IMG/VR virus record: IMGVR_UViG_3300032092_000004
Coordinates: 32,001-96,000 of that record
Direction: 5' to 3' (one strand)
From: a virus
Length of the DNA stretch: 64,000 nucleotides
Under the pieces are notes generated by a model that searched no databases, was not told the origin of the DNA, and was given only the letters and a program-made list of their open reading frames with translations. Positions within the stretch are counted from its first letter, which is position 1. Each line of letters starts with the position of its first letter. Shown here one piece after another: positions 1-64,000 of the stretch. A program made the translations under genes and the position numbers.

Positions 1-1296
1 AAAGTAAAAGCCCAAGACATTTGGAGTAAAGTTGTTGAATCTCAAATTGAAACGGGTGTTCCTTACTTATGTTCTAAAGATAACGCAAATAGAAAAACTA
101 ACCACCAAAATATTGGGGTGATTAAACAATCTAACTTGTGTAACGAGATCTATCAATATACAGATGAAGAAACTACAGCAATATGTACATTATCATCTAT
201 GGTATTGAAAAACTTTATTCAAGGGGGTAAATTTGATTTTGAACTTTTATTTAATGAGGTTAGAAAGGTTGTTAGGTCACTTAATAAAGTTGTTGATATT
301 AATAACTACTCAACTGAAAAAGGTAGAAAAGGTGGTTTAGCACAAAGAGCAATTGCAATTGGAACTCAAGGTTTGGCTGACGTATTTTATCTAATGGATT
401 ATATCTTCACATCTGACGAGGCTAAAAAATTAAATAAAGATATTTTTGAAACAATCTATTATGCATCAATCTATGAAAGTAATCAGTTGTGTATAGACGG
501 TAAATACGAACCTTACTCATTCTTCAACGGCTCACCAATGTCCAAAGGAGTATTCCAATTTGATATGTGGGGATTAGACGAAACTCAACTTTCAGGAATG
601 TGGGATTGGAACAAACTTAAAAATAGTGTTTCACAATATGGTGTATGTAATTCATTATTTACAGCACAAATGCCTGTGGCATCTTCAGCTAAGATTACAG
701 GATCATATGAAATGACAGAACCAGCTCACTCGGCTATTTTTAACAGAAGAGTTGTTGGTGGGGAAATCATGATTGTTAACAAATACTTAATTAATGATTT
801 TGAAAAGATTGGAATTTGGTCTGAAGATTTGAAAAATGAAATTATTATAAATGAAGGATCAATCCAAAATATTAATTTCAATAACTATTTGGATAGTGAA
901 GATAAAAATTACAATAAGAAAGTTAAAAGAATTGAGCATTTAATTCCTAAATATAAAACTATTTGGGAGATCTCACAAAGAGAACTTATTGATATGGCGG
1001 CAGATAGAGCACCATTTATTGATCAATCACAATCAATGAATATCTATATGGCGAACCCAACTTTATCTAAAATTACATCATCACATTTCCACTCTTGGGA
1101 AAAAGGTTTAAAAACTCTTTGTTACTATGTAAGAACAAAAGCAATCTCAACAGGTGCAAAACATTTAGCGTTAGATATGTCAAAACGTGAAAAACCTAAA
1201 GTGACTCCTGAACCACCAAAAGTTGACTACTCTAACTTGAATTTACCACCAAGACCTGAGAATTCTGATTTCGAATGTTTTGGATGTTCATCCTAA
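1..1296 (+). CDS. nrdA: Ribonucleotide reductase class Ia alpha subunit (5'-truncated by window edge)
   Basis: Frame is open from base 1 (KVKAQDIW...ETGVPY...). Catalytic SNLCNEI, AQMPVASS, FIDQSQSMN, KTLCYYVRT and C-terminal CFGCSS redox pair are present. Confidence 0.97.
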   Translation, partial: KVKAQDIWSKVVESQIETGVPYLCSKDNANRKTNHQNIGVIKQSNLCNEIYQYTDEETTAICTLSSMVLKNFIQGGKFDFELLFNEVRKVVRSLNKVVDINNYSTEKGRKGGLAQRAIAIGTQGLADVFYLMDYIFTSDEAKKLNKDIFETIYYASIYESNQLCIDGKYEPYSFFNGSPMSKGVFQFDMWGLDETQLSGMWDWNKLKNSVSQYGVCNSLFTAQMPVASSAKITGSYEMTEPAHSAIFNRRVVGGEIMIVNKYLINDFEKIGIWSEDLKNEIIINEGSIQNINFNNYLDSEDKNYNKKVKRIEHLIPKYKTIWEISQRELIDMAADRAPFIDQSQSMNIYMANPTLSKITSSHFHSWEKGLKTLCYYVRTKAISTGAKHLALDMSKREKPKVTPEPPKVDYSNLNLPPRPENSDFECFGCSS

Positions 1297-1303
1297 AATT
1301 AAG

Positions 1304-1333
1304 AATCACTACTTCGGTAGTGATTTTTTTTTT
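1304..1333 (+). terminator. Intrinsic terminator after nrdA
   Basis: AATCACTAC-TTCG-GTAGTGATT followed by a T run. Confidence 0.9.
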
Positions 1334-1354
1334 ACTTAAAAATTCTATAACTTA

Positions 1355-1362
1355 TATTTATA
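1355..1362 (+). promoter_or_regulatory. Putative late promoter TATTTATA heading the baseplate operon
   Basis: The same motif precedes many structural/head-type genes (see findings). Confidence 0.65.
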
Positions 1363-1368
1363 TATGAT

Positions 1369-1827
1369 ATGGCAAATGGTATTACATACGGTATAGGGTT
1401 TCCCTTCGTTGATTCGTTTACAGGTAGATATTTAGATGTTACTGAAACTACTGAAGCTGAGATTAGAGGTAATCTAGTACACCTACTTTTAACAAGAAGG
1501 GGTAGTAGATATTTTTTACCTGATTTTGGGACAAGATTATATGAGTACATATTTGAACCACTTGATGGTCCTACGTTTTCAGATATTGAGGCGGAGATAA
1601 GGGACACCATTAGAACATTTATGCCAAACTTACAAGTAACAAATATTGTTGTTGAACCAGCATCTGCAGGACTTGAAGATAAAGGTTTTACTGTAAATGA
1701 ATATGGTGAACGAGAATTTAAAGTTACAAACATTGCCAATTTAGAACATACGGCAAGAATCAAAATTGACTATAAAATCACTGATTCGGCATTCGAATCA
1801 CAAGATTTTGTTATATTAAATATTTAA
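1369..1827 (+). CDS. Baseplate wedge protein, gp25/GPW-like
   Basis: LLLTRRGSRYFLPDFGTRLYEYIFEP matches the gp25 signature (LLTxxGER..PxFG..L...FEP). Confidence 0.9.
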   Translation: MANGITYGIGFPFVDSFTGRYLDVTETTEAEIRGNLVHLLLTRRGSRYFLPDFGTRLYEYIFEPLDGPTFSDIEAEIRDTIRTFMPNLQVTNIVVEPASAGLEDKGFTVNEYGEREFKVTNIANLEHTARIKIDYKITDSAFESQDFVILNI

Positions 1828-1833
1828 TGATAT

Positions 1834-3675
1834 ATGGCTGAAAAAAAGATATCCTATACGGTCCGAGATTTTCAAGGAGTAAGATCTGAGTTAATAAATT
1901 TCACAAGAACTTACTATCCTGATTTAGTTCAGAACTTTAACGATGCTGGTATTTTTTCAGTTATGTTAGATCTTAACGCTGCGGTAACTGATAACTTAAA
2001 TTATCAAATTGACAGAAGTATCCAAGAAACTGTATTACAATTTGCTCAGCAAAAAAACTCAGTTTATAACATTGCAAGAACATACGGTCTTAAAGTACCA
2101 GGTCAAAGACCATCAGTTGCTTTAGTTGATTTTTCAATAACTGTTCCTGCTTTTGGGGATAGAGAAGATATAAGATATTGTGGTATCTTAAGAAGAGGAT
2201 CTTTGGTTAATGGTGCAGGACAACCTTTTGAAACTGTTTATGACATTGATTTTGCATCACCAATTAACGCTGAAGGATCACCAAACAGATTAAAAATACC
2301 AAACTTTGATTCAAGTGGTAAGTTAATAAATTATACTATTGTTAAAAGGGAAGTTGTCGTAAACGGTGTTACAAAAGTGTTTAAAAGAACAATTACAGCT
2401 AATGATGTAAAACCATATTTAGAATTATTCCTTCCTGAAAAAAATATATTAGGAATAACTAGCGTTTTATTAAAACCTGGAACACAATACTCTACAGTCC
2501 CAAACCCACAAGATTTTTTAAGTTTAGGGCCTGAAAGATGGTATGAAGTTGATGCGTTAGTTCAGGATAGAATTTTTGTTGAAGACCCAACTAAAGTTTC
2601 AGATCAACCTGGGATTAAAGTTGGAAGATACATCACAACATCAAATAAATTTATTTCTGAATACACACCACAAGGTTTTTGTAAAATGACTTTTGGTGGT
2701 GGTAACATTTCAGCCGAAGAACAATTAAGAGAATTTGCTCGTGACGGGAAAGGATTTGATTTAAGTAGATATACTAACAATTATGCGATGGGTGCGGCAT
2801 TAACACCAAACACAACTTTATTCGTTCAATATAGAATAGGTGGTGGTTTGGCTAGTAATGTTGGTCTTAATACGATCAATCAAATTGGTACAGTTTCATT
2901 CGCAGTTAATGGACCTTCTGATTCTGTTAATAGAAGTGTTATTAATAGTCTTCAGTGTAATAACGTAACTGCGGCAATTGGTGGGGCTAATTTACCAACA
3001 ACGGAAGACGTTAGAAACATGGTTTCATTTAACTTTGCCGCTCAGAACAGAGCCGTAACAGTTAATGACTACAATTCATTAATAAGAACAATGCCATCTC
3101 AATACGGAGCACCTGCAAAAGTTGCGATTACTGAAGAAAATAATAAAATTAGAATTAAAATGTTGTCATACGATACAAATGGTAGTTTATCTAATGTTGT
3201 ATCGAATACTTTAAAACAAAACATTGCAAATTATTTATCTAACTTTAGAATGATAAATGATTATATTTCTGTTGAAGCGGCAGAAACTATCGATTTATCG
3301 GTTACCGTTGATGTGGTATTAGATAATAGTCAAAATCAAGGTGCAATCATTTCAAAAACAATCGAAATCATTAGTAATTTCTTCAATCCATTGGTTATAC
3401 AGTTAGGTCAAAACGTAAATATATCAGAACTTAGAAGATTAATACAAGCTGAAAATGGGATAGTTAGTATCTCTAATGTTTCTTTCTTCAACCAAGTGGG
3501 AGGTCAATATTCTTCGGCACAAACTTCTATGCCTTATTCAGATCCTGTAACAAGACAAATACAACCTACGGCAGATACTCTTTTCGCAACTCCAACACAA
3601 ATCTATCAAATTAGATTCCCAAGCAAAGACATTAATGTGAGAGTATTGAACTTGAAATCCGTTAATTTCTCATAG
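1834..3675 (+). CDS. Baseplate wedge protein, T4 gp6/Baseplate J-like
   Basis: N-terminal RDFQGVRSEL, IARTYG, YRIGGG..NVG and AQNRAVTVNDY motifs; follows gp25. Confidence 0.88.
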   Translation: MAEKKISYTVRDFQGVRSELINFTRTYYPDLVQNFNDAGIFSVMLDLNAAVTDNLNYQIDRSIQETVLQFAQQKNSVYNIARTYGLKVPGQRPSVALVDFSITVPAFGDREDIRYCGILRRGSLVNGAGQPFETVYDIDFASPINAEGSPNRLKIPNFDSSGKLINYTIVKREVVVNGVTKVFKRTITANDVKPYLELFLPEKNILGITSVLLKPGTQYSTVPNPQDFLSLGPERWYEVDALVQDRIFVEDPTKVSDQPGIKVGRYITTSNKFISEYTPQGFCKMTFGGGNISAEEQLREFARDGKGFDLSRYTNNYAMGAALTPNTTLFVQYRIGGGLASNVGLNTINQIGTVSFAVNGPSDSVNRSVINSLQCNNVTAAIGGANLPTTEDVRNMVSFNFAAQNRAVTVNDYNSLIRTMPSQYGAPAKVAITEENNKIRIKMLSYDTNGSLSNVVSNTLKQNIANYLSNFRMINDYISVEAAETIDLSVTVDVVLDNSQNQGAIISKTIEIISNFFNPLVIQLGQNVNISELRRLIQAENGIVSISNVSFFNQVGGQYSSAQTSMPYSDPVTRQIQPTADTLFATPTQIYQIRFPSKDINVRVLNLKSVNFS

Positions 3676-3753
3676 GGATTTATTTTTTTTCAAAAGGGAC
3701 TATTTTTCTATGAAAATAGGAAATAAACTATTTATGAAAAAACGATTTTTTTA

Positions 3754-6700
3754 ATGCCAAAATCATACAGAATAAGAACCGAAGTTGGTGTTGACAAGTA
3801 CATCAATGTAAATTTAGAACAAGATTGGGAGTCTTTAGAAGTACTCTCACTGAAAATACTTGCGAATGATGTTTATACAAGAATGTGTGCCGATTACGGA
3901 GTTGTGGTTGGTAGAGTTTTTGTTAATAATGGTTTTGGTTTACCAAATGCTAGGGTTTCTGTTTTTATTCCTCTTGATGACGCAGATGAATTAAACCCTG
4001 TAATATCAGAATTATATCCATATAAAACAATTACCGATACTAACGAAGATGGTTATAGATATAATTTACTTCCTAAGTTACCATCATATAGAGGACATCA
4101 ATCTACAGGATCATTTCCAAATGTATCAGATGTTTTGATGGACGATTCATACATTGAAGTGTATGATAAGTATTATAGATTCACCGTTAAAACTAACGAG
4201 AGTGGTGACTTTATGATTTTTGGTGTTCCTGTTGGAAACCAAACTATTGTTATGGATGTTGACCTTTCAGATATCGGATGTTTTTCATTATCACCACAAG
4301 ATTTAATACAACAAGGTTTGGCGACTGAATCTCAAGTTAATGGGTCGACATTTAAATCCTCAACAAATTTAAGAGAACTCCCACAAATTAAAAATTTAGT
4401 TTTTGACGTTGATGTATCTCCTTTTTGGGGTGATCCTGATTTATGTCAAGTTGCAATAACAAGAGTTGATTTTGATTTAACAAAGTTAGCGAATATTAAT
4501 ATACAACCGACCTCAATTTTTATGGGGTCAATTATATCTACAACTGATGATGATGCTTTAAAAGTAAGTTGTAAACCAAAAAATAATACAGGAAATCTTT
4601 GTGAAATAGTTGCAGGACCTGGTGAAATTTTGTCTATTAGACACACAATTAATTCTGATGATCAAGGATTACCAATTCTTGAACAATATCAAATAGAAGA
4701 AGAAGGAAAAGTAATTGACCAAGATGGTACATATCTATTGAACGTACCTATGAATTTGGATTATGTTTTTACAAATGAATTTGGTCAACAGGTGTTATCT
4801 GATGATCCATCAAAAGGTATCCCAACAAAAGGTAGATATAGATTTAAATTTAAATGGCAAAACGAACAAGGACTACAAGGTAGTTTCCAAAGAGCGAACT
4901 TCTTAGTTCCAAACGTTAGAGAATATGGATGGTCAAGTTATTTGACAGATCCATTAACAACTTCTTCACCCTCAACGTACACTTATAATTTAGGTGTTGG
5001 TGTTGTAACAGGATCTACACTTGTTTTTGCAACAGCACAAGGTTTGGCAGAACCAACAACCACAAATGTTCAGTCTTATATAATTTATTTAAATGGACAA
5101 CCATATACGGGAACTTTAAATGCGATTGAGATAACGCCAGGAACATCAATACAAATTATTGCAAATCCAGTTGACCCATCTCAACCACAGGTAATAACAT
5201 TTAAACAATACCCACAGGCGTTATTTGATCTTTATAGATCATACGCATTTAGTACTGATTGGGATGACTATGTGAACAAACAAGATGCTATTGATTGTGA
5301 GGATACTTTCTACGAATTCCAATATAATAAAGTCTATACAACGGCAATGTTCTTGGATAGATATAAAAATGGAATTGGAAGGGCAAAACACTTAGGTATA
5401 AAGGAAATTGATAATAGAACTTGTAAGTCAACCGTTAACACTTTTCCCGTTAATGATATTATAAAAAACTTTGACCCAATCTTTTTTGTATTCAATGTAC
5501 TTGTTAATATCTTAACATTCCCAATTTTGGTATTGTTGTTTGTTGCCCATTTAATTGCGTTATTATGGCCTGTCTTAAAATACTTGTTATTATTCTTGGG
5601 ACCATATATTGTGTATCAGGGTGTTTCTGCGGGGATAGATTTAGTTTATTATATTACCAGTCTTGGTGATTTTGCACCATTAGGAGGACCTGTAATCTCA
5701 ATTGGTACTATTTTACAAATTATCGCTCAAGGACTAAAAGTTATAGTCCAAGTTGCTGCTGGTTTGGCATTTACATATTTTTATACAAAATTTTTAATTG
5801 AAAATACTCAAAATGGTAGAATAGACAATTTCCCAAGAATTGGTTTACCTATGATCGCATATCCTGATTGTACAAGTTGTGATTGTGATTGTGGGACCGC
5901 AAGTATAGATGATGATTTTGATGCAAATACTTTAGCTCAAGAACAACAAACCATACAAAATGGTCTACAGGATCCTGATAGTGGTTTAGGTTATGATGTT
6001 ACATTGGCACAACCAAACAGTATAATTGCGCCCGTTAATTCTGCAGGGTCTTACGATATTAATCATCCTAATTTTGAAAACGATGCAAATGGGGATGACC
6101 CATTTCAATGTGGAAATACAGGAGGATATAAAACTTTTCAGTCATTATTAGGGCAAAACGATATTGATACTGCAGTTGCGGTAAAGGCATCGATAGACTT
6201 TAAAAGAATAATTTCAGGTTATGATGTAATATCATCAACAGACCCAAATAAGTTATACAATAATGAATTGTATTTATTACATGCCCCTCAACCATTTTTA
6301 TGGTCTGCTAACAAACAAGGTCTAGGTGTTGCAGATGAAAGATACTTTGCTTACCCAACAACAACTACATTCCCACAACAATTAAATCAATTTAATACTA
6401 GAGATAAATATTTTTCGGGTGTAAATCAAATTAAAACCACTGTTAACCCAACTTCAGGATCAACACCATTTTTTGATCAAGTTGTTGTTGTTTTAATGAA
6501 CTCAGGTACTGCGGCTTCTATTACACCTGGAGGACTTTGTTCATTCCAAGACCCGAACTATATGGATTCAGGTTCTCAGTTTAGAATGAGAAACCTTACG
6601 GGGGCAACTCTTAATCAATTTAGTAATAATGCAATTACAGGTTTAACAACTACAGGTGTTACAACATACACTGTTAACTATGCTAACCCAACCAATCCAA

Positions 6701-9345
6701 ACGGAACATCAAACTCTTCATCTATAATTTTTATTAATCAACCACAAGTTAGTCAAGTTACAGGAAGTGTAACACAAGAACAAAGTTATTTACAATATCC
6801 AACAGACGTAGAATATTACCAATTATTAACAGGACTAACTGTAAATGATTTTATAAACACTTCTTTGGGTACATCAGGTTATTACAAAAGTGCTTATTTA
6901 GAACATAACATACAGTTTAATTATCCAATATGTAATGGAAATAATGTTCCTGCTTGTCCATCATTTAGTGCATATACAATTTCAGATGTGATTTACACCA
7001 TGCCAAATTGGCAGAATTATGAGATTTGTATTTTTGTTAGAGGTGTCGATCCTCATACATCACAACAAACAATATCATATGATGTTTCTAAAATTTTTGG
7101 ACATACATCTTTCAACGGAAGTGTTGTGATTAGCGGGAATTATTATTTGAATGTACCAATACAAAGTTCCACTGTACCTCAAAAACCTCAAACACACAAT
7201 ACGACAAATAACAATAATGTTAAATTGTATTTCCCATCTTATAATTTTACAATTACTCCACCAAGTGTTAACCCAAACAATTATAGTGGTTTTACCTCAA
7301 ATTTACCTTATTTTTATTTAAGTACTGATGACTCACCATCATATACATCAGCACCAGGTTGGTTAAACGTATCGACGCAAACTCAAGGCTCTCCTTTTGT
7401 TTATGTAGATGCAAGTTCACAATACACTTTACCAAGAAACCAAGTAAACCCAACAACATATGTTGGGGGTGGTGCGTTTTTAGGATGGATCGGCAACAAT
7501 TCTTTTTCATCAAACATGTTGACTGATACTGCAATATCAGATGATAATCAAAAGAAACAATATTATAATACTAATGCAGGATATTTCCAACAACAATCTT
7601 CATGTGGAGGAAATGGTAATGTAAGTTCTTTATATTCTCCGGCATACTATAATCAATCTTATTCACCTATAAATTTTGTCAATTCACTTCTTATTGTTAT
7701 GAGAAGTGATAGATTACCGACATCTACCTTTGTTGAAAATGGTGGTAACGCAGCAACTGGATTTGCTTTACATCAAAATAATAATTTTACGGTTTATACT
7801 GTTAATGGTCAGTTAGAACCACCATCAATAACTGCAGGTGCTGACCTACCATCAGGTGATAGTTTTGATGAAGGAGGTCCTACATCTGGGTTGACATCAA
7901 CTTTAACATGTGAGGGGATGGTTCCTTTAGAGTGTTATAGTGGTTCGGGAAATAATGTTGGTGTTATACCTGATAATCAATGTTCCATACCTACTAATAG
8001 AATGATTAACGGATGTTACTGTCTTCTTAATAAGAAATATGTTAAAGAATATGGTTCAGATGTTAGATTATTTTTAGAATGGAAAGTTAGATTTACTATG
8101 AACTTCGCGGCTTGTAGGGGGGTGTTTGCTCAAGTGTTCCAAAACAATTGGGTTAACGGAGTTCTGTACATGTTCAATTTCAATAAGAGATTAACTTTTG
8201 GTGTTAATCCATTAATACCAAATTATGATTATTGTACTGATGTTATTGTATTTGATGATATAAACAATAGTTTCTATTATAGATCATCACCTTGGAATAA
8301 GAACATTCAACAGTTTATTGGAAAAAATAAACCACAGGTAAATCCATTGATTCCACAAAGATTTGCCACATTCCCTGGTTTTGGATACAATGACAGACAA
8401 ATCCAATTCCCAACTACACTTGTTGACTTAGGTCCGAGAGATTCTTTCATTAATGAAGTTTGTTGTGGAGCAGGAGAAAATGGATTTGGATCCTACTATG
8501 CCGACCAACAAAAATCAACCTCTTATCAAGATAATTCCGATATCATCCAACTTGGATTCTTATCGAGAATATTGAACGAAGGTGTAAGACAAAGAATACT
8601 CCCAATTGGACAAGGTCAAAATAATACTGAGGGTAAAGGTATTGAACAGTTCTTTAATAGTACAAGAGGTGGTTATAGAATTGATGGTGATTGGGCACAA
8701 ATGTTGTCAATAAATTCAGAATGGAAGGTTTTACCGTTCATAAGTGAAAACCTTTTAGGTCCAAACGCAAATGATTTTATTTTCTTTGGTGATAATTATT
8801 ATCCATCAACTCCTCCATCAGGCGCAAACGACGTAAAACCTGTTATGGGATTATTTTTCCAAACTCCACAAGAAAATTTGAGATATAGAAAAATTGAATC
8901 ACCGGGAATTGAAACTTATAACTTTAATCCACTAATCCAAAACTACTTTGCATACGGTAAATCACAAGAAGTACCACATTACAAGTGGAGTTTGAAACAA
9001 AGTAACCCAAGTCAAAATATATTTGGTACTGAAGATAATAACTGGTATACAAACGTGGTAGGACAAGGGTTCTTCAAGAAAAAGTATCAAGATTTAAATT
9101 TTACAACTTTAGGTGAAAAATACGTTACAAGTACAACTAATTTAGGTTACATTGCAAACTATACGTTAGCTGGTGTACCTGAACCACTTATACCACCTTC
9201 AGTTGTGAATCAGGGACAACCTACAGGTAGTGCTAATCAGGCGGTCGTTGTTGGGGCTCCGTATCATTTTTATTTTGGTTTGAACAACGGTAAAACAGCT
9301 TTGAATAGATTCTATAAACTTTATGTAGCAACAACAGAAGAATGA
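3754..9345 (+). CDS. Very large virion/baseplate-associated protein with internal hydrophobic segment
   Basis: 1863 aa; N-terminal GVVVGRV..NGFGLPNARVSVF beta-sandwich; lies in the baseplate operon; preceded by TATTTAT. Confidence 0.6.
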   Translation: MPKSYRIRTEVGVDKYINVNLEQDWESLEVLSLKILANDVYTRMCADYGVVVGRVFVNNGFGLPNARVSVFIPLDDADELNPVISELYPYKTITDTNEDGYRYNLLPKLPSYRGHQSTGSFPNVSDVLMDDSYIEVYDKYYRFTVKTNESGDFMIFGVPVGNQTIVMDVDLSDIGCFSLSPQDLIQQGLATESQVNGSTFKSSTNLRELPQIKNLVFDVDVSPFWGDPDLCQVAITRVDFDLTKLANINIQPTSIFMGSIISTTDDDALKVSCKPKNNTGNLCEIVAGPGEILSIRHTINSDDQGLPILEQYQIEEEGKVIDQDGTYLLNVPMNLDYVFTNEFGQQVLSDDPSKGIPTKGRYRFKFKWQNEQGLQGSFQRANFLVPNVREYGWSSYLTDPLTTSSPSTYTYNLGVGVVTGSTLVFATAQGLAEPTTTNVQSYIIYLNGQPYTGTLNAIEITPGTSIQIIANPVDPSQPQVITFKQYPQALFDLYRSYAFSTDWDDYVNKQDAIDCEDTFYEFQYNKVYTTAMFLDRYKNGIGRAKHLGIKEIDNRTCKSTVNTFPVNDIIKNFDPIFFVFNVLVNILTFPILVLLFVAHLIALLWPVLKYLLLFLGPYIVYQGVSAGIDLVYYITSLGDFAPLGGPVISIGTILQIIAQGLKVIVQVAAGLAFTYFYTKFLIENTQNGRIDNFPRIGLPMIAYPDCTSCDCDCGTASIDDDFDANTLAQEQQTIQNGLQDPDSGLGYDVTLAQPNSIIAPVNSAGSYDINHPNFENDANGDDPFQCGNTGGYKTFQSLLGQNDIDTAVAVKASIDFKRIISGYDVISSTDPNKLYNNELYLLHAPQPFLWSANKQGLGVADERYFAYPTTTTFPQQLNQFNTRDKYFSGVNQIKTTVNPTSGSTPFFDQVVVVLMNSGTAASITPGGLCSFQDPNYMDSGSQFRMRNLTGATLNQFSNNAITGLTTTGVTTYTVNYANPTNPNGTSNSSSIIFINQPQVSQVTGSVTQEQSYLQYPTDVEYYQLLTGLTVNDFINTSLGTSGYYKSAYLEHNIQFNYPICNGNNVPACPSFSAYTISDVIYTMPNWQNYEICIFVRGVDPHTSQQTISYDVSKIFGHTSFNGSVVISGNYYLNVPIQSSTVPQKPQTHNTTNNNNVKLYFPSYNFTITPPSVNPNNYSGFTSNLPYFYLSTDDSPSYTSAPGWLNVSTQTQGSPFVYVDASSQYTLPRNQVNPTTYVGGGAFLGWIGNNSFSSNMLTDTAISDDNQKKQYYNTNAGYFQQQSSCGGNGNVSSLYSPAYYNQSYSPINFVNSLLIVMRSDRLPTSTFVENGGNAATGFALHQNNNFTVYTVNGQLEPPSITAGADLPSGDSFDEGGPTSGLTSTLTCEGMVPLECYSGSGNNVGVIPDNQCSIPTNRMINGCYCLLNKKYVKEYGSDVRLFLEWKVRFTMNFAACRGVFAQVFQNNWVNGVLYMFNFNKRLTFGVNPLIPNYDYCTDVIVFDDINNSFYYRSSPWNKNIQQFIGKNKPQVNPLIPQRFATFPGFGYNDRQIQFPTTLVDLGPRDSFINEVCCGAGENGFGSYYADQQKSTSYQDNSDIIQLGFLSRILNEGVRQRILPIGQGQNNTEGKGIEQFFNSTRGGYRIDGDWAQMLSINSEWKVLPFISENLLGPNANDFIFFGDNYYPSTPPSGANDVKPVMGLFFQTPQENLRYRKIESPGIETYNFNPLIQNYFAYGKSQEVPHYKWSLKQSNPSQNIFGTEDNNWYTNVVGQGFFKKKYQDLNFTTLGEKYVTSTTNLGYIANYTLAGVPEPLIPPSVVNQGQPTGSANQAVVVGAPYHFYFGLNNGKTALNRFYKLYVATTEE

Positions 9346-11138
9346 TGACAGTAGATCCATCAACAAGAATAATAGAATCAACGCAAAGGTATAAATCAGC
9401 ACCAAAAGTTGATCAATTTATAAACATACCATTTGCTCAAACTTCAAAAGATTTAATTGAGTATGATAGAAGTGTTGATTTGAATTTGGCAACTGTCTTT
9501 GATGAAGAAAGACAAGCATCCACAATATTCAGACCTGTTACAAAATTCACAGTTTTATTTGAAAATGCGTATACGGGATCAACAAAATATGTCCCATACA
9601 GAGATAATTTGTATTATACTAATGAATTAAATAATGCTATTCTATATTATCCAGCGGGAAATTTTGGACCAAATCCATCAACAGTTCAAACAGTTCCATG
9701 GACAGGATTTCCACAATATTCTGAATTTGATTTTATAAGAACGGATAATGATGTTATTGGTTATACTCAACCACCAAACAATCATTTAAATTTTAAAAAT
9801 GTAAGTGCAACAACTTATAATTGGAGTCATTATTTAAGTTATGCTTTTACAAATGATTATAATAAAAATTTATTTGCCGTCGAACCTAATACTTCTATTA
9901 ATTGGTCTTGGGTTGCGTCAGATGGTTTACCATATTATATAATGGTGGGTAATGATTTAAACGGTCTAAATATAAAATTTAAGTGTCCTGTAGAACACGG
10001 TTTACAAGTAGGTGAGTTTGTTTTATTATCAACTAATTACAACGGAACAGTAATGTTCCAAGTCTCAAGTTTAGGTGATCCTGGTGACGGATCCGACGCA
10101 TTCATTTTTAACATTAAAAACATTGGTTATACAGGAACTACATTTCAAACAAACTCACAAGGTACATTCAAAAGAGTCATAAATGCCGCTAATTCTGCGG
10201 ATACAATAAGTGAGTATTACGTTAGAAAACATAAGATATTAACCAATCAAGAATGTTCAGTTTTAGTAAATGCTGGATTTGAAAGAAATATTTATGGTGA
10301 CAAAAGAAAATGTGAGGCAAAAGTCCTAACACCAAATAATAAAGCGAGAGTTTCAACAAAAGAAGGAAACAGATCATACACCCTTTCGTTTAACTGTGAT
10401 ATTGATATACAACCATTGAGAGATAATCAAGGCAGACCTTTGAGTGAATTATTTTTTACATCAATTTGGAGGGGATATTTTGGGTGGACAAAAGATCTTA
10501 AACAAGGATGGTACTTCAATACATTCTTAGAAGATAAAAAACCACAATCATGGTGGGATGACAACAATATTAACTCAAACGTAATCGTTAATCAAAATAG
10601 TTATGTTTCATTGTTAGGATCGGGACCTTTTTTTTATAATGATTTTTTACAATCTGGTGATACAATAGACGGTGATTATTGTGAATGGAATAATTATGAA
10701 CAATTTGAAAGAGTTATATCTTTATATCAACATAAAATAAAATATAACCAATCATGGTTTACACTTTATAATGAATTTATACCAACAAACCAACCTGGTT
10801 ATTTTTATCAACCACACAGTGCAATACAGATTGCTGCTTTCTCCGACTATATAGAGGAAGGTAGTTCGTCAAACGTTGTTGGTATTCCTGATTACGCTTA
10901 CTACTCTACTATGGCCGCATTATTCAGATGGAGAGATAAATATCCTTATGGATTCATCGATACTGATGGTATTGGTGTTGATTATCCATTTTTAAACAAT
11001 GCTCATTACCCTTATAAAAATACAATTTTTAGAATTACTCCTGAATTATATAATATACCAAACGATTATGCAATTTCAGGTTCGGTTCCATTGAACATAA
11101 CAACAATAGCAGAACCAACGACAGATGAATGCGAATAG
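9345..11138 (+). CDS. Putative structural (baseplate/tail) protein
   Basis: ~598 aa ORF overlapping both neighbours in the structural operon; start is 9342 or 9345. Confidence 0.55.
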   Translation: MTVDPSTRIIESTQRYKSAPKVDQFINIPFAQTSKDLIEYDRSVDLNLATVFDEERQASTIFRPVTKFTVLFENAYTGSTKYVPYRDNLYYTNELNNAILYYPAGNFGPNPSTVQTVPWTGFPQYSEFDFIRTDNDVIGYTQPPNNHLNFKNVSATTYNWSHYLSYAFTNDYNKNLFAVEPNTSINWSWVASDGLPYYIMVGNDLNGLNIKFKCPVEHGLQVGEFVLLSTNYNGTVMFQVSSLGDPGDGSDAFIFNIKNIGYTGTTFQTNSQGTFKRVINAANSADTISEYYVRKHKILTNQECSVLVNAGFERNIYGDKRKCEAKVLTPNNKARVSTKEGNRSYTLSFNCDIDIQPLRDNQGRPLSELFFTSIWRGYFGWTKDLKQGWYFNTFLEDKKPQSWWDDNNINSNVIVNQNSYVSLLGSGPFFYNDFLQSGDTIDGDYCEWNNYEQFERVISLYQHKIKYNQSWFTLYNEFIPTNQPGYFYQPHSAIQIAAFSDYIEEGSSSNVVGIPDYAYYSTMAALFRWRDKYPYGFIDTDGIGVDYPFLNNAHYPYKNTIFRITPELYNIPNDYAISGSVPLNITTIAEPTTDECE

Positions 11139-11928
11139 AATAAAAATATTAAAAACCGAACTTGAACAGTTTGTTAATATACCAATTAACATGCAATGGG
11201 ATTTTACGGGAAAAGACGATGCTATTGATGAATATGAAGTAAGTGTTATTGATCAAGTTATTGGTCCTGCCGCGGACTTTGAAATTGCAAGATTTTCACA
11301 TAACGTATTCCAAAACCAAGATACAGGAATTAATTATGAATTTTATTTTTATGATGATTCGCAACCAATAACCGCAAATACTGTTGGTAACTGGACCATC
11401 TCATATTTAAATAACGGGTTTACAGCTGAAGAAATTTACTACTATTCAAAACCATTCACTAAATCCTTCTTCAAATTGGATTTTTATGACACTGCTGATG
11501 AAAGAGATCAACAAATTTATTTATCGGTAATTTTACCTGTACAACAAGGGTTAACTCAAACTGTTGTGATATCACCTTTAGTTCCACCTGTCGATATTAA
11601 AAAACCAAAAATGGTTTTAGATTATTTAGGTGATAAAGAAGGATTTTTTATTTATTGGTTAAGAAGCAGAGATTTTATAGATGTTGACACCTTTTATGTT
11701 ACCGCAAAATTTTTTGATGCTAGATTAGGAGTTTTCAAACAAATGACTAACACAAGACAAGATCTAATATCACCAACCAAATTTACTTTTAATAATGCAG
11801 ACTATTTCTATTATAGATATAGTTTAAATTATACTACTAAAACTTACGAGGTATTCTCCACTTCAACAAACTTAAGAGTTGGGGACGGATTATCACCGAT
11901 AAAATGGTATGAATATGTTAATCCATAA
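11125..11928 (+). CDS. Putative structural protein
   Basis: 267 aa ORF translationally coupled within the operon. Confidence 0.55.
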   Translation: MNANRIKILKTELEQFVNIPINMQWDFTGKDDAIDEYEVSVIDQVIGPAADFEIARFSHNVFQNQDTGINYEFYFYDDSQPITANTVGNWTISYLNNGFTAEEIYYYSKPFTKSFFKLDFYDTADERDQQIYLSVILPVQQGLTQTVVISPLVPPVDIKKPKMVLDYLGDKEGFFIYWLRSRDFIDVDTFYVTAKFFDARLGVFKQMTNTRQDLISPTKFTFNNADYFYYRYSLNYTTKTYEVFSTSTNLRVGDGLSPIKWYEYVNP

Positions 11929-13103
11929 TGGAATTACAACAATATAATTTCATAATTTCTCCTGAAAACATCAAGAGTGATTTGGTATTTGTTCCTTATA
12001 CAGGGGAAACAGATATAACAACAATCATAGATCCTTGTTGTTTAACGGCATCAACATTTAGTGCGACAACAACAGGAACGACCGGAGTTTACTTACCAAT
12101 GGAGTATGTATTATCGGGGAATACAGGAGGTACATCATTTCTGACTGGATTAACAGTCAATCTGATGTTTACAGAATCAACAGTGGATATTGGGTATTAT
12201 TCACCAACGGATGGTTTAATTTTACAACTTGATGTTTTAAATAATTTTATTGCAACCGCAAATACCATCAATCCATATACTTTCACATTTTATAACACTT
12301 CTGACTTAGAACTAATAAAATTCTTACAATTAGTAACTTATACTTTGGATTGGGGTGATGGATCCGCACCACAGGCTGTTTTAGGTATTTCACCGATAAC
12401 TCATACATATCCTGTTAGTCAAACATCATACACAATAACCCTTACGGCAAATTCCCCATGGGGTATCTCAAAAGTACAAAAAGATGTTATTGTACCTTAT
12501 ACAAACGCAACAATACCAAATCCAAACGGATCTATAACTTTTTATCCTGCGGGAGGTAATTGGTCTGCAACACCAATAAGTTATGATTATATTTTTACAG
12601 GAGACTCAAATACGAACATAAATGATTATTATTCCTACAATTACACTTCGGTTCCATTTCCAATAACAGGTTTAACCTTATCTTCTGTTAACGACTTAGC
12701 ACAATTTGGACCCAAAACAAATTTATACGACGGTAAATTTAAATTAGGAGTCCAAGTAACGGGAACAACAGGTGCGATTGGAACATATTGGGGACCAGAT
12801 CCAAGTAACTCATATACAGCTTATACCATAAATGGTATGACTTATTTAGATTACGAAGATTATACGATTTATGTTACAGATTCTTACGGTTTAGTTCCTG
12901 GTGACATCGTATTATCGGCATTAACAAAAAACGAAGCATTATTAAATGTTATTGATCAACCTGAAATTATAACTAATGTTTATGTTGAGAGAGGTAAATA
13001 CACACCATTAGAAAATATACAAAGGATTGGTGAAGTTGATAATGTAGGGGACTTAGAAAAATACGGATACAAATATTTCAACATTGAAAAAGTATCAACA
13101 TAA
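11928..13103 (+). CDS. Structural protein with PKD-like Ig domain
   Basis: YTLDWGDGS...ITHTY...YTITLTA is a PKD signature. Confidence 0.7.
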   Translation: MELQQYNFIISPENIKSDLVFVPYTGETDITTIIDPCCLTASTFSATTTGTTGVYLPMEYVLSGNTGGTSFLTGLTVNLMFTESTVDIGYYSPTDGLILQLDVLNNFIATANTINPYTFTFYNTSDLELIKFLQLVTYTLDWGDGSAPQAVLGISPITHTYPVSQTSYTITLTANSPWGISKVQKDVIVPYTNATIPNPNGSITFYPAGGNWSATPISYDYIFTGDSNTNINDYYSYNYTSVPFPITGLTLSSVNDLAQFGPKTNLYDGKFKLGVQVTGTTGAIGTYWGPDPSNSYTAYTINGMTYLDYEDYTIYVTDSYGLVPGDIVLSALTKNEALLNVIDQPEIITNVYVERGKYTPLENIQRIGEVDNVGDLEKYGYKYFNIEKVST

Positions 13104-13130
13104 CTATTTATAAAAAAAAAGAAAACACAA

Positions 13131-14036
13131 ATGGCTACAGGTAATTACGGAACTATTAGACCAGCGGATGTCAGTCCTGAAGACGTAGAGATCGTTATGG
13201 TTTATACACAATCAAGAGATGACACACAAAACTTTATTTTAACAACGTTGAACGCTCAAGATGTCTTAAGACCATACTTCAATAATAACGCAACAGGAGG
13301 TAATACTGTTGAAGTTTTAGGTGGGTTGTATAGTTTAAAACTACCTGCCGATCAGTTTACAAGTTTGGGGATTTACACTCTAATGATTAGACCTGCACAA
13401 ATTAGAACAACTATTACTGATTGTGGTGTTTTATCCGCATTACCAAATGTTAAAGGGATAGTAATTGATTTAAATAATGTCCCATCACAATATAGAAATA
13501 AGTTTGTTAATCAAGGACTTGTAGGATTTAGAGTTGAATACTTAAATCCTGATGGGACAAAAATTCCTAACTTCTTTAGAATAATAACATCTTCATTCTA
13601 TTGTGAACCAGTTATCCAAAACTTAACTAACACAATTCAAAAGTCTATTAGGTATAGATATGTGGAAGGGGCAACAAATCTTTTATTTTGTACACTTTCA
13701 CCATCTTCATCACCAACAAACAAACCAAGTGCAACACCTTATATTGGACAACCTAATCAAAGTATTATCATAAGTAATACTTATTTTAACCCAATATCAA
13801 CAGAAATTGAAATAGTTGACCAAGACATCTCGACGTTGGCAATAGCACTTTATGGCAATCAAACTAAATCTATTGAGGACGGTATTTACACAATCTACGA
13901 CGCTGACAACAACATCTACCAACAATACAACTTGTATGAAATTAAAGATCAGTTCAATACTCTTCTTTATGAGGTTAGACAAAATCGTAATGAAAATATC
14001 GATTTCTCTAAAGCTTTTAATAATATTGTTGCTTAA
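13131..14036 (+). CDS. Putative structural protein
   Basis: 301 aa; TATTTATA at 13105-13112. Confidence 0.55.
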   Translation: MATGNYGTIRPADVSPEDVEIVMVYTQSRDDTQNFILTTLNAQDVLRPYFNNNATGGNTVEVLGGLYSLKLPADQFTSLGIYTLMIRPAQIRTTITDCGVLSALPNVKGIVIDLNNVPSQYRNKFVNQGLVGFRVEYLNPDGTKIPNFFRIITSSFYCEPVIQNLTNTIQKSIRYRYVEGATNLLFCTLSPSSSPTNKPSATPYIGQPNQSIIISNTYFNPISTEIEIVDQDISTLAIALYGNQTKSIEDGIYTIYDADNNIYQQYNLYEIKDQFNTLLYEVRQNRNENIDFSKAFNNIVA

Positions 14037-17023
14037 TGGCTATACAGAAGTTTACTTGTCCACCTCAAAGTAGTGCCGCCAATGAATTCTCAAATAATTT
14101 GGTTGGAGTTCAGTTAGTTACTGGAGGAGGTTTAACGCAAGCAAATTTTAACTTTACAACAAATATTTCTGAAAAGCAGAATAGAACATTTAATATTGGT
14201 ACGTTTTCAGATCCGATAAATCTTGAGAGTATAAACATCGATAATAATGTTGAAGCTGCCGAAATCTTAGCTAACAACTATAGAGTTTACCCAAATTATG
14301 ATTTATCACAAGTAACAAACTTTACTCAATATGGTTCCTTGGTTAAAAGATTTTCAGTTTCAATAACTAAGATAATCAACTTTTATCCTGCAGGATTAGA
14401 GGTTTCACCAAACACAAACAAGTTTATAACTCAAGAAACCGCATTTAATATTACTTACGATGCGGTTGAAAATGATACAACATTTGAAGTATTAATATCA
14501 TCAATTAGAAATCCATTTGATATTGATTACACTGTAAATGCTGAGACAAATATGATGTTTAATGAGATGGAAGTTTCATCTTTGAGAAACATGAAGTTGG
14601 AGTATAAAAAATATGCGTTAATTCTAAATGGTAATGAATATCCTGTTAACTATTTATACCCAACCACAAATGACTCGACAACATTAAAGTTAATTGTCGA
14701 TGGAAATCCATTTGGGGGTAATGCAATATCATATGATTATATAGTTATAAGACCAAACAACTATGAGGTTAACAGAGTTTTTAACCTTAAATTTGATCCC
14801 GTTGAAAATTTCCTACTAAATAGAAACATTAATCCACCATATACCGCAACTTTTACCGTTCCAAGAGAACAAGATGACGGTACATTTAAAATCACGACTG
14901 AACTTGCAACGTTTCCTAAATCAGGACTTTGGAACTTAGATATTGAATCACAAACATTTGATAACTACCTAACACAAATAAATGATTTTGCAATAAACCT
15001 TGATTCATATAATACTAACTTAGTTTCAAGATTTTTAACAACAGGTGCTTTAAAAGAGTTTGATACACCTGATCATAAATTTGAAAAACTTTTACAGATT
15101 TATGGTAGAAGTTTTGACGAAACTAAGGCTTTCATTTCGGCATTAGGTAATATTAATAGTGTTCATTATACTGTTAAGAATGATATACCGTCACAACTTT
15201 TAAAAAATTTAGCACAAACATTAGGTTGGGTAACAAATTTTTCACCTATATCTAATGAAGAATTGTTACAAGCAGTTTTTACGACACAACCAAATACTTT
15301 TCCTGGTTTACAAATCGGACCAACACCTGAAGAAATCAATTATCAATTTTATAGAAATTTGATTTTGAATTCTGCTTGGTTGTTTAAATCAAAAGGAACT
15401 AGAAAATCTATTGAATGTCTTTTAAGAATGGTTGGGGCACCTGAAGCCTTAATAGATTTTAACGAACATATTTATGTTGCTGATCAAAGAATAAACATGA
15501 GTGAGTTCAATCAACAATATTTACAATTATCAGGAGGGACTTTTCTACAAGAATATCCTGTATTAGAAACTAACAACACATATTCAATACAAGGAGTTCA
15601 ATATACTGGTTTTACCACAACATTTGCAAACGCAACTGTATTAACAACAAGGGAAGATTACCCCGTTGATGAATTTGGATGCCCAAAAATGCCAACACCA
15701 ACAGAAGAGTACTTTTTCCAAATTGGTGGGGGTTGGTTTGAATCAACACCTCAACACAGAATGCCAGAATTTGCAATCCCAACAAATCAAGTATTCACAG
15801 GTAATAATCCTAATTTCCAAACACAACTTTTACCTTTCAATTACGGTGAGGAATATTTGCAACTTTACAGAAATTTCCCTTATATGAATTTGGGGTATAA
15901 GATTAGAAGAGTTCAGGATAACAAAAAAAGTTGGAGTGATACGTCACCAACACAAAGAGTAAGTTTTGATGGTGGATTTAATGCTTATTATGAAGTTGGT
16001 GAAGAATGTTTAACATTGAATGTGAAAAATGTTGACATCATGATGAATCCTGCTCAAGGTTTGGTTTATGATGTTTGGACAATGTCTAGACAATATAATT
16101 ACCCAATACCTGAAGAAGGTTTATTCTACACTCCACCAACACCTTGTAATGTACCAAATCCATACCCAAGATATGGAGGAATAGATTGGACAACAATTAT
16201 TCCAAAACCAAAACAAAAAACTTTCTTTGAATTTGCTCAAACATTTTGGAGAAACATGGTTAACACAAGAAACCGTCAATATATTACTGATGGTAAAACT
16301 GGCGGTTACCCTACATTACAATCAATATATTGGAGATACTTAGAGTCTCAAACACAAGCAGGTGTACCAAACGATAATTTTACATACCAAACAATGATAG
16401 ACTATATTAATGGTATGGGTGACTATTGGATTAGAATGGTTGAACAAATGGTTCCTGCAACTACAATATGGAATACAGGTGTTAGATTAGAAAACTCTAT
16501 ATTCCATAGACAAAAATTTGTATGGAGAAGACAAGAAGGATGTAAGATTGTTCCTGTCCCTTGTAAACCTTGTTCTTTGGCAACACAATTGTTTGTATAT
16601 GATTGTCCTGTACAACAAGTGGTTTGTGGTCTTTATCCATGGAATAGTAACCCAACAATCACATCTATGGGTGCTGTATTGAATGATACTTTAGATACTT
16701 TTTATAGTCAAAATTCATTAAACGCAAATGACTGTTCACAAAACTCTGTCATAACTACTTGGAATGTAGATTTAAGAGTAAATGGGGTTATACTTGTGAT
16801 ATCACCATTCTATACAGGTATTGGACCATTTAACGTCCCTACTAACACAGAATGGGTGAATGCTTTAAGTGACACATTAAATAATTTACTAACCTCAGGG
16901 TATAGTTATAATATTGATGAGGATACTGAACAAATAACGGTGTTTAACAATAATTGTCAACCAAATTTTGATGACTTCCAAATAAACATAGGACTTGAGT
17001 TCGAAATATATTGTAACGGATAA
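14036..17023 (+). CDS. Baseplate protein, gp7/P2 gpI-like
   Basis: LLKNLAQTLGW...LFKSKGTRKSIECLL carries the KGT motif of gpI/gp7-like wedge proteins. Confidence 0.6.
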   Translation: MAIQKFTCPPQSSAANEFSNNLVGVQLVTGGGLTQANFNFTTNISEKQNRTFNIGTFSDPINLESINIDNNVEAAEILANNYRVYPNYDLSQVTNFTQYGSLVKRFSVSITKIINFYPAGLEVSPNTNKFITQETAFNITYDAVENDTTFEVLISSIRNPFDIDYTVNAETNMMFNEMEVSSLRNMKLEYKKYALILNGNEYPVNYLYPTTNDSTTLKLIVDGNPFGGNAISYDYIVIRPNNYEVNRVFNLKFDPVENFLLNRNINPPYTATFTVPREQDDGTFKITTELATFPKSGLWNLDIESQTFDNYLTQINDFAINLDSYNTNLVSRFLTTGALKEFDTPDHKFEKLLQIYGRSFDETKAFISALGNINSVHYTVKNDIPSQLLKNLAQTLGWVTNFSPISNEELLQAVFTTQPNTFPGLQIGPTPEEINYQFYRNLILNSAWLFKSKGTRKSIECLLRMVGAPEALIDFNEHIYVADQRINMSEFNQQYLQLSGGTFLQEYPVLETNNTYSIQGVQYTGFTTTFANATVLTTREDYPVDEFGCPKMPTPTEEYFFQIGGGWFESTPQHRMPEFAIPTNQVFTGNNPNFQTQLLPFNYGEEYLQLYRNFPYMNLGYKIRRVQDNKKSWSDTSPTQRVSFDGGFNAYYEVGEECLTLNVKNVDIMMNPAQGLVYDVWTMSRQYNYPIPEEGLFYTPPTPCNVPNPYPRYGGIDWTTIIPKPKQKTFFEFAQTFWRNMVNTRNRQYITDGKTGGYPTLQSIYWRYLESQTQAGVPNDNFTYQTMIDYINGMGDYWIRMVEQMVPATTIWNTGVRLENSIFHRQKFVWRRQEGCKIVPVPCKPCSLATQLFVYDCPVQQVVCGLYPWNSNPTITSMGAVLNDTLDTFYSQNSLNANDCSQNSVITTWNVDLRVNGVILVISPFYTGIGPFNVPTNTEWVNALSDTLNNLLTSGYSYNIDEDTEQITVFNNNCQPNFDDFQINIGLEFEIYCNG

Positions 17024-19215
17024 TGCCTTATATACAAATATATAATTATAGAGTCACTGGTGACTGTAGTAATACAAAAGTAGGTGCGGTCTCATTCAAC
17101 ATAACCGGAGATACGCCTAATTTTAGTGTCACAGATGCAACAGGGTTAGGATTACTACCATTGTCAGCTAACACCACATTTTATTCTGTTACGGGAATGT
17201 CTGGTGGTACTTATTATGCTACAGTTGCAGATGCGGGTACCACAAAAATTGTACAACCAATTTATATATCAACAGGTACTACCGCAACTATAGATTCTTC
17301 TAATACCACTTGTGGTCAAAATAATGGAACAATAACAGGTTTTACGTCTGGCGTTTATGGTCTTGTTTCTTTTAGTTTATACGATATAAGTAATAATTTA
17401 ATTACATCTGCAACAACATCAAATCCTTACTATGAATTCACATCTCTTTCTGCAGGAACTTATTATATAGTTGCAAACGATGGTGGTGGTTGTACAGGAA
17501 TAACAGCATCTGTAATATTAAATCCTTCATCTGGATTAACATACGGGGCATATGTTGTTGATGATGCTAGTTGTTTAGGTTCAGGTAGTGGTAAAATTTT
17601 CTTAACAGGATTAACACCTCCATTATCTGCTTATACAATAACTTGGAGTCCTAACGCTTTAGGTCAAACAGGATCAACAATAACAGGATTAACTTCGGGA
17701 AGTTACGTTGCAACAGTAACAAATCCAATTGGATGTACAACAAGTGAATCATTTACTGTTAACACTATACCACCATTAACGTCAGGTGGATTTATAACTA
17801 TAGCCCAACCATCTTGTTTTGCGAATGACGGTGAAGTAGAATTTATTGTGGTTGGTGGAACTGCTCCCTATTTTTTCAGCGGATCATCAGGTCAAGTTGA
17901 AATTACTTTTGATACTTCTGTAACATTTACAGGACTGTCTTCAGGTTTATATTCGTTTTTGGTTACCGATGCTGGTTTATGTACAATTTATGATTCAGTA
18001 AGTTTATTAACACCAAATTCATTTAGTACCGTTGCCGTCACAACAACTAATTCAACTTGTTCGGCAAATGATGGTAGCATTAATGTTTTAGTTGATGGTG
18101 GTCTTAGTAGTGCAACTAATTTACAGATCTCTGTGTCAGGAACTACAGGTATTAGTCAAATAGGATTATTCGGTAGTTCTAATGAGACATTCTATGGATT
18201 AGGTAGTGGAACATATAATGTAACAGTTGTGTCTGCAGGTTGTACTTATACCGCCTCTACTGTTATTAATTCGGTTAGTTTATATAGTGCGACTACTCAA
18301 GTAAATGGTACCACATGTGGATTAAATAATGGATCTTTAGTTGTAAGTGCGTCAACAGGAGGAACATTTCCATACACATATTCATTAACAGGACCAACTT
18401 ATAGTCCAAATACTGTAACAAGTTTATTTAACACATTCACAAATTTAGCTTATGGTAATTACACTCTAACAATACAAGATACGTCATCACCACCTTGTAT
18501 CCAAAGTTATCCTGTTTTTATACCAAATAGTCAGACCGTAAACTTCAACTTATATCCAAACCAACCTTTAAATGGTGATGATGGTTCTATCACTGCATTC
18601 ATTACTAGTGGTGAACCACCGTTTACTTTAACTTGGAGTGGTGGAACCGTAGGTTCTCAAACGGGAACTACAGTTACAGGTTTAACTACGGGTACATATA
18701 GTTTAACTGTAACAGACGCTAGTGGTTGTACACTTACAAAATACACAACATTAACGGGTACAAAAAAATATGTTAATTATTTGTACTATAATGTATGTGA
18801 TGATACTTTTACAGATAGTGGATTGGTAACTAAAAGAACAATTCGATCAATGTATTTAGAAGGGTTTAATGATCTAACTAGTGGTGACACAAACTGTATT
18901 ATAAATTCAGCGACTTTTGCAATAAGTGCGGAAGTTGGTGGTCAATCTGCTGAAACTATATTTTACACATCTTCAGGATCTACTGATTATCCAAATGATT
19001 TGTTATGGGCTGAAGCAATATCTACAATATTAAATGAGTTTGTAGGGATATCTGATGTAACAATAGATCTACCTTCAAATAGAATCACAATAAAAACAAA
19101 CTGTGAAGAAATTAGTAAAAATTGTGGTCCACAAACAATAAATCCATTACAAGATACTGAAATAAAAGTCAACTTGTTGATTGATTATGACATATCTTGT
19201 GTAAGTTGTAGTTAA
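17023..19215 (+). CDS. SprB-repeat tail/adhesin-like protein
   Basis: Repeated C...NDGSI..GGT.PY.Y.W...GL..GTY...VTD..GC units. Confidence 0.75.
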   Translation: MPYIQIYNYRVTGDCSNTKVGAVSFNITGDTPNFSVTDATGLGLLPLSANTTFYSVTGMSGGTYYATVADAGTTKIVQPIYISTGTTATIDSSNTTCGQNNGTITGFTSGVYGLVSFSLYDISNNLITSATTSNPYYEFTSLSAGTYYIVANDGGGCTGITASVILNPSSGLTYGAYVVDDASCLGSGSGKIFLTGLTPPLSAYTITWSPNALGQTGSTITGLTSGSYVATVTNPIGCTTSESFTVNTIPPLTSGGFITIAQPSCFANDGEVEFIVVGGTAPYFFSGSSGQVEITFDTSVTFTGLSSGLYSFLVTDAGLCTIYDSVSLLTPNSFSTVAVTTTNSTCSANDGSINVLVDGGLSSATNLQISVSGTTGISQIGLFGSSNETFYGLGSGTYNVTVVSAGCTYTASTVINSVSLYSATTQVNGTTCGLNNGSLVVSASTGGTFPYTYSLTGPTYSPNTVTSLFNTFTNLAYGNYTLTIQDTSSPPCIQSYPVFIPNSQTVNFNLYPNQPLNGDDGSITAFITSGEPPFTLTWSGGTVGSQTGTTVTGLTTGTYSLTVTDASGCTLTKYTTLTGTKKYVNYLYYNVCDDTFTDSGLVTKRTIRSMYLEGFNDLTSGDTNCIINSATFAISAEVGGQSAETIFYTSSGSTDYPNDLLWAEAISTILNEFVGISDVTIDLPSNRITIKTNCEEISKNCGPQTINPLQDTEIKVNLLIDYDISCVSCS

Positions 19216-19217
19216 TT

Positions 19218-19514
19218 GTGGCGAATCAAGTAATCGTTTATAGTGCAACAAGTGTTACACCACCATTCAGTGGTATTGCATGTGACGTTTATGGTAATAA
19301 TTGTTCTTATGTTGGTAGTGGAACCACTTATCCTACAACTTTTACTTTACCAGCACAATTCAACACAGCACCTGCATTACAGTTAACTTTAATAGATTCA
19401 ACCGGATGTTCATTATCTGAAATAATTTATTGTACAACTGAAGGGGCCCCAAAACAATTTCAAAATTTACAATATTACTTCTTTATGGATGGAACGCAGT
19501 TTAATTTCCAATAA
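19218..19514 (+). CDS. Small Cys-containing virion accessory protein (paralog of 29850-30071)
   Basis: PF....CD.....C.Y...F.LP...DS..C pattern shared with the paralog. Confidence 0.6.
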   Translation: MANQVIVYSATSVTPPFSGIACDVYGNNCSYVGSGTTYPTTFTLPAQFNTAPALQLTLIDSTGCSLSEIIYCTTEGAPKQFQNLQYYFFMDGTQFNFQ

Positions 19515-19535
19515 CTAAAATATTTATTATACGAT

Positions 19536-22199
19536 ATGGCATTATTAACGGATCAAATACAAGCAACTGGAGTTTCTTTAACGGACTTAATTCACATAGT
19601 CATCACCGGTGACACATCTCAAAATCCTGCGGGATCTTCTTATAAAGCAACAATCCAACAAGTGGCTCGAGTAATATCAGGTACAACAGGCACTAGTGGT
19701 ACTTCCGGATCAAGGGGTTCGTCAGGGACAAGTGGTCAAAGTGGGATTGGGTTATTTTTACCATTATCAGGAGGTACGGTTACGGGTAATACAATATTTA
19801 ATGCGGGTTTAAGTGCAATAACAATATCGGCAACAACTTATCAAAACTTACCAAGTGATGTAATAATTATTGACTCAACACAGATCCAATCAGGATTTAC
19901 AGGTGGAGTCTTATTTCAAAGTTCAGCAAGTACGGTAAGTCAAACTACTGGTTTTACTTGGAATAATACAAATAAAAGATTGGGAATTGGGATTAACTCC
20001 CCTCTCTATGATTTAGATGTCAACGGGTCTATCTATCAAAGAACCGGAGAATTATTAATTACATCCACAGGTGGTGTCAACAAAGAAGGACCATTTATTG
20101 CATCAAGTGGTGGTGACGATTTAATCTCCGACAGAAAAATCCAATTAGGAATTTCAGACAATTCAACTGTACCTGTCGGTATTAATATGTTTGTAACTAA
20201 CAATTCATTCCCACCAAGTTACATGAACTTTAGAGTAAACAATGCAGATCTAGTTAGAATGTCTGGTAGTTCTGTTGAAATTAGCGGTCTTACATATACA
20301 AGTGGTATAACCTCAACATCTAAAATCACATTTCCACAGATAACAATTAATAGTGGGTATACAGTTACTGATAATGACTATATGGTTGACGTTACAGGTG
20401 GTACTTTTACTGTAAACTTACCAAGTGCTGTAGGAAGAAAGGGTAGATTATTAGTTATTAAAAATAATGGTGGAGGTGCGGTTACCGTAGATCCATTTGG
20501 TAGTGAAACCATCGATGGAAAATTATTCGTAATTTTAGGAGAAACTAACTCAATACAATTATCAAGTAATGGAACAGAATGGGTTGCTTTGGGGTATAAT
20601 ATCTCAACAGTAAACTCATCAACGGGTGTTTTTGAATTTACAGGTATTACAACCGCATCCCCAACAACATTTAATGTTGCTCCTGTAAAAGGATGGATAG
20701 TAGACGACACAACAAATCCTTTATCACCACAATTATATTATGTTGTGTATACAGGTGGTACAAATACCGCAACTTATGTTACAACAAGTACCGAAACTTG
20801 GATTTATTTAACGAGCGGAGGAACAATTAGTCAATCAAATATTCCTTTAACGGAACAAGAAAGAAGACAAAATATATTTTTAGGTAAATTGGGTCACGCT
20901 AATAAGACATCAATTATTAATTCTTTTTCTCAACCTGACTTTGTTTTATCTCCATTATCACAACTTCGTGATATGTTTACACCAATTAATTTAATTAACG
21001 GTGGAATAACCCCATCACCTAACGGTGTAAATTTAAGTTTTAACACAAGTGCGGAATACCTATATGGTTTAGGTATAAATTTCGCAAACGACATATTAAG
21101 TCCTGATTCGTTATATGTTTCAGGAACCGCTCCTTGTACGTTCCAATATAGAACACAAACAGGTGGAACCGCATCAAACACAACATTTATTGACCCAACA
21201 AAATATGATGTTGGTGGTACTGTAACTTCTATACCAGGAACTAAAGCAACTAACCAAAGAATTTATTTGGTACAAAACGGTGTTTTTAGAGTTCAGTACG
21301 GACAAACAGTTTATTCAACACTAACTCAAGCAGTTGCGGGTATTTCAACAGAACAGTATGTTGAGTTTTCAAACTTTCAAACTAACGGTATTTTAATTGG
21401 TATTTTATCAGTTTTAAGCTCATGTACTGATTTAAGTGATACTTCTAAAGCATTATTTTTCCAAGCCTCAAAATTTGGTGAATCAACAGGGGCCGCTGGT
21501 GGTACACCAACAACAAACTTACAACAAGCATACAACAACTCATCAGAACCTGAAATTTTAACTAACTCAACATTAGGAGCATTTTCAATTAAAAATGGTA
21601 CGGGTAATCCTGACATCTCAACAAATTTGTTTGAAGGTATTGGGTCTTCAGGTGTTTTAACTTCGTCAATCACTGCGAGAGGTGTTATCACGGGGACTAG
21701 CATTAGTACAAATGGTACTATTAGTGGTGGTGCGGTAACAGGTACAACAATGTTGGCATCTACGTTCAATCTTGCTGGATCACAAATAGAATCGGCGTGG
21801 GAATCATATAGTGTATCTTGGACATCGTCAGGTACTAATCCAGTAATTGGTAATGGAACTATAGAAGGTTGGTATAAAGTAATTGGTAAAACATGTTTTG
21901 TTAGAGGAAATATTGTGATGGGGTCAACAACAACATTTGGTACGGGAGAATGGTATGTATCGATGCCGGTTACTGCTGTAAATGCTGATGCCATATTAAT
22001 GACGGTAACTTTATTAGATAATGGTAGTGCTTGGTATAATGCCACAATGGCCGGAGCAAGAGCAGGATTTAACACTAAAGCCCCTATGCAATATGTAAAT
22101 ATTTTAAACGGTACTGCAAATGATGTAAATGCAACTCAACCATTTACTTGGACAACTAGTGATAGATTTGTATGGAACGGAAGTTATGAAATTGCATAG
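19536..22199 (+). CDS. Tail fibre protein
   Basis: GTSGTSGS low-complexity neck, LPLSGGTVTG, RLGIG...P...LDVNG and TVNLP..GR.L.IKN fibre modules; C-terminal G.Y.VIGKTC receptor-binding-like domain. Confidence 0.75.
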   Translation: MALLTDQIQATGVSLTDLIHIVITGDTSQNPAGSSYKATIQQVARVISGTTGTSGTSGSRGSSGTSGQSGIGLFLPLSGGTVTGNTIFNAGLSAITISATTYQNLPSDVIIIDSTQIQSGFTGGVLFQSSASTVSQTTGFTWNNTNKRLGIGINSPLYDLDVNGSIYQRTGELLITSTGGVNKEGPFIASSGGDDLISDRKIQLGISDNSTVPVGINMFVTNNSFPPSYMNFRVNNADLVRMSGSSVEISGLTYTSGITSTSKITFPQITINSGYTVTDNDYMVDVTGGTFTVNLPSAVGRKGRLLVIKNNGGGAVTVDPFGSETIDGKLFVILGETNSIQLSSNGTEWVALGYNISTVNSSTGVFEFTGITTASPTTFNVAPVKGWIVDDTTNPLSPQLYYVVYTGGTNTATYVTTSTETWIYLTSGGTISQSNIPLTEQERRQNIFLGKLGHANKTSIINSFSQPDFVLSPLSQLRDMFTPINLINGGITPSPNGVNLSFNTSAEYLYGLGINFANDILSPDSLYVSGTAPCTFQYRTQTGGTASNTTFIDPTKYDVGGTVTSIPGTKATNQRIYLVQNGVFRVQYGQTVYSTLTQAVAGISTEQYVEFSNFQTNGILIGILSVLSSCTDLSDTSKALFFQASKFGESTGAAGGTPTTNLQQAYNNSSEPEILTNSTLGAFSIKNGTGNPDISTNLFEGIGSSGVLTSSITARGVITGTSISTNGTISGGAVTGTTMLASTFNLAGSQIESAWESYSVSWTSSGTNPVIGNGTIEGWYKVIGKTCFVRGNIVMGSTTTFGTGEWYVSMPVTAVNADAILMTVTLLDNGSAWYNATMAGARAGFNTKAPMQYVNILNGTANDVNATQPFTWTTSDRFVWNGSYEIA

Positions 22200-22253
22200 A
22201 GTTTAAAATTTAAAATTAATTCACTTTACCTTATTTTCATTTAATTTTCCTAT

Positions 22254-23234
22254 ATGGAAAACATATTATTTGTCTCAGCACAACCTGACGTTCCCTACTT
22301 TATATGGCAAATAAAATTGTATGTTCACAATTTTATCGAAAAAGGAATTAACCCAAATCAAATACATGTGGTTTTAGGGTTAGTTAATAATGTGAACACA
22401 CCATCTAAAGAATCAGAACAACTTAAAGAGTTAGGTGTTAATGTTCATTACTTTGTTGATGAAAGATCTAAAAAACATTACATACCAAGTATTAAACCAT
22501 ACCTCATCTCAAAGTGGATCCAATCAAATACTGATTATGGAAAATTATTTTTTCTTCACGATGCTGATATTATTTTTAAAGAACTACCAAGTTTTAATCG
22601 GTTGTTAGACGATGAGGTTAGTTATCTATCTGATACGATAGGTTATATCGGATACAACTATATTATGGATTGTTGTGAGAGATATGAACAACAACACCCC
22701 AATTCAGATAAAGGACAACTTATAAGTGAAATGGCAGATGTAATTGGTGTTGATGTTGAAAAAATTAAACTCAATCAAGAAAATTCAGGTGGAGGACAAT
22801 ACCTAATTAAAAATACAAATTGTGAATTGTGGGATAAAATCTATAGAGACTCCACAAATATGTATAATAAAATGTTGGATTACCAAAAAAGATTCCCAAT
22901 AAATTCAGGTCAAATACAATTTTGGACCGCAGAGATGTGGTCATTATTATGGAATTTATGGTTGTATGGATTTAAAACTAAAGTAACTGAAGAACTTGAT
23001 TTTTCTTGGGCGACAGACACCATAGAAACTTATGAAAAAAAACCAATACTTCATATGGCTGGTGTAACAGATAACCTTAAAACTACAAAATTTTATAAAG
23101 GTGATTACATTAATATAGACCCAATTGTTAAGTTGAGAGATAACCCCAATCATTTTGATTACATAGATAAAAATAGTTCGACAATAAAATATATCGATAA
23201 TATGAAATCTTACATTCAAAAATACAACATATGA
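22254..23234 (+). CDS. GT-A glycosyltransferase resembling peptidyl-serine galactosyltransferase/HPAT (GT96/GT95)
   Basis: YFIWQ...HNF, YIPSIKP....W, LHDADIIF (DxD) and WTAEMW motifs. Confidence 0.7.
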   Translation: MENILFVSAQPDVPYFIWQIKLYVHNFIEKGINPNQIHVVLGLVNNVNTPSKESEQLKELGVNVHYFVDERSKKHYIPSIKPYLISKWIQSNTDYGKLFFLHDADIIFKELPSFNRLLDDEVSYLSDTIGYIGYNYIMDCCERYEQQHPNSDKGQLISEMADVIGVDVEKIKLNQENSGGGQYLIKNTNCELWDKIYRDSTNMYNKMLDYQKRFPINSGQIQFWTAEMWSLLWNLWLYGFKTKVTEELDFSWATDTIETYEKKPILHMAGVTDNLKTTKFYKGDYINIDPIVKLRDNPNHFDYIDKNSSTIKYIDNMKSYIQKYNI

Positions 23235-23251
23235 TTATTTATTGTTAATAG

Positions 23252-25327
23252 ATGGTAGAAAATTGTTATATATTATATTCTTGTGACGGAAGTTACAAAC
23301 CGATCATTTCAAACCTTAGTGGGTTAAGCGCTTATTCAACGTCATACATTTCTGTAAATTCTATAGATTCAGTAACAATAGATGAAACTTGTTTTTATGT
23401 GTTAAGTTTAGGTGAAATAGACTGTACACCAACAAACGAAATAACAATTTCAACAGGGATAACATGCAATTGTCAATGTTATTGTTATTTTATAAGATCT
23501 GTGACTCAAACAACTGATGTTACATATGTTAATTGTAATGATGAAATTATTGTTGATACTATCCAAGAGGGATTAACTTACAATATTTGTAGTAAAGTTT
23601 ATCCACAGTTTGACACTCAAGTGCAAATACCAATTAAATTAACTGACATTTGTGTTGATAACCAATGTCCACCAACAATCCCAACTGTAAAACCAACAAA
23701 CGAATGTGATGTTATTACAATATTCCCTATGGGGGTTACTTGTATAACACAACAACCTTCATCAGAAAGAGATTTTGATGGAGCGGTTGAATTAGTTGTA
23801 ACAGGAGGAACGCCACCTTACACTATATTTTGGGAAGTTGGAAGTTTTGCACCAGCACTAACTAATCTTGGAGTTGGTGAATATTCAGCATCTGTTACGG
23901 ATTATTATGGTGATTTTTCGGCATTTACAACTTGTGTTTTAACTGCGGAGACTGTAACATATTCAGGTATGTGTTTTGTATTAACAGGTGTAGTTGAAGA
24001 TCAGTTAGTATATATTAATTCAGAAGTAAAAGGGTTTAAAAATACAAAACCATACTTTGAAATACAATATGGTGTAAATCTTTTGGGTTACGTTTTTTGG
24101 GACCCAAGTTCAGAAAAATGGTTTTTTTGTCAAACGCTAGATTGTCAATTATCCCCATATAACACACTTTTATTACCTGATGGATTATATCCTACAGGAA
24201 CGACAGGTGATTGGCAAGTTATTTCAGACTCACCATATTTAATTGTTGAATCAACAATTGGCAATTGCTCACCACCGGTAATACCTAAAGAAGATTATAC
24301 ACTCTGTGCAACAATAGTTTCAAGGTCAACAAAACCTGGAATCCCAACTATGGCCTCACAAGTAGAACTTGATCCAAGTATTAATATAAATGGAGAACCT
24401 AGTTGGTCTTCATCAACAGGTCAATATGTTGTGTATTGGGATAGTGGATCGACACCATCACAATGGGTTATGACAGGATTTACTAGTCCATCAACATTAG
24501 TTACAAATAATGACCCATCATATCCACCAGTAAGTAATTGGCAAGTTTATGGTGGATATGATATATACAGTGTTGATATTGCTCAAGGATTATGTACTGA
24601 TTCGTACATTGTAGTGGTTTCTGCGGTAGTTAACGACGCTTTATGTGGAAATAATGGTAGTATTACTATTAGTGCTTCTGGAGGAGATGCACCGTACCAA
24701 TACTCAATAGATGGAGGATTATCATATCAACCATCACCAATATTCAGTAATGTTCTTCCAGGGACTTATATAGTATTTGCTAAAGACGTAAATACAACAA
24801 TAGGTTCATTTGGACCTGTGGTGGTTAATAACATCCCAACCACCATTTATAACGTAACGATGAACGTAAATTACAATAATAATACTTTTACGTTAACTGC
24901 ACCATCTTTACCTGTTGGATCTACATTAACTGTTGATGTTGTTATGTCGTCAATATTTAACTATTACCCACAAAGTTTGAGCCCAATACCTTCATATAAT
25001 AATTTTACAACTATTAGTGGTGTTGGACTTATGACAAATACAAATACAACAGTTAATACTTATGCATTAGGTGGACCTTGTAGTGTTCCTGGACCACTAA
25101 ACAATACACAAATTAGTAAAACCTATTTGAACACCTTAACATTAACTAGTGGTCAAGTTGTTACAGGTAGTACTACAAATAGTATCATCAACTTTCCTGC
25201 ATTTGAGTGTTCAAACGCAGTTGGATATTATCAATTATCTATTACAAACGCAATAATAAATAACTGTCAATGTTGTGAGACAAACCTAATTAATTCGGTT
25301 CCACCTGTACCACAATCAGTTTTATAA
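23252..25327 (+). CDS. Cys-rich virion protein with SprB-like repeats
   Basis: DGAVELVVTGGTPPYTIFW, NNGSITISASGGDAPYQYSIDGG; many Cys; preceded by TATTTAT. Confidence 0.65.
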   Translation: MVENCYILYSCDGSYKPIISNLSGLSAYSTSYISVNSIDSVTIDETCFYVLSLGEIDCTPTNEITISTGITCNCQCYCYFIRSVTQTTDVTYVNCNDEIIVDTIQEGLTYNICSKVYPQFDTQVQIPIKLTDICVDNQCPPTIPTVKPTNECDVITIFPMGVTCITQQPSSERDFDGAVELVVTGGTPPYTIFWEVGSFAPALTNLGVGEYSASVTDYYGDFSAFTTCVLTAETVTYSGMCFVLTGVVEDQLVYINSEVKGFKNTKPYFEIQYGVNLLGYVFWDPSSEKWFFCQTLDCQLSPYNTLLLPDGLYPTGTTGDWQVISDSPYLIVESTIGNCSPPVIPKEDYTLCATIVSRSTKPGIPTMASQVELDPSININGEPSWSSSTGQYVVYWDSGSTPSQWVMTGFTSPSTLVTNNDPSYPPVSNWQVYGGYDIYSVDIAQGLCTDSYIVVVSAVVNDALCGNNGSITISASGGDAPYQYSIDGGLSYQPSPIFSNVLPGTYIVFAKDVNTTIGSFGPVVVNNIPTTIYNVTMNVNYNNNTFTLTAPSLPVGSTLTVDVVMSSIFNYYPQSLSPIPSYNNFTTISGVGLMTNTNTTVNTYALGGPCSVPGPLNNTQISKTYLNTLTLTSGQVVTGSTTNSIINFPAFECSNAVGYYQLSITNAIINNCQCCETNLINSVPPVPQSVL

Positions 25328-25353
25328 ATTGAATATAAGAATATTTACAATAA

Positions 25354-27858
25354 ATGGCTTACATAATTAAAAATACATCTGGTTTAGTTAACACTCGTGT
25401 TACAGATACGGGTAGACAAAAAATGTCCGAAGGCAACTTTAATATTTTTTACTTTGCGGTAGGGGATAGTGAAGTTTCATATAACGAGTTACCATCTACT
25501 TACAATCAGACTAATACCGTTGTTTTAGAACCACAATTCAATGCACAAAACAGTTCAGGTGTTCCTGAATCAAATAGACAGTACATTAAATATCCATATT
25601 TAGTTGATGAAGGACAAACAAATATTTATGGTATACCTTTTATGGATTCAGGTATTGATTCTGTTTACAATAGAGCTGCTATGAGAGGGTTCTTCACAGG
25701 AAACACAACCGCTTCTACTGTAGATTGGAAAGCGTTAGTTAATAACACATATGTCATTACACCAAATTATGTGGTTAACATGTCCACTTTGAACGGAACA
25801 AACCAAATAAGTGTACAAAGAATGGACTGTAATGTTCAAAATGATAATACACCAAATGTTGGAGATTTTATAACAATATATTATGATGGAAGAGCAGAGA
25901 CCGATTGTTCTTGTAGTAATTTTCCTACACCAACTCCGACACCTTCGTTATACAGTACACCAACTCCGACACCCACACCAACAAGTACACTTTCAATACC
26001 TTGTGCTTCTCCAACACCAACACCTTCACCAACACACACACCATGTTTAACACCAACACCAAGTGCTCAATGTCCATTACCACCACCACCTGATTGTTTA
26101 AAAGATGTAGTAAGTTGTTTTTCAATTTTAACTTATAGAATTGTTGAAGTTTGTGGTAGTGTTTTAACGTTAGACAGAGATACACCTGATTTTACAAATT
26201 TATCAATTGATTGTTGGGCGAGAACATTAATTTATCCACCACAAATGGTTCCTTTATATGACAGTTTTACACCTGAACCACATTGGAATAAAAGTGTAAT
26301 CGACTTTGAATCAGTTTGTGATACTGATCAGTTTGATGTTAAAATATGGAATATGAATATTCCTTGGACCGAGAGTCCTGCTGGTTTGGCATCCGCTCAA
26401 TTCCAAGACTACACAAAATTTGGTTCTATTAACTACATAGGACAAAAAGAATATTTTGGATATAATTCATCTGATGGTCAAACATCTACTGATGATGTAT
26501 ATTACTACAATTCATTCGGCGAAAAAATTGTAGTAGCACCTGAAGAACAAAAGGCAATTGCAATTATCCACTATACTAATCAAACTATCGATTTCTTTTA
26601 TGGTGAAAAATTTGCGTTAGAACCTTACGACACACAAAACCCTGATAACACTCAAGGTCAAGCGAGAAACTTTAAGTTACATATGCCAACAATAATGTGG
26701 CATAAAAATCCTGAATGTTGTTTTGGGCAAACTTTTTGGGTGGATCCTCCAGGATTTGACAATCAAAATTTATTCCAAGTTCAATATACAAAGTCTAAAA
26801 TTTCACAACAAATGAATCAACCTGGACTTAGATATTATAATCTTTGGGATACATTTGCACAACCAAACGGTCTACCAAGTAGGGTAGGTAAAGTTTACCC
26901 TGACTCAAAACTAATTGTTATTGATGATGAAGAATTAGTAGCTGCTCTATCATATAAATCAAATAGAAACTGGACTTTACCGGCACCACAAGTATCTTTA
27001 ATTACACCAAACACATGTGGGACTTCAAATACTACAGGTGTTTTAACAGGAGGAGGAGAGACACTTTGGGTAACTTATAGACTATCAAACACAAACGCAT
27101 TTACAAATTCATTACATAGTAATTATTACACAAGTGTTGTTGGAACTGAGAATGTCTGTTCACCTGAAACACCTAAGAATGTTGCAGTTAGATTTGGTGG
27201 AGATTTCCCTTGTTTAGTACAACCAGGTTTCTCACCAACAACTACAACGACTACATTCAATCCTGTTACCACATCAACAACTACAATTAATCCACCATAC
27301 ACAACAACTACAACAACTCAGTGTCCTGTTTGTACTGTTCCTGCTGGATTCTATGCACAACAGTTCCAAGTACTGGCTCAAAAAACATTATCGGGGGTGA
27401 GACCTGATCCGGCTCAATGGAGATTAATTGATTTTACAAGTCAAATTGAACAATACTTCATTAATGGTTATGTAACCCAAGAATCTTTAACCGCAACAAC
27501 TTTTGTTGTAACTGCGGAAAATTATGGAAGTGCACCAATATACAATCTAAACGACTATATAAGTTTGGTTCCTAATGGTGCGACAGGACAACAATTGAAT
27601 TTTGGTGATGAGTACTATTTCTACGGTAATTTAGAAACCGACATCCAAGCCACATTATATGAGATGAAATATAAAATTAACTTAAGTGATAATGAATTCT
27701 TAGTTTCTCAAAACCCAACTTGGACCCAAGGAACCCCATCTTATGTTACCGAAATTGCACTTTTAGATGAAAATAAAGATGTTTTAGTTATGTCTAAAAT
27801 GCAATCACCAATATTAAGACAAGGAATCCAACAGTACGTTATTAAATTAGATTTCTAA
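25354..27858 (+). CDS. Tail-fibre/baseplate adapter-type protein with (PT)n and poly-Thr tracts
   Basis: N-terminal VTDTGRQKM..FAVGDSE and C-terminal VTEIALLDENKDVLVMSK (DUF3751-like halves). Confidence 0.6.
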   Translation: MAYIIKNTSGLVNTRVTDTGRQKMSEGNFNIFYFAVGDSEVSYNELPSTYNQTNTVVLEPQFNAQNSSGVPESNRQYIKYPYLVDEGQTNIYGIPFMDSGIDSVYNRAAMRGFFTGNTTASTVDWKALVNNTYVITPNYVVNMSTLNGTNQISVQRMDCNVQNDNTPNVGDFITIYYDGRAETDCSCSNFPTPTPTPSLYSTPTPTPTPTSTLSIPCASPTPTPSPTHTPCLTPTPSAQCPLPPPPDCLKDVVSCFSILTYRIVEVCGSVLTLDRDTPDFTNLSIDCWARTLIYPPQMVPLYDSFTPEPHWNKSVIDFESVCDTDQFDVKIWNMNIPWTESPAGLASAQFQDYTKFGSINYIGQKEYFGYNSSDGQTSTDDVYYYNSFGEKIVVAPEEQKAIAIIHYTNQTIDFFYGEKFALEPYDTQNPDNTQGQARNFKLHMPTIMWHKNPECCFGQTFWVDPPGFDNQNLFQVQYTKSKISQQMNQPGLRYYNLWDTFAQPNGLPSRVGKVYPDSKLIVIDDEELVAALSYKSNRNWTLPAPQVSLITPNTCGTSNTTGVLTGGGETLWVTYRLSNTNAFTNSLHSNYYTSVVGTENVCSPETPKNVAVRFGGDFPCLVQPGFSPTTTTTTFNPVTTSTTTINPPYTTTTTTQCPVCTVPAGFYAQQFQVLAQKTLSGVRPDPAQWRLIDFTSQIEQYFINGYVTQESLTATTFVVTAENYGSAPIYNLNDYISLVPNGATGQQLNFGDEYYFYGNLETDIQATLYEMKYKINLSDNEFLVSQNPTWTQGTPSYVTEIALLDENKDVLVMSKMQSPILRQGIQQYVIKLDF
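25921..26092 (+). repeat. Pro/Thr (PT)n coding low-complexity tract
   Basis: ACACCA-like repeats encoding PTPTPTPS...PTPTPSPTHTP. Confidence 0.85.
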
Positions 27859-27912
27859 CAAAACTACAATTTTTATCTTCATAGTTTATAATATAAATAA
27901 AATAATAGCTTT

Positions 27913-28521
27913 ATGGCAAAAAATTTAAAAAACTCCCCCAAAGTTTTGGGTCTTGATATTTCCACAAAAACCATAGGGTGGGCATTGTTTGATATCAAAA
28001 CACAAGAACTACTTGAATTAACTCATATCTCACCAAGACCAAAAATGGAGAAAGATGAGAATGATAAACTAAAAGAGTTATTATTAAAATCAGAAATATT
28101 TGCTGAAAAACTTAAACAATATAAAGATTTAGGGATTGTTAGAATTATTATAGAGGAACCACTTTTAAATTCTAATAACATTTATACCATACAAACACTA
28201 TTAAGATTTAATAGTTTTGTATTTAAAGAAATCTATAATATAATGGGAATAGTTCCTGAATTTATATCGACATATAACTCAAGAAAATTTGCCTTTCCTG
28301 AGTTAGTCCAAGAAAACGATAAAAAGAAATTTGTGTTATTTGGTGGATTACCAAAAGACGTTGATAAAAAGTTGATAATTTGGGAAAAGGTTGCAAAAAG
28401 AGAACCACAGATTACTTGGCATTATACAAAAAACAATACATTAAAGAAAGAGAATTTTGATCAAACAGATGCGTACACTTGTGTTTTAGGATTTATGAGA
28501 TCAAAAGAAATTTGGAAATAA
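27913..28521 (+). CDS. ruvC: RuvC-like Holliday junction resolvase
   Basis: VLGLDISTKTIGW, IIIEEP and DQTDA acidic catalytic motifs. Confidence 0.8.
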   Translation: MAKNLKNSPKVLGLDISTKTIGWALFDIKTQELLELTHISPRPKMEKDENDKLKELLLKSEIFAEKLKQYKDLGIVRIIIEEPLLNSNNIYTIQTLLRFNSFVFKEIYNIMGIVPEFISTYNSRKFAFPELVQENDKKKFVLFGGLPKDVDKKLIIWEKVAKREPQITWHYTKNNTLKKENFDQTDAYTCVLGFMRSKEIWK

Positions 28522-28545
28522 TATCGTTTATATAACCGATAATTG

Positions 28546-28578
28546 AAAATATCGTCTTTTTAGACGATATTTTTTTTT
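28546..28578. terminator. Bidirectional terminator between convergent genes
   Basis: AAAATATCGTCT-TTTT-AGACGATATTTT. Confidence 0.85.
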
Positions 28579-28579
28579 A

Positions 28580-29848
28580 TTAACAAATTACACCTGAATC
28601 TGTTGCTGTAAAGTTTGGAGAAGAAGATGTTGGAATTGTGATAGAACAAATGTAATCGGATGTGTAACCACCTAACCCACCTAAAGATATCGTTCCATCA
28701 CACTCATAGTAATTATATTTAATTTGACTAACACTATTGTTTTCAACATACCATTTTGTAAGGATACAAGGACTTGATGTTGGAGTTGGTGTTGGTGTTT
28801 GTGTTGGTGAAGGAGTTGGTGTTTGTGTTAAATTAGGAAGACAATCTAAACACGCACCATCTATTCTTGAACCAACTTCAAAAGTTAACGTAATGTCATC
28901 CACACCACTTATGTTTTCAAATAAACCTTCATAAACAACACAACAACCTTGACCATTAATAATTGCGTTATATACGTAACCTTCTTTTGGACTTGTGTTT
29001 CCTGAAACTAATATTAAATCTGAAGAGAAATAATCAAAACCAGTAAAGCAATCTTTAAATTTCTTACTATTAGCACATTGTAATATTTCATTAAATGTGT
29101 TAAATATAACTTCACCACTAAAATTACAAGGTCTTGTTATTTGTGGTGTAGGTGTTGGGGTTGGTGTCATTGTTGGTGTCGGAGAATATGATACCGTAAT
29201 CGCTGACGCACTTATAAAAGATCCACCACATATATTTGTTGATGAAGGTGTTGGAGTTGGTGTAGGTGTTTGAGTTGGTGTTGCCGATATTGAAGGGGAA
29301 GGGGTGACTAAACAATCAAAAATTGCGGTGAAATCAAATGTTGCACACGGATTAACAGTTGTGGTAGTTGTAACACAAATTCCTGTATATGCGACAGTGT
29401 CGTCAAAATCAGGACAATCTGACGTACTTCCAAATGGACCAAACTGATCACATGGGCCACCTAATGTTTGAGACAAACACCATCTTGTTTCACCTGTTGA
29501 GTAAAACATAAAATATCCTGTGGTTTGTCCCGTAAAATAAGATTGACCCAGATATCTTCCTCCTGCTAATTGGTATGTGTCATCATAATTTGTGTCATTC
29601 TCAACACAAAAAAACTGAGGACATGTACAACCTGAAATACCGGTAATAGTTCCTGAAACAACATTATATACATTAATACCATTAGAATAATAAGATGTTA
29701 ATGCTGGTGTTCCAGTACATCCTGAGTTTAAATAAACTACATAACCTATTGTTAATCCGCTACCATAAAGTGTGGTACTCAAAGAACCACCACACGAAAT
29801 ATAAGGATCCGAAGCAGAGGCAAATAAACCTAAATTACTACAAGCCAT
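28580..29848 (-). CDS. Cys-rich virion-like protein with three (PT)n tracts
   Basis: TPTQTPTPTPTPS repeats; high Cys; composition resembles the tail genes. Confidence 0.65.
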   Translation of the reverse strand: MACSNLGLFASASDPYISCGGSLSTTLYGSGLTIGYVVYLNSGCTGTPALTSYYSNGINVYNVVSGTITGISGCTCPQFFCVENDTNYDDTYQLAGGRYLGQSYFTGQTTGYFMFYSTGETRWCLSQTLGGPCDQFGPFGSTSDCPDFDDTVAYTGICVTTTTTVNPCATFDFTAIFDCLVTPSPSISATPTQTPTPTPTPSSTNICGGSFISASAITVSYSPTPTMTPTPTPTPQITRPCNFSGEVIFNTFNEILQCANSKKFKDCFTGFDYFSSDLILVSGNTSPKEGYVYNAIINGQGCCVVYEGLFENISGVDDITLTFEVGSRIDGACLDCLPNLTQTPTPSPTQTPTPTPTSSPCILTKWYVENNSVSQIKYNYYECDGTISLGGLGGYTSDYICSITIPTSSSPNFTATDSGVIC

Positions 29849-29849
29849 A

Positions 29850-30071
29850 TTATATTATCAAATTTTTCTCAACCAAACAATTATTACTATCAACAGATTT
29901 AACACCTACTGAACCCATACCCTCCAAAACATATGGAAGATTGAAAACATATGGGATTTGACCGGATGATATTGTGGCTATGTAAATACAAGTTGTGTAA
30001 CCTGTATCACAAGTGTAAATATCAAAAGGTGAAGAACCGCTTAAACCTGTAATTGTTATTTGTGTTGGCAT
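29850..30071 (-). CDS. Small Cys-containing virion accessory protein (paralog of 19218-19514)
   Basis: Shared motif; TATTTAT on the minus strand at 30079-30085. Confidence 0.6.
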   Translation of the reverse strand: MPTQITITGLSGSSPFDIYTCDTGYTTCIYIATISSGQIPYVFNLPYVLEGMGSVGVKSVDSNNCLVEKNLII

Positions 30072-30146
30072 ATCAACAATAAATATAAAAGAACATGAAA
30101 GTTTGTGTAGTTGATGTATTGAAAGTTTATTATTATATTATAGGGG

Positions 30147-31046
30147 ATGGAAGAAAATGAAGCGTTAGTTGAGTTATTGGAAGAAGTTCTTGGTGATCAC
30201 GGACTTCACTATCCTAATCGTGGTCAAATTTCTTTTAATTGTCCTGTTTGTGATGATGGGAGAAATAAACATAATTTGGAAGTTAACTACATAGATAATG
30301 TTTATAAATGTTGGGCATGTGGGGATAGTGAAAATACACACGGACCTTTGGGTAGAATATTCGACAAGTATGGGAATAGAAAACAGAAAAAACTATATAA
30401 CGTCTTCAAACCCGAAACAGTTGTAAAAAGAGAAAAAAAGAAAAAAACTCTTAAACTTCCTGAAAGTTTTACCCTATTCAAAGACTCAAGTACGGTTTAT
30501 CCAGTTAGACGACAAGCAATGAATTATCTTAAAAGTCGTGGGATTACAGACGAGATGATAGAAAAGTTTGGGATTGGATTTTGTGATAAAGGGGATCATG
30601 CTGGTAGAATTGTTATTCCGTCTTACGATAAAAAGGGTGAGTTGAATTATTATATTGCAAGAAGTTGGAACCCGATGTCACGAGCTAAGTATAAAAACCC
30701 TGAGGCTGAAAAAGACAAAATTATATTTTGGGAAAATTTAATTGATTGGAAAAAAGACATTTATTTAGTTGAAGGAGCTTTTGACGGATTATTTTTAGAT
30801 AACCCAATACCAATGCTTGGAAAACATATGTCTGAACTTTTGTTTGAAACAATTTATAAAAACGCTAAGGCTAATGTAATTATTTGTTTGGATGGTGACG
30901 CTTGGCAAAACGCGGTTAAACTTTATCACGAATTAAATGGTGGTGAGTTATATCAAAAAATAAAAATACTCAAACTTCCTATGGATCAGGATGTTTGTGA
31001 TCTCAAGGGTCAGATTGATCCTTATTATGTAATAATTAAAGACTAA
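30147..31046 (+). CDS. DNA primase (Zn finger + Toprim)
   Basis: CPVC...CWAC, YLKSRGI, RIVIP, VEGAFD, LDGDA. Confidence 0.88.
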   Translation: MEENEALVELLEEVLGDHGLHYPNRGQISFNCPVCDDGRNKHNLEVNYIDNVYKCWACGDSENTHGPLGRIFDKYGNRKQKKLYNVFKPETVVKREKKKKTLKLPESFTLFKDSSTVYPVRRQAMNYLKSRGITDEMIEKFGIGFCDKGDHAGRIVIPSYDKKGELNYYIARSWNPMSRAKYKNPEAEKDKIIFWENLIDWKKDIYLVEGAFDGLFLDNPIPMLGKHMSELLFETIYKNAKANVIICLDGDAWQNAVKLYHELNGGELYQKIKILKLPMDQDVCDLKGQIDPYYVIIKD

Positions 31047-31909
31047 TGGATTTAAAAAAAATAGCGGAAGAGATTAGAGAAATCATATCCCAAAAACAAA
31101 AAGACTTTCAATTAACCTTTGAGGAAGAAAGTCACAAATACACAATGTTGGATAAAGAAGGTAACTTACGATCAGACTTCCCTTCGGTATCCAAAGTCAT
31201 GAAAATATTTTACGACGACTTCCCAACAGAACAAGCTGCATATAACAAAGCGGGGGGCGATCCTGATGAAGCCGAAAGATTAATGGAAGAGTGGGCCGAA
31301 GCCGGTAGAAAATCAACAAACTTAGGATCTCGTTGTCACTTCTTCTTAGAGGAACATACACTCAAAGAATTTGGTATTGATAAAGTAGTTCGCCAACCAT
31401 TATTTGATTGTGATGCCGAGCAGATTATTAAAAGTGATACAATGATTATGGCTGGTAAGTATTACATTGAACTACTTAAAGAGAGAGGATGTGAACTGAT
31501 TGATACTGAGATGGTTTTAGGTCATCCTGAATTAGAATACACTGGACAACCAGATAAGGTATGGTTAGTAATTGGAACAAATGGTAACATTGGTATTTTA
31601 ATAACGGATTGGAAATCAAACAAACCAAAGAACTTTGCGGTTACCCGTTATACTAAAAAAATGAAAAAACCATTTGAAGATTTACCTGATAATGCTTTAG
31701 GTCACTACAACACTCAATTACCTTTTTATGGTAAATTACTTCTAAAAATGTTAGAGGGTACTAAATATGAAAACATACAACTATTAGGGTGTATTATAGT
31801 TTTAATTACTGATGATAGAGAGTACCACGAATATCGAGTATCTAAAAAAACTATGAACACAATCTTAGATATGGATATAAAACAATATTTGACTAAACTT
31901 AAGAAATAA
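31046..31909 (+). CDS. PD-(D/E)xK exonuclease
   Basis: FEEESHKY, PSVS, GSRCHFFLE, GQPD, TDWKS and QL..Y motifs. Confidence 0.8.
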   Translation: MDLKKIAEEIREIISQKQKDFQLTFEEESHKYTMLDKEGNLRSDFPSVSKVMKIFYDDFPTEQAAYNKAGGDPDEAERLMEEWAEAGRKSTNLGSRCHFFLEEHTLKEFGIDKVVRQPLFDCDAEQIIKSDTMIMAGKYYIELLKERGCELIDTEMVLGHPELEYTGQPDKVWLVIGTNGNIGILITDWKSNKPKNFAVTRYTKKMKKPFEDLPDNALGHYNTQLPFYGKLLLKMLEGTKYENIQLLGCIIVLITDDREYHEYRVSKKTMNTILDMDIKQYLTKLKK

Positions 31910-31917
31910 ACTATTAT
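31889..31917 (+). promoter_or_regulatory. sigma70-like -35/-10 promoter candidate
   Basis: TTGACT-17 nt-TATTAT. Confidence 0.4.
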
Positions 31918-31922
31918 TGGAT

Positions 31923-32015
31923 ATGACATTAACAATTACACCCACTTGGGTAACAACAACTAGTTGGGACCAATTATTACCTATTAAAATAAAAATAAAC
32001 TATATTATAAAATAA
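31923..32015 (+). CDS. Possible 30-aa peptide (MTLTITPTWVTTTSWDQLLPIKIKINYIIK)
   Basis: Fills the gap between the promoter candidate and the next ATG. Confidence 0.35.
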   Translation: MTLTITPTWVTTTSWDQLLPIKIKINYIIK

Positions 32016-32017
32016 AA

Positions 32018-32233
32018 ATGGACGATATTATCAAACCAAAGATTGATCTTAGACAACAACAGACAATCAAATGCGAAAAATGTGAGTCAAAATTCTTCAA
32101 AGAAGTAACAATGTTGAAGAAAGTACCTAAATTATTAACAGGAAGTCATGAGGACACTATTGTGCCATTCCCAACTTATATGTGTAATGAGTGTGGTAAC
32201 GTTAATGATGACTTTGAATTATTTATTGACTAA
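32018..32233 (+). CDS. Small zinc-ribbon protein
   Basis: CEKC...CNEC. Confidence 0.7.
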   Translation: MDDIIKPKIDLRQQQTIKCEKCESKFFKEVTMLKKVPKLLTGSHEDTIVPFPTYMCNECGNVNDDFELFID

Positions 32234-32236
32234 AAT

Positions 32237-32482
32237 ATGACACACAAAGAATTTTATATTTGGTTAGACGGTTTTATGACCAACAGAGATTGGGTTGTTA
32301 TCAAACAAGTGGATATTGAAACCATCCAAGAAAAAATGAAAGAGGTTAAAGAAGATTATAAGATTGGTATTGCGGAACCATATAGAATTCCAATTCCTGT
32401 AAATCCATTTCCTGTAAAAGATGATCCTTACAGTCCACCATACGAAGTATATTGCGGAGACAAAACACAATTAAATGATTAA
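32237..32482 (+). CDS. Hypothetical protein
   Basis: MT.KEF.IWLDGF N-terminus; coupled to neighbours. Confidence 0.6.
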   Translation: MTHKEFYIWLDGFMTNRDWVVIKQVDIETIQEKMKEVKEDYKIGIAEPYRIPIPVNPFPVKDDPYSPPYEVYCGDKTQLND

Positions 32483-33254
32483 GAAACTAATACACTTTTC
32501 AGATTTGCATATCCGTCTTTTTAAAGACCACGATTTGTATAAATCAATTTTGGAAACTGCCATTAAACAATGGATAGAGTTAGAACCTGATCGTATTGTA
32601 TTCACTGGAGACTTAGTTCATTCCAAAAACCAAATGACACCTGAGCTTATTGAGATGGTTAGATGGTTATTAACAGAATGTTCGTTTATTGCGAAAACTA
32701 TCATAATTCCTGGTAATCACGACTTTTTGGTAAACAACACAGAAAGATTGGATGCTCTAACACCGATTATAAGTTCACTTAATAGTAAAAACATTGACTA
32801 TTATAAAGACAGGGGTGTGTATGAGGATGAGAACATAAGTTGGTGTGTGTATTCACAATATCAAGGAAATATTCCGCCTGACATTACCGAATCAAAAGGT
32901 AAAAGAATTGGTTTATTTCACGGACCAATTCAGGGAATGAAAACGGATCTTGGTTTTGACTTTGGTGAAGAGGCTTATGATGTTGAAAAGTTTGATGGAC
33001 TCGAAACTGTTTTGTGTGGGGACATTCATAAAAGACAAGAGTTCAAATTCAAAACAGGTAAAGGTTATATGATTGGAAGTCCGATACAACAAAACATAGG
33101 AGAAAGTATTGGAAGACATGGGTATGGAATATATGATGTTGATACAAAAGAATATTCGTATGTTGATCTACCAAACCCAAAACCATTTTTAAAGTTCTCC
33201 ATAAAGTCATTTGAAGATATTGAAAATGGAACCGAAAAACTCCAAAATATTTAG
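32475..33254 (+). CDS. sbcD: Mre11/SbcD/gp47-like metallophosphoesterase nuclease
   Basis: SDLH, TGDL, GNHD, FHG, GDIH, GSP.QQ..GE. Confidence 0.88.
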   Translation: MIKKLIHFSDLHIRLFKDHDLYKSILETAIKQWIELEPDRIVFTGDLVHSKNQMTPELIEMVRWLLTECSFIAKTIIIPGNHDFLVNNTERLDALTPIISSLNSKNIDYYKDRGVYEDENISWCVYSQYQGNIPPDITESKGKRIGLFHGPIQGMKTDLGFDFGEEAYDVEKFDGLETVLCGDIHKRQEFKFKTGKGYMIGSPIQQNIGESIGRHGYGIYDVDTKEYSYVDLPNPKPFLKFSIKSFEDIENGTEKLQNI

Positions 33255-33885
33255 TAAGGAAATGATGCAGACGGTGTCTGCATTCTGTGAATCCAAAGAA
33301 ATAAAGGATATCGATAACTTCATATACCTATGTTTCAAGCAAGGTTTTGATATTAGGAAGTACGGTCTTTTGGGAAAAACACTTAATGAAGGTGAAAAAC
33401 ACTTAAAAACGGGTGGAACTCAAGAAAAATGGGTGGAAATTGAGGTAATAAAAGAAATACGGGTGGAAGTTCCTGTTGAAGTTATCAAGGAGGTTGAGAA
33501 AATAATCTATACCTCTGACGATACCCAAGTAAATAAACTGTTGTTAAAAATAGAACAGTTAAACGGGGAAATTTCGATTAAGACTTCCGAAATTGACAGA
33601 ATTAGACAAGAATTTTCTACTAAAACTGAAGAAATGGAAAATATTTTCCAAAATAGAATGTCTAAAAAGGATGAAGAATTAGACGAACTTAGACATAATT
33701 TAGACATTCTCGTAACAAATGATAAGGCAAAAATGTTACAAGAAACACTCCAAAACTTGAGAAGTGAGTTACAACAAAAGAACGAACAAATAAGAGAATT
33801 GGAAAAAATAAACCGAGAACTTCTTAATGGTAGTCAAAATCAAGCTTACCTTTTGAGGGGATCAAACTTAAATAGACGAGTATGA
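33226..33885 (+). CDS. Coiled-coil protein with EVPVEVIKE motif
   Basis: Probable ATG at 33226; heptad-rich C-terminal half. Confidence 0.6.
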   Translation: MEPKNSKIFSKEMMQTVSAFCESKEIKDIDNFIYLCFKQGFDIRKYGLLGKTLNEGEKHLKTGGTQEKWVEIEVIKEIRVEVPVEVIKEVEKIIYTSDDTQVNKLLLKIEQLNGEISIKTSEIDRIRQEFSTKTEEMENIFQNRMSKKDEELDELRHNLDILVTNDKAKMLQETLQNLRSELQQKNEQIRELEKINRELLNGSQNQAYLLRGSNLNRRV

Positions 33886-34235
33886 TAGTTTTAATGTGGA
33901 TGATCGCAGCTTACGGTATGACCAATATTTTGGTTTACGGATCAATCTTTAACGGATTAAGAAATTGGATCCATAACAACGCACAACCAAACGTGAGTTG
34001 GTTTTTTAGACCAGTATTTGAATTCATTTCAAGTTTAATAAAATGTGTTTTATGTACATCAACATGGGTGGGATTCTTCTTATCCTTAACATTGTTTGCA
34101 CCTTGGCACGAAATAATTGGACTTAACAAATATATTTCTATATTTTTTGATGGAATGTTGTCTGCAGGTGCTGTATGGGCAATTAATAGTGTAATCGAAT
34201 GGTTCGAAGAAAATAGACCAAATAATAATAATTAA
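33882..34235 (+). CDS. Membrane protein, DUF1360-like
   Basis: Hydrophobic helices and CVLCTSTW (CxxCxxxW). Confidence 0.6.
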   Translation: MIVLMWMIAAYGMTNILVYGSIFNGLRNWIHNNAQPNVSWFFRPVFEFISSLIKCVLCTSTWVGFFLSLTLFAPWHEIIGLNKYISIFFDGMLSAGAVWAINSVIEWFEENRPNNNN

Positions 34236-34246
34236 CAAAAAGTAAA

Positions 34247-34531
34247 ATGGGAAAAGCGGCAAAAGAACACAGAAAGAAAGTTGCAAAACGAAATGTAAAA
34301 ATTAAACAAGAAAAGGCTGGTATGCAAAAAGCTTTTGATTTATTATTACAAGAACAATTGGAAAAATTAAAAAATGATGAAATGACCGCAACGGTTGGAG
34401 ATCAAGAAGTTAAAATGGAAATTGTTGAAGATAAAATAGTTGACCACGGATTTAGATTTACACCAAACGAAGAAGAGTCCGCAAAAATCAACAAAGAATT
34501 TGAAGAAGTAACGACAGAAGATGAAAAATAA
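34247..34531 (+). CDS. Hypothetical protein, basic N-terminus and acidic C-terminus
   Basis: MGKAAKEHRKKVAKRN. Confidence 0.6.
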   Translation: MGKAAKEHRKKVAKRNVKIKQEKAGMQKAFDLLLQEQLEKLKNDEMTATVGDQEVKMEIVEDKIVDHGFRFTPNEEESAKINKEFEEVTTEDEK

Positions 34532-34533
34532 TA

Positions 34534-36906
34534 ATGGATCTTTTTAATCCACCAAAATTATACAATTACGAAATTATGATAAAAGATTTGGACTTTTCTA
34601 TGTTTGAAAACCCAATTATACAAGTTGTATGGGAAGATTTACCAGAAAACTTTACACAAGATAAACTTAAAAGTGTAAAACATTACTTCTCAAAAAAGTA
34701 TAACACAACCAACGTTAATGTCTTAACAAAGGCAAAAAACGTTGAAACTGAAATAACACAAAGTATTGATGTGTCGGTAAATATTAACGATGCTCAATAC
34801 CAACTTGAACTAATTACCAATTATCTAAAGTCAAAAGGACATGAAGATAAGAGTGAAGATGTATTGGCTATTAATAAAATGGTTGAAAATAGAATGTCTG
34901 GTGATGAAGAAAACCAAGCACAATTTAAAAAGTGGTATATTCGAAACATTGAGTTCTCAAACTTTTTATCATATGGTGAAAATCAAAGATTGGACTTTGA
35001 TAAGTTAAATGGAATTGTGGTGGTTGAGTCTGATCCACCAAACTTTGGGGGGAAAACGGTTCTTACCGTTGACCTCCTAATGTTTTTATTCTTTAATGAA
35101 ACAACAAAGACAACCAAAGCCGAGGAGATATTTAATCGATTTTCAAACAAAGATAAAGTTCACGTTAAGGGTGAAATTACTATCGATGGTGAGGATTACG
35201 TTATTATAAGAAACATTGAAAGAAAGTTATCTAAAAAAGGTGATTGGAACGTTAAAACAGAATTGGACTTCTTCAAAAAATTATCGGACGGTACCTTATT
35301 AAATTTTACTGGAGAACAAAGAAGAGAAACGGAAGCCTTCATTAAGAATTCAATTGGAACTAAAGAGGACTTCTTAATGACAATTCTAACAACAGGATCA
35401 AATCTTGAAGAGCTGTTAGAGTCAAAACCAACGGCACGAGGTCAGGTCTTGTCTCGTTTTATGGGACTTGAGTTTTTGAAAAGAAAAGAAGAAGTTGCAA
35501 AAGAAATCTATTCGGAGTTTTCAAAACAAAAGATTTCCAACATTTATTCATCAGAACAATTAAAAAGTGATATTGAAACACATCAAAACTCAATTTCTGA
35601 ATTACAAAATCAAATTAAGGAAAGTAAAGAAAAATTAGTTGAGGTTGATGATGCAATAACAAAAGGTAAAACATATCGTGATGATATGTTAAAGAAAAAA
35701 CACACAAACATTGATCAAGAATTGAGTTTGTTAAACCCTGAAAAAACCAAAGATGAAATTAAAGAAATTGAACGTGAGAAATCGGGATATCTTACAAAAA
35801 TATCCGAAATCAAAGTTGTTGAACCTTCTAAATTCTATGAAGAAGACATCCACGACAAGGTTAAAGAGGAGATCGGATTACTTTACAAAGATATCGTACA
35901 AGTTGATACAGAAATTGCGTCAATCAATAAACTAAAGTCTTCAGTTGAAGGTGGGATCAAATGTGAACACTGTGGAATTGAGTTGATGAACGCGGCAATT
36001 ACTAATGCAAAAATTGCAGAACTTGACGGATATACCCAACAGAAAACTCAAAAAGATGGGTTAATGCAGGAATTAACCATCAAAGAACAAAGTTTTGTAC
36101 AACTCAAAAAAGAGTTTGATGAATATGAGAAAAACAAGTTGGTTAAAGAAAAGTATGAGATTTCGGTTGAAAGTTGTGACCTTAAGATTGGTTCGTTAAA
36201 TGACAAGATCAAAAGGTGGGAGGAAATCCAAGATAAAATCCAAGAAAATCAAAAAATTGAATCTCAGTTAATAAAGGCCGATGTGAGATTAGATGAGTTG
36301 GAAAATCAAAGAAGAACAATTAATAATTCAATCACAACAAACGAGGGATCAATCAAATCTATCGAAGAAAAGATTGATACCAACCAAAAGAAAATTGTTA
36401 CAATTAAAGAGGAAGAAGAGAAGGAAAAGATATATAAGATCTACTTGGAACTTTACGGTAAGAATGGAATATCAAAAATGATTATGAAAACAATGATGCC
36501 ACTAATCAATTCTGAATTACAAAGATTGATGGAAGATTCATGTTATTTCAAATTGGAAATTCGTATTAATGACAAGAATGAGGTTGAATTTATCATGACT
36601 GACAATGCAACTGGTGTTGAAAAATTAATGACTTCAGGATCAGGTTTTGAAAAAACAATTTCTTCTTTGGCTTTGAGATCGGTCCTTACTAAAATTGCAA
36701 GTTTACCTAAACCAAATCTTGTTGTTCTTGATGAGGTGTTTGGAAAAATTGCCAATGACAACTTAGAGATGGTTTATGAATTCTTCACAAAAATTAAAGA
36801 TTATTTTGAAAAGATTTTTGTAATAAGTCACAACTCAATAGTGTCAACTTGGGGTGATCATGTTGTAAAAATTAAGAAGGAAAACAATTTGTCAAAAGTT
36901 TTATAG
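34534..36906 (+). CDS. sbcC: Rad50/SbcC/gp46-like SMC ATPase
   Basis: FSNFLSYG, NFGGKT (Walker A), CEHC hook, SGFE signature, LDEVFG (Walker B), ISH. Confidence 0.9.
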   Translation: MDLFNPPKLYNYEIMIKDLDFSMFENPIIQVVWEDLPENFTQDKLKSVKHYFSKKYNTTNVNVLTKAKNVETEITQSIDVSVNINDAQYQLELITNYLKSKGHEDKSEDVLAINKMVENRMSGDEENQAQFKKWYIRNIEFSNFLSYGENQRLDFDKLNGIVVVESDPPNFGGKTVLTVDLLMFLFFNETTKTTKAEEIFNRFSNKDKVHVKGEITIDGEDYVIIRNIERKLSKKGDWNVKTELDFFKKLSDGTLLNFTGEQRRETEAFIKNSIGTKEDFLMTILTTGSNLEELLESKPTARGQVLSRFMGLEFLKRKEEVAKEIYSEFSKQKISNIYSSEQLKSDIETHQNSISELQNQIKESKEKLVEVDDAITKGKTYRDDMLKKKHTNIDQELSLLNPEKTKDEIKEIEREKSGYLTKISEIKVVEPSKFYEEDIHDKVKEEIGLLYKDIVQVDTEIASINKLKSSVEGGIKCEHCGIELMNAAITNAKIAELDGYTQQKTQKDGLMQELTIKEQSFVQLKKEFDEYEKNKLVKEKYEISVESCDLKIGSLNDKIKRWEEIQDKIQENQKIESQLIKADVRLDELENQRRTINNSITTNEGSIKSIEEKIDTNQKKIVTIKEEEEKEKIYKIYLELYGKNGISKMIMKTMMPLINSELQRLMEDSCYFKLEIRINDKNEVEFIMTDNATGVEKLMTSGSGFEKTISSLALRSVLTKIASLPKPNLVVLDEVFGKIANDNLEMVYEFFTKIKDYFEKIFVISHNSIVSTWGDHVVKIKKENNLSKVL

Positions 36907-36936
36907 GATTTTTAAAACTAATTAGAATTTTATCAG

Positions 36937-36944
36937 TATATTTG
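36937..36944 (+). promoter_or_regulatory. Bacteroidota-type -7 promoter element (TAnnTTTG)
   Basis: TATATTTG 21 nt upstream of the 36966 ATG. Confidence 0.5.
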
Positions 36945-36965
36945 TAGAACAATTAAAACACACAA

Positions 36966-37490
36966 ATGAACTACTTACTTTTTGTTTATTATAATTCTGA
37001 GGTAGAAAACTCAGAAGAAAAAACACAAGAAATCGGAACACAACTTGCAGAACACATGACTAGTGGTCAGGTTAAATTTATGTATGGTGATCAACACGCA
37101 ATCTTTCATTTTGGGTGTAAAAGTGATTTCCAAGACGTATCTGATGTGGTATTTTTTATTTCCGAAGAAATACCGGGATTTGAATACCTTTTAACAAAAA
37201 AGGGTAGAGATTACAGTTCAAACTTTGATGAAGACAACCTTGGGCACTTAATGTCGTTAAAGAACACCACACCGAAGAAACATAAACCTGCAGCACCAAA
37301 GTTAAGAACAAACGATATTAAAGATGGAGAACCATTTTTGGATCTATCAAAACTTTTTTTAAATTTAAAAAGAAAAGAGGTTTGTAACCTAACGTTAGAT
37401 GAGTTATTGGATAAGATCGGTAACGAAGGTATCGAGTCATTGTCAGACTTAGAAAGACAAAAATTAGACGAATATTCAAAATCATTTTAA
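36966..37490 (+). CDS. Hypothetical protein with C-terminal DUF6576-like motif
   Basis: LDELLDKIGNEGIESLSDLERQKL. Confidence 0.6.
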   Translation: MNYLLFVYYNSEVENSEEKTQEIGTQLAEHMTSGQVKFMYGDQHAIFHFGCKSDFQDVSDVVFFISEEIPGFEYLLTKKGRDYSSNFDEDNLGHLMSLKNTTPKKHKPAAPKLRTNDIKDGEPFLDLSKLFLNLKRKEVCNLTLDELLDKIGNEGIESLSDLERQKLDEYSKSF

Positions 37491-37499
37491 CAAACATAT

Positions 37500-38300
37500 A
37501 TGAAGGACAAAAACACAAGTGCCCCTATCAATCAGGACGAAATTTACCACTACCTTAAAGACATTAGAAAAATTAAGGTAATGACCGCAGAACGCGAACG
37601 TCATTTGGCAACACGAATGAAATCTAATGATCTAACGTTGATTGAAAAACAACAAATCGAACAAGAGTTGTTAACAGGAAATCTACGTTTTGTGATAACC
37701 GTGGCAAAACAATACCAAAATCAAGGTTTAGATTTATCGGATCTTATCGCTGAAGGTAATTTTGGTTTGATGAAAGCGATTAAGAACTTTGATTGGAATA
37801 AAGATTTACGATTTATTTCTTATGCTGTTTGGTGGGTCAAACAATCGATTATCCAATCTTTGAACGATAATTCAAGAACAATCCGACTACCGGTGAATGT
37901 TGTTCAGGATTTACAAAAAGCCAAAAAAGAATTGGAACAAACGGGCAAAAAACTTGATGATAAATTCCAAACTTTACCATCTATTATAGATTTGGATATG
38001 AATATCAATGAAGACGGTGATACTCTAATAGATATGATTGAGAATAAAGATGCTGTTGCACCTGACGCTAGTTTTTACACAAAAGACATATTAAAAGATA
38101 AGTTGATGAGACTTTTAGATGTTTTGGATGAAAGAGAAAAAGTCATTGTTGGGGATTATTTTGGGTTAACAGGAACACCAAGAACGTTGGAAGATATTGG
38201 ATCTGATTTTGGTTTAACTAAAGAACGTGTTCGTCAGATTAAAGAAAAGGCTCTTCGTAGACTTAGAAATGATTCTTCAGAGTTATTTGATTATTTATAA
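37500..38300 (+). CDS. Phage-encoded sigma70 (RpoD/Bacteroidota sigmaA-like, no region 1.1)
   Basis: YLKDI, NLRFVITVAKQY, DLIAEGN.GL.KA, FISYAVWW, RTIRLP, TLEDIG..LTKERVRQI. Confidence 0.93.
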   Translation: MKDKNTSAPINQDEIYHYLKDIRKIKVMTAERERHLATRMKSNDLTLIEKQQIEQELLTGNLRFVITVAKQYQNQGLDLSDLIAEGNFGLMKAIKNFDWNKDLRFISYAVWWVKQSIIQSLNDNSRTIRLPVNVVQDLQKAKKELEQTGKKLDDKFQTLPSIIDLDMNINEDGDTLIDMIENKDAVAPDASFYTKDILKDKLMRLLDVLDEREKVIVGDYFGLTGTPRTLEDIGSDFGLTKERVRQIKEKALRRLRNDSSELFDYL

Positions 38301-38301
38301 A

Positions 38302-38430
38302 ATGGGTTGAACCGAGATTACCCATACAACTCGGCAGAAGGTGCCTGAAGTCACCAAGGTGAAACTCCTCAATTCTATCTATACGGTAGAATGAAATTAC
38401 ACTCCCCCATCGGCGCCGGTGGGGGTTTTA
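38302..38430 (+). ncRNA. Candidate structured ncRNA (pseudoknot + two hairpins + terminator)
   Basis: ATGGGT/ACCCAT stem with loop CCGAG pairing to CTCGG; TCAC-CAAG-GTGA; ATTCTATC/GGTAGAAT; GC-rich island in AT-rich DNA. Confidence 0.45.
38404..38430 (+). terminator. Intrinsic terminator
   Basis: CCCCCATCGG-CG-CCGGTGGGGG followed by TTTT. Confidence 0.85.
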
Positions 38431-38498
38431 TTGTTTTATAGGGTTTATAATTATCAATCATTTGATTATTTTGATATTTATCAAACAAAACAAATTAA

Positions 38499-39734
38499 AT
38501 GAATAAAAAATTTTTACCCTGGTTTTTACTGTTTTGCGCATTAGGATTGTCAGGGACCGCAGCGTATTATAGTGTAATAGGTTTATCAATAATTTTTTCG
38601 GCGGTGGCAATTCCTGTCATCATAATGGGAACATTTTTGGAAATCTCTAAATTAGCAATTGCAACCTACCTTCACGATAAATGGAAAGAAACTTACGGGA
38701 TATTGAAAATATATCTAACAACCGCACTTGTGGTCCTGTCAGTACTTACTTCCATAGGAATATACGGGTTACTTTCAACGGGATTTCAAAAAAATATTGC
38801 AGGTCTTGAGATAAACAATAAAGTGATTGAAAATATTGAAGTTAAAAAAGATAGGTTCGAAGAAATTAAAACTGACTATCAAAAAGAAAAAGGTGTATTA
38901 GACAAAGACATCACCAATCTTAGAAACGCACTATCAACCAACACAACTACCCAATCAATAGATAGAACGACAGGACAAGTCGTTACAAGAGCAAATGGGG
39001 GTAATAGAAAGGCATTTGAATCCCAATTAAAAGTAGCACAAGAGAATAGAGACGGGATCTCCAAGAAAATTGAGTCACTTAACGATAGTATTACTAGATT
39101 AGATTTAGAAATATTAGATCTTGCATCATCTGAAATTGAATCAGGTGAGTTAGGGGCTATTAAATATTTAAGTGAGATTACAGGATGGGATGTTAAAAAA
39201 ACAGCAAACTTCTTTATTTTAACTTTAATATTTGTATTTGACCCTTTGGCAATTGCTTTGGTTATTTCTACAAACCAAGCTTTTAAAATTTATGGAAGAA
39301 AAGAAGAGGACGAAGACAAGGTTGAAGATGAATATCCTTTTTATGGTGAGGTGGAAATTCCTGAAAGTTATTTTGGTAATTCTACCCCCCAAGTCACCCC
39401 CCAAGTCGAACCTGAAATTATTGAAAGAATTGTTGAGGTTCCTGTTGAAGTTATTAAGGAAGTTGAAAAAATTGTTGAGGTTCCTGTTGAAGTTATAAGG
39501 GAGTTTCCTGTTGAAGTTATAAGGGAGGTTCCTGTTGATAGATTGGTTGAGGTTGTAAGGGAGGTTCCTGTTGAAGTGATAAAAGAAATTGAGGTTCCTG
39601 TTGAAATCCCATTCAAATATTATGTAAACGATAATGGTCAAATATTTGATGATCAGGGAAATGAAGTAGAGGAAAGGTTATTTAATAAAAAGTTAGAGGA
39701 GATTGAAAAGAGGGTTTTAAAATATCAAAAATAA
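38499..39734 (+). CDS. Membrane-anchored coiled-coil protein (DUF4407-like) with VEVPVEVIKE repeats
   Basis: Three N-terminal TM helices, coiled coil, IFVFDPLAIAL TM helix, repeat tail. Confidence 0.7.
   Translation: MNKKFLPWFLLFCALGLSGTAAYYSVIGLSIIFSAVAIPVIIMGTFLEISKLAIATYLHDKWKETYGILKIYLTTALVVLSVLTSIGIYGLLSTGFQKNIAGLEINNKVIENIEVKKDRFEEIKTDYQKEKGVLDKDITNLRNALSTNTTTQSIDRTTGQVVTRANGGNRKAFESQLKVAQENRDGISKKIESLNDSITRLDLEILDLASSEIESGELGAIKYLSEITGWDVKKTANFFILTLIFVFDPLAIALVISTNQAFKIYGRKEEDEDKVEDEYPFYGEVEIPESYFGNSTPQVTPQVEPEIIERIVEVPVEVIKEVEKIVEVPVEVIREFPVEVIREVPVDRLVEVVREVPVEVIKEIEVPVEIPFKYYVNDNGQIFDDQGNEVEERLFNKKLEEIEKRVLKYQK
39432..39606 (+). repeat. Imperfect tandem repeat GAGGTTCCTGTTGAAGT encoding EVPVEV(I/V)(K/R)E
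   Basis: About six copies visible. Confidence 0.85.
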
Positions 39735-39737
39735 TAT

Positions 39738-40331
39738 ATGGAAATAATTGAAAATTTAATCCAAACAAATTTTAAAAAAGAAGATAAAAAAAATCAAATA
39801 GTTCTTTGTCACACGTCAAGAACTCTTTTTGATTACATGGTATCTATAAAGTTTAGATTTGGAGGGAAACCGATTAGATTACCACACTACATTATTAGTA
39901 GAGACGGTAGGATTTTACAGTTATTAGATGAAAAACTAAATGGGTATTTTACCAATAACGATAGAATAAATTCCAAATCAATTGTAGTTTGTTTGGAAAA
40001 CTTGGGATGGTTAGAAAAAGAACCATTAAAACATCATCACATTAATTGGATTGGTAATATTTATAAAGAGAAAGTTTTTGATCGTAAGTGGAGAGATTAT
40101 TTTTTTTGGCACCCATACACTGACATACAAGTTGAAAAAACCGCAGAGTTGTGTTTAGAGTTAACAAAAAAACATAAAATTGAAAAAAACTTTATTGGAC
40201 ATAACACCAAGGTAAAAGGTGTTGAGTCTTTTATTGGAATTATTACGAGATCAAACTTCGATGAATTTGCGACGGACTTAAGTCCAGCATTTGATTTTGA
40301 AAAATTTAATAAATTATTGAATGATGAGTAA
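39738..40331 (+). CDS. N-acetylmuramoyl-L-alanine amidase (Amidase_2), putative endolysin
   Basis: IVLCHT, HYIISRDGRILQL, NSKSIVVCLE, YTDIQ, IGHN. Confidence 0.75.
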   Translation: MEIIENLIQTNFKKEDKKNQIVLCHTSRTLFDYMVSIKFRFGGKPIRLPHYIISRDGRILQLLDEKLNGYFTNNDRINSKSIVVCLENLGWLEKEPLKHHHINWIGNIYKEKVFDRKWRDYFFWHPYTDIQVEKTAELCLELTKKHKIEKNFIGHNTKVKGVESFIGIITRSNFDEFATDLSPAFDFEKFNKLLNDE

Positions 40332-40914
40332 TTACGATGAAATAAAAAATTTGATTAAAGCTTCAAGAAATGCTTTTAATACAAATTTAAATGAAGATAC
40401 CCAACTTATTAAAAAACAATATGGGTTATTAACAGAACAAACAGTTGAAAAAGAAGAAGAGGTTGTTAAAGATGAAAATCAAATGTTCCAAAAGGAGAAA
40501 AAAGATTCTGATGAAATTGGAACCCAAAGAGACAAACAAAAGGCTTTTAGAATATTAGCTAACATCATCGTTCTTCATGGTAAAACAAAGGCAGATCTAC
40601 AATTAACCACAGATGAAAAAAACGCATTTACCTCAAGTGTTGATGAGTTTAGAACTGATGTTGCAGAATTAGTTGAATTTGGTAGACTTAATGTTTTCCC
40701 GAATAATGTTGAGTGGTCAGGAAAAATATTAGAAAATGACATCGAGTTTTTCTACACGATCAACGAACCGAATGGTATATATATTAATGGTCAAATGATT
40801 AAAATTGATCAAGATTATTTGGAAACGATTAATAAGTTACAGGCTTATTATGAGAAATTTAAAAATAAATGGAGTAAAATTGTCGCAACAAGACAAGAAG
40901 ATGTTGAAAAATGA
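40324..40914 (+). CDS. Hypothetical protein, possibly head-associated
   Basis: LNE/LTEQ-containing N-terminus. Confidence 0.55.
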   Translation: MSNYDEIKNLIKASRNAFNTNLNEDTQLIKKQYGLLTEQTVEKEEEVVKDENQMFQKEKKDSDEIGTQRDKQKAFRILANIIVLHGKTKADLQLTTDEKNAFTSSVDEFRTDVAELVEFGRLNVFPNNVEWSGKILENDIEFFYTINEPNGIYINGQMIKIDQDYLETINKLQAYYEKFKNKWSKIVATRQEDVEK

Positions 40915-41264
40915 AAGAGTTTTTAATTAAAAATTGGAAAAATATTATTCTTGGTATATTAGGAATAATATTTATATATCTATTAGTCAGAGTTTTTACA
41001 CCAACACCTGACATGTCCGAACTTAACAAATATAAGTTAGAACAAATTGATAAACATATCAACGAGATGAAAACCATTCAAAAAAGTCTAAGTGACTCGA
41101 TTCAGGTTTATCAAAATAAAATTGACGAGATCGATGATAAAATCTCACACATAAAAGTTGAAAAAAAAGAAGTGAATAACTTTTACACTCAAAAAAGAGA
41201 AGAGATAAAAAACGCAGACAAGAAACAAATCGATAGTCTGTTAAGAAGTAGATATAATTTTTAA
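40911..41264 (+). CDS. N-terminal TM + coiled coil, i-spanin-like
   Basis: IILGILGIIFIYLLV followed by heptads; near the amidase. Confidence 0.5.
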   Translation: MKEFLIKNWKNIILGILGIIFIYLLVRVFTPTPDMSELNKYKLEQIDKHINEMKTIQKSLSDSIQVYQNKIDEIDDKISHIKVEKKEVNNFYTQKREEIKNADKKQIDSLLRSRYNF

Positions 41265-41265
41265 C

Positions 41266-41682
41266 ATGAAAAAGCTAATATTTTTAATTTCATTTGTATT
41301 TGTTAGTTTCATATCTGAAGCTCAAATAAAAAAACCTGTTGATACAACCCAAATGTGTATTCCTTACGATGTCGCACAAAAAATGTTATTAGAACTTAAT
41401 GATTACGACAGATTAAAAGAATTATCAAAACTGGATAAGAAAGAAATCACTGAACTTAATAATAAAATAGGTTTACTAGAAAAAACAAATAACGCTTGGG
41501 AAGTTAAAGATTCTTTAAGTGGACAGATAATTTTACAAACAGAGGAGAAAGTAAAAATTTACAAAGAAGAAAATGAAAATTTAAACAAGGAATTAAAAAG
41601 ACTCAAAACGAAAAATACACTATTTAATATTATAGCAGGAGCAATTGTTGCTCCATTAACATATATTGCAGTTTTTAAATAA
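41266..41682 (+). CDS. Signal peptide + coiled coil + C-terminal hydrophobic tail, spanin-like partner
   Basis: MKKLIFLISFVFVSFISEAQ; IIAGAIVAPLTYIAVFK. Confidence 0.45.
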   Translation: MKKLIFLISFVFVSFISEAQIKKPVDTTQMCIPYDVAQKMLLELNDYDRLKELSKLDKKEITELNNKIGLLEKTNNAWEVKDSLSGQIILQTEEKVKIYKEENENLNKELKRLKTKNTLFNIIAGAIVAPLTYIAVFK

Positions 41683-41927
41683 TGGCTCTTACATCCTCAG
41701 ATAAAAAAGAAATTGAAGTAATGATTAGAAAAGAGATCAAAGATTTCTTTAATTCTAACACCGCAAAACAATTTGAGGATAAGTTGATTGATAAAATCTC
41801 CAAAGAAATGCAAAAGGGAGGTCTTAAAAAAGACGTTAAAGAAATCGTCATAAAATCATTCCAAGAATACTTTCAGACGATGTATCAACAAAGATATTAT
41901 TGGGAGTCAAAATTTAGAAGCATATAA
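41682..41927 (+). CDS. Hypothetical protein
   Basis: 81 aa coupled ORF. Confidence 0.55.
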   Translation: MALTSSDKKEIEVMIRKEIKDFFNSNTAKQFEDKLIDKISKEMQKGGLKKDVKEIVIKSFQEYFQTMYQQRYYWESKFRSI

Positions 41928-42697
41928 TGGAAGATATTTTTAACAAAATAAAAGAAAAAGTTAGTTATGGATTGGCAGATAATGCTGATGCAAAATACGA
42001 TACTTTGAAGGCATTAAATAAAGCCTCATCAGAACTATCAGAAGAAAAACATTTTACTGACTTTCTAAAAGATAAAGAAGATTTAATGAAAGTTTATTTG
42101 TTAGTAAAAAACAAAAAACTATCAAATAATCAAATAAGAAAAAAAATAAAAGAATATTTGAAAGACCCTGAGGAACTTAGAATTTTCCTCCAATCCATTT
42201 TAGACTCTAACAAAACAAAACATAAAGAAGAATCTAAAGAAGCCATGGGTGCGGCTTCGGCTGGTGGATACTCAATGCCATTGTTCTCAACAACTAAAGG
42301 TGATATTGTTAAAGGTGTTAAGACTGTTAGAGAACAAGCCGAATACGACTTAAGTTTTGAGGATGGTGATGGAGAAGTAACAAAAGCTGAAACAAAAGAA
42401 GCGACAAGTTCATCGTCAAGCGGACAATATAACCAACCTTCAATTTGGGCAAAATCCATGAAGAAAAAAGATTTTAGAGGTTACTCCAAATCACAAATTC
42501 CTGGTGGAAAGTTTGTTCAAGTTAAGAAAAAGTGTAAAAAATTCCCTTATTGTAATCAGGGTGATATAAAAGCATTGAAAATATTTGAAAACGAATCAGT
42601 GCAGAATGCAATAGAAAGTGTCTCGAGTAGCTACGGGATTGATAAAAACTATATTTCAGAAATTGTCTTTCAGGAAATCAGACAAAGACAAAAGTGA
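41927..42697 (+). CDS. Hypothetical protein, probably head-associated, with duplicated EA....S.G.Y..P motif
   Basis: KEAMGAASAGGYSMP and KEATSSSSSGQYNQP. Confidence 0.55.
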   Translation: MEDIFNKIKEKVSYGLADNADAKYDTLKALNKASSELSEEKHFTDFLKDKEDLMKVYLLVKNKKLSNNQIRKKIKEYLKDPEELRIFLQSILDSNKTKHKEESKEAMGAASAGGYSMPLFSTTKGDIVKGVKTVREQAEYDLSFEDGDGEVTKAETKEATSSSSSGQYNQPSIWAKSMKKKDFRGYSKSQIPGGKFVQVKKKCKKFPYCNQGDIKALKIFENESVQNAIESVSSSYGIDKNYISEIVFQEIRQRQK

Positions 42698-42721
42698 AGA
42701 TATTTATAAAGAAAAATAATT

Positions 42722-44179
42722 ATGAACACAAGACAGTATATCAACTCAAGATTTGAAAAAATTATATCAGAAAATATTAATGAGAAGGCCGACGCTATCT
42801 TACAAAGATTGAATTACGATGAGGAAGCACCATTCAACCCTGCCGGTGAAGCGTTTGACTATGTACAGGAAGGCATGAAAGAAACTTGTGAACAATGTGG
42901 AACAGAAATGACTGAAGGTGAATGTTCAGAATGTGGTTACAAAAATGAAGAAATTATGGAACTTGGTGGTATGGATGACGGACACCCAAAATATGGAAAA
43001 ATGAATTTTTCTAAATTATCAAGAAAAGAAATCGAAAAAATCATGAAAGATATGGGAAATATGGAAGATGATGAGGAAGAAGATTTTATTGAATATGGTG
43101 ATGACGATGACGATGAGTGGGAAGAAGTTGATTTAGATACTGAAACTGATTGGGATCAATTAGAAGAAGATGAGTGTACTGAATGTGGTGATATGTATGA
43201 AATTGAACTTGATGAAAAATTATACGGAAACCAAACAAAACTTGACAAGAACAAAAATGGCAGAATAGACAAAGAGGACTTCAAAATTTTGAGAAAACAA
43301 CAGGATGAAGAAGAAACTCTTTATGAAGTAGAATTTGAAAAGCGTGAATACAATGAAGGTAGTAAACCTGACTTTTTGGATTTAGACAATGACGGTAATA
43401 AAAAAGAATCTATGAAGTCTGCGGCTAAAAGTAAAAAAATGAAAAGAAAAGTTACTGAGTCTTTGATTTTTACCGAAAATGAGTTGATCAGTATGATTGA
43501 AAAAATGGTCAACGAAGAAAAGAAATTTAAAATAGATGAACCTAAAGGTTATAGAGAATATGAAAAGGCTCATAAAGCTGATAAGAAAGAAAATGATGCT
43601 TATTTAAAAATGGTCGCTAAAAAAATGACTGATTATTTGAAAGGAGCATCTGACAAAGAGTCTAAATATGAAATGAAAGAGACTCAAAAATTCCCAACTG
43701 AAAATGGTGGTAAAAGAAAAAAATACACACCATCTGAGGCTGTTGATGATTATATCGATGCATTTTCTTACCCTGGTCAAACTAATTTAGTTTATGATGA
43801 GATTAAACCAAATGATGAAAGAATTGAAAAATATTTAAAAGGTGACAGTACTACAGGAAATGCACAAGTTGATAAAGACGGAAAAGCTTTAGGTAATGTT
43901 GTACCAAGTAATGTTGGAGATAAGTTCTTTAAAAATTATAAAGACAATTTATACGGTCAAGAACAACAAAATGCTTCTTATAAAAGACAACCACAACCTG
44001 TTGATCAAGCTGGTGAAGAAACTGAAAGAGGTTCTTTAAAATCAAAAAGAGGTAAAAAGACATCACAAAGTGTTTTGAATAAAGTTGAGGAATCTGTTAA
44101 TCAAAAAGAAAAACAAAAATTAACAGAAGAATTTGAAAGAATTCAAAATCTAATGGGTTATAACCAAAAGACTCAATAA
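42722..44179 (+). CDS. Acidic head/scaffold-like protein with CxxC and EF-hand-like motifs
   Basis: CEQCG, CSECG, CTECG; DKNKNGRIDKED; DLDNDGN; TATTTATA at 42701. Confidence 0.55.
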   Translation: MNTRQYINSRFEKIISENINEKADAILQRLNYDEEAPFNPAGEAFDYVQEGMKETCEQCGTEMTEGECSECGYKNEEIMELGGMDDGHPKYGKMNFSKLSRKEIEKIMKDMGNMEDDEEEDFIEYGDDDDDEWEEVDLDTETDWDQLEEDECTECGDMYEIELDEKLYGNQTKLDKNKNGRIDKEDFKILRKQQDEEETLYEVEFEKREYNEGSKPDFLDLDNDGNKKESMKSAAKSKKMKRKVTESLIFTENELISMIEKMVNEEKKFKIDEPKGYREYEKAHKADKKENDAYLKMVAKKMTDYLKGASDKESKYEMKETQKFPTENGGKRKKYTPSEAVDDYIDAFSYPGQTNLVYDEIKPNDERIEKYLKGDSTTGNAQVDKDGKALGNVVPSNVGDKFFKNYKDNLYGQEQQNASYKRQPQPVDQAGEETERGSLKSKRGKKTSQSVLNKVEESVNQKEKQKLTEEFERIQNLMGYNQKTQ

Positions 44180-44226
44180 TTTACATTACTAAGTATTATC
44201 CTATAATTTTTTCATAGTTTTTTACT

Positions 44227-44694
44227 ATGGATAATTTTCTTAATTACATTACAAAAAATCTTGACCCTGAAGAGGTGGACATCTGGTTCAGGGTCAATAA
44301 TATAATTCCTGAAAAAATGGAATTGTATTATGACTTGTCTTATAGTCTATTCTTATTAATTAAAACCACATATCTTGGAGATGAATCTGAGGTTGGAGAA
44401 ACAACTGTAAAGATGAATGATACCGATAATGAAAAACATTTCAATTGGTGTTGGAAAAGAGTCATTGATAATTTTGAAAGGGAGAGCATTTCTTTCGACA
44501 TTGAAGGAGATCATTATGAGTACTTTTTTACCCTGTTCAATGAGATATATTATAGACAAAGTAAGGAAGTGATAAAAAATTCAATAGATGTATTCTTCAA
44601 CGATTTATTCAATAGAGAAAAGGCATTCACGCAAGTTGATCTTGATTTAATCTTCAATATATACAAAACACTTGATAAAAATCTTAAGGTTTAA
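44227..44694 (+). CDS. Hypothetical protein
   Basis: 155 aa ORF; TTTACA...TATAAT upstream. Confidence 0.6.
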   Translation: MDNFLNYITKNLDPEEVDIWFRVNNIIPEKMELYYDLSYSLFLLIKTTYLGDESEVGETTVKMNDTDNEKHFNWCWKRVIDNFERESISFDIEGDHYEYFFTLFNEIYYRQSKEVIKNSIDVFFNDLFNREKAFTQVDLDLIFNIYKTLDKNLKV

Positions 44695-44757
44695 ACTTTA
44701 CAATAGTTTATTTAGAACCTAATTTATGTGTAATAAACAATAATTTTTTAATTTTAA

Positions 44758-44928
44758 ATGGAAACTTTAGAAAAAATTAAAGAGCTTACTGAGCAACTTA
44801 GTGTTGACGTTAACAAATTCTTTGGCGGAAACAAAAGTGCTGGTACAAGAGCTAGAAAAACCTCACAAGATTTAAAAGCACTTTTACAACAATTAAGAGG
44901 TGAAATTTTAGAGGAGAAAAAAAAGTAA
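44758..44928 (+). CDS. Histone H1-like protein, Hc1 family (absent from ORF track)
   Basis: METLEKIKELTEQLSVDVNKFFGGNKSAGTRARKTSQDLKALLQQLRGEILEEKKK; GNK.AG.RARK is the family signature. Confidence 0.85.
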   Translation: METLEKIKELTEQLSVDVNKFFGGNKSAGTRARKTSQDLKALLQQLRGEILEEKKK

Positions 44929-44929
44929 T

Positions 44930-45124
44930 ATGAGGGAATTGGATATTTTGTTTCTTTTTGTTTTTGTTTTATCAATAATATTTGTAGTCAATCAAATATT
45001 TAAGATTTCTGCGGAAATATTAAGTGAAAATCCTCAGAAGATAGTTTATAGAGGATTTGAAAAAATATCCAATTACTTCTTTGCATCCTACTTAATAACT
45101 TATATTTTAATCAAATTTTTTTAA
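44930..45124 (+). CDS. Small two-TM membrane protein
   Basis: Hydrophobic segments at both ends. Confidence 0.55.
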   Translation: MRELDILFLFVFVLSIIFVVNQIFKISAEILSENPQKIVYRGFEKISNYFFASYLITYILIKFF

Positions 45125-45127
45125 AAA

Positions 45128-45556
45128 ATGTATAACGAATTAAAAGACATATTTCAATTTTTAGTGTCAGTTAGAAAATTGAAAACATACTTGACAATAG
45201 ATATTGAATTTCCGGTTAATTGGAAAATACCTAAAAAATATGTAATAGAAGATAAGATTGTTGAGAATGAAAAATTAAATGAAAATTTTAGATTTTTCTC
45301 GTTTGTTACTGAATTTAACGAAGTAGAAATGAATCAAACAGTTTCTAACATAAAGAAAATAATTTCTTATAATAAAGAAATCGAAATGAAAGAAAAACTG
45401 TTGAAACAAAAAATAGATGAGTTAAAACGAATTTTTGAGAAAGAAAACTTAGACAATTTACAGTCATTAAAATTTGATATTTTAGAAGAAAAATTAGATG
45501 ATGGAGAAGAAATCGTTGACACGAGAGGAACAAATGGTGGATTGGTTGAACAATGA
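45128..45556 (+). CDS. Hypothetical protein
   Basis: 142 aa coupled ORF. Confidence 0.6.
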   Translation: MYNELKDIFQFLVSVRKLKTYLTIDIEFPVNWKIPKKYVIEDKIVENEKLNENFRFFSFVTEFNEVEMNQTVSNIKKIISYNKEIEMKEKLLKQKIDELKRIFEKENLDNLQSLKFDILEEKLDDGEEIVDTRGTNGGLVEQ

Positions 45557-45698
45557 AATTGAAAAAGACAAGATCGAATTAGATAAAGAAAAAAAAGATT
45601 TAATAAATTCATTGAAATCAATTAAAAAAGAAGAAGTTTTACCAAAACAAGAAAAACTTAGTTTATGGAAGAAAATAAAGAAAGTGTTATTGGGGTAA
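45501..45698 (+). CDS. Hypothetical protein
   Basis: Ends in amphipathic LSLWKKIKKVLLG. Confidence 0.55.
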   Translation: MEKKSLTREEQMVDWLNNEIEKDKIELDKEKKDLINSLKSIKKEEVLPKQEKLSLWKKIKKVLLG

Positions 45699-45982
45699 TA
45701 GAAAAATTGGCATTAGTTACTGATGGACTACAAAATATTTTTCCTGACGGTAAAATCATTTGTGTTTATGAATTAAATGATGATGACTTCACACAAGTAC
45801 AAGAAAATTTTCGTAAAATAGATCACACACACAAAAGATTTTCAATTGATATTTCAGGAATTGAACACGTATTTATTCATGAAAATTTTGAAAGATCTGA
45901 AAATAAAAAAGAAGTCAAAATAGAAGAACCAAAAAAACAAAGTTTGATCAGAAAAATACTATCTAGTTTTAAAGGTAGTTGA
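45665..45982 (+). CDS. Hypothetical protein
   Basis: 105 aa; similar amphipathic C-terminus SLIRKILSSF. Confidence 0.55.
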   Translation: MEENKESVIGVIEKLALVTDGLQNIFPDGKIICVYELNDDDFTQVQENFRKIDHTHKRFSIDISGIEHVFIHENFERSENKKEVKIEEPKKQSLIRKILSSFKGS

Positions 45983-46597
45983 TCTTCTATATAGAGATTG
46001 TTTACTAATACCTTTTTCAGATAAAATATCATACAAGTATTTCTTTTGAGCTTTAGAGGATTCAGAAACTATTATACAATCAATTCTTTCTTGAGAAATT
46101 AAAAATTCATTAAGACTATCCAAAAATCTTTTGGATTCGTTTTCATCCTTTAAAGAAAACAACTTAACGTCATTATCATTTTGTAAAACAACCTTATTAT
46201 TTAATCTTGAAATTAACTTTATTGAATTTTTTGGTAAGTAGTTTTCGATAAAAACCTCCATAGTTATTTTTGTCTTTTTATCAACATCGTAGATTTTTTC
46301 AGGTATTTTGTATTTTACGACTTTAACAATTTTATAATCAGGATCATCTAAGTCCACCAAAACCTGTCTACCCATCTCATCCCTAACAAACATCTTATCA
46401 AAAATATTATTTTTCTTTTCAAGGATAGATAATTCATAATCACAAGGTTTTGCATTCTCAACTTTAGTTTCAAAAATGACAGATCTATTTTCATCAATTA
46501 GTCTATCAAAGAAAAGATTGGCCCTTTCTTTAGTTTTAAATTTGTTGATTATTTTTTTTCTTTCTTTATTTTTAAAGATAACAACTAAGTAGTTCAT
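45959..46597 (-). CDS. Hypothetical protein
   Basis: 212 aa ORF. Confidence 0.6.
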   Translation of the reverse strand: MNYLVVIFKNKERKKIINKFKTKERANLFFDRLIDENRSVIFETKVENAKPCDYELSILEKKNNIFDKMFVRDEMGRQVLVDLDDPDYKIVKVVKYKIPEKIYDVDKKTKITMEVFIENYLPKNSIKLISRLNNKVVLQNDNDVKLFSLKDENESKRFLDSLNEFLISQERIDCIIVSESSKAQKKYLYDILSEKGISKQSLYRRSTTFKTR

Positions 46598-46626
46598 AAA
46601 TTAATAATAATATTTTCTTTTTATAA

Positions 46627-47544
46627 ATGAATAATGAAAATTTTTACCAAGTTCTAGGAGTCCAAGAAAATGCGACTCAAGATGAAATAAAGAAGTCATA
46701 CCGTAATTTGGCGAAAAAGAATCACCCAGATGCAGGAGGTGATGAAGACAAGTTTAAAAAGATTTCGGTTGCTTACGATGTTTTGAGCGATGAATCCAAA
46801 AGAAGAGAATACGATGCTAAGAGAAGAAATCCATTTGGTAATCATGATAACTATGAAGATATGTTCTCTAACATGTTTGGTGCTAGAAAAACAAGACAAA
46901 CTGTTCATACCACAAATATCACAGTAAATGTTGGTGTTTTAGATTCATACAGAGCAAGTAAACATTCTCTATCGTATAGAAGACAAACAATGTGCGAACC
47001 ATGTTCAGGTACTGGAGGTGATAAAAAAACTTGTGTGACTTGTAATGGATCAGGTGTTGTAGTTAGACAAGTTGGGTCAGGATTTTTCGTACAAGTAGTA
47101 CAGATGGCTTGTGATGGATGTGGTGGAACTGGAAGTATAACCATTAACCCATGTTTTATGTGTAGTGGAAGTGGGTCAAAACCTGAAATAAAAAACTTGG
47201 ATATATCTTTACCCCATGGGATAGATAATGGTCAGTTTTTAAGATTACAAGGAATGGGAGATTTCAAAAACGGAAACTATGGTGATTTAGTTGTTAGAAT
47301 TGATTTGAAACCACAAGATGGATTTGATAAAATAGGTAACCACTTGGTTTATAATGTTTATATGAATCTTGATGAACTTAAACAAGGAAGTTTTAATGTA
47401 CCACATCCTGATGGTATGTTGAATGTTAAAATGCCAAAGAAAGTGGACACATCATTACCATTAAGAGTAAAATCAAAAGGATTTAGATTGGATACTGTTG
47501 GTGATTTGATGATCAACCAATACGTAAGATTTGATAGGGATTAG
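46627..47544 (+). CDS. dnaJ: DnaJ chaperone
   Basis: J-domain with HPD, four CxxCxGxG repeats, DnaJ C-terminal domain. Confidence 0.93.
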
Positions 47545-47702
47545 AATAAAGATACGATGTCTTTAATAAACGATACAATACCGTAGATACCAAAAAAGAA
47601 AAATATCCCACCACCAATTAAAACGAATCTTTGGGTGTTCTGTACTTGTTTACTTTCTTCACAAGTTTTACATTTTACTTCTGTTGCTTTTTCCTTTTCC
47701 AT
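47541..47702 (-). CDS. 53-aa membrane peptide with CxxC (absent from ORF track)
   Basis: [53 protein letters not shown]. Confidence 0.6.
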
Positions 47703-47710
47703 ATAATAAA

Positions 47711-48223
47711 TTATAATACAATGGTTTTAATATGAAAATAGTTTTCCAACATTACTTTCTTCTGTTGGGGTTTGTTTTTGTTGAAGAATCTAAGATAATT
47801 ACCATCTAATGAATAAGTACTAGTCGGAACTACGTAAAGATTATCTCTACGAGTGGATTTCTCAAGTATAAATTCTATATAATCAAATACCTCTTCGTCG
47901 AAATTATCTTCATCTCTGAAGACAAACTTCAAACGATCACCTTGTGGATACCCTTCAAAAGAATTTAAGATTTTTCTATATTTTAACTCTATAACTTGTG
48001 ATAAAATGTTGTTTGGGACAGCAACTCTTTCGTGTGTTAAAGTGTCAGAATCAATTGAGTCTAAAATCGCACTTCGTATGAAATTAAAATTTCTGTTACC
48101 CATTCTATCAATTGTTTGATGAGTTGAAGCATAAAATGAATCACCTTCAGGACTGATAAATAATAAATCCTCCATATCGGCTTGCTCAACTATAATTGAT
48201 CTTAAAATTTGAAACATTTTCAT
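47711..48223 (-). CDS. Hypothetical protein with ILRSIIVEQ leader
   Basis: Start revised to ATG at 48223, just after minus-strand TATTTAT (48230-48236); this avoids overlap with dam. Confidence 0.6.
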   Translation of the reverse strand: MKMFQILRSIIVEQADMEDLLFISPEGDSFYASTHQTIDRMGNRNFNFIRSAILDSIDSDTLTHERVAVPNNILSQVIELKYRKILNSFEGYPQGDRLKFVFRDEDNFDEEVFDYIEFILEKSTRRDNLYVVPTSTYSLDGNYLRFFNKNKPQQKKVMLENYFHIKTIVL

Positions 48224-48291
48224 ATTAGAATAAATAGTTGTAAAATGAAAATACAATTGATTAGTCGTCTTGTTTTTACTATCTTTATTAC

Positions 48292-49131
48292 ATGTTAAGT
48301 TATATTGGTGGAAAAAGTAAAATTGGTAAATGGATTGTTCCATTCTACGATAAAGATATGGAGGTTTATGTAGAAACTTTTGGCGGAATGTTTTGGTGTT
48401 TTTTTAATATGGACCTGAAACAGTTCCCAAACCTTAAAAAAGTCGTTTATAATGACTTTAACCCGCTGAACTACAACCTCTTCAAATGCGTTCAAAACCC
48501 AACTGAACTATTGAAAGCGATAAACGCAATTGATTGTCAAAAGTTGGGTGAGGAACCAACCCCACCAATATATAAAGAACAATTTGTAAGCTTTCAGGCT
48601 GAATTATTTGGTGAAAATTTCAGCGTAGAACCTGGCAATTATGAAGTTGCCGCTAAATATGTGTACATTCTAACACAAGTCTTTAGTGGGTCAAAACCTG
48701 AAACATCAAACTTTATTGATCTTAAAGGAAAGTATAAATCAAAATATCTTACCTTTAGAGATAAGTTATCAAAACCTGATTGGATTGATCATTTCCTTAA
48801 AATTACAGAAGTAGAGAACATGGACTTTGCGGATGTAATTGAGAAATACGACTCACCGTCTACTTACATATATTTAGACCCACCATACTGGAAAACAGAG
48901 AATTACTACTCCAACCACGACTTTGATCGTCAAGATCATGAACGTTTGGCTAATGTACTACATGGAGTTCAAGGTAAATTTTCTTTATCTTACTATGACT
49001 TTGAATTACTTCACGAATGGTTCCCCGAAGACCAATACACTTGGGTTAGAAAAGAGTTCGCCAAAGCGGCTTCGGCTAAGAAAGGGGAGAAACAAAATAT
49101 GGGGGAAGAATTATTGATAATGAATTATTAA
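48292..49131 (+). CDS. dam: DNA adenine methyltransferase (D12/Dam-like)
   Basis: YIGGKS, ETFGG, NDFN, YLDPPY. Confidence 0.88.
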   Translation: MLSYIGGKSKIGKWIVPFYDKDMEVYVETFGGMFWCFFNMDLKQFPNLKKVVYNDFNPLNYNLFKCVQNPTELLKAINAIDCQKLGEEPTPPIYKEQFVSFQAELFGENFSVEPGNYEVAAKYVYILTQVFSGSKPETSNFIDLKGKYKSKYLTFRDKLSKPDWIDHFLKITEVENMDFADVIEKYDSPSTYIYLDPPYWKTENYYSNHDFDRQDHERLANVLHGVQGKFSLSYYDFELLHEWFPEDQYTWVRKEFAKAASAKKGEKQNMGEELLIMNY

Positions 49132-49171
49132 TTTTTTACAGTTTACAAATATTTATTAAATAAAAAATATT

Positions 49172-50554
49172 ATGTCACTTAGGTTCACCAATCTATTAAG
49201 AGATCTTATTGTTGAAAGTTCAAGATTTCAAGTATTATTCGATAAGTTCGTAAAACCAAAAGAAAGAGGTCAAAGAGGTATTATGCCTTTTGAAACTTTA
49301 TTCGCACTAATCGCCGCAGATCCAACTACAAAGGTCCCTGAAGGTATGGACATTGATAATGTTAAACCTGAACAGATGGAGAAGGTTAAAATTGGAAAAT
49401 ATGCTCAGTGGTTATTAAAAAACTTTACCACACCTAGATTGGAACCAAACCATCCTTTGATGGTATTAGACCCACAATCAAGTCAATATAAATCAGCTTT
49501 AACGCAATTCCAAGATCTTTTCATGGAAGACTTATATAAGGTAACAACAAACCTCCAAAAATACGAAAGATTTAAAAATAGATTATCTCAAGAATATAGA
49601 GATATTAACAAACTAACTCCTGAGACTCTTTATGATCAAGTTAAAGATTTTAGTTTAGAAAAAACTAAAGCAACAGCTGCTGAGAAAAAAGAAGCATCTC
49701 AGACATTCGCTCACCCTGGTGCTGATATCGTCTATAGAGGTCAAGATTGGACAGTTGCCAAAATATCAGACAAAGGTCCATTAGGTAAAGAAGCGGCATG
49801 TTTCTATGGTGGATCTCATAATGAGGCAAGACGAGGTGAAACTAACTGGTGTACATCATCACCTGGACTTTCTTGGTTTGATCGTTATATCGGTAAAGGA
49901 CCGTTATATGTTGTGATCCCAAATAAACCATCATCGTTTAAATCTTACGGAAAAGAAACGGGTGAAGTTTCAGGATTACCAGCAAACAGATACCAATTCC
50001 ACTTCCCTGATAACCAATTCATGGATGCGGATGACAGACAAATCAATTTGATTGAATTCTTAAATACAAATGAAGAAGGGCTAAAACAATTCTTCAAACC
50101 TGAGTTTATGAAGTCATTAGCTGGAGATAAAGGTGAAAAAGTCGTGATTGATTATCCAGGTGATTCGGCATCAAAATTCATTGCACTTTATGGTTTTGAC
50201 GAATTCTTTGCCACTCTTCCTCAGTCATTGAAAAGACTTACATTCAAAAACACATCAAGAGACAAAATATCATTAAATATTCCAAACGACATTGGAAGAT
50301 TCAAACAGTTAAACGCAATCAACTTTGTTGGGTGTGTTGCAACTATACCTGAAGCAATTTGTCAATTACAAAATTTACAATATTTATCTTTAGTTAATAA
50401 CCCAGACCTTCAAAGATTACCCGAATGTGTTGGGGATATGCAAAACCTTATGGTACTAAACCTTGGAGGATCCGATCCTAAGAAAGTTCTACCTGAATCT
50501 GTATTCAGAAGAGCTGAAACAGACGAAGACTTCAACTTATTTACACACTCTTAA
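49172..50554 (+). CDS. Protein with central WCT-motif domain and C-terminal leucine-rich repeats
   Basis: EAACFYG...TNWCTS; IPNDIGRFKQL, IPEAICQLQNLQYLSL, LPECVGDMQNLMVLNL. Confidence 0.7.
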   Translation: MSLRFTNLLRDLIVESSRFQVLFDKFVKPKERGQRGIMPFETLFALIAADPTTKVPEGMDIDNVKPEQMEKVKIGKYAQWLLKNFTTPRLEPNHPLMVLDPQSSQYKSALTQFQDLFMEDLYKVTTNLQKYERFKNRLSQEYRDINKLTPETLYDQVKDFSLEKTKATAAEKKEASQTFAHPGADIVYRGQDWTVAKISDKGPLGKEAACFYGGSHNEARRGETNWCTSSPGLSWFDRYIGKGPLYVVIPNKPSSFKSYGKETGEVSGLPANRYQFHFPDNQFMDADDRQINLIEFLNTNEEGLKQFFKPEFMKSLAGDKGEKVVIDYPGDSASKFIALYGFDEFFATLPQSLKRLTFKNTSRDKISLNIPNDIGRFKQLNAINFVGCVATIPEAICQLQNLQYLSLVNNPDLQRLPECVGDMQNLMVLNLGGSDPKKVLPESVFRRAETDEDFNLFTHS

Positions 50555-50556
50555 AA

Positions 50557-51231
50557 ATGAATAGAAGATTAATAATTAATGAAGAAGAAAAAAGAAGAAT
50601 TTTAAATCTTCATGAAAGTAGAAGATCTAAAGAATTAGGTTTTTTATTTGAAGCCGATAATGATCAAGTAGACGGTGTTTACAACAATGACAAAGATTAC
50701 GACTACAAAAAAGAAGGAGACAATTACTTCTTCAAATTGAAGGAAACCCCTGCCAGTCCTAAGGCTCAGGCATATAAAAAACAAGGGAAATTTGCAGATT
50801 GGACAGCAGCGACAGGGGATGCAAAAGATGCTATCGCAAAATTACCATTCTTAGCCAATTTAACCGCATTCCAAGGGCCAGGTGATGTTGACGGAAGTGA
50901 TGAGGCGTTTGGCGAACCACAAACCGCACCTACAACATCTGCAAATACCGCATCAGTCACAACATCGGCAGCAACACCTACCGCTTCAACAACACCCGCA
51001 GCTTCAACAACACCAACAACTACGTCAAAAAACCCTGATGTTTTAGCAGACTTAAAAACAGCATCACAAATCAGACAAGAATTTAGACAAGGTAAAAGAG
51101 ATAAAAACAAAGCGACAAGACAATACAATCAAATGGTTAATAAATATAACAAATTAAAAAGTAAAATGAGTCCACAAGATAATTCTGCTTATCTACAAGC
51201 AATTAACCAATTAAAACAACAAATTGGATAA
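50557..51231 (+). CDS. Hypothetical protein with INEEEKRRILNLHE leader and Thr/Ala/Pro tract
   Basis: 224 aa. Confidence 0.6.
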   Translation: MNRRLIINEEEKRRILNLHESRRSKELGFLFEADNDQVDGVYNNDKDYDYKKEGDNYFFKLKETPASPKAQAYKKQGKFADWTAATGDAKDAIAKLPFLANLTAFQGPGDVDGSDEAFGEPQTAPTTSANTASVTTSAATPTASTTPAASTTPTTTSKNPDVLADLKTASQIRQEFRQGKRDKNKATRQYNQMVNKYNKLKSKMSPQDNSAYLQAINQLKQQIG

Positions 51232-51251
51232 TAAATAAATAACACTATTTC

Positions 51252-51286
51252 AAACCCCCCCTTCTTTTGATCGGGGGTTTTTTATT
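51252..51286 (+). terminator. Intrinsic terminator
   Basis: AAACCCCC...GGGGGTTT followed by T run. Confidence 0.75.
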
Positions 51287-51306
51287 TTACAAAGTATTTA
51301 TCTTAT

Positions 51307-51681
51307 ATGAAAATCATCATAACCGAAGAACAATATAATCTAATTCAAGAAGAATATAGAAGGGATCGTTTCGATGCTGAGTATGCAGATGAATATCCTC
51401 AGTATAAGAAGTTGTTTTTAAAGACCATTTCTAAAGATGTTGGAAGTTGGGGTGAAGCACACAACTCAATATATTTAACGGATGAAAAAGGAAATCCTCT
51501 GTTTGTTTATAGAAGACCATATAAAACCCTATACTACGACTACTCAATAGATAGGGATATGGAAGATTATATACCTTCCCATATAATATCAAGACACTTA
51601 AAAAATGCGGTTTATGATTTCTTCAAAGGACTCTTCCCTGATGTTGAAATAAAAGAGGTAAATGGAGCTAATATTGGTTAG
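51307..51681 (+). CDS. MKIIITE-leader protein 1
   Basis: MKIIITEEQYNLIQEE. Confidence 0.7.
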   Translation: MKIIITEEQYNLIQEEYRRDRFDAEYADEYPQYKKLFLKTISKDVGSWGEAHNSIYLTDEKGNPLFVYRRPYKTLYYDYSIDRDMEDYIPSHIISRHLKNAVYDFFKGLFPDVEIKEVNGANIG

Positions 51682-51683
51682 TT

Positions 51684-52088
51684 ATGAAAATAATAATATC
51701 TGAACAACAATATAGAATGTTATCTGAGTCAAAATTAGACCGAATGCAAAATCTTATTGACATGGCTTTTGAGGAGGTAAAAGAAAATTGCGAAGGTGGT
51801 TATTACGTAATGGCACACCAAGATTATATATGCGATCCAATAGATATGATTGAAGAAATTAAAGTTGTCGATGTCTCAAAGTCAACATCTATGAATTATT
51901 TTGAAAAAAATAAAATGGAATCAATAAACATTACTATTGATTTTTATATTGATTCAATACGTAAATATAATAATTTAGACAATTTTATTTATGAATTACA
52001 AGAAGAGGCAAGAAATGTAATTGGGGCTAAAGTAATTATTATATCCGTAAGAGATATAATTAATAAAAGAAAAGACTTTAATTTTTGA
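51684..52088 (+). CDS. MKIIITE-leader protein 2
   Basis: MKIIISEQQYRMLSES. Confidence 0.7.
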   Translation: MKIIISEQQYRMLSESKLDRMQNLIDMAFEEVKENCEGGYYVMAHQDYICDPIDMIEEIKVVDVSKSTSMNYFEKNKMESINITIDFYIDSIRKYNNLDNFIYELQEEARNVIGAKVIIISVRDIINKRKDFNF

Positions 52089-52642
52089 TGAAAATAATAA
52101 TATCTGATAACCAATATAGTCTTTTAAAAGAATCAGTCGCCATTAAAAACATTGAAGGTCTTAAAAAGTATTGGAGAAACCAACAAAAAAAAGGTGAACA
52201 AATTAGATTTAATAAAGAAGATTTAGAATTTTGGGGTATTACAACCAGACAGGAAAAGTATTACGCTCAACAGGCATTTCGAGAATTAGTTGGAGATGAA
52301 GAATTTACTAAAAAATTTATTAAAAAATTAATTGGTAAAACATTTTCAACAAAAGACTTCGATGAAAAAATTGTTGGTGGATATGATTTTGAGTGGGTAA
52401 TCACTGATATGGAATATATAGATTATGATTTTTATTTATATGGAAAAACATTACCGGGAGGAATTGTTACTCTTATTAGTGGTAGACACTTATCTTTAAA
52501 TGAAGCGATAAAAGATGAAGATTTAGGTTGGGAAATCCAAGAAGAAATTAGAGACGTTGTCCAAGACTCTATGGATGAAATAATTTTACCTGTTACTGGA
52601 AATGAAGTAATAGTACCATATTTTACAATATCTGAAGAATGA
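52088..52642 (+). CDS. MKIIITE-leader protein 3
   Basis: MKIIISDNQYSLLKES. Confidence 0.7.
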   Translation: MKIIISDNQYSLLKESVAIKNIEGLKKYWRNQQKKGEQIRFNKEDLEFWGITTRQEKYYAQQAFRELVGDEEFTKKFIKKLIGKTFSTKDFDEKIVGGYDFEWVITDMEYIDYDFYLYGKTLPGGIVTLISGRHLSLNEAIKDEDLGWEIQEEIRDVVQDSMDEIILPVTGNEVIVPYFTISEE

Positions 52643-53226
52643 AAATAATAATTACAGAAAAACAATATAATAAACTAACTGAGGATAAACTTCAGAAACT
52701 TTGTTATACAGTATGGAACCAACAAAAAAAGAGAGGTGAAGAACCTTATATTGATGATATAATATACGACATTACAGATATTAGAAAAAACTCAAACGAA
52801 GACTATCAAATCATTAGACCCATTTGGTATAGATATAACGGTGGGTTTAACAATTTATTTGAAAAACTTAAAAATGAAATTGATGGTAAAATATTTGATT
52901 TAGAAACTGATTGGGGTAACGTTGATACAAGAGTAGAAGTTATTAATGTAAATCAGTTTGGTAGATTAGGTGAAGATTTTGGAGTAGATATATTTGTAAA
53001 TCTAGATCCATACGGAACTATGGATTACCGTATGTACGAAGAAGGAACTGATAATGAAATTGAAGTTAACGATACAATAGATGCCGCATACCATGAGGCT
53101 ACTTTGAATTATGAAAGTAGTGATCTTCTTGGATTTTTAAGAGGAGAAGTTTATAGTCTTTTTTATGAAAAATTAGAAAAATATGGAATTCCAATTGATG
53201 TGGATGTTGATCTAAAAGAATTTTAA
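52639..53226 (+). CDS. MKIIITE-leader protein 4
   Basis: MKIIITEKQYNKLTED. Confidence 0.7.
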   Translation: MKIIITEKQYNKLTEDKLQKLCYTVWNQQKKRGEEPYIDDIIYDITDIRKNSNEDYQIIRPIWYRYNGGFNNLFEKLKNEIDGKIFDLETDWGNVDTRVEVINVNQFGRLGEDFGVDIFVNLDPYGTMDYRMYEEGTDNEIEVNDTIDAAYHEATLNYESSDLLGFLRGEVYSLFYEKLEKYGIPIDVDVDLKEF

Positions 53227-53245
53227 CAATATATTTATTATCACT

Positions 53246-53485
53246 ATGGGACCAATCGAAAAAAAAATTTTAGAATTATTAAAAACAGAAGGACTTTGTG
53301 CTGAAACTGTAATGGTTTTGACTATGATTAAAAATCAAGTTAGAGAAGATGAAAAACGAATTGTCAATGAGGCATATCAAAAAGGTTATCATGACAAAGA
53401 AATGAGTCGTAGACCCACTTGGAATTACTTTGATCGTCAATACAAGTGTTACTTCTCAAATATGAAACTTGGTGAATTTAAATAA
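53246..53485 (+). CDS. Hypothetical protein
   Basis: EKRIVNEAYQKG; TATTTAT upstream. Confidence 0.55.
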   Translation: MGPIEKKILELLKTEGLCAETVMVLTMIKNQVREDEKRIVNEAYQKGYHDKEMSRRPTWNYFDRQYKCYFSNMKLGEFK

Positions 53486-53499
53486 TTTTCGTATCTTTG
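53468..53499 (+). promoter_or_regulatory. Bacteroidota sigmaA-type promoter
   Basis: CTTG-20 nt-TATCTTTG. Confidence 0.55.
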
Positions 53500-53503
53500 T
53501 GAT

Positions 53504-53794
53504 ATGGAAGACTTAAACAAACTTGAATTACCCGAAATAAAATCACTATGTAAACAATACGGGATTAGTCCCGTTGGTGACAAAAAATCTCTAATTAAAA
53601 AACTCAAATACTATTTGGATCCTGTTGAGGATGTATTAAATTCTCATCCTGGTAGAAAAATACCAAAGGATAAACAAATTGTTGGTGTCAAGGCAGATAA
53701 AAACGCTGAGATTAACCCTATATTAAAGGCTAAAGGAGTATTCCTATATTATTCTTTAGGATATAATTACTACATGGTGGATAAATCTAACTAA
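53504..53794 (+). CDS. SAP/HeH-like DNA-binding protein
   Basis: LNKLELPEIKSLCKQYGISPVGDKKSLIKKL. Confidence 0.65.
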   Translation: MEDLNKLELPEIKSLCKQYGISPVGDKKSLIKKLKYYLDPVEDVLNSHPGRKIPKDKQIVGVKADKNAEINPILKAKGVFLYYSLGYNYYMVDKSN

Positions 53795-53818
53795 TGTAAT
53801 ATTTATAATAAAAAAACT

Positions 53819-54151
53819 ATGAAAAATAATATTAACGAGGAGATCCAAGGAATGAAATTTTTGTTTCACTACAAACCTGGTGTTGTTTTATCTGAACAAT
53901 TTGAAGATGAAGAATTGGAGGGTGATGAAGTTGAAGACGAGGAATTTGATTTTGATACGTTTGATACTGAAATGGACGAAAACAGAGAAATTCAAATACC
54001 TGTAAGACCTGATGTTGATACACCAACAAAACCAAAAAAACCTGGCACACCATATAGTCCTAAACCAGGACCAAAGAAAAACCCTAAAGCTAAAAAAGGT
54101 GATATGCCTGATTGGTTAAGTTTTGATGAACTTGGAATTGATTTTGAATAA
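53819..54151 (+). CDS. Acidic/Pro-Lys-rich protein with NINEEI...LSEQ leader
   Basis: TATTTATA at 53800. Confidence 0.6.
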   Translation: MKNNINEEIQGMKFLFHYKPGVVLSEQFEDEELEGDEVEDEEFDFDTFDTEMDENREIQIPVRPDVDTPTKPKKPGTPYSPKPGPKKNPKAKKGDMPDWLSFDELGIDFE

Positions 54152-54152
54152 T

Positions 54153-55385
54153 ATGAAAAATATAAATAAAAAATTATACACGGGAGGTATTCCAAAAAAA
54201 GACTTTATTAGACTTATGGAAGCCCCAATTGACTATGAAGGACCTGAAAGAATGGCTTCGGATGTTGAGGGAAAAATTATCAGTAGGAAAACCCCATATA
54301 ATGAATTTCCCGCAATCCCTAATATGGATAGAGACTTTATTGAATTAATCTCATCTAAAAGATTTAAAGACTCAGTTGAAAAAGTTAGAATGGCTATGGG
54401 AGACACAAGAGTTATCCAAGGTCAAAACGCTCTTATGCAATTGATGATGTCTGTTGGACAGGCAATGCAGAGACTTGTTATGATTCAGTCACAAAACAAA
54501 AAACAACTTGAAGATTTAGCAGTTGAACTTGTAAAAAAAGAAATGGGAATCCCTGAAGGAGCAATGCAATTCAAAGCTGAGCTTGTGATGCAACCTATGG
54601 GTGCCGCTGAAGGAATGCAAAGTAAGCCTGAAATGCCAAGTGAGGAAGAAGTTGAGGAATTAATGGGGGACATTGAAAACTTCAACTTAGAAAGGGCTAA
54701 AAGAAGATTTATCAACTCGTTAATTCAAGGAGCAGCTTTCAAAGGTGGTCACATGTATAATCTTGTAAGAAATGAGATTAATGACATCAACCCACAATTA
54801 ATGAACCTTTACGCAGTTACACAATCTTTAATGGAACATGCCTATTGGATCTTCCCTGATATGGAAGGTATGGCCGGTGGCGGTGGTGGTCAAATGGGAC
54901 AATCAGAAGTTGATGAGGAAACTGATCCACCAACAGTTAAAGCTAAGGCGGTTACATTCCCATTGCTTGTACATGAATTAGTTAAAGGTGTATATGAGAT
55001 CTTTGGTACACATGGATTACCTGACGACCCAAGACAACAAGAAATGATTTTAAAGGCTGAAGACACACTTCCTGCTGAGATTTGGGACTCTCGTTTGGGA
55101 CCTATATTTTGGGAAAAGTTTGTAGCGACATACCCAATTGAATTGTTTGATGACGATATGAAACATATCCAACATTACCTATTCATGCGTTTTTCAGCTT
55201 TAAACGCTGAAGAATTTATTAGTTTGGCTAAAAAAATCCTAAGTGGTGATCCAAAAGGACAACAAATAATCCAAAGAATGGTTGATGATATCGTTAAAGA
55301 TTTGAAAGACCAAGATTATAAAGATGCCATGGGAGATGATGATGAAGATTACGGCGATATCGATCTAAGTGATTTGGGACTTTAA
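54153..55385 (+). CDS. Hypothetical protein with HELVKG (zincin-like HExxK variant)
   Basis: Probable ATG at 54153; FPLLVHELVKGVYE. Confidence 0.6.
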   Translation: MKNINKKLYTGGIPKKDFIRLMEAPIDYEGPERMASDVEGKIISRKTPYNEFPAIPNMDRDFIELISSKRFKDSVEKVRMAMGDTRVIQGQNALMQLMMSVGQAMQRLVMIQSQNKKQLEDLAVELVKKEMGIPEGAMQFKAELVMQPMGAAEGMQSKPEMPSEEEVEELMGDIENFNLERAKRRFINSLIQGAAFKGGHMYNLVRNEINDINPQLMNLYAVTQSLMEHAYWIFPDMEGMAGGGGGQMGQSEVDEETDPPTVKAKAVTFPLLVHELVKGVYEIFGTHGLPDDPRQQEMILKAEDTLPAEIWDSRLGPIFWEKFVATYPIELFDDDMKHIQHYLFMRFSALNAEEFISLAKKILSGDPKGQQIIQRMVDDIVKDLKDQDYKDAMGDDDEDYGDIDLSDLGL

Positions 55386-55404
55386 TAAGTCCCATTTCTT
55401 TTTT
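55375..55404 (+). terminator. Intrinsic terminator
   Basis: TGGGACTT-TAAT-AAGTCCCA followed by T-rich run. Confidence 0.75.
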
Positions 55405-55435
55405 ATATGGAATTTTTTTCCTATAATTATTAAAA

Positions 55436-55741
55436 ATGTTAGGTATGAAAAATATTGATTGTGAGATATACATTAAACAACTAATTTCTTTTTTTGAAAA
55501 TAATCCTGGTGACTTAATGCAACTTATAGGGAACGTTCAAAAAAAAGACTTTTATTTGAAACTAAGAGAAAAATCGGAAAATAATGTTGATGAAGGATTG
55601 GATCATGTTTTATCTAGACAACAAATGATTGACATTGTCTTGGAATTGAAAATTCCTGAACTATTTGAAAAACCTAACCCTAAGGCTGTTGTTGAAGGAT
55701 ATGTCCAAAAAACAAAGTGGGGAAAAATTATTTTAAATTAA
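55436..55741 (+). CDS. Hypothetical protein
   Basis: 101 aa ORF. Confidence 0.55.
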   Translation: MLGMKNIDCEIYIKQLISFFENNPGDLMQLIGNVQKKDFYLKLREKSENNVDEGLDHVLSRQQMIDIVLELKIPELFEKPNPKAVVEGYVQKTKWGKIILN

Positions 55742-55742
55742 A

Positions 55743-55773
55743 GTTGGTATTTATTGAAAAATTATTATCTTTG
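55743..55773 (+). promoter_or_regulatory. Bacteroidota sigmaA-type (early) promoter
   Basis: GTTG-19 nt-TATCTTTG. Confidence 0.6.
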
Positions 55774-55796
55774 TAGAGAGATAAACGAGAAACAAA

Positions 55797-55919
55797 ATGA
55801 AAACTATTGAAATAACGATACAGGAGATTTGGCAAGCAACCAGACCTATCGTGCAAAAAAGTAAGAAATCATATACTCGTAAAGTCAAACACAAAAACAA
55901 AGAAAATAATAAACTATGA
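55797..55919 (+). CDS. 40-aa basic peptide, ArfA-like motif (absent from ORF track)
   Basis: MKTIEITIQEIWQATRPIVQKSKKSYTRKVKHKNKENNKL; ATGA overlap with the next gene. Confidence 0.6.
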   Translation: MKTIEITIQEIWQATRPIVQKSKKSYTRKVKHKNKENNKL

Positions 55920-56674
55920 TATACACACCAGAACTAATCAAATCAATTGCACCGGCAGTGTTTGCTACATCACCATCTTCTAAAATGACGAACAAGTATG
56001 AGTTCGTACCAACCAACGAAGTAATGGAGATCTTCGACCGAGAAGGTTGGAAACTATCATCTGTTAAACAAACAGGTAGAGGAATCCACTCAATGCACGA
56101 ATTGAAATACCGAAACAGTGAATTACCAAAAGTTGGTGACACAGTTGTAGAAGCGATTGTTAGAAACTCTCACGATGGAACCGCAACATTCTCTATGGGA
56201 GCAGGGCTATTCCGATTGGTATGTTCAAACGGACTTACAGTTCCTACGTCAGTTGCAGAGAAATTCTCAATTCGACACAATCACTTTTCATTCGACGATG
56301 TTCGAGGTTTAGCTGAGGACTTCTCTAAGAAACTCCCACGAATCGAAGAATCAGTTACCCGAATGATGGAAAAAGAGTTAACTGAAAAAGAAAAACTCCG
56401 TTTAATCAAAGAAGCTGTTAAGATTCGTTGGGCGGTTGGAAATGGACCTGAGTCTATCGACATTACAGACCTTCTAACACCGTTTCGACCTGAGGATGAA
56501 GGAAGTGATCTTTGGACTGTGTTTAATGTGATCCAAGAGAAAATGACTCGAGGTGGATTCACCTACAAAAGTCCGAGAGGAAGACAAACAACACTTCGTG
56601 GAATCAAGAGCATCCAAGCTACGAATCGTTTAAACACTAAACTTTGGGAAGCGGCAGAATTGATGTTGATTTAA
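55916..56674 (+). CDS. DUF932/DUF945 family protein
   Basis: APAVFA...YEFVPT, NSHDGT, GLFRLVCSNGL, DLWTVFNVIQE, LNTKLWE. Confidence 0.8.
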   Translation: MIYTPELIKSIAPAVFATSPSSKMTNKYEFVPTNEVMEIFDREGWKLSSVKQTGRGIHSMHELKYRNSELPKVGDTVVEAIVRNSHDGTATFSMGAGLFRLVCSNGLTVPTSVAEKFSIRHNHFSFDDVRGLAEDFSKKLPRIEESVTRMMEKELTEKEKLRLIKEAVKIRWAVGNGPESIDITDLLTPFRPEDEGSDLWTVFNVIQEKMTRGGFTYKSPRGRQTTLRGIKSIQATNRLNTKLWEAAELMLI

Positions 56675-56680
56675 AACTAC

Positions 56681-56702
56681 GGGGGTGAAAAGCCCCCTTT
56701 TT
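56681..56702 (+). terminator. Intrinsic terminator
   Basis: GGGGG-TGAAAAG-CCCCC-TTTTT. Confidence 0.8.
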
Positions 56703-56707
56703 ATATT

Positions 56708-57052
56708 ATGGAAAAATTCAAACACGAAAAAAGACTTTTAGATTTTCTTGTAGAGGAAAATAAAATACTGTATTCAACAACCCAACTAACGGGTTTTATT
56801 GAACTAACACCTGAAAGTTTACTTGAAAAACCAAGATTTGAGAATTATTTATTGGACGGTATGCAATATACTGACGGGGTTTCATATTCTGATGGAATAT
56901 TTATTTATGATAACAATATTTACATATATTTATCTAAAACTGACCCATTAGTCTCTTCATTTTCTTGTAAGATATATTATCCTATAAATAGAAAAAAAGA
57001 CGTTGAGTTCTTTATATTAAACTTAAAAAAATTAAAAAAAGATGGAAATTAG
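56708..57052 (+). CDS. Hypothetical protein
   Basis: 114 aa. Confidence 0.55.
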   Translation: MEKFKHEKRLLDFLVEENKILYSTTQLTGFIELTPESLLEKPRFENYLLDGMQYTDGVSYSDGIFIYDNNIYIYLSKTDPLVSSFSCKIYYPINRKKDVEFFILNLKKLKKDGN

Positions 57053-57356
57053 TAGCGTTGACTTACAACAAAAAATAAATGCTGGTGAAAAACTTGTGGT
57101 CGAGTTTTGGGCTGAGTGGTGTGGACCATGTAAAATGATGAAACCAATTTTTGAAAGAGTTGCATCGTCAAATGAAACTGAAGTTCAAATGTATACTCTT
57201 AATATTGATAATAACAGAGAAGTCGCTTTAAGTCTTGGTATCAGAAGTATCCCAACCGTAAAGATGTTTAATTCAGGTGAAGTAGTTGAAACAAAGGTGG
57301 GTATAATGAATGAAGGGCAGATAAAAGAAATGGTAAGTGAATTAATCAATGGATAA
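57042..57356 (+). CDS. trxA: Thioredoxin
   Basis: FWAEWCGPCK, IRSIPT. Confidence 0.95.
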   Translation: MEISSVDLQQKINAGEKLVVEFWAEWCGPCKMMKPIFERVASSNETEVQMYTLNIDNNREVALSLGIRSIPTVKMFNSGEVVETKVGIMNEGQIKEMVSELING

Positions 57357-57636
57357 AATTGCAGTTGTGTTTACAATGAAGAGTTGTCCTCATTGTCACA
57401 CATTTAAAAAAATGTTAGAAGAAGCTGACATTGAATTTATTGATAGAGATATTGATGAATATGAAGAAGAATATGATATGTTTGTTGAAGTCACAGGAAA
57501 TGACTTTGTACCGGCATTCATGTTAATTGAAAATCCTGAAAGTGAATCACCAACATCAAATCTATACGCTCCTGATCGAGATTTTGAAGATATAGATGAA
57601 GGATTGCAAATAATCAAAGAATTTTACGAAAGATAA
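57349..57636 (+). CDS. Glutaredoxin-like redoxin with CPHC
   Basis: VFTMKSCPHC...FVPAF. Confidence 0.8.
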   Translation: MDKIAVVFTMKSCPHCHTFKKMLEEADIEFIDRDIDEYEEEYDMFVEVTGNDFVPAFMLIENPESESPTSNLYAPDRDFEDIDEGLQIIKEFYER

Positions 57637-57666
57637 AAAAACCCCTCAATTGAGGGGTTTTCTTTT
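57635..57666. terminator. Bidirectional terminator
   Basis: AAAACCCCTCA-AT-TGAGGGGTTTT between convergent genes. Confidence 0.88.
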
Positions 57667-58360
57667 ATATTAATATTATGTCTTTTAGTCTATCTTGAAT
57701 CAAGTATGGTTTGTCTAATGTCTGATCAGTGACATCTTTTGTAAAGTCGTAGTTAGACATCCTTTCTTTAAACTCAGTAAGATCCATATCAAAACAATCT
57801 AAAACAAGACTTTCAATGGTTTTCTTTGGAACTTGAGAATCACAGATCACTTTAATTCTATAATCCTCATCTTCATTTAGATCACTTGAGTAATGAAAGT
57901 ATACCTTATCAACACCTAACAAAGAATACATTTGATTGAATATGTAATGTGAGTAATATAATATTCCTCTACCACATCCTAAACTATGACCATAAGGAAA
58001 CTCTGATGAAGTGTTTATTTCTGAAATGGGGTCTAATTCGTTAACATACAAAAATTTATTAACTGTGATCCATGCTCTTGGAAAATCTGTGATTTCTTGT
58101 TCATACTTAATGATGTCAATAATGTTAAGACTTTCTTTATTAAGTGATTTAAATAATTCTTTGTTTGATTCTATGAATTCTATTTTAAGTTCATTAAGAT
58201 TTAAAACATTACTACTTATGGTTTGACCGTTTACAACCACAAAGTTTTCACAATCTGTTACTTGAATTATTGTATTTTCTGATTTGTTGAATTTTGACAG
58301 GATGTAGTCTGCGAATAGATTCACAAAATACCGTTTTGTGTTTTTTTCTAATTTTCTCAT
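57665..58360 (-). CDS. Hypothetical protein; N-terminus resembles a degenerate SAM synthetase (MetK) N-domain
   Basis: FVNLFADYILS...IQVTDCENFVVVNGQT versus MetK ICDQISDAILD...ETLV..G.V.VAGEIT. Confidence 0.45.
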   Translation of the reverse strand: MRKLEKNTKRYFVNLFADYILSKFNKSENTIIQVTDCENFVVVNGQTISSNVLNLNELKIEFIESNKELFKSLNKESLNIIDIIKYEQEITDFPRAWITVNKFLYVNELDPISEINTSSEFPYGHSLGCGRGILYYSHYIFNQMYSLLGVDKVYFHYSSDLNEDEDYRIKVICDSQVPKKTIESLVLDCFDMDLTEFKERMSNYDFTKDVTDQTLDKPYLIQDRLKDIILI

Positions 58361-58409
58361 ATTCTTGGTTTTTATAATGAATATGAGAATTAAATGAAAC
58401 TATAAATAG

Positions 58410-59522
58410 TTAGATATATTCAGGAAACATTTCGTTGATGTTTTTCTGTGTTAAAGAGTAATCAGGGTAGTCTGGAATTCTAGCGTCAATACATTCAATT
58501 ATATCATTATTTATTAAGCCTACCAAGAATTCACTATAAGTACCGTAATATTCTAAAAACGAATCACTATAAGTTGAACCCTTGTTATTTTCTAAAAACC
58601 CTCTAATTTCTTTTACAAAATATCTAATTTTAATGTATTGAATGTAACGAGTTTTTCCGTCTTTTCCTGATATCGGAACATCATCAATTTTACCTTCAAA
58701 CAACTCATCTAAACCACCGTAAATGGCATCATAAATTTCTTGTTCGTATGCTGAATTTTCAGAGTTATAATAAAGACTTCTTAATTCTTGACCAATCTCT
58801 TCTAAATCATTACTGAACAGCTCATTAGTTGCGTCGGTATCTTTTAACAAATCGTTTAGATCTTCAGGTCTTATTCTAAAATAACCAGGAGTTCCTTGTT
58901 CTTCAGATAAGGACTCAAAAAAGTCAGAATCATAGTCATCTAAAGATAATTCAGTATTACCAATTTCTTTGTAAACAACATCTTTTAGTTTGGTTAAGTT
59001 TGTGTCGTCTAATTCAGTTACTGTCTCATATGGTAAAGCACCACTATCGTAATAACCATAATCCAAACCTTCCTCACTGAATATTTGTTCTGCAATATGT
59101 CTTACTCCTTCTCTTCTCCCACTACTCCCACAATAAAAGTTTGCCAACTCTTCTCTATTTTTTAGAAATAAATAAAAACCACCATTTCTAATTTCAACAT
59201 CGGTTAATAAATTATTAATAATAAAAAGAATTGTACCTTCATAGTCTTCATCTAATTTACGAAGTAGAAGAACATTTTTTAATTCATCAGGTGCATCATC
59301 ATAACTAAGATTACCTAAAACACCATTTTCATTCAGATATTCTATGATCTCATCATCCCACTGACGGTAACCTACTTGACCTAAATCTAATTCATCTAAA
59401 AGACCGTATTTTTTAACAAACTTAAAAAATGTAATTAAATCATTAAAATACGGCTCAATGTCGTCATCAAAATCGCCATCATTAAATGAATTAACTAATT
59501 GTCTTGCTCTATCTAAACTCAT
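58410..59522 (-). CDS. Highly acidic hypothetical protein
   Basis: 370 aa, D/E/Y-rich. Confidence 0.6.
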   Translation of the reverse strand: MSLDRARQLVNSFNDGDFDDDIEPYFNDLITFFKFVKKYGLLDELDLGQVGYRQWDDEIIEYLNENGVLGNLSYDDAPDELKNVLLLRKLDEDYEGTILFIINNLLTDVEIRNGGFYLFLKNREELANFYCGSSGRREGVRHIAEQIFSEEGLDYGYYDSGALPYETVTELDDTNLTKLKDVVYKEIGNTELSLDDYDSDFFESLSEEQGTPGYFRIRPEDLNDLLKDTDATNELFSNDLEEIGQELRSLYYNSENSAYEQEIYDAIYGGLDELFEGKIDDVPISGKDGKTRYIQYIKIRYFVKEIRGFLENNKGSTYSDSFLEYYGTYSEFLVGLINNDIIECIDARIPDYPDYSLTQKNINEMFPEYI

Positions 59523-59524
59523 TT

Positions 59525-59779
59525 TTAGTTGTTTTGATTCTCAGGTTCTTGATATAATACGTTAGTTTCATTTAAATTAATAGTGATATTATCAACAGTT
59601 AATAAATCACCGTTAACTTGAAAATCAGTTCTATATTGTAATACTGATCCTGAAGGAATGTTTGATGTGTCAACATCCAACCCCATAACTTCTTCACCAA
59701 TAAAGATGTTAAAGATTAAATCTTGGATTACCTCAACTGCGGTAATTGTTCTTCCGTTTAAATATTCATTAATTGTCAT
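59525..59779 (-). CDS. Hypothetical protein
   Basis: 84 aa. Confidence 0.55.
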   Translation of the reverse strand: MTINEYLNGRTITAVEVIQDLIFNIFIGEEVMGLDVDTSNIPSGSVLQYRTDFQVNGDLLTVDNITINLNETNVLYQEPENQNN

Positions 59780-59808
59780 AATTTTGTTTTTTTATTTTTA
59801 TTTAGTTA

Positions 59809-62364
59809 CTAACTATTTAACCCATTTCCACCCAAAAGTACAGCGTTCATTTGAGTTACAGAACCACCATTAAGACCTATCCAAACCGGATGTGGAACAC
59901 TCACCAATGAAGCACTTCCATCACAAATAAGACAGTCAATATATTCGGTGTTTGCACTGATAGGTATAACATAACCATTACATATTTCACATTCTGAGAA
60001 GAGTTCTAATGCGGTATATTCTGATTCAAGAGGAACACTCAAAAGACCGGTAAATTTATATGCGTTTAAATTGGCGATTTCAGTAAAATTACCACCAACC
60101 AATATATTACCATTTGATTGTAATTTTATTGAATAAATTTCTGAGCCTTGGTTAAATCCACTACCAACGTTAAAATTTGTATCTATAGATCCATCTGAGT
60201 TTAATCTTACTATTTCACCTTCAGATAAACCATTGTATGAATTAAAAGGACCACCAGCTAAGATTTTTCCATCTGATTGTAATGCTGATGCATAAACATT
60301 ACCAGCAAATCCACTACCAATAGAAAAACTAGAATCTATTGATCCATCAGAGTTTAATCTAATAATTCTATTTCTGGATGACCCACTATAAGTTGTGAAA
60401 GTACCCACAACTAATATTTTTCCATCCGACTGAACTTCAATATCCCAAACAATACTGTTAAATCCGGTACCAACAACAAAACTAGAATCTATTGACCCGC
60501 CTGTGTTTAATCTAATAATCCTATTAATAGATACACCACTATATGATGTAAAATTACCACCAACTAATATCTTCCCGTCTGATTGTATGTTAATTTTAAA
60601 TACCGAATTGGCCGTAAATCCAGTACCAATAACAAAACTAGAATCTATTGATCCATCGGTATTTAATCTAACTATACAATTTCTACTTACACCACTATAA
60701 GAAGAAAAATAACCCCCAACTAATATTTTCCCATCTGTTTGTATTTCAATACTATTTACATTACTAGTAAATCCTGTACCAATAGAAAAACTATTATCGA
60801 TAGATCCATCGGTATTTAATCTAACGATTCTATTTTTAGTCACACTACTATATGATGTAAATAGACCACCAACTAATAACTTTCCGTCTGATTGTGGTGT
60901 AATTACGGTAACTCGGTTATTAAATCCGGTACCAATAACAAAACTAGTGTCTACTGTATAGTCGGTGTTTAATCTAATAATCCTATTTATGGATACCCCA
61001 CTATATGATGTAAAATCACCACCAACTAATATTTTTCCATCTGTTTGTGTTTGAATAGCCCATACGGAACCATTAAATCCAGTTCCAATATCAAAAAGAG
61101 GGTTTATATTGTTGAACGATTCATTCAATGCCTCGTAACATCTAAAATCTGTCGTGTATAATATTGGGTTATTATCTAAAGAATCTAATTGACAAATACG
61201 ATTGCAAAAATATCCATTAAATTTTGTGAAGGAACTACCACCAACAATTATTTTTCCGTTTGAATTTGTCACAAACGAAATAACACTACCGTCAAACCCG
61301 AAGCCAGTTACAAAACTAGAATCTATTGATCCATCAGAGTTTAATTTAATAATTCTATTTTTAGATACCCCACTATACGTTGTGAAATCACCACCAACTA
61401 ATATTTTTCCATCCGACTGAACTTCAATATCCCTAACATTATTGTCAAATCCAGTTCCAATAACAAAACTTCCATCTTTGCCACCATTAGAGTTTAATCT
61501 AACAATATAATTATCAATTGATCCACCAAATGTTATAAAATTACCACCAATTAATACCTTCCCGTCTGATTGTAATGCAATTGAAAAGACGGTAGCTTCA
61601 TCTATACCGGTACCACTATTCCATGATACGTCTCTTGTTCCATCTGAATTTAATCTTACTATACCAGAACCAATATAAGCTCCATTATATTGAGTAAATC
61701 CACCACCAACAATTATTTTTCCGTCTGGTTGGTATTGAATTGCGAAAACAGATCCATCACCCCCTTCACCATAAGTATTATAAAATCCTGAACCGGTATT
61801 AAATGTATTATCTATCGATCCATTAGTATTTAATCTTATTAAACTCGCACCTACTGATACCCCACTATAAGAAGTAAAATAACCACCAACCAATATCTTT
61901 CCGTCCGATTGTAACTCAAGATCATAAGGGGGTAAATTCAAACCGGACCCAATACTAAAACTGTTGTCAATAGACCCGTCTGTGTTTAATCTAATGATAT
62001 AATTTCTGGCAACACCACTATACGATGTAAAACCACCAACAACTAATATTTTCCCATCTGTTTGTACTTCAATATCACTTACATACGATGTAAAACCACT
62101 TCCATTAACAAAACTATCATCAACAGAACCATCAGTATTTAATCTAACAATATAATTTTTGGCAACACCACTATAAGAAGTAAAATAACCCCCAACTAAT
62201 ATCTTCCCGTCTGATTGTAACTTTACACTATTAATTTGATTGTTAACCCCAGACCCAATATCAAAACCAACATTTGGAATACCTGGTAATGGAATCGATA
62301 AATCCCCTCCATCAATATATTTGTTTTCGCCTGTTAGGCAAGATTCGCAGTAGTATGTACTCAT
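59809..62364 (-). CDS. Delta-60 repeat protein (2 x 7 repeats; tandem beta-propellers)
   Basis: 14 copies of Q(S/T)DGKILVGG.F...I.RLN.DGS.D.SF. Confidence 0.85.
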   Translation of the reverse strand: MSTYYCESCLTGENKYIDGGDLSIPLPGIPNVGFDIGSGVNNQINSVKLQSDGKILVGGYFTSYSGVAKNYIVRLNTDGSVDDSFVNGSGFTSYVSDIEVQTDGKILVVGGFTSYSGVARNYIIRLNTDGSIDNSFSIGSGLNLPPYDLELQSDGKILVGGYFTSYSGVSVGASLIRLNTNGSIDNTFNTGSGFYNTYGEGGDGSVFAIQYQPDGKIIVGGGFTQYNGAYIGSGIVRLNSDGTRDVSWNSGTGIDEATVFSIALQSDGKVLIGGNFITFGGSIDNYIVRLNSNGGKDGSFVIGTGFDNNVRDIEVQSDGKILVGGDFTTYSGVSKNRIIKLNSDGSIDSSFVTGFGFDGSVISFVTNSNGKIIVGGSSFTKFNGYFCNRICQLDSLDNNPILYTTDFRCYEALNESFNNINPLFDIGTGFNGSVWAIQTQTDGKILVGGDFTSYSGVSINRIIRLNTDYTVDTSFVIGTGFNNRVTVITPQSDGKLLVGGLFTSYSSVTKNRIVRLNTDGSIDNSFSIGTGFTSNVNSIEIQTDGKILVGGYFSSYSGVSRNCIVRLNTDGSIDSSFVIGTGFTANSVFKINIQSDGKILVGGNFTSYSGVSINRIIRLNTGGSIDSSFVVGTGFNSIVWDIEVQSDGKILVVGTFTTYSGSSRNRIIRLNSDGSIDSSFSIGSGFAGNVYASALQSDGKILAGGPFNSYNGLSEGEIVRLNSDGSIDTNFNVGSGFNQGSEIYSIKLQSNGNILVGGNFTEIANLNAYKFTGLLSVPLESEYTALELFSECEICNGYVIPISANTEYIDCLICDGSASLVSVPHPVWIGLNGGSVTQMNAVLLGGNGLNS

Positions 62365-62394
62365 TTTCCTTTTAATTTATAAATATCAAGAAAT

Positions 62395-62424
62395 AAAAAA
62401 AGGTGTCCCAAAATGAAACACCTT
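62395..62424 (-). terminator. Probable minus-strand terminator
   Basis: AAGGTGT...ACACCTT with adjacent A run on the + strand. Confidence 0.55.
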
Positions 62425-62446
62425 ATTATTCGATGATACGCAAATA

Positions 62447-62596
62447 TTATCTTCTGTAATATTTGTTAATGATTTTTTTTACCGACTCTTGAACGTTAGT
62501 ATTATTTTGAGTGGTATTAGCACCTTGTTGTGTTTGAGTTTGTGTTTGTGTTTGAGGTTGTTGTGCCTGTTGCTTGTTTTTACATCCGCAGCCCAT
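62447..62596 (-). CDS. 49-aa MGCGCK Gln/Thr-rich peptide (absent from ORF track)
   Basis: MGCGCKNKQQAQQPQTQTQTQTQQGANTTQNNTNVQESVKKIINKYYRR; own TATTTATA (62626-62633, minus strand) and terminator. Confidence 0.7.
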   Translation of the reverse strand: MGCGCKNKQQAQQPQTQTQTQTQQGANTTQNNTNVQESVKKIINKYYRR

Positions 62597-62702
62597 AACT
62601 AAATGTTTTTATTGGTTTATTTATCTATAAATAGTATCTAAAACAAGTTTAATTCAGAATAAATAAAAATCAATTATTTTTATTTTGTTATATTTATAAA
62701 GT

Positions 62703-63908
62703 ATGAGAGACTTCATTAAAAATTTCTTATTAGAACAAGATGAGAATCTTGTCACACTAACTCCTGATCAATATACAGAAACATTAGAGGATGTTGGAGG
62801 TATTGCAGCAAGAGTTGCAAATCTCAAACCTTATCGTGGTAAGGGTATTGTTATTAATGGTGGTTTAGATCTTAGAAAATTTAAAAACATTGGTCCTTTA
62901 ACTGGCGTTGTTAGAGTTATGGGACGATTAGACATATCTAATACGAATATTTCAAATCTTGATGGAACTAAGGTAGATGGGTATGTTAGTAGTTGGGGTT
63001 CAACAATGCATACAAATAAATTAAAACAAGAAAGAAATAAAAAACTTTCAGAATTAGCCGATTATAGAGAAGATGATGAATGGAATATTGAAAATAATGA
63101 TGATGAATCTGAAAGAACTGAAGCGTTATATGAATTCTTAGTTGAAGAAGGTATTCCTACCTTATATGAAGACGACAATGGTGATGAAATAGAAGAAGAT
63201 AAATATTTTATTTATCCAAATGGTACTGGAAATCACGGTATTGGAAAACAATACGAATGGTTAGGTGGTGGAACTTTACAACCTGACACATATGATGTTT
63301 ATACTCAAGACGAGTTAGATGTTGCGGCTAAAAGATATGTTGAAAGATCGGTTGATGACATGGGTTATGATGCATTCTCAAGTTGGGTTTGGGATCAAGC
63401 GATTAATAAAGGAGAGTGGCAAAGTTGGTTAGATGATTTTTTTGAAGATATAGTTAGAGTTGATCCTGAACATTATGATATAGGACTTGAATTATCTAAA
63501 AATCAACAACATCAAGTTAATCAATTAACAAAAACTATAGAAAATCTAAATAATAGATTAGAAAAAGAGGAATTGTCTGACGAAGAATTCGAAAACATCG
63601 AAAGAAAAATTGAAGGTTTAGAAGAGACAATAGAAGACATCAAAGAAGATCCACAAGGTGGTTATGATGAAAGTTCTATACAGAATGAAATCAATGATAG
63701 AGTTAATGAATATGTTGATGATATTGATGAGTTTATCAAACATTACGGTTATGAAAGTAGTTTTATAATGGATTTTGTTGATTTAAATGAAGTAACTGAC
63801 ATTGTAGTTAATAGTGATGGGTATGGTAATTTATTAAACTCACATGATGGAGAAATGTTTGAAACAAAGGTAAATGACGATTGGTATTTTGTAATGAGAG
63901 CTGGTTAG
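62703..63908 (+). CDS. Acidic protein with LRR-like N-region and FIKNFLLEQ leader
   Basis: GGLDLR..GRLDISNTNISNL; TATTTATA at 62691. Confidence 0.6.
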   Translation: MRDFIKNFLLEQDENLVTLTPDQYTETLEDVGGIAARVANLKPYRGKGIVINGGLDLRKFKNIGPLTGVVRVMGRLDISNTNISNLDGTKVDGYVSSWGSTMHTNKLKQERNKKLSELADYREDDEWNIENNDDESERTEALYEFLVEEGIPTLYEDDNGDEIEEDKYFIYPNGTGNHGIGKQYEWLGGGTLQPDTYDVYTQDELDVAAKRYVERSVDDMGYDAFSSWVWDQAINKGEWQSWLDDFFEDIVRVDPEHYDIGLELSKNQQHQVNQLTKTIENLNNRLEKEELSDEEFENIERKIEGLEETIEDIKEDPQGGYDESSIQNEINDRVNEYVDDIDEFIKHYGYESSFIMDFVDLNEVTDIVVNSDGYGNLLNSHDGEMFETKVNDDWYFVMRAG

Positions 63909-63948
63909 GTCTTTATTTGTTGAACAATATATCATATTTTTATTATGA

Positions 63949-64000
63949 ATGGCACGAAGAAAAAAAATAGAATTTTTGATGAACACCGATTGGATGTTTG
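63949..64000 (+). CDS. Start of a gene running off the window
   Basis: MARRKKIEFLMNTDWMF... Confidence 0.45.
   Translation, partial: MARRKKIEFLMNTDWMF

Follow-up and report, generated by a model that had tools for sequence, protein, structure and literature searches.

What does an enzyme encoded in the middle of a phage tail module act upon? The question is raised by a gene (22254–23234, plus strand) that encodes a protein of 326 amino acids and lies in the 64,000-nucleotide stretch of marine jumbo-phage DNA analysed here (the window). Directly upstream (19536–22199, plus strand) is the gene for an 887-amino acid tail-fibre-like protein that matches tail-fibre families phrog_16641 (E 2.4e-21) and phrog_5668 (E 1.8e-14); directly downstream (23252–25327, plus strand) is that for a 691-amino acid adhesin-like protein with SprB repeats (Pfam SprB, E 4.9e-14). 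According to the original prediction the enzyme is a glycosyltransferase of the plant GT95/GT96 type that decorates Pro/Thr-rich linkers in the phage's own tail proteins. Our analysis upholds the identity of the enzyme as a glycosyltransferase and its co-occurrence with such tracts, but neither membership of the plant families nor Ser or hydroxyproline as acceptor, Thr being likelier. The enzyme was also described as standing alone. This is true within the tail module but not genome-wide: six further glycosyltransferase-family genes lie in the same record (G000, 136.6–144.9 kb).

The four motifs on which the prediction drew (YFIWQ..YVHNF, YIPSIKP....W, LHDADIIF and WTAEMW) are present, exactly as described, in the translated open reading frame. 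The predicted fold is that of a GT-A glycosyltransferase (pLDDT 97): a single Rossmann-like alpha/beta/alpha domain matching solved GT-A enzymes. The DxD element falls within HDAD (residues 102–105), between strands 98–101 and 106–108. Across 56 sequences of the enzyme family D105 is invariant and D103 is conserved in at least 90%; the equivalents of both are invariant in 83 fused forms. Fold and DxD together support the assignment of the predicted product as a glycosyltransferase. Residues 6–319 align with positions 3–290 (of 293) of the phrog_4417 profile (E 7e-67), and homologs were found in 77 phage records. Carriers available in culture include phiFL1A, VPE25, Staphylococcus SA2, Lactobacillus Bacchae and LP65, Clostridium phiCTP1 and Chryseobacterium MA9V-3. 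Searches with the 326-amino acid protein returned no Pfam family at E ≤1 (GT8 profile PF01501 included), nothing from NCBIfam, and no solved structure in the PDB at E ≤0.1. Extra domains are present on 94 of 164 family representatives. Those recognised by Pfam are almost all other glycosyltransferases (GT2, Glyco_transf_7C, GT6, the GlcNAc family PF11397, GT4, GT32, GT25 and O-FucT); methyltransferases and radical SAM/SPASM domains are further fusion partners. The phrog_4417 family has no assigned PHROG function and no Pfam or NCBIfam model, and a function for it would be of value for annotation.

The resemblance to plant enzymes is one of order: the four motifs are collinear with those of SGT1/HPAT, which we take to run Y..WQ, a K/R-P motif, DxD and W..EM. 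A true member of GT95/GT96 (HPAT/SGT1) would modify Ser or hydroxyproline in extensin-like motifs. Language-model neighbours point in the same direction, the Pfam HPAT family PF23452 being carried by 10% or more of the members in 19 of the 30 closest named Atlas clusters, as do sub-threshold matches to PF23452 in two of 56 family members (E 0.09 or worse). Against this, PF23452 matches neither the enzyme nor anything in its own genome, searches of 10 phage homologs and 10 additional viral records were likewise negative, and a search of longer proteins for plant SGT1-like relatives returned only viral fusions and no plant protein at E ≤10. Moreover, no gene for a 2OG-Fe(II) oxygenase of the prolyl-4-hydroxylase type was found in the half of the genome searched, and it is Thr, rather than Ser or Pro, that the tracts of different lineages have in common. 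Because PF23452 never scores above its cut-off, homology to GT95/GT96 could not be shown, and we regard membership of the plant families as highly improbable. Plant and algal HPAT (GT95) and SGT1/SERGT1 (GT96) resemble the proposed phage system in motif order and in their repetitive acceptor peptides, which are Ser/Pro-rich in the plant case; they differ in being membrane-anchored Golgi proteins active on Ser or hydroxyproline, whereas the phage enzyme is soluble and paired with Thr tracts.

The nearest solved folds are retaining GT8-type enzymes (glycogenin, LgtC, GlyE and Skp1 alpha-galactosyltransferase), with WbbM also among the top matches and no match named GT95 or GT96. The likeness is distant: the phage enzyme is 9–13% identical, TM reaches only 0.4–0.5, there are extra helical elements, and the Pfam GT8 profile does not score. 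The original prediction had counted best structural matches to GT8 enzymes as evidence against itself. Such matches are what we found, but several of the top ones act on proteins or protein-bound glycans (GlyE belongs to the pneumococcal serine-rich-repeat protein pathway); for this reason, and because no fold match is named GT95 or GT96, the result does not discriminate. Nor can the acceptor be named from fold similarity, since LgtC and WbbM act on lipopolysaccharide.

Candidate acceptors lie downstream. The (PT)n and poly-Thr tracts that had been predicted were found in two genes. The first (25354–27858, plus strand) encodes an 834-amino acid Cys-rich protein with two Thr/Pro tracts (residues 186–237 and 623–658; about nt 25909–26064 and 27220–27327). 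The second (28580–29848, minus strand) encodes a 422-amino acid Cys-rich protein with three (TP)n tracts (residues 181–207, 218–240 and 338–364; about nt 29228–29308, 29129–29197 and 28757–28837). The term tail protein, used for this neighbourhood as a whole, suits the fibre-like product of 19536–22199, which has no Thr/Pro tract in this phage, but the two tract-bearing proteins belong to no recognisable family: neither matched a PHROG of known function, a Pfam or NCBIfam model, a PDB entry or a cultured-phage homolog. A tract census of the 153-kb record also detected (PT)n tracts in an insert of the tail sheath, and a 27-residue Thr/Ala/Ser/Pro tract in a 224-amino acid protein (50557–51231, plus strand) that has no PHROG or NCBIfam match and is a possible further acceptor. 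Linkers of the (PT)n type are also common in secreted bacterial proteins that have no dedicated enzyme, which speaks against a glycosylation reading.

The genes immediately flanking the enzyme gene are devoid of tracts in the window, the nearest tract lying 2.7 kb downstream of the enzyme gene end. Several relatives have tracts in the upstream neighbour, and several have poly-Thr or (PT)n in the downstream one; the fibre-like upstream product also varies in size (421 amino acids in L008). Of 80 related contigs, 77 have kept tracts no further than 10 kb from the enzyme gene, and (PT)n and poly-Thr swap at the same positions. For example, L025, whose enzyme is 94% identical, has poly-Thr where the 422-amino acid protein has (TP)n. 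All members of this jumbo lineage have both enzyme and tracts, so the lineage itself offers no contrast.

Among other phages the proposed co-occurrence of enzyme and Pro/Thr tracts is strong, and reaches far beyond jumbo phages. At eight of eight cultured-phage or metagenome loci the genes beside the enzyme homolog encode poly-Thr tracts, most of which form the C-terminal tails of capsid or tail-tube proteins, whereas none of six syntenic relatives that have homologous capsid and tail proteins and lack the enzyme (whole records searched) bears Thr tails. Poly-Thr genes were present within 10 kb of the enzyme in 14 of 15 further viral-contig lineages, usually as the adjacent gene; the exception is L179, a fused form from a giant-virus bin, with no tract nearby. 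In a blind sample of 80 loci picked by major-tail-protein homology alone, a Thr5 run occurred in 31 of 31 enzyme-positive and in 2 of 49 enzyme-negative loci, one of these two being a truncated fragment (Fisher p 3.7e-20, relatedness not corrected for). On the tail-protein tree four of five independent contrasts agree with the pairing and none is opposite (p 0.125 by itself). The pairing is found in at least 20 enzyme lineages, from phages of Bacillota, Actinomycetota and Bacteroidota to uncultured marine and freshwater viruses. What stays constant in the tracts from lineage to lineage is Thr, often with no other residue, and the likely acceptor residue is Thr rather than Ser or hydroxyproline. 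These comparisons show that enzyme and Thr tracts are gained and lost together.

The distribution bears upon an alternative in which the tracts simply serve as flexible or extended linkers and tails, free of glycans, and share a variable cassette with an accessory enzyme gene that has nothing to do with them. Repeats of (PT)n do function unmodified in many proteins, and those of the window are 2.7 to 6.6 kb away from the enzyme gene end, in genes of unknown role. Recurrence of the pairing in so many enzyme lineages, together with the rarity of Thr5 in enzyme-negative loci, argues against coincidence, as does the fact that low-complexity regions of phages are usually enriched in residues other than Thr (PMC6821194). 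We consider this explanation very unlikely.

A second alternative accepts the association but places the sugar elsewhere: the enzyme would act on a non-protein acceptor, either a host envelope polysaccharide, so as to mask receptors or exclude superinfecting phages, or modified DNA of the phage, with the tracts linked to it for another reason, such as binding that glycan. The lipopolysaccharide enzymes LgtC and WbbM among the top fold matches are in keeping with this, as is an RgpF/rhamnosyltransferase/GT2 cluster in the jumbo genome, which is typical of polysaccharide synthesis. The DNA of phage VPE25, which carries the enzyme family, is glucosylated, and the authors of that work suspected that a second sugar enzyme was involved (PMC4999554). 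Yet five unrelated siphophages have the gene within a head or tail module, where it immediately follows that for the major tail protein or the major capsid protein, and the enzyme comes and goes with Thr tails on otherwise homologous proteins. The family also occurs in small temperate phages, and neither a membrane segment nor a flippase partner is evident. DNA glucosyltransferases of the T4 type have a two-domain GT-B fold, unlike the single GT-A domain of our model. We consider a non-protein acceptor unlikely.

Virion O-glycosylation is the best reading of the locus: on the strength of these sequence comparisons, the enzyme most likely glycosylates Thr tracts of the phage's own structural proteins. 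It would be a soluble, metal-dependent GT-A glycosyltransferase, most like those of the retaining GT8 type, that moves a sugar from a nucleotide sugar to Thr hydroxyls in poly-Thr or (PT)n tracts before the structural proteins leave the host cytoplasm. The two neighbouring tract-bearing proteins and the tail sheath are candidate acceptors. The first sugar may then be extended by the other glycosyltransferases of the genome, and the particle would end up with linkers and tails that are mucin-like and covered in glycans. Acceptor, donor and linkage are all inferred here, as is the benefit: linkers that are stiff, shielded from proteases or antibodies, and non-sticky. Since relatives of the enzyme in many unrelated phages are paired with Thr-rich virion proteins, these phages probably sugar-coat their own particles.

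To our knowledge, virion glycosylation has to date been demonstrated in actinobacteriophages and giant viruses. Capsid glycosylation of the latter kind, as in chlorovirus PBCV-1 (A064R), is unlike the system proposed here: PBCV-1 glycans are N-linked to atypical sequons of the capsid protein and the hosts are eukaryotes. A literature search found no report of virion glycans for any phage carrying the phrog_4417 family. The closest known system is that of mycobacteriophages Che8, Corndog and Myrna, whose virions are O-glycosylated (Freeman et al. 2023, Cell Host Microbe 31:1216, as described in PMC12619734 and PMC13313380); by these accounts, phage-encoded glycosyltransferases modify the phages' own capsid and tail-tube subunits on C-terminal extensions. 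The likeness extends to the layout in Firmicutes relatives of our enzyme, with tails on major capsid and major tail proteins: in both systems a phage-encoded glycosyltransferase accompanies extensions on virion proteins, here as candidate acceptors. The enzyme family is different, with no homolog in mycobacteriophages by tblastn, the hosts are others (Bacillota, Bacteroidota, uncultured marine hosts), and the putative acceptor sites follow a simple code, poly-Thr or (PT)n. In contrast to C-terminal tails, the jumbo-phage tracts are internal linkers of fibre-like proteins and an insert of the sheath.

If virion O-glycosylation holds, sugar-coated particles would be common, both among phages that infect Enterococcus, Staphylococcus, Lactobacillus, Lactococcus or Clostridium and among the uncultured jumbo phages that abound in the sea. 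They would include phage-therapy candidates such as VPE25-like and Sextaecvirus phages, with a bearing on antibody recognition and clearance in therapy and on the stability and stickiness of particles. An acceptor code that consists of no more than a run of Thr makes the idea directly testable, and the code may provide a genetically encoded tag for protein glycosylation in bacteria. A broader and rather doubtful proposal is that phrog_4417 and poly-Thr/(PT)n form a portable 'glyco-tag' system, spread from Gram-positive siphophages to marine jumbo myophages, with the enzyme as the viral branch of a superfamily that includes plant and algal GT95/GT96. Were that branch real, O-glycosylation of the mucin/extensin type in viruses and in eukaryotes would have an old evolutionary connection.

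One further feature concerns expression. The motif TATTTAT lies 8–25 nt upstream of the starts at 19536, 23252 and many other genes and, as had been noted, is absent before 22254. Its count in the window does not exceed chance (55 versus 45 expected from shuffles), so only its placement before starts is suggestive. No terminator-like site was found between the enzyme gene and its neighbours, and the enzyme gene is probably co-transcribed with the fibre genes.

The gene at 22254–23234 (+) encodes a 326-aa protein for which no match was found in Pfam, NCBIfam or PDB sequence searches. It aligns over its full length with phrog_4417 (E 7e-67), a family without assigned function that is large: there were 1219 matches in a 90% clustered database, and at 50% clustering 836 representatives (E ≤ 1e-30 for 310). 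An AlphaFold model built from a 56-sequence alignment (pLDDT 97) was assigned a GT-A fold by both Foldseek and an independent VIA search, with retaining enzymes, including WbbM and UGGT, as the top fold matches. A DxD motif (D103, D105) follows strand 98–101 and is conserved family-wide, as are H267 and K282. From the model we take the protein to be a metal-dependent nucleotide-sugar transferase; judging by the nearest folds, it is probably a retaining one.

Homologs (30–36% identity) occur in 77 cultured-phage records, with hosts in the genera Enterococcus, Lactobacillus, Staphylococcus, Lactococcus, Clostridium, Arcanobacterium and Chryseobacterium. In phiFL1A, phiCTP1 and Staphylococcus phage SA2 the homolog is flanked by the major tail protein gene on one side and the tail chaperone/tape-measure genes on the other; in Lacticaseibacillus phage R3.3 and Enterococcus phage VPE25 it directly follows the major capsid gene. 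In all five, at least one of the two proteins, major tail or major capsid, terminates in a near-pure threonine tail of about 6 to 27 residues. Threonine tracts are also found near the homologs of Chryseobacterium phage MA9V-3, Lactobacillus phage Bacchae and a metagenome contig with a 42%-identical enzyme: here the tract-bearing genes adjoin the enzyme gene. Six phages with homologous capsid/tail proteins and the same module order (three streptococcal prophages, SPP1, phiJL-1 and ATCC8014) served as controls. None of the six has a threonine tail, and a search of their whole records, in which positive controls were detected, found no enzyme. The genus Coetzeevirus contains both states: the enzyme occurs together with both tails in R3.3, and phiJL-1 and ATCC8014 lack enzyme and tails alike. 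In SA2, where the major tail protein ends in a threonine run (4111–4924 of locus L011), a small ORF overlaps it in a different frame and codes for another 55 residues rich in threonine; the arrangement resembles a frameshift-extended version of the protein with a longer tail.

The proposed co-occurrence of enzyme and threonine tracts, checked on viral lineages and on blind loci, proved strongly positive. Fifteen further enzyme lineages were taken from viral contigs (less than 55% identity to the window's enzyme, clustered at 60%), and 14 have poly-Thr genes within 10 kb, mostly as the adjacent gene; the sole exception is a fused form of the enzyme in a giant-virus bin, with no tract nearby. 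In a blind sample of 80 loci fetched by major-tail-protein homology alone, a run of five threonines was present in 31/31 loci with the enzyme versus 2/49 without it (Fisher p 3.7e-20, uncorrected for relatedness). Of the two exceptions, one is a 5.5-kb fragment that breaks off at the expected place of the enzyme gene. The enzyme switches state seven times on the tail-protein tree; across five independent contrasts threonine runs change in the same direction in four and in the opposite direction in none (p 0.125, too few contrasts for significance on their own). Low-complexity regions of phages are usually enriched in residues other than threonine (PMC6821194).

The same pairing holds in the window's own lineage: of 80 related contigs, whose enzymes are 59–94% identical, 77 have genes with (PT)n or poly-Thr tracts no more than 10 kb away. 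In more distant members the tracts lie in the enzyme gene's immediate neighbours. Orthologs of the 834-aa tract protein (25354–27858, +) keep both tracts in place at 44–97% identity. In the closest relative (L025, enzyme 94% identical) the counterpart (16333–17583, −) of the 422-aa tract protein (28580–29848, −) has poly-Thr in place of (TP)n at the same three positions, the proteins being 417–422 aa long, and what is conserved is therefore threonine content. On the sequences compared, the tracts turn over fast while their place and threonine content are kept. They are modelled as disordered linkers joining folded parts. Across the 153-kb record no more than three or four genes have (PT)n-type tracts. 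One encodes the 1116-aa tail sheath, outside the window at 68–3418 of the record (G000; L023:68–3418), whose C-terminal part matches phrog_23 (E 1.9e-54) and which has two (PT)n tracts at residues 289–328, inside a large insert; of the phage's tract-bearing proteins, only the sheath is established as a virion component. The SprB-repeat protein and both tract proteins (23252–29848) are unusually rich in cysteine, often flanking the tracts, which suggests disulfide-stabilised domains joined by linkers.

It is possible that in individual phages the enzyme acts instead on the host envelope or on DNA; VPE25 has a separate, T4-like enzyme that glucosylates its DNA (PMC4999554). Such activities would leave unexplained both the placement of the gene inside head and tail modules and its joint gain and loss with threonine tails on otherwise conserved proteins. 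Virion glycosylation itself has precedent, being established on capsid and tail-tube C-termini in mycobacteriophages according to the summary of Freeman et al. 2023 in PMC12619734. In literature searches, neither this enzyme family nor poly-Thr acceptor tails turned up as described in phages of Firmicutes and Bacteroidota or in marine jumbo phages. Bioinformatic support for the proposed virion O-glycosylation is, we consider, strong.

Membership of the plant GT95/GT96 families, as put forward in the original prediction, is not supported. The motifs agree with those of SGT1/HPAT, which is a lead only. Searches with the Pfam HPAT model (PF23452) came up empty on the enzyme, the phage's genome, ten homologs from phages and ten further viral records; sub-threshold hits came from just 2 of 56 relatives, at E 0.09 or worse. 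We do not place the enzyme in GT95/GT96. No plant protein appeared among the longer proteins at E 10 or better. The sole positive sign is from the ESM Atlas, where PF23452 is found on at least 10% of members in 19 of the 30 nearest named clusters. GT95/GT96 is not named among the fold-search matches, so that the GT8-type fold matches count neither for nor against a plant link. A hydroxyproline route is without support, since no prolyl-hydroxylase-type oxygenase was found in the 153-kb record (49% complete).

That completeness is the CheckV rating; metagenome contigs with close relatives of the enzyme, marine samples among them, reach 318 kb. The order of genes in the window (bases 32001–96000 of the record, G+C ∼32%) is T4-like: a ribonucleotide reductase fragment, a gp6-like baseplate wedge gene, a series of very large proteins, the tail-fibre-like gene (19536–22199, +), the enzyme gene, the SprB-repeat gene (23252–25327, +), the 834-aa protein gene, a RuvC-like resolvase, the 422-aa protein on the minus strand, and then primase, exonuclease, SbcCD-like nuclease and late sigma factor. 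The enzyme, motifs and tracts first read from the sequence were all recovered in place. So was the contrast in TATTTAT, absent before the enzyme start at 22254 and present 8–25 nt before the neighbouring starts at 19536 and 23252. It occupies the same position before about ten other genes, mostly structural or late-looking; instances upstream of starts lie at 1355, 3729, 13105, 19521, 23236, 38475, 42701, 49150, 51295 and 62691 (+). Because the total (55 in the window, versus 45 expected from shuffles) is near expectation, only placement is meaningful: TATTTAT is a candidate late-promoter element, though its count is not above chance. No terminator-like hairpin was found between the enzyme gene and either the upstream fibre or the downstream SprB gene, which makes co-transcription with late structural genes plausible. 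One such hairpin (13-bp stem, T runs on both sides) lies at 28545–28574, between the convergent genes 27913–28521 (+) and 28580–29848 (−).

Fusions are common in the family, 94 of 164 representatives exceeding 420 aa. Pfam-recognised glycosyltransferase partners are GT2, Glyco_transf_7C, GT6, the PF11397 GlcNAc transferase, GT4, GT32, GT25 and protein O-fucosyltransferase; others are FkbM-type and other methyltransferases, the F5/8 type C lectin domain, and radical SAM with SPASM. In a 64%-identical relative the protein reaches 1915 aa and includes GT4, methyltransferase and GT2 domains. Such partners are in keeping with an enzyme that initiates glycan assembly or contributes to it. In the window's phage the enzyme is a single, unfused domain. 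Outside the window, at 136663–144850 of the record (L024:2664–10851), are six glycosyltransferase-type genes (RgpF-like, rhamnosyltransferase-like and four GT2), broken up by phage lysozyme and UvrC-like GIY-YIG endonuclease genes; one of the six weakly matches the commonest fused C-terminal domain of the enzyme family (E 1.7e-4). The cluster may lengthen a glycan that the tail-module enzyme begins, or act on a different target. Four family members of 658–660 aa (P0276, P0278, P0279 and P0282), from metagenome contigs of up to 299 kb, are fused to radical SAM and SPASM domains. Enzymes of this type often modify peptides, and the fusions hint that the acceptor tracts might also be modified in a second way.
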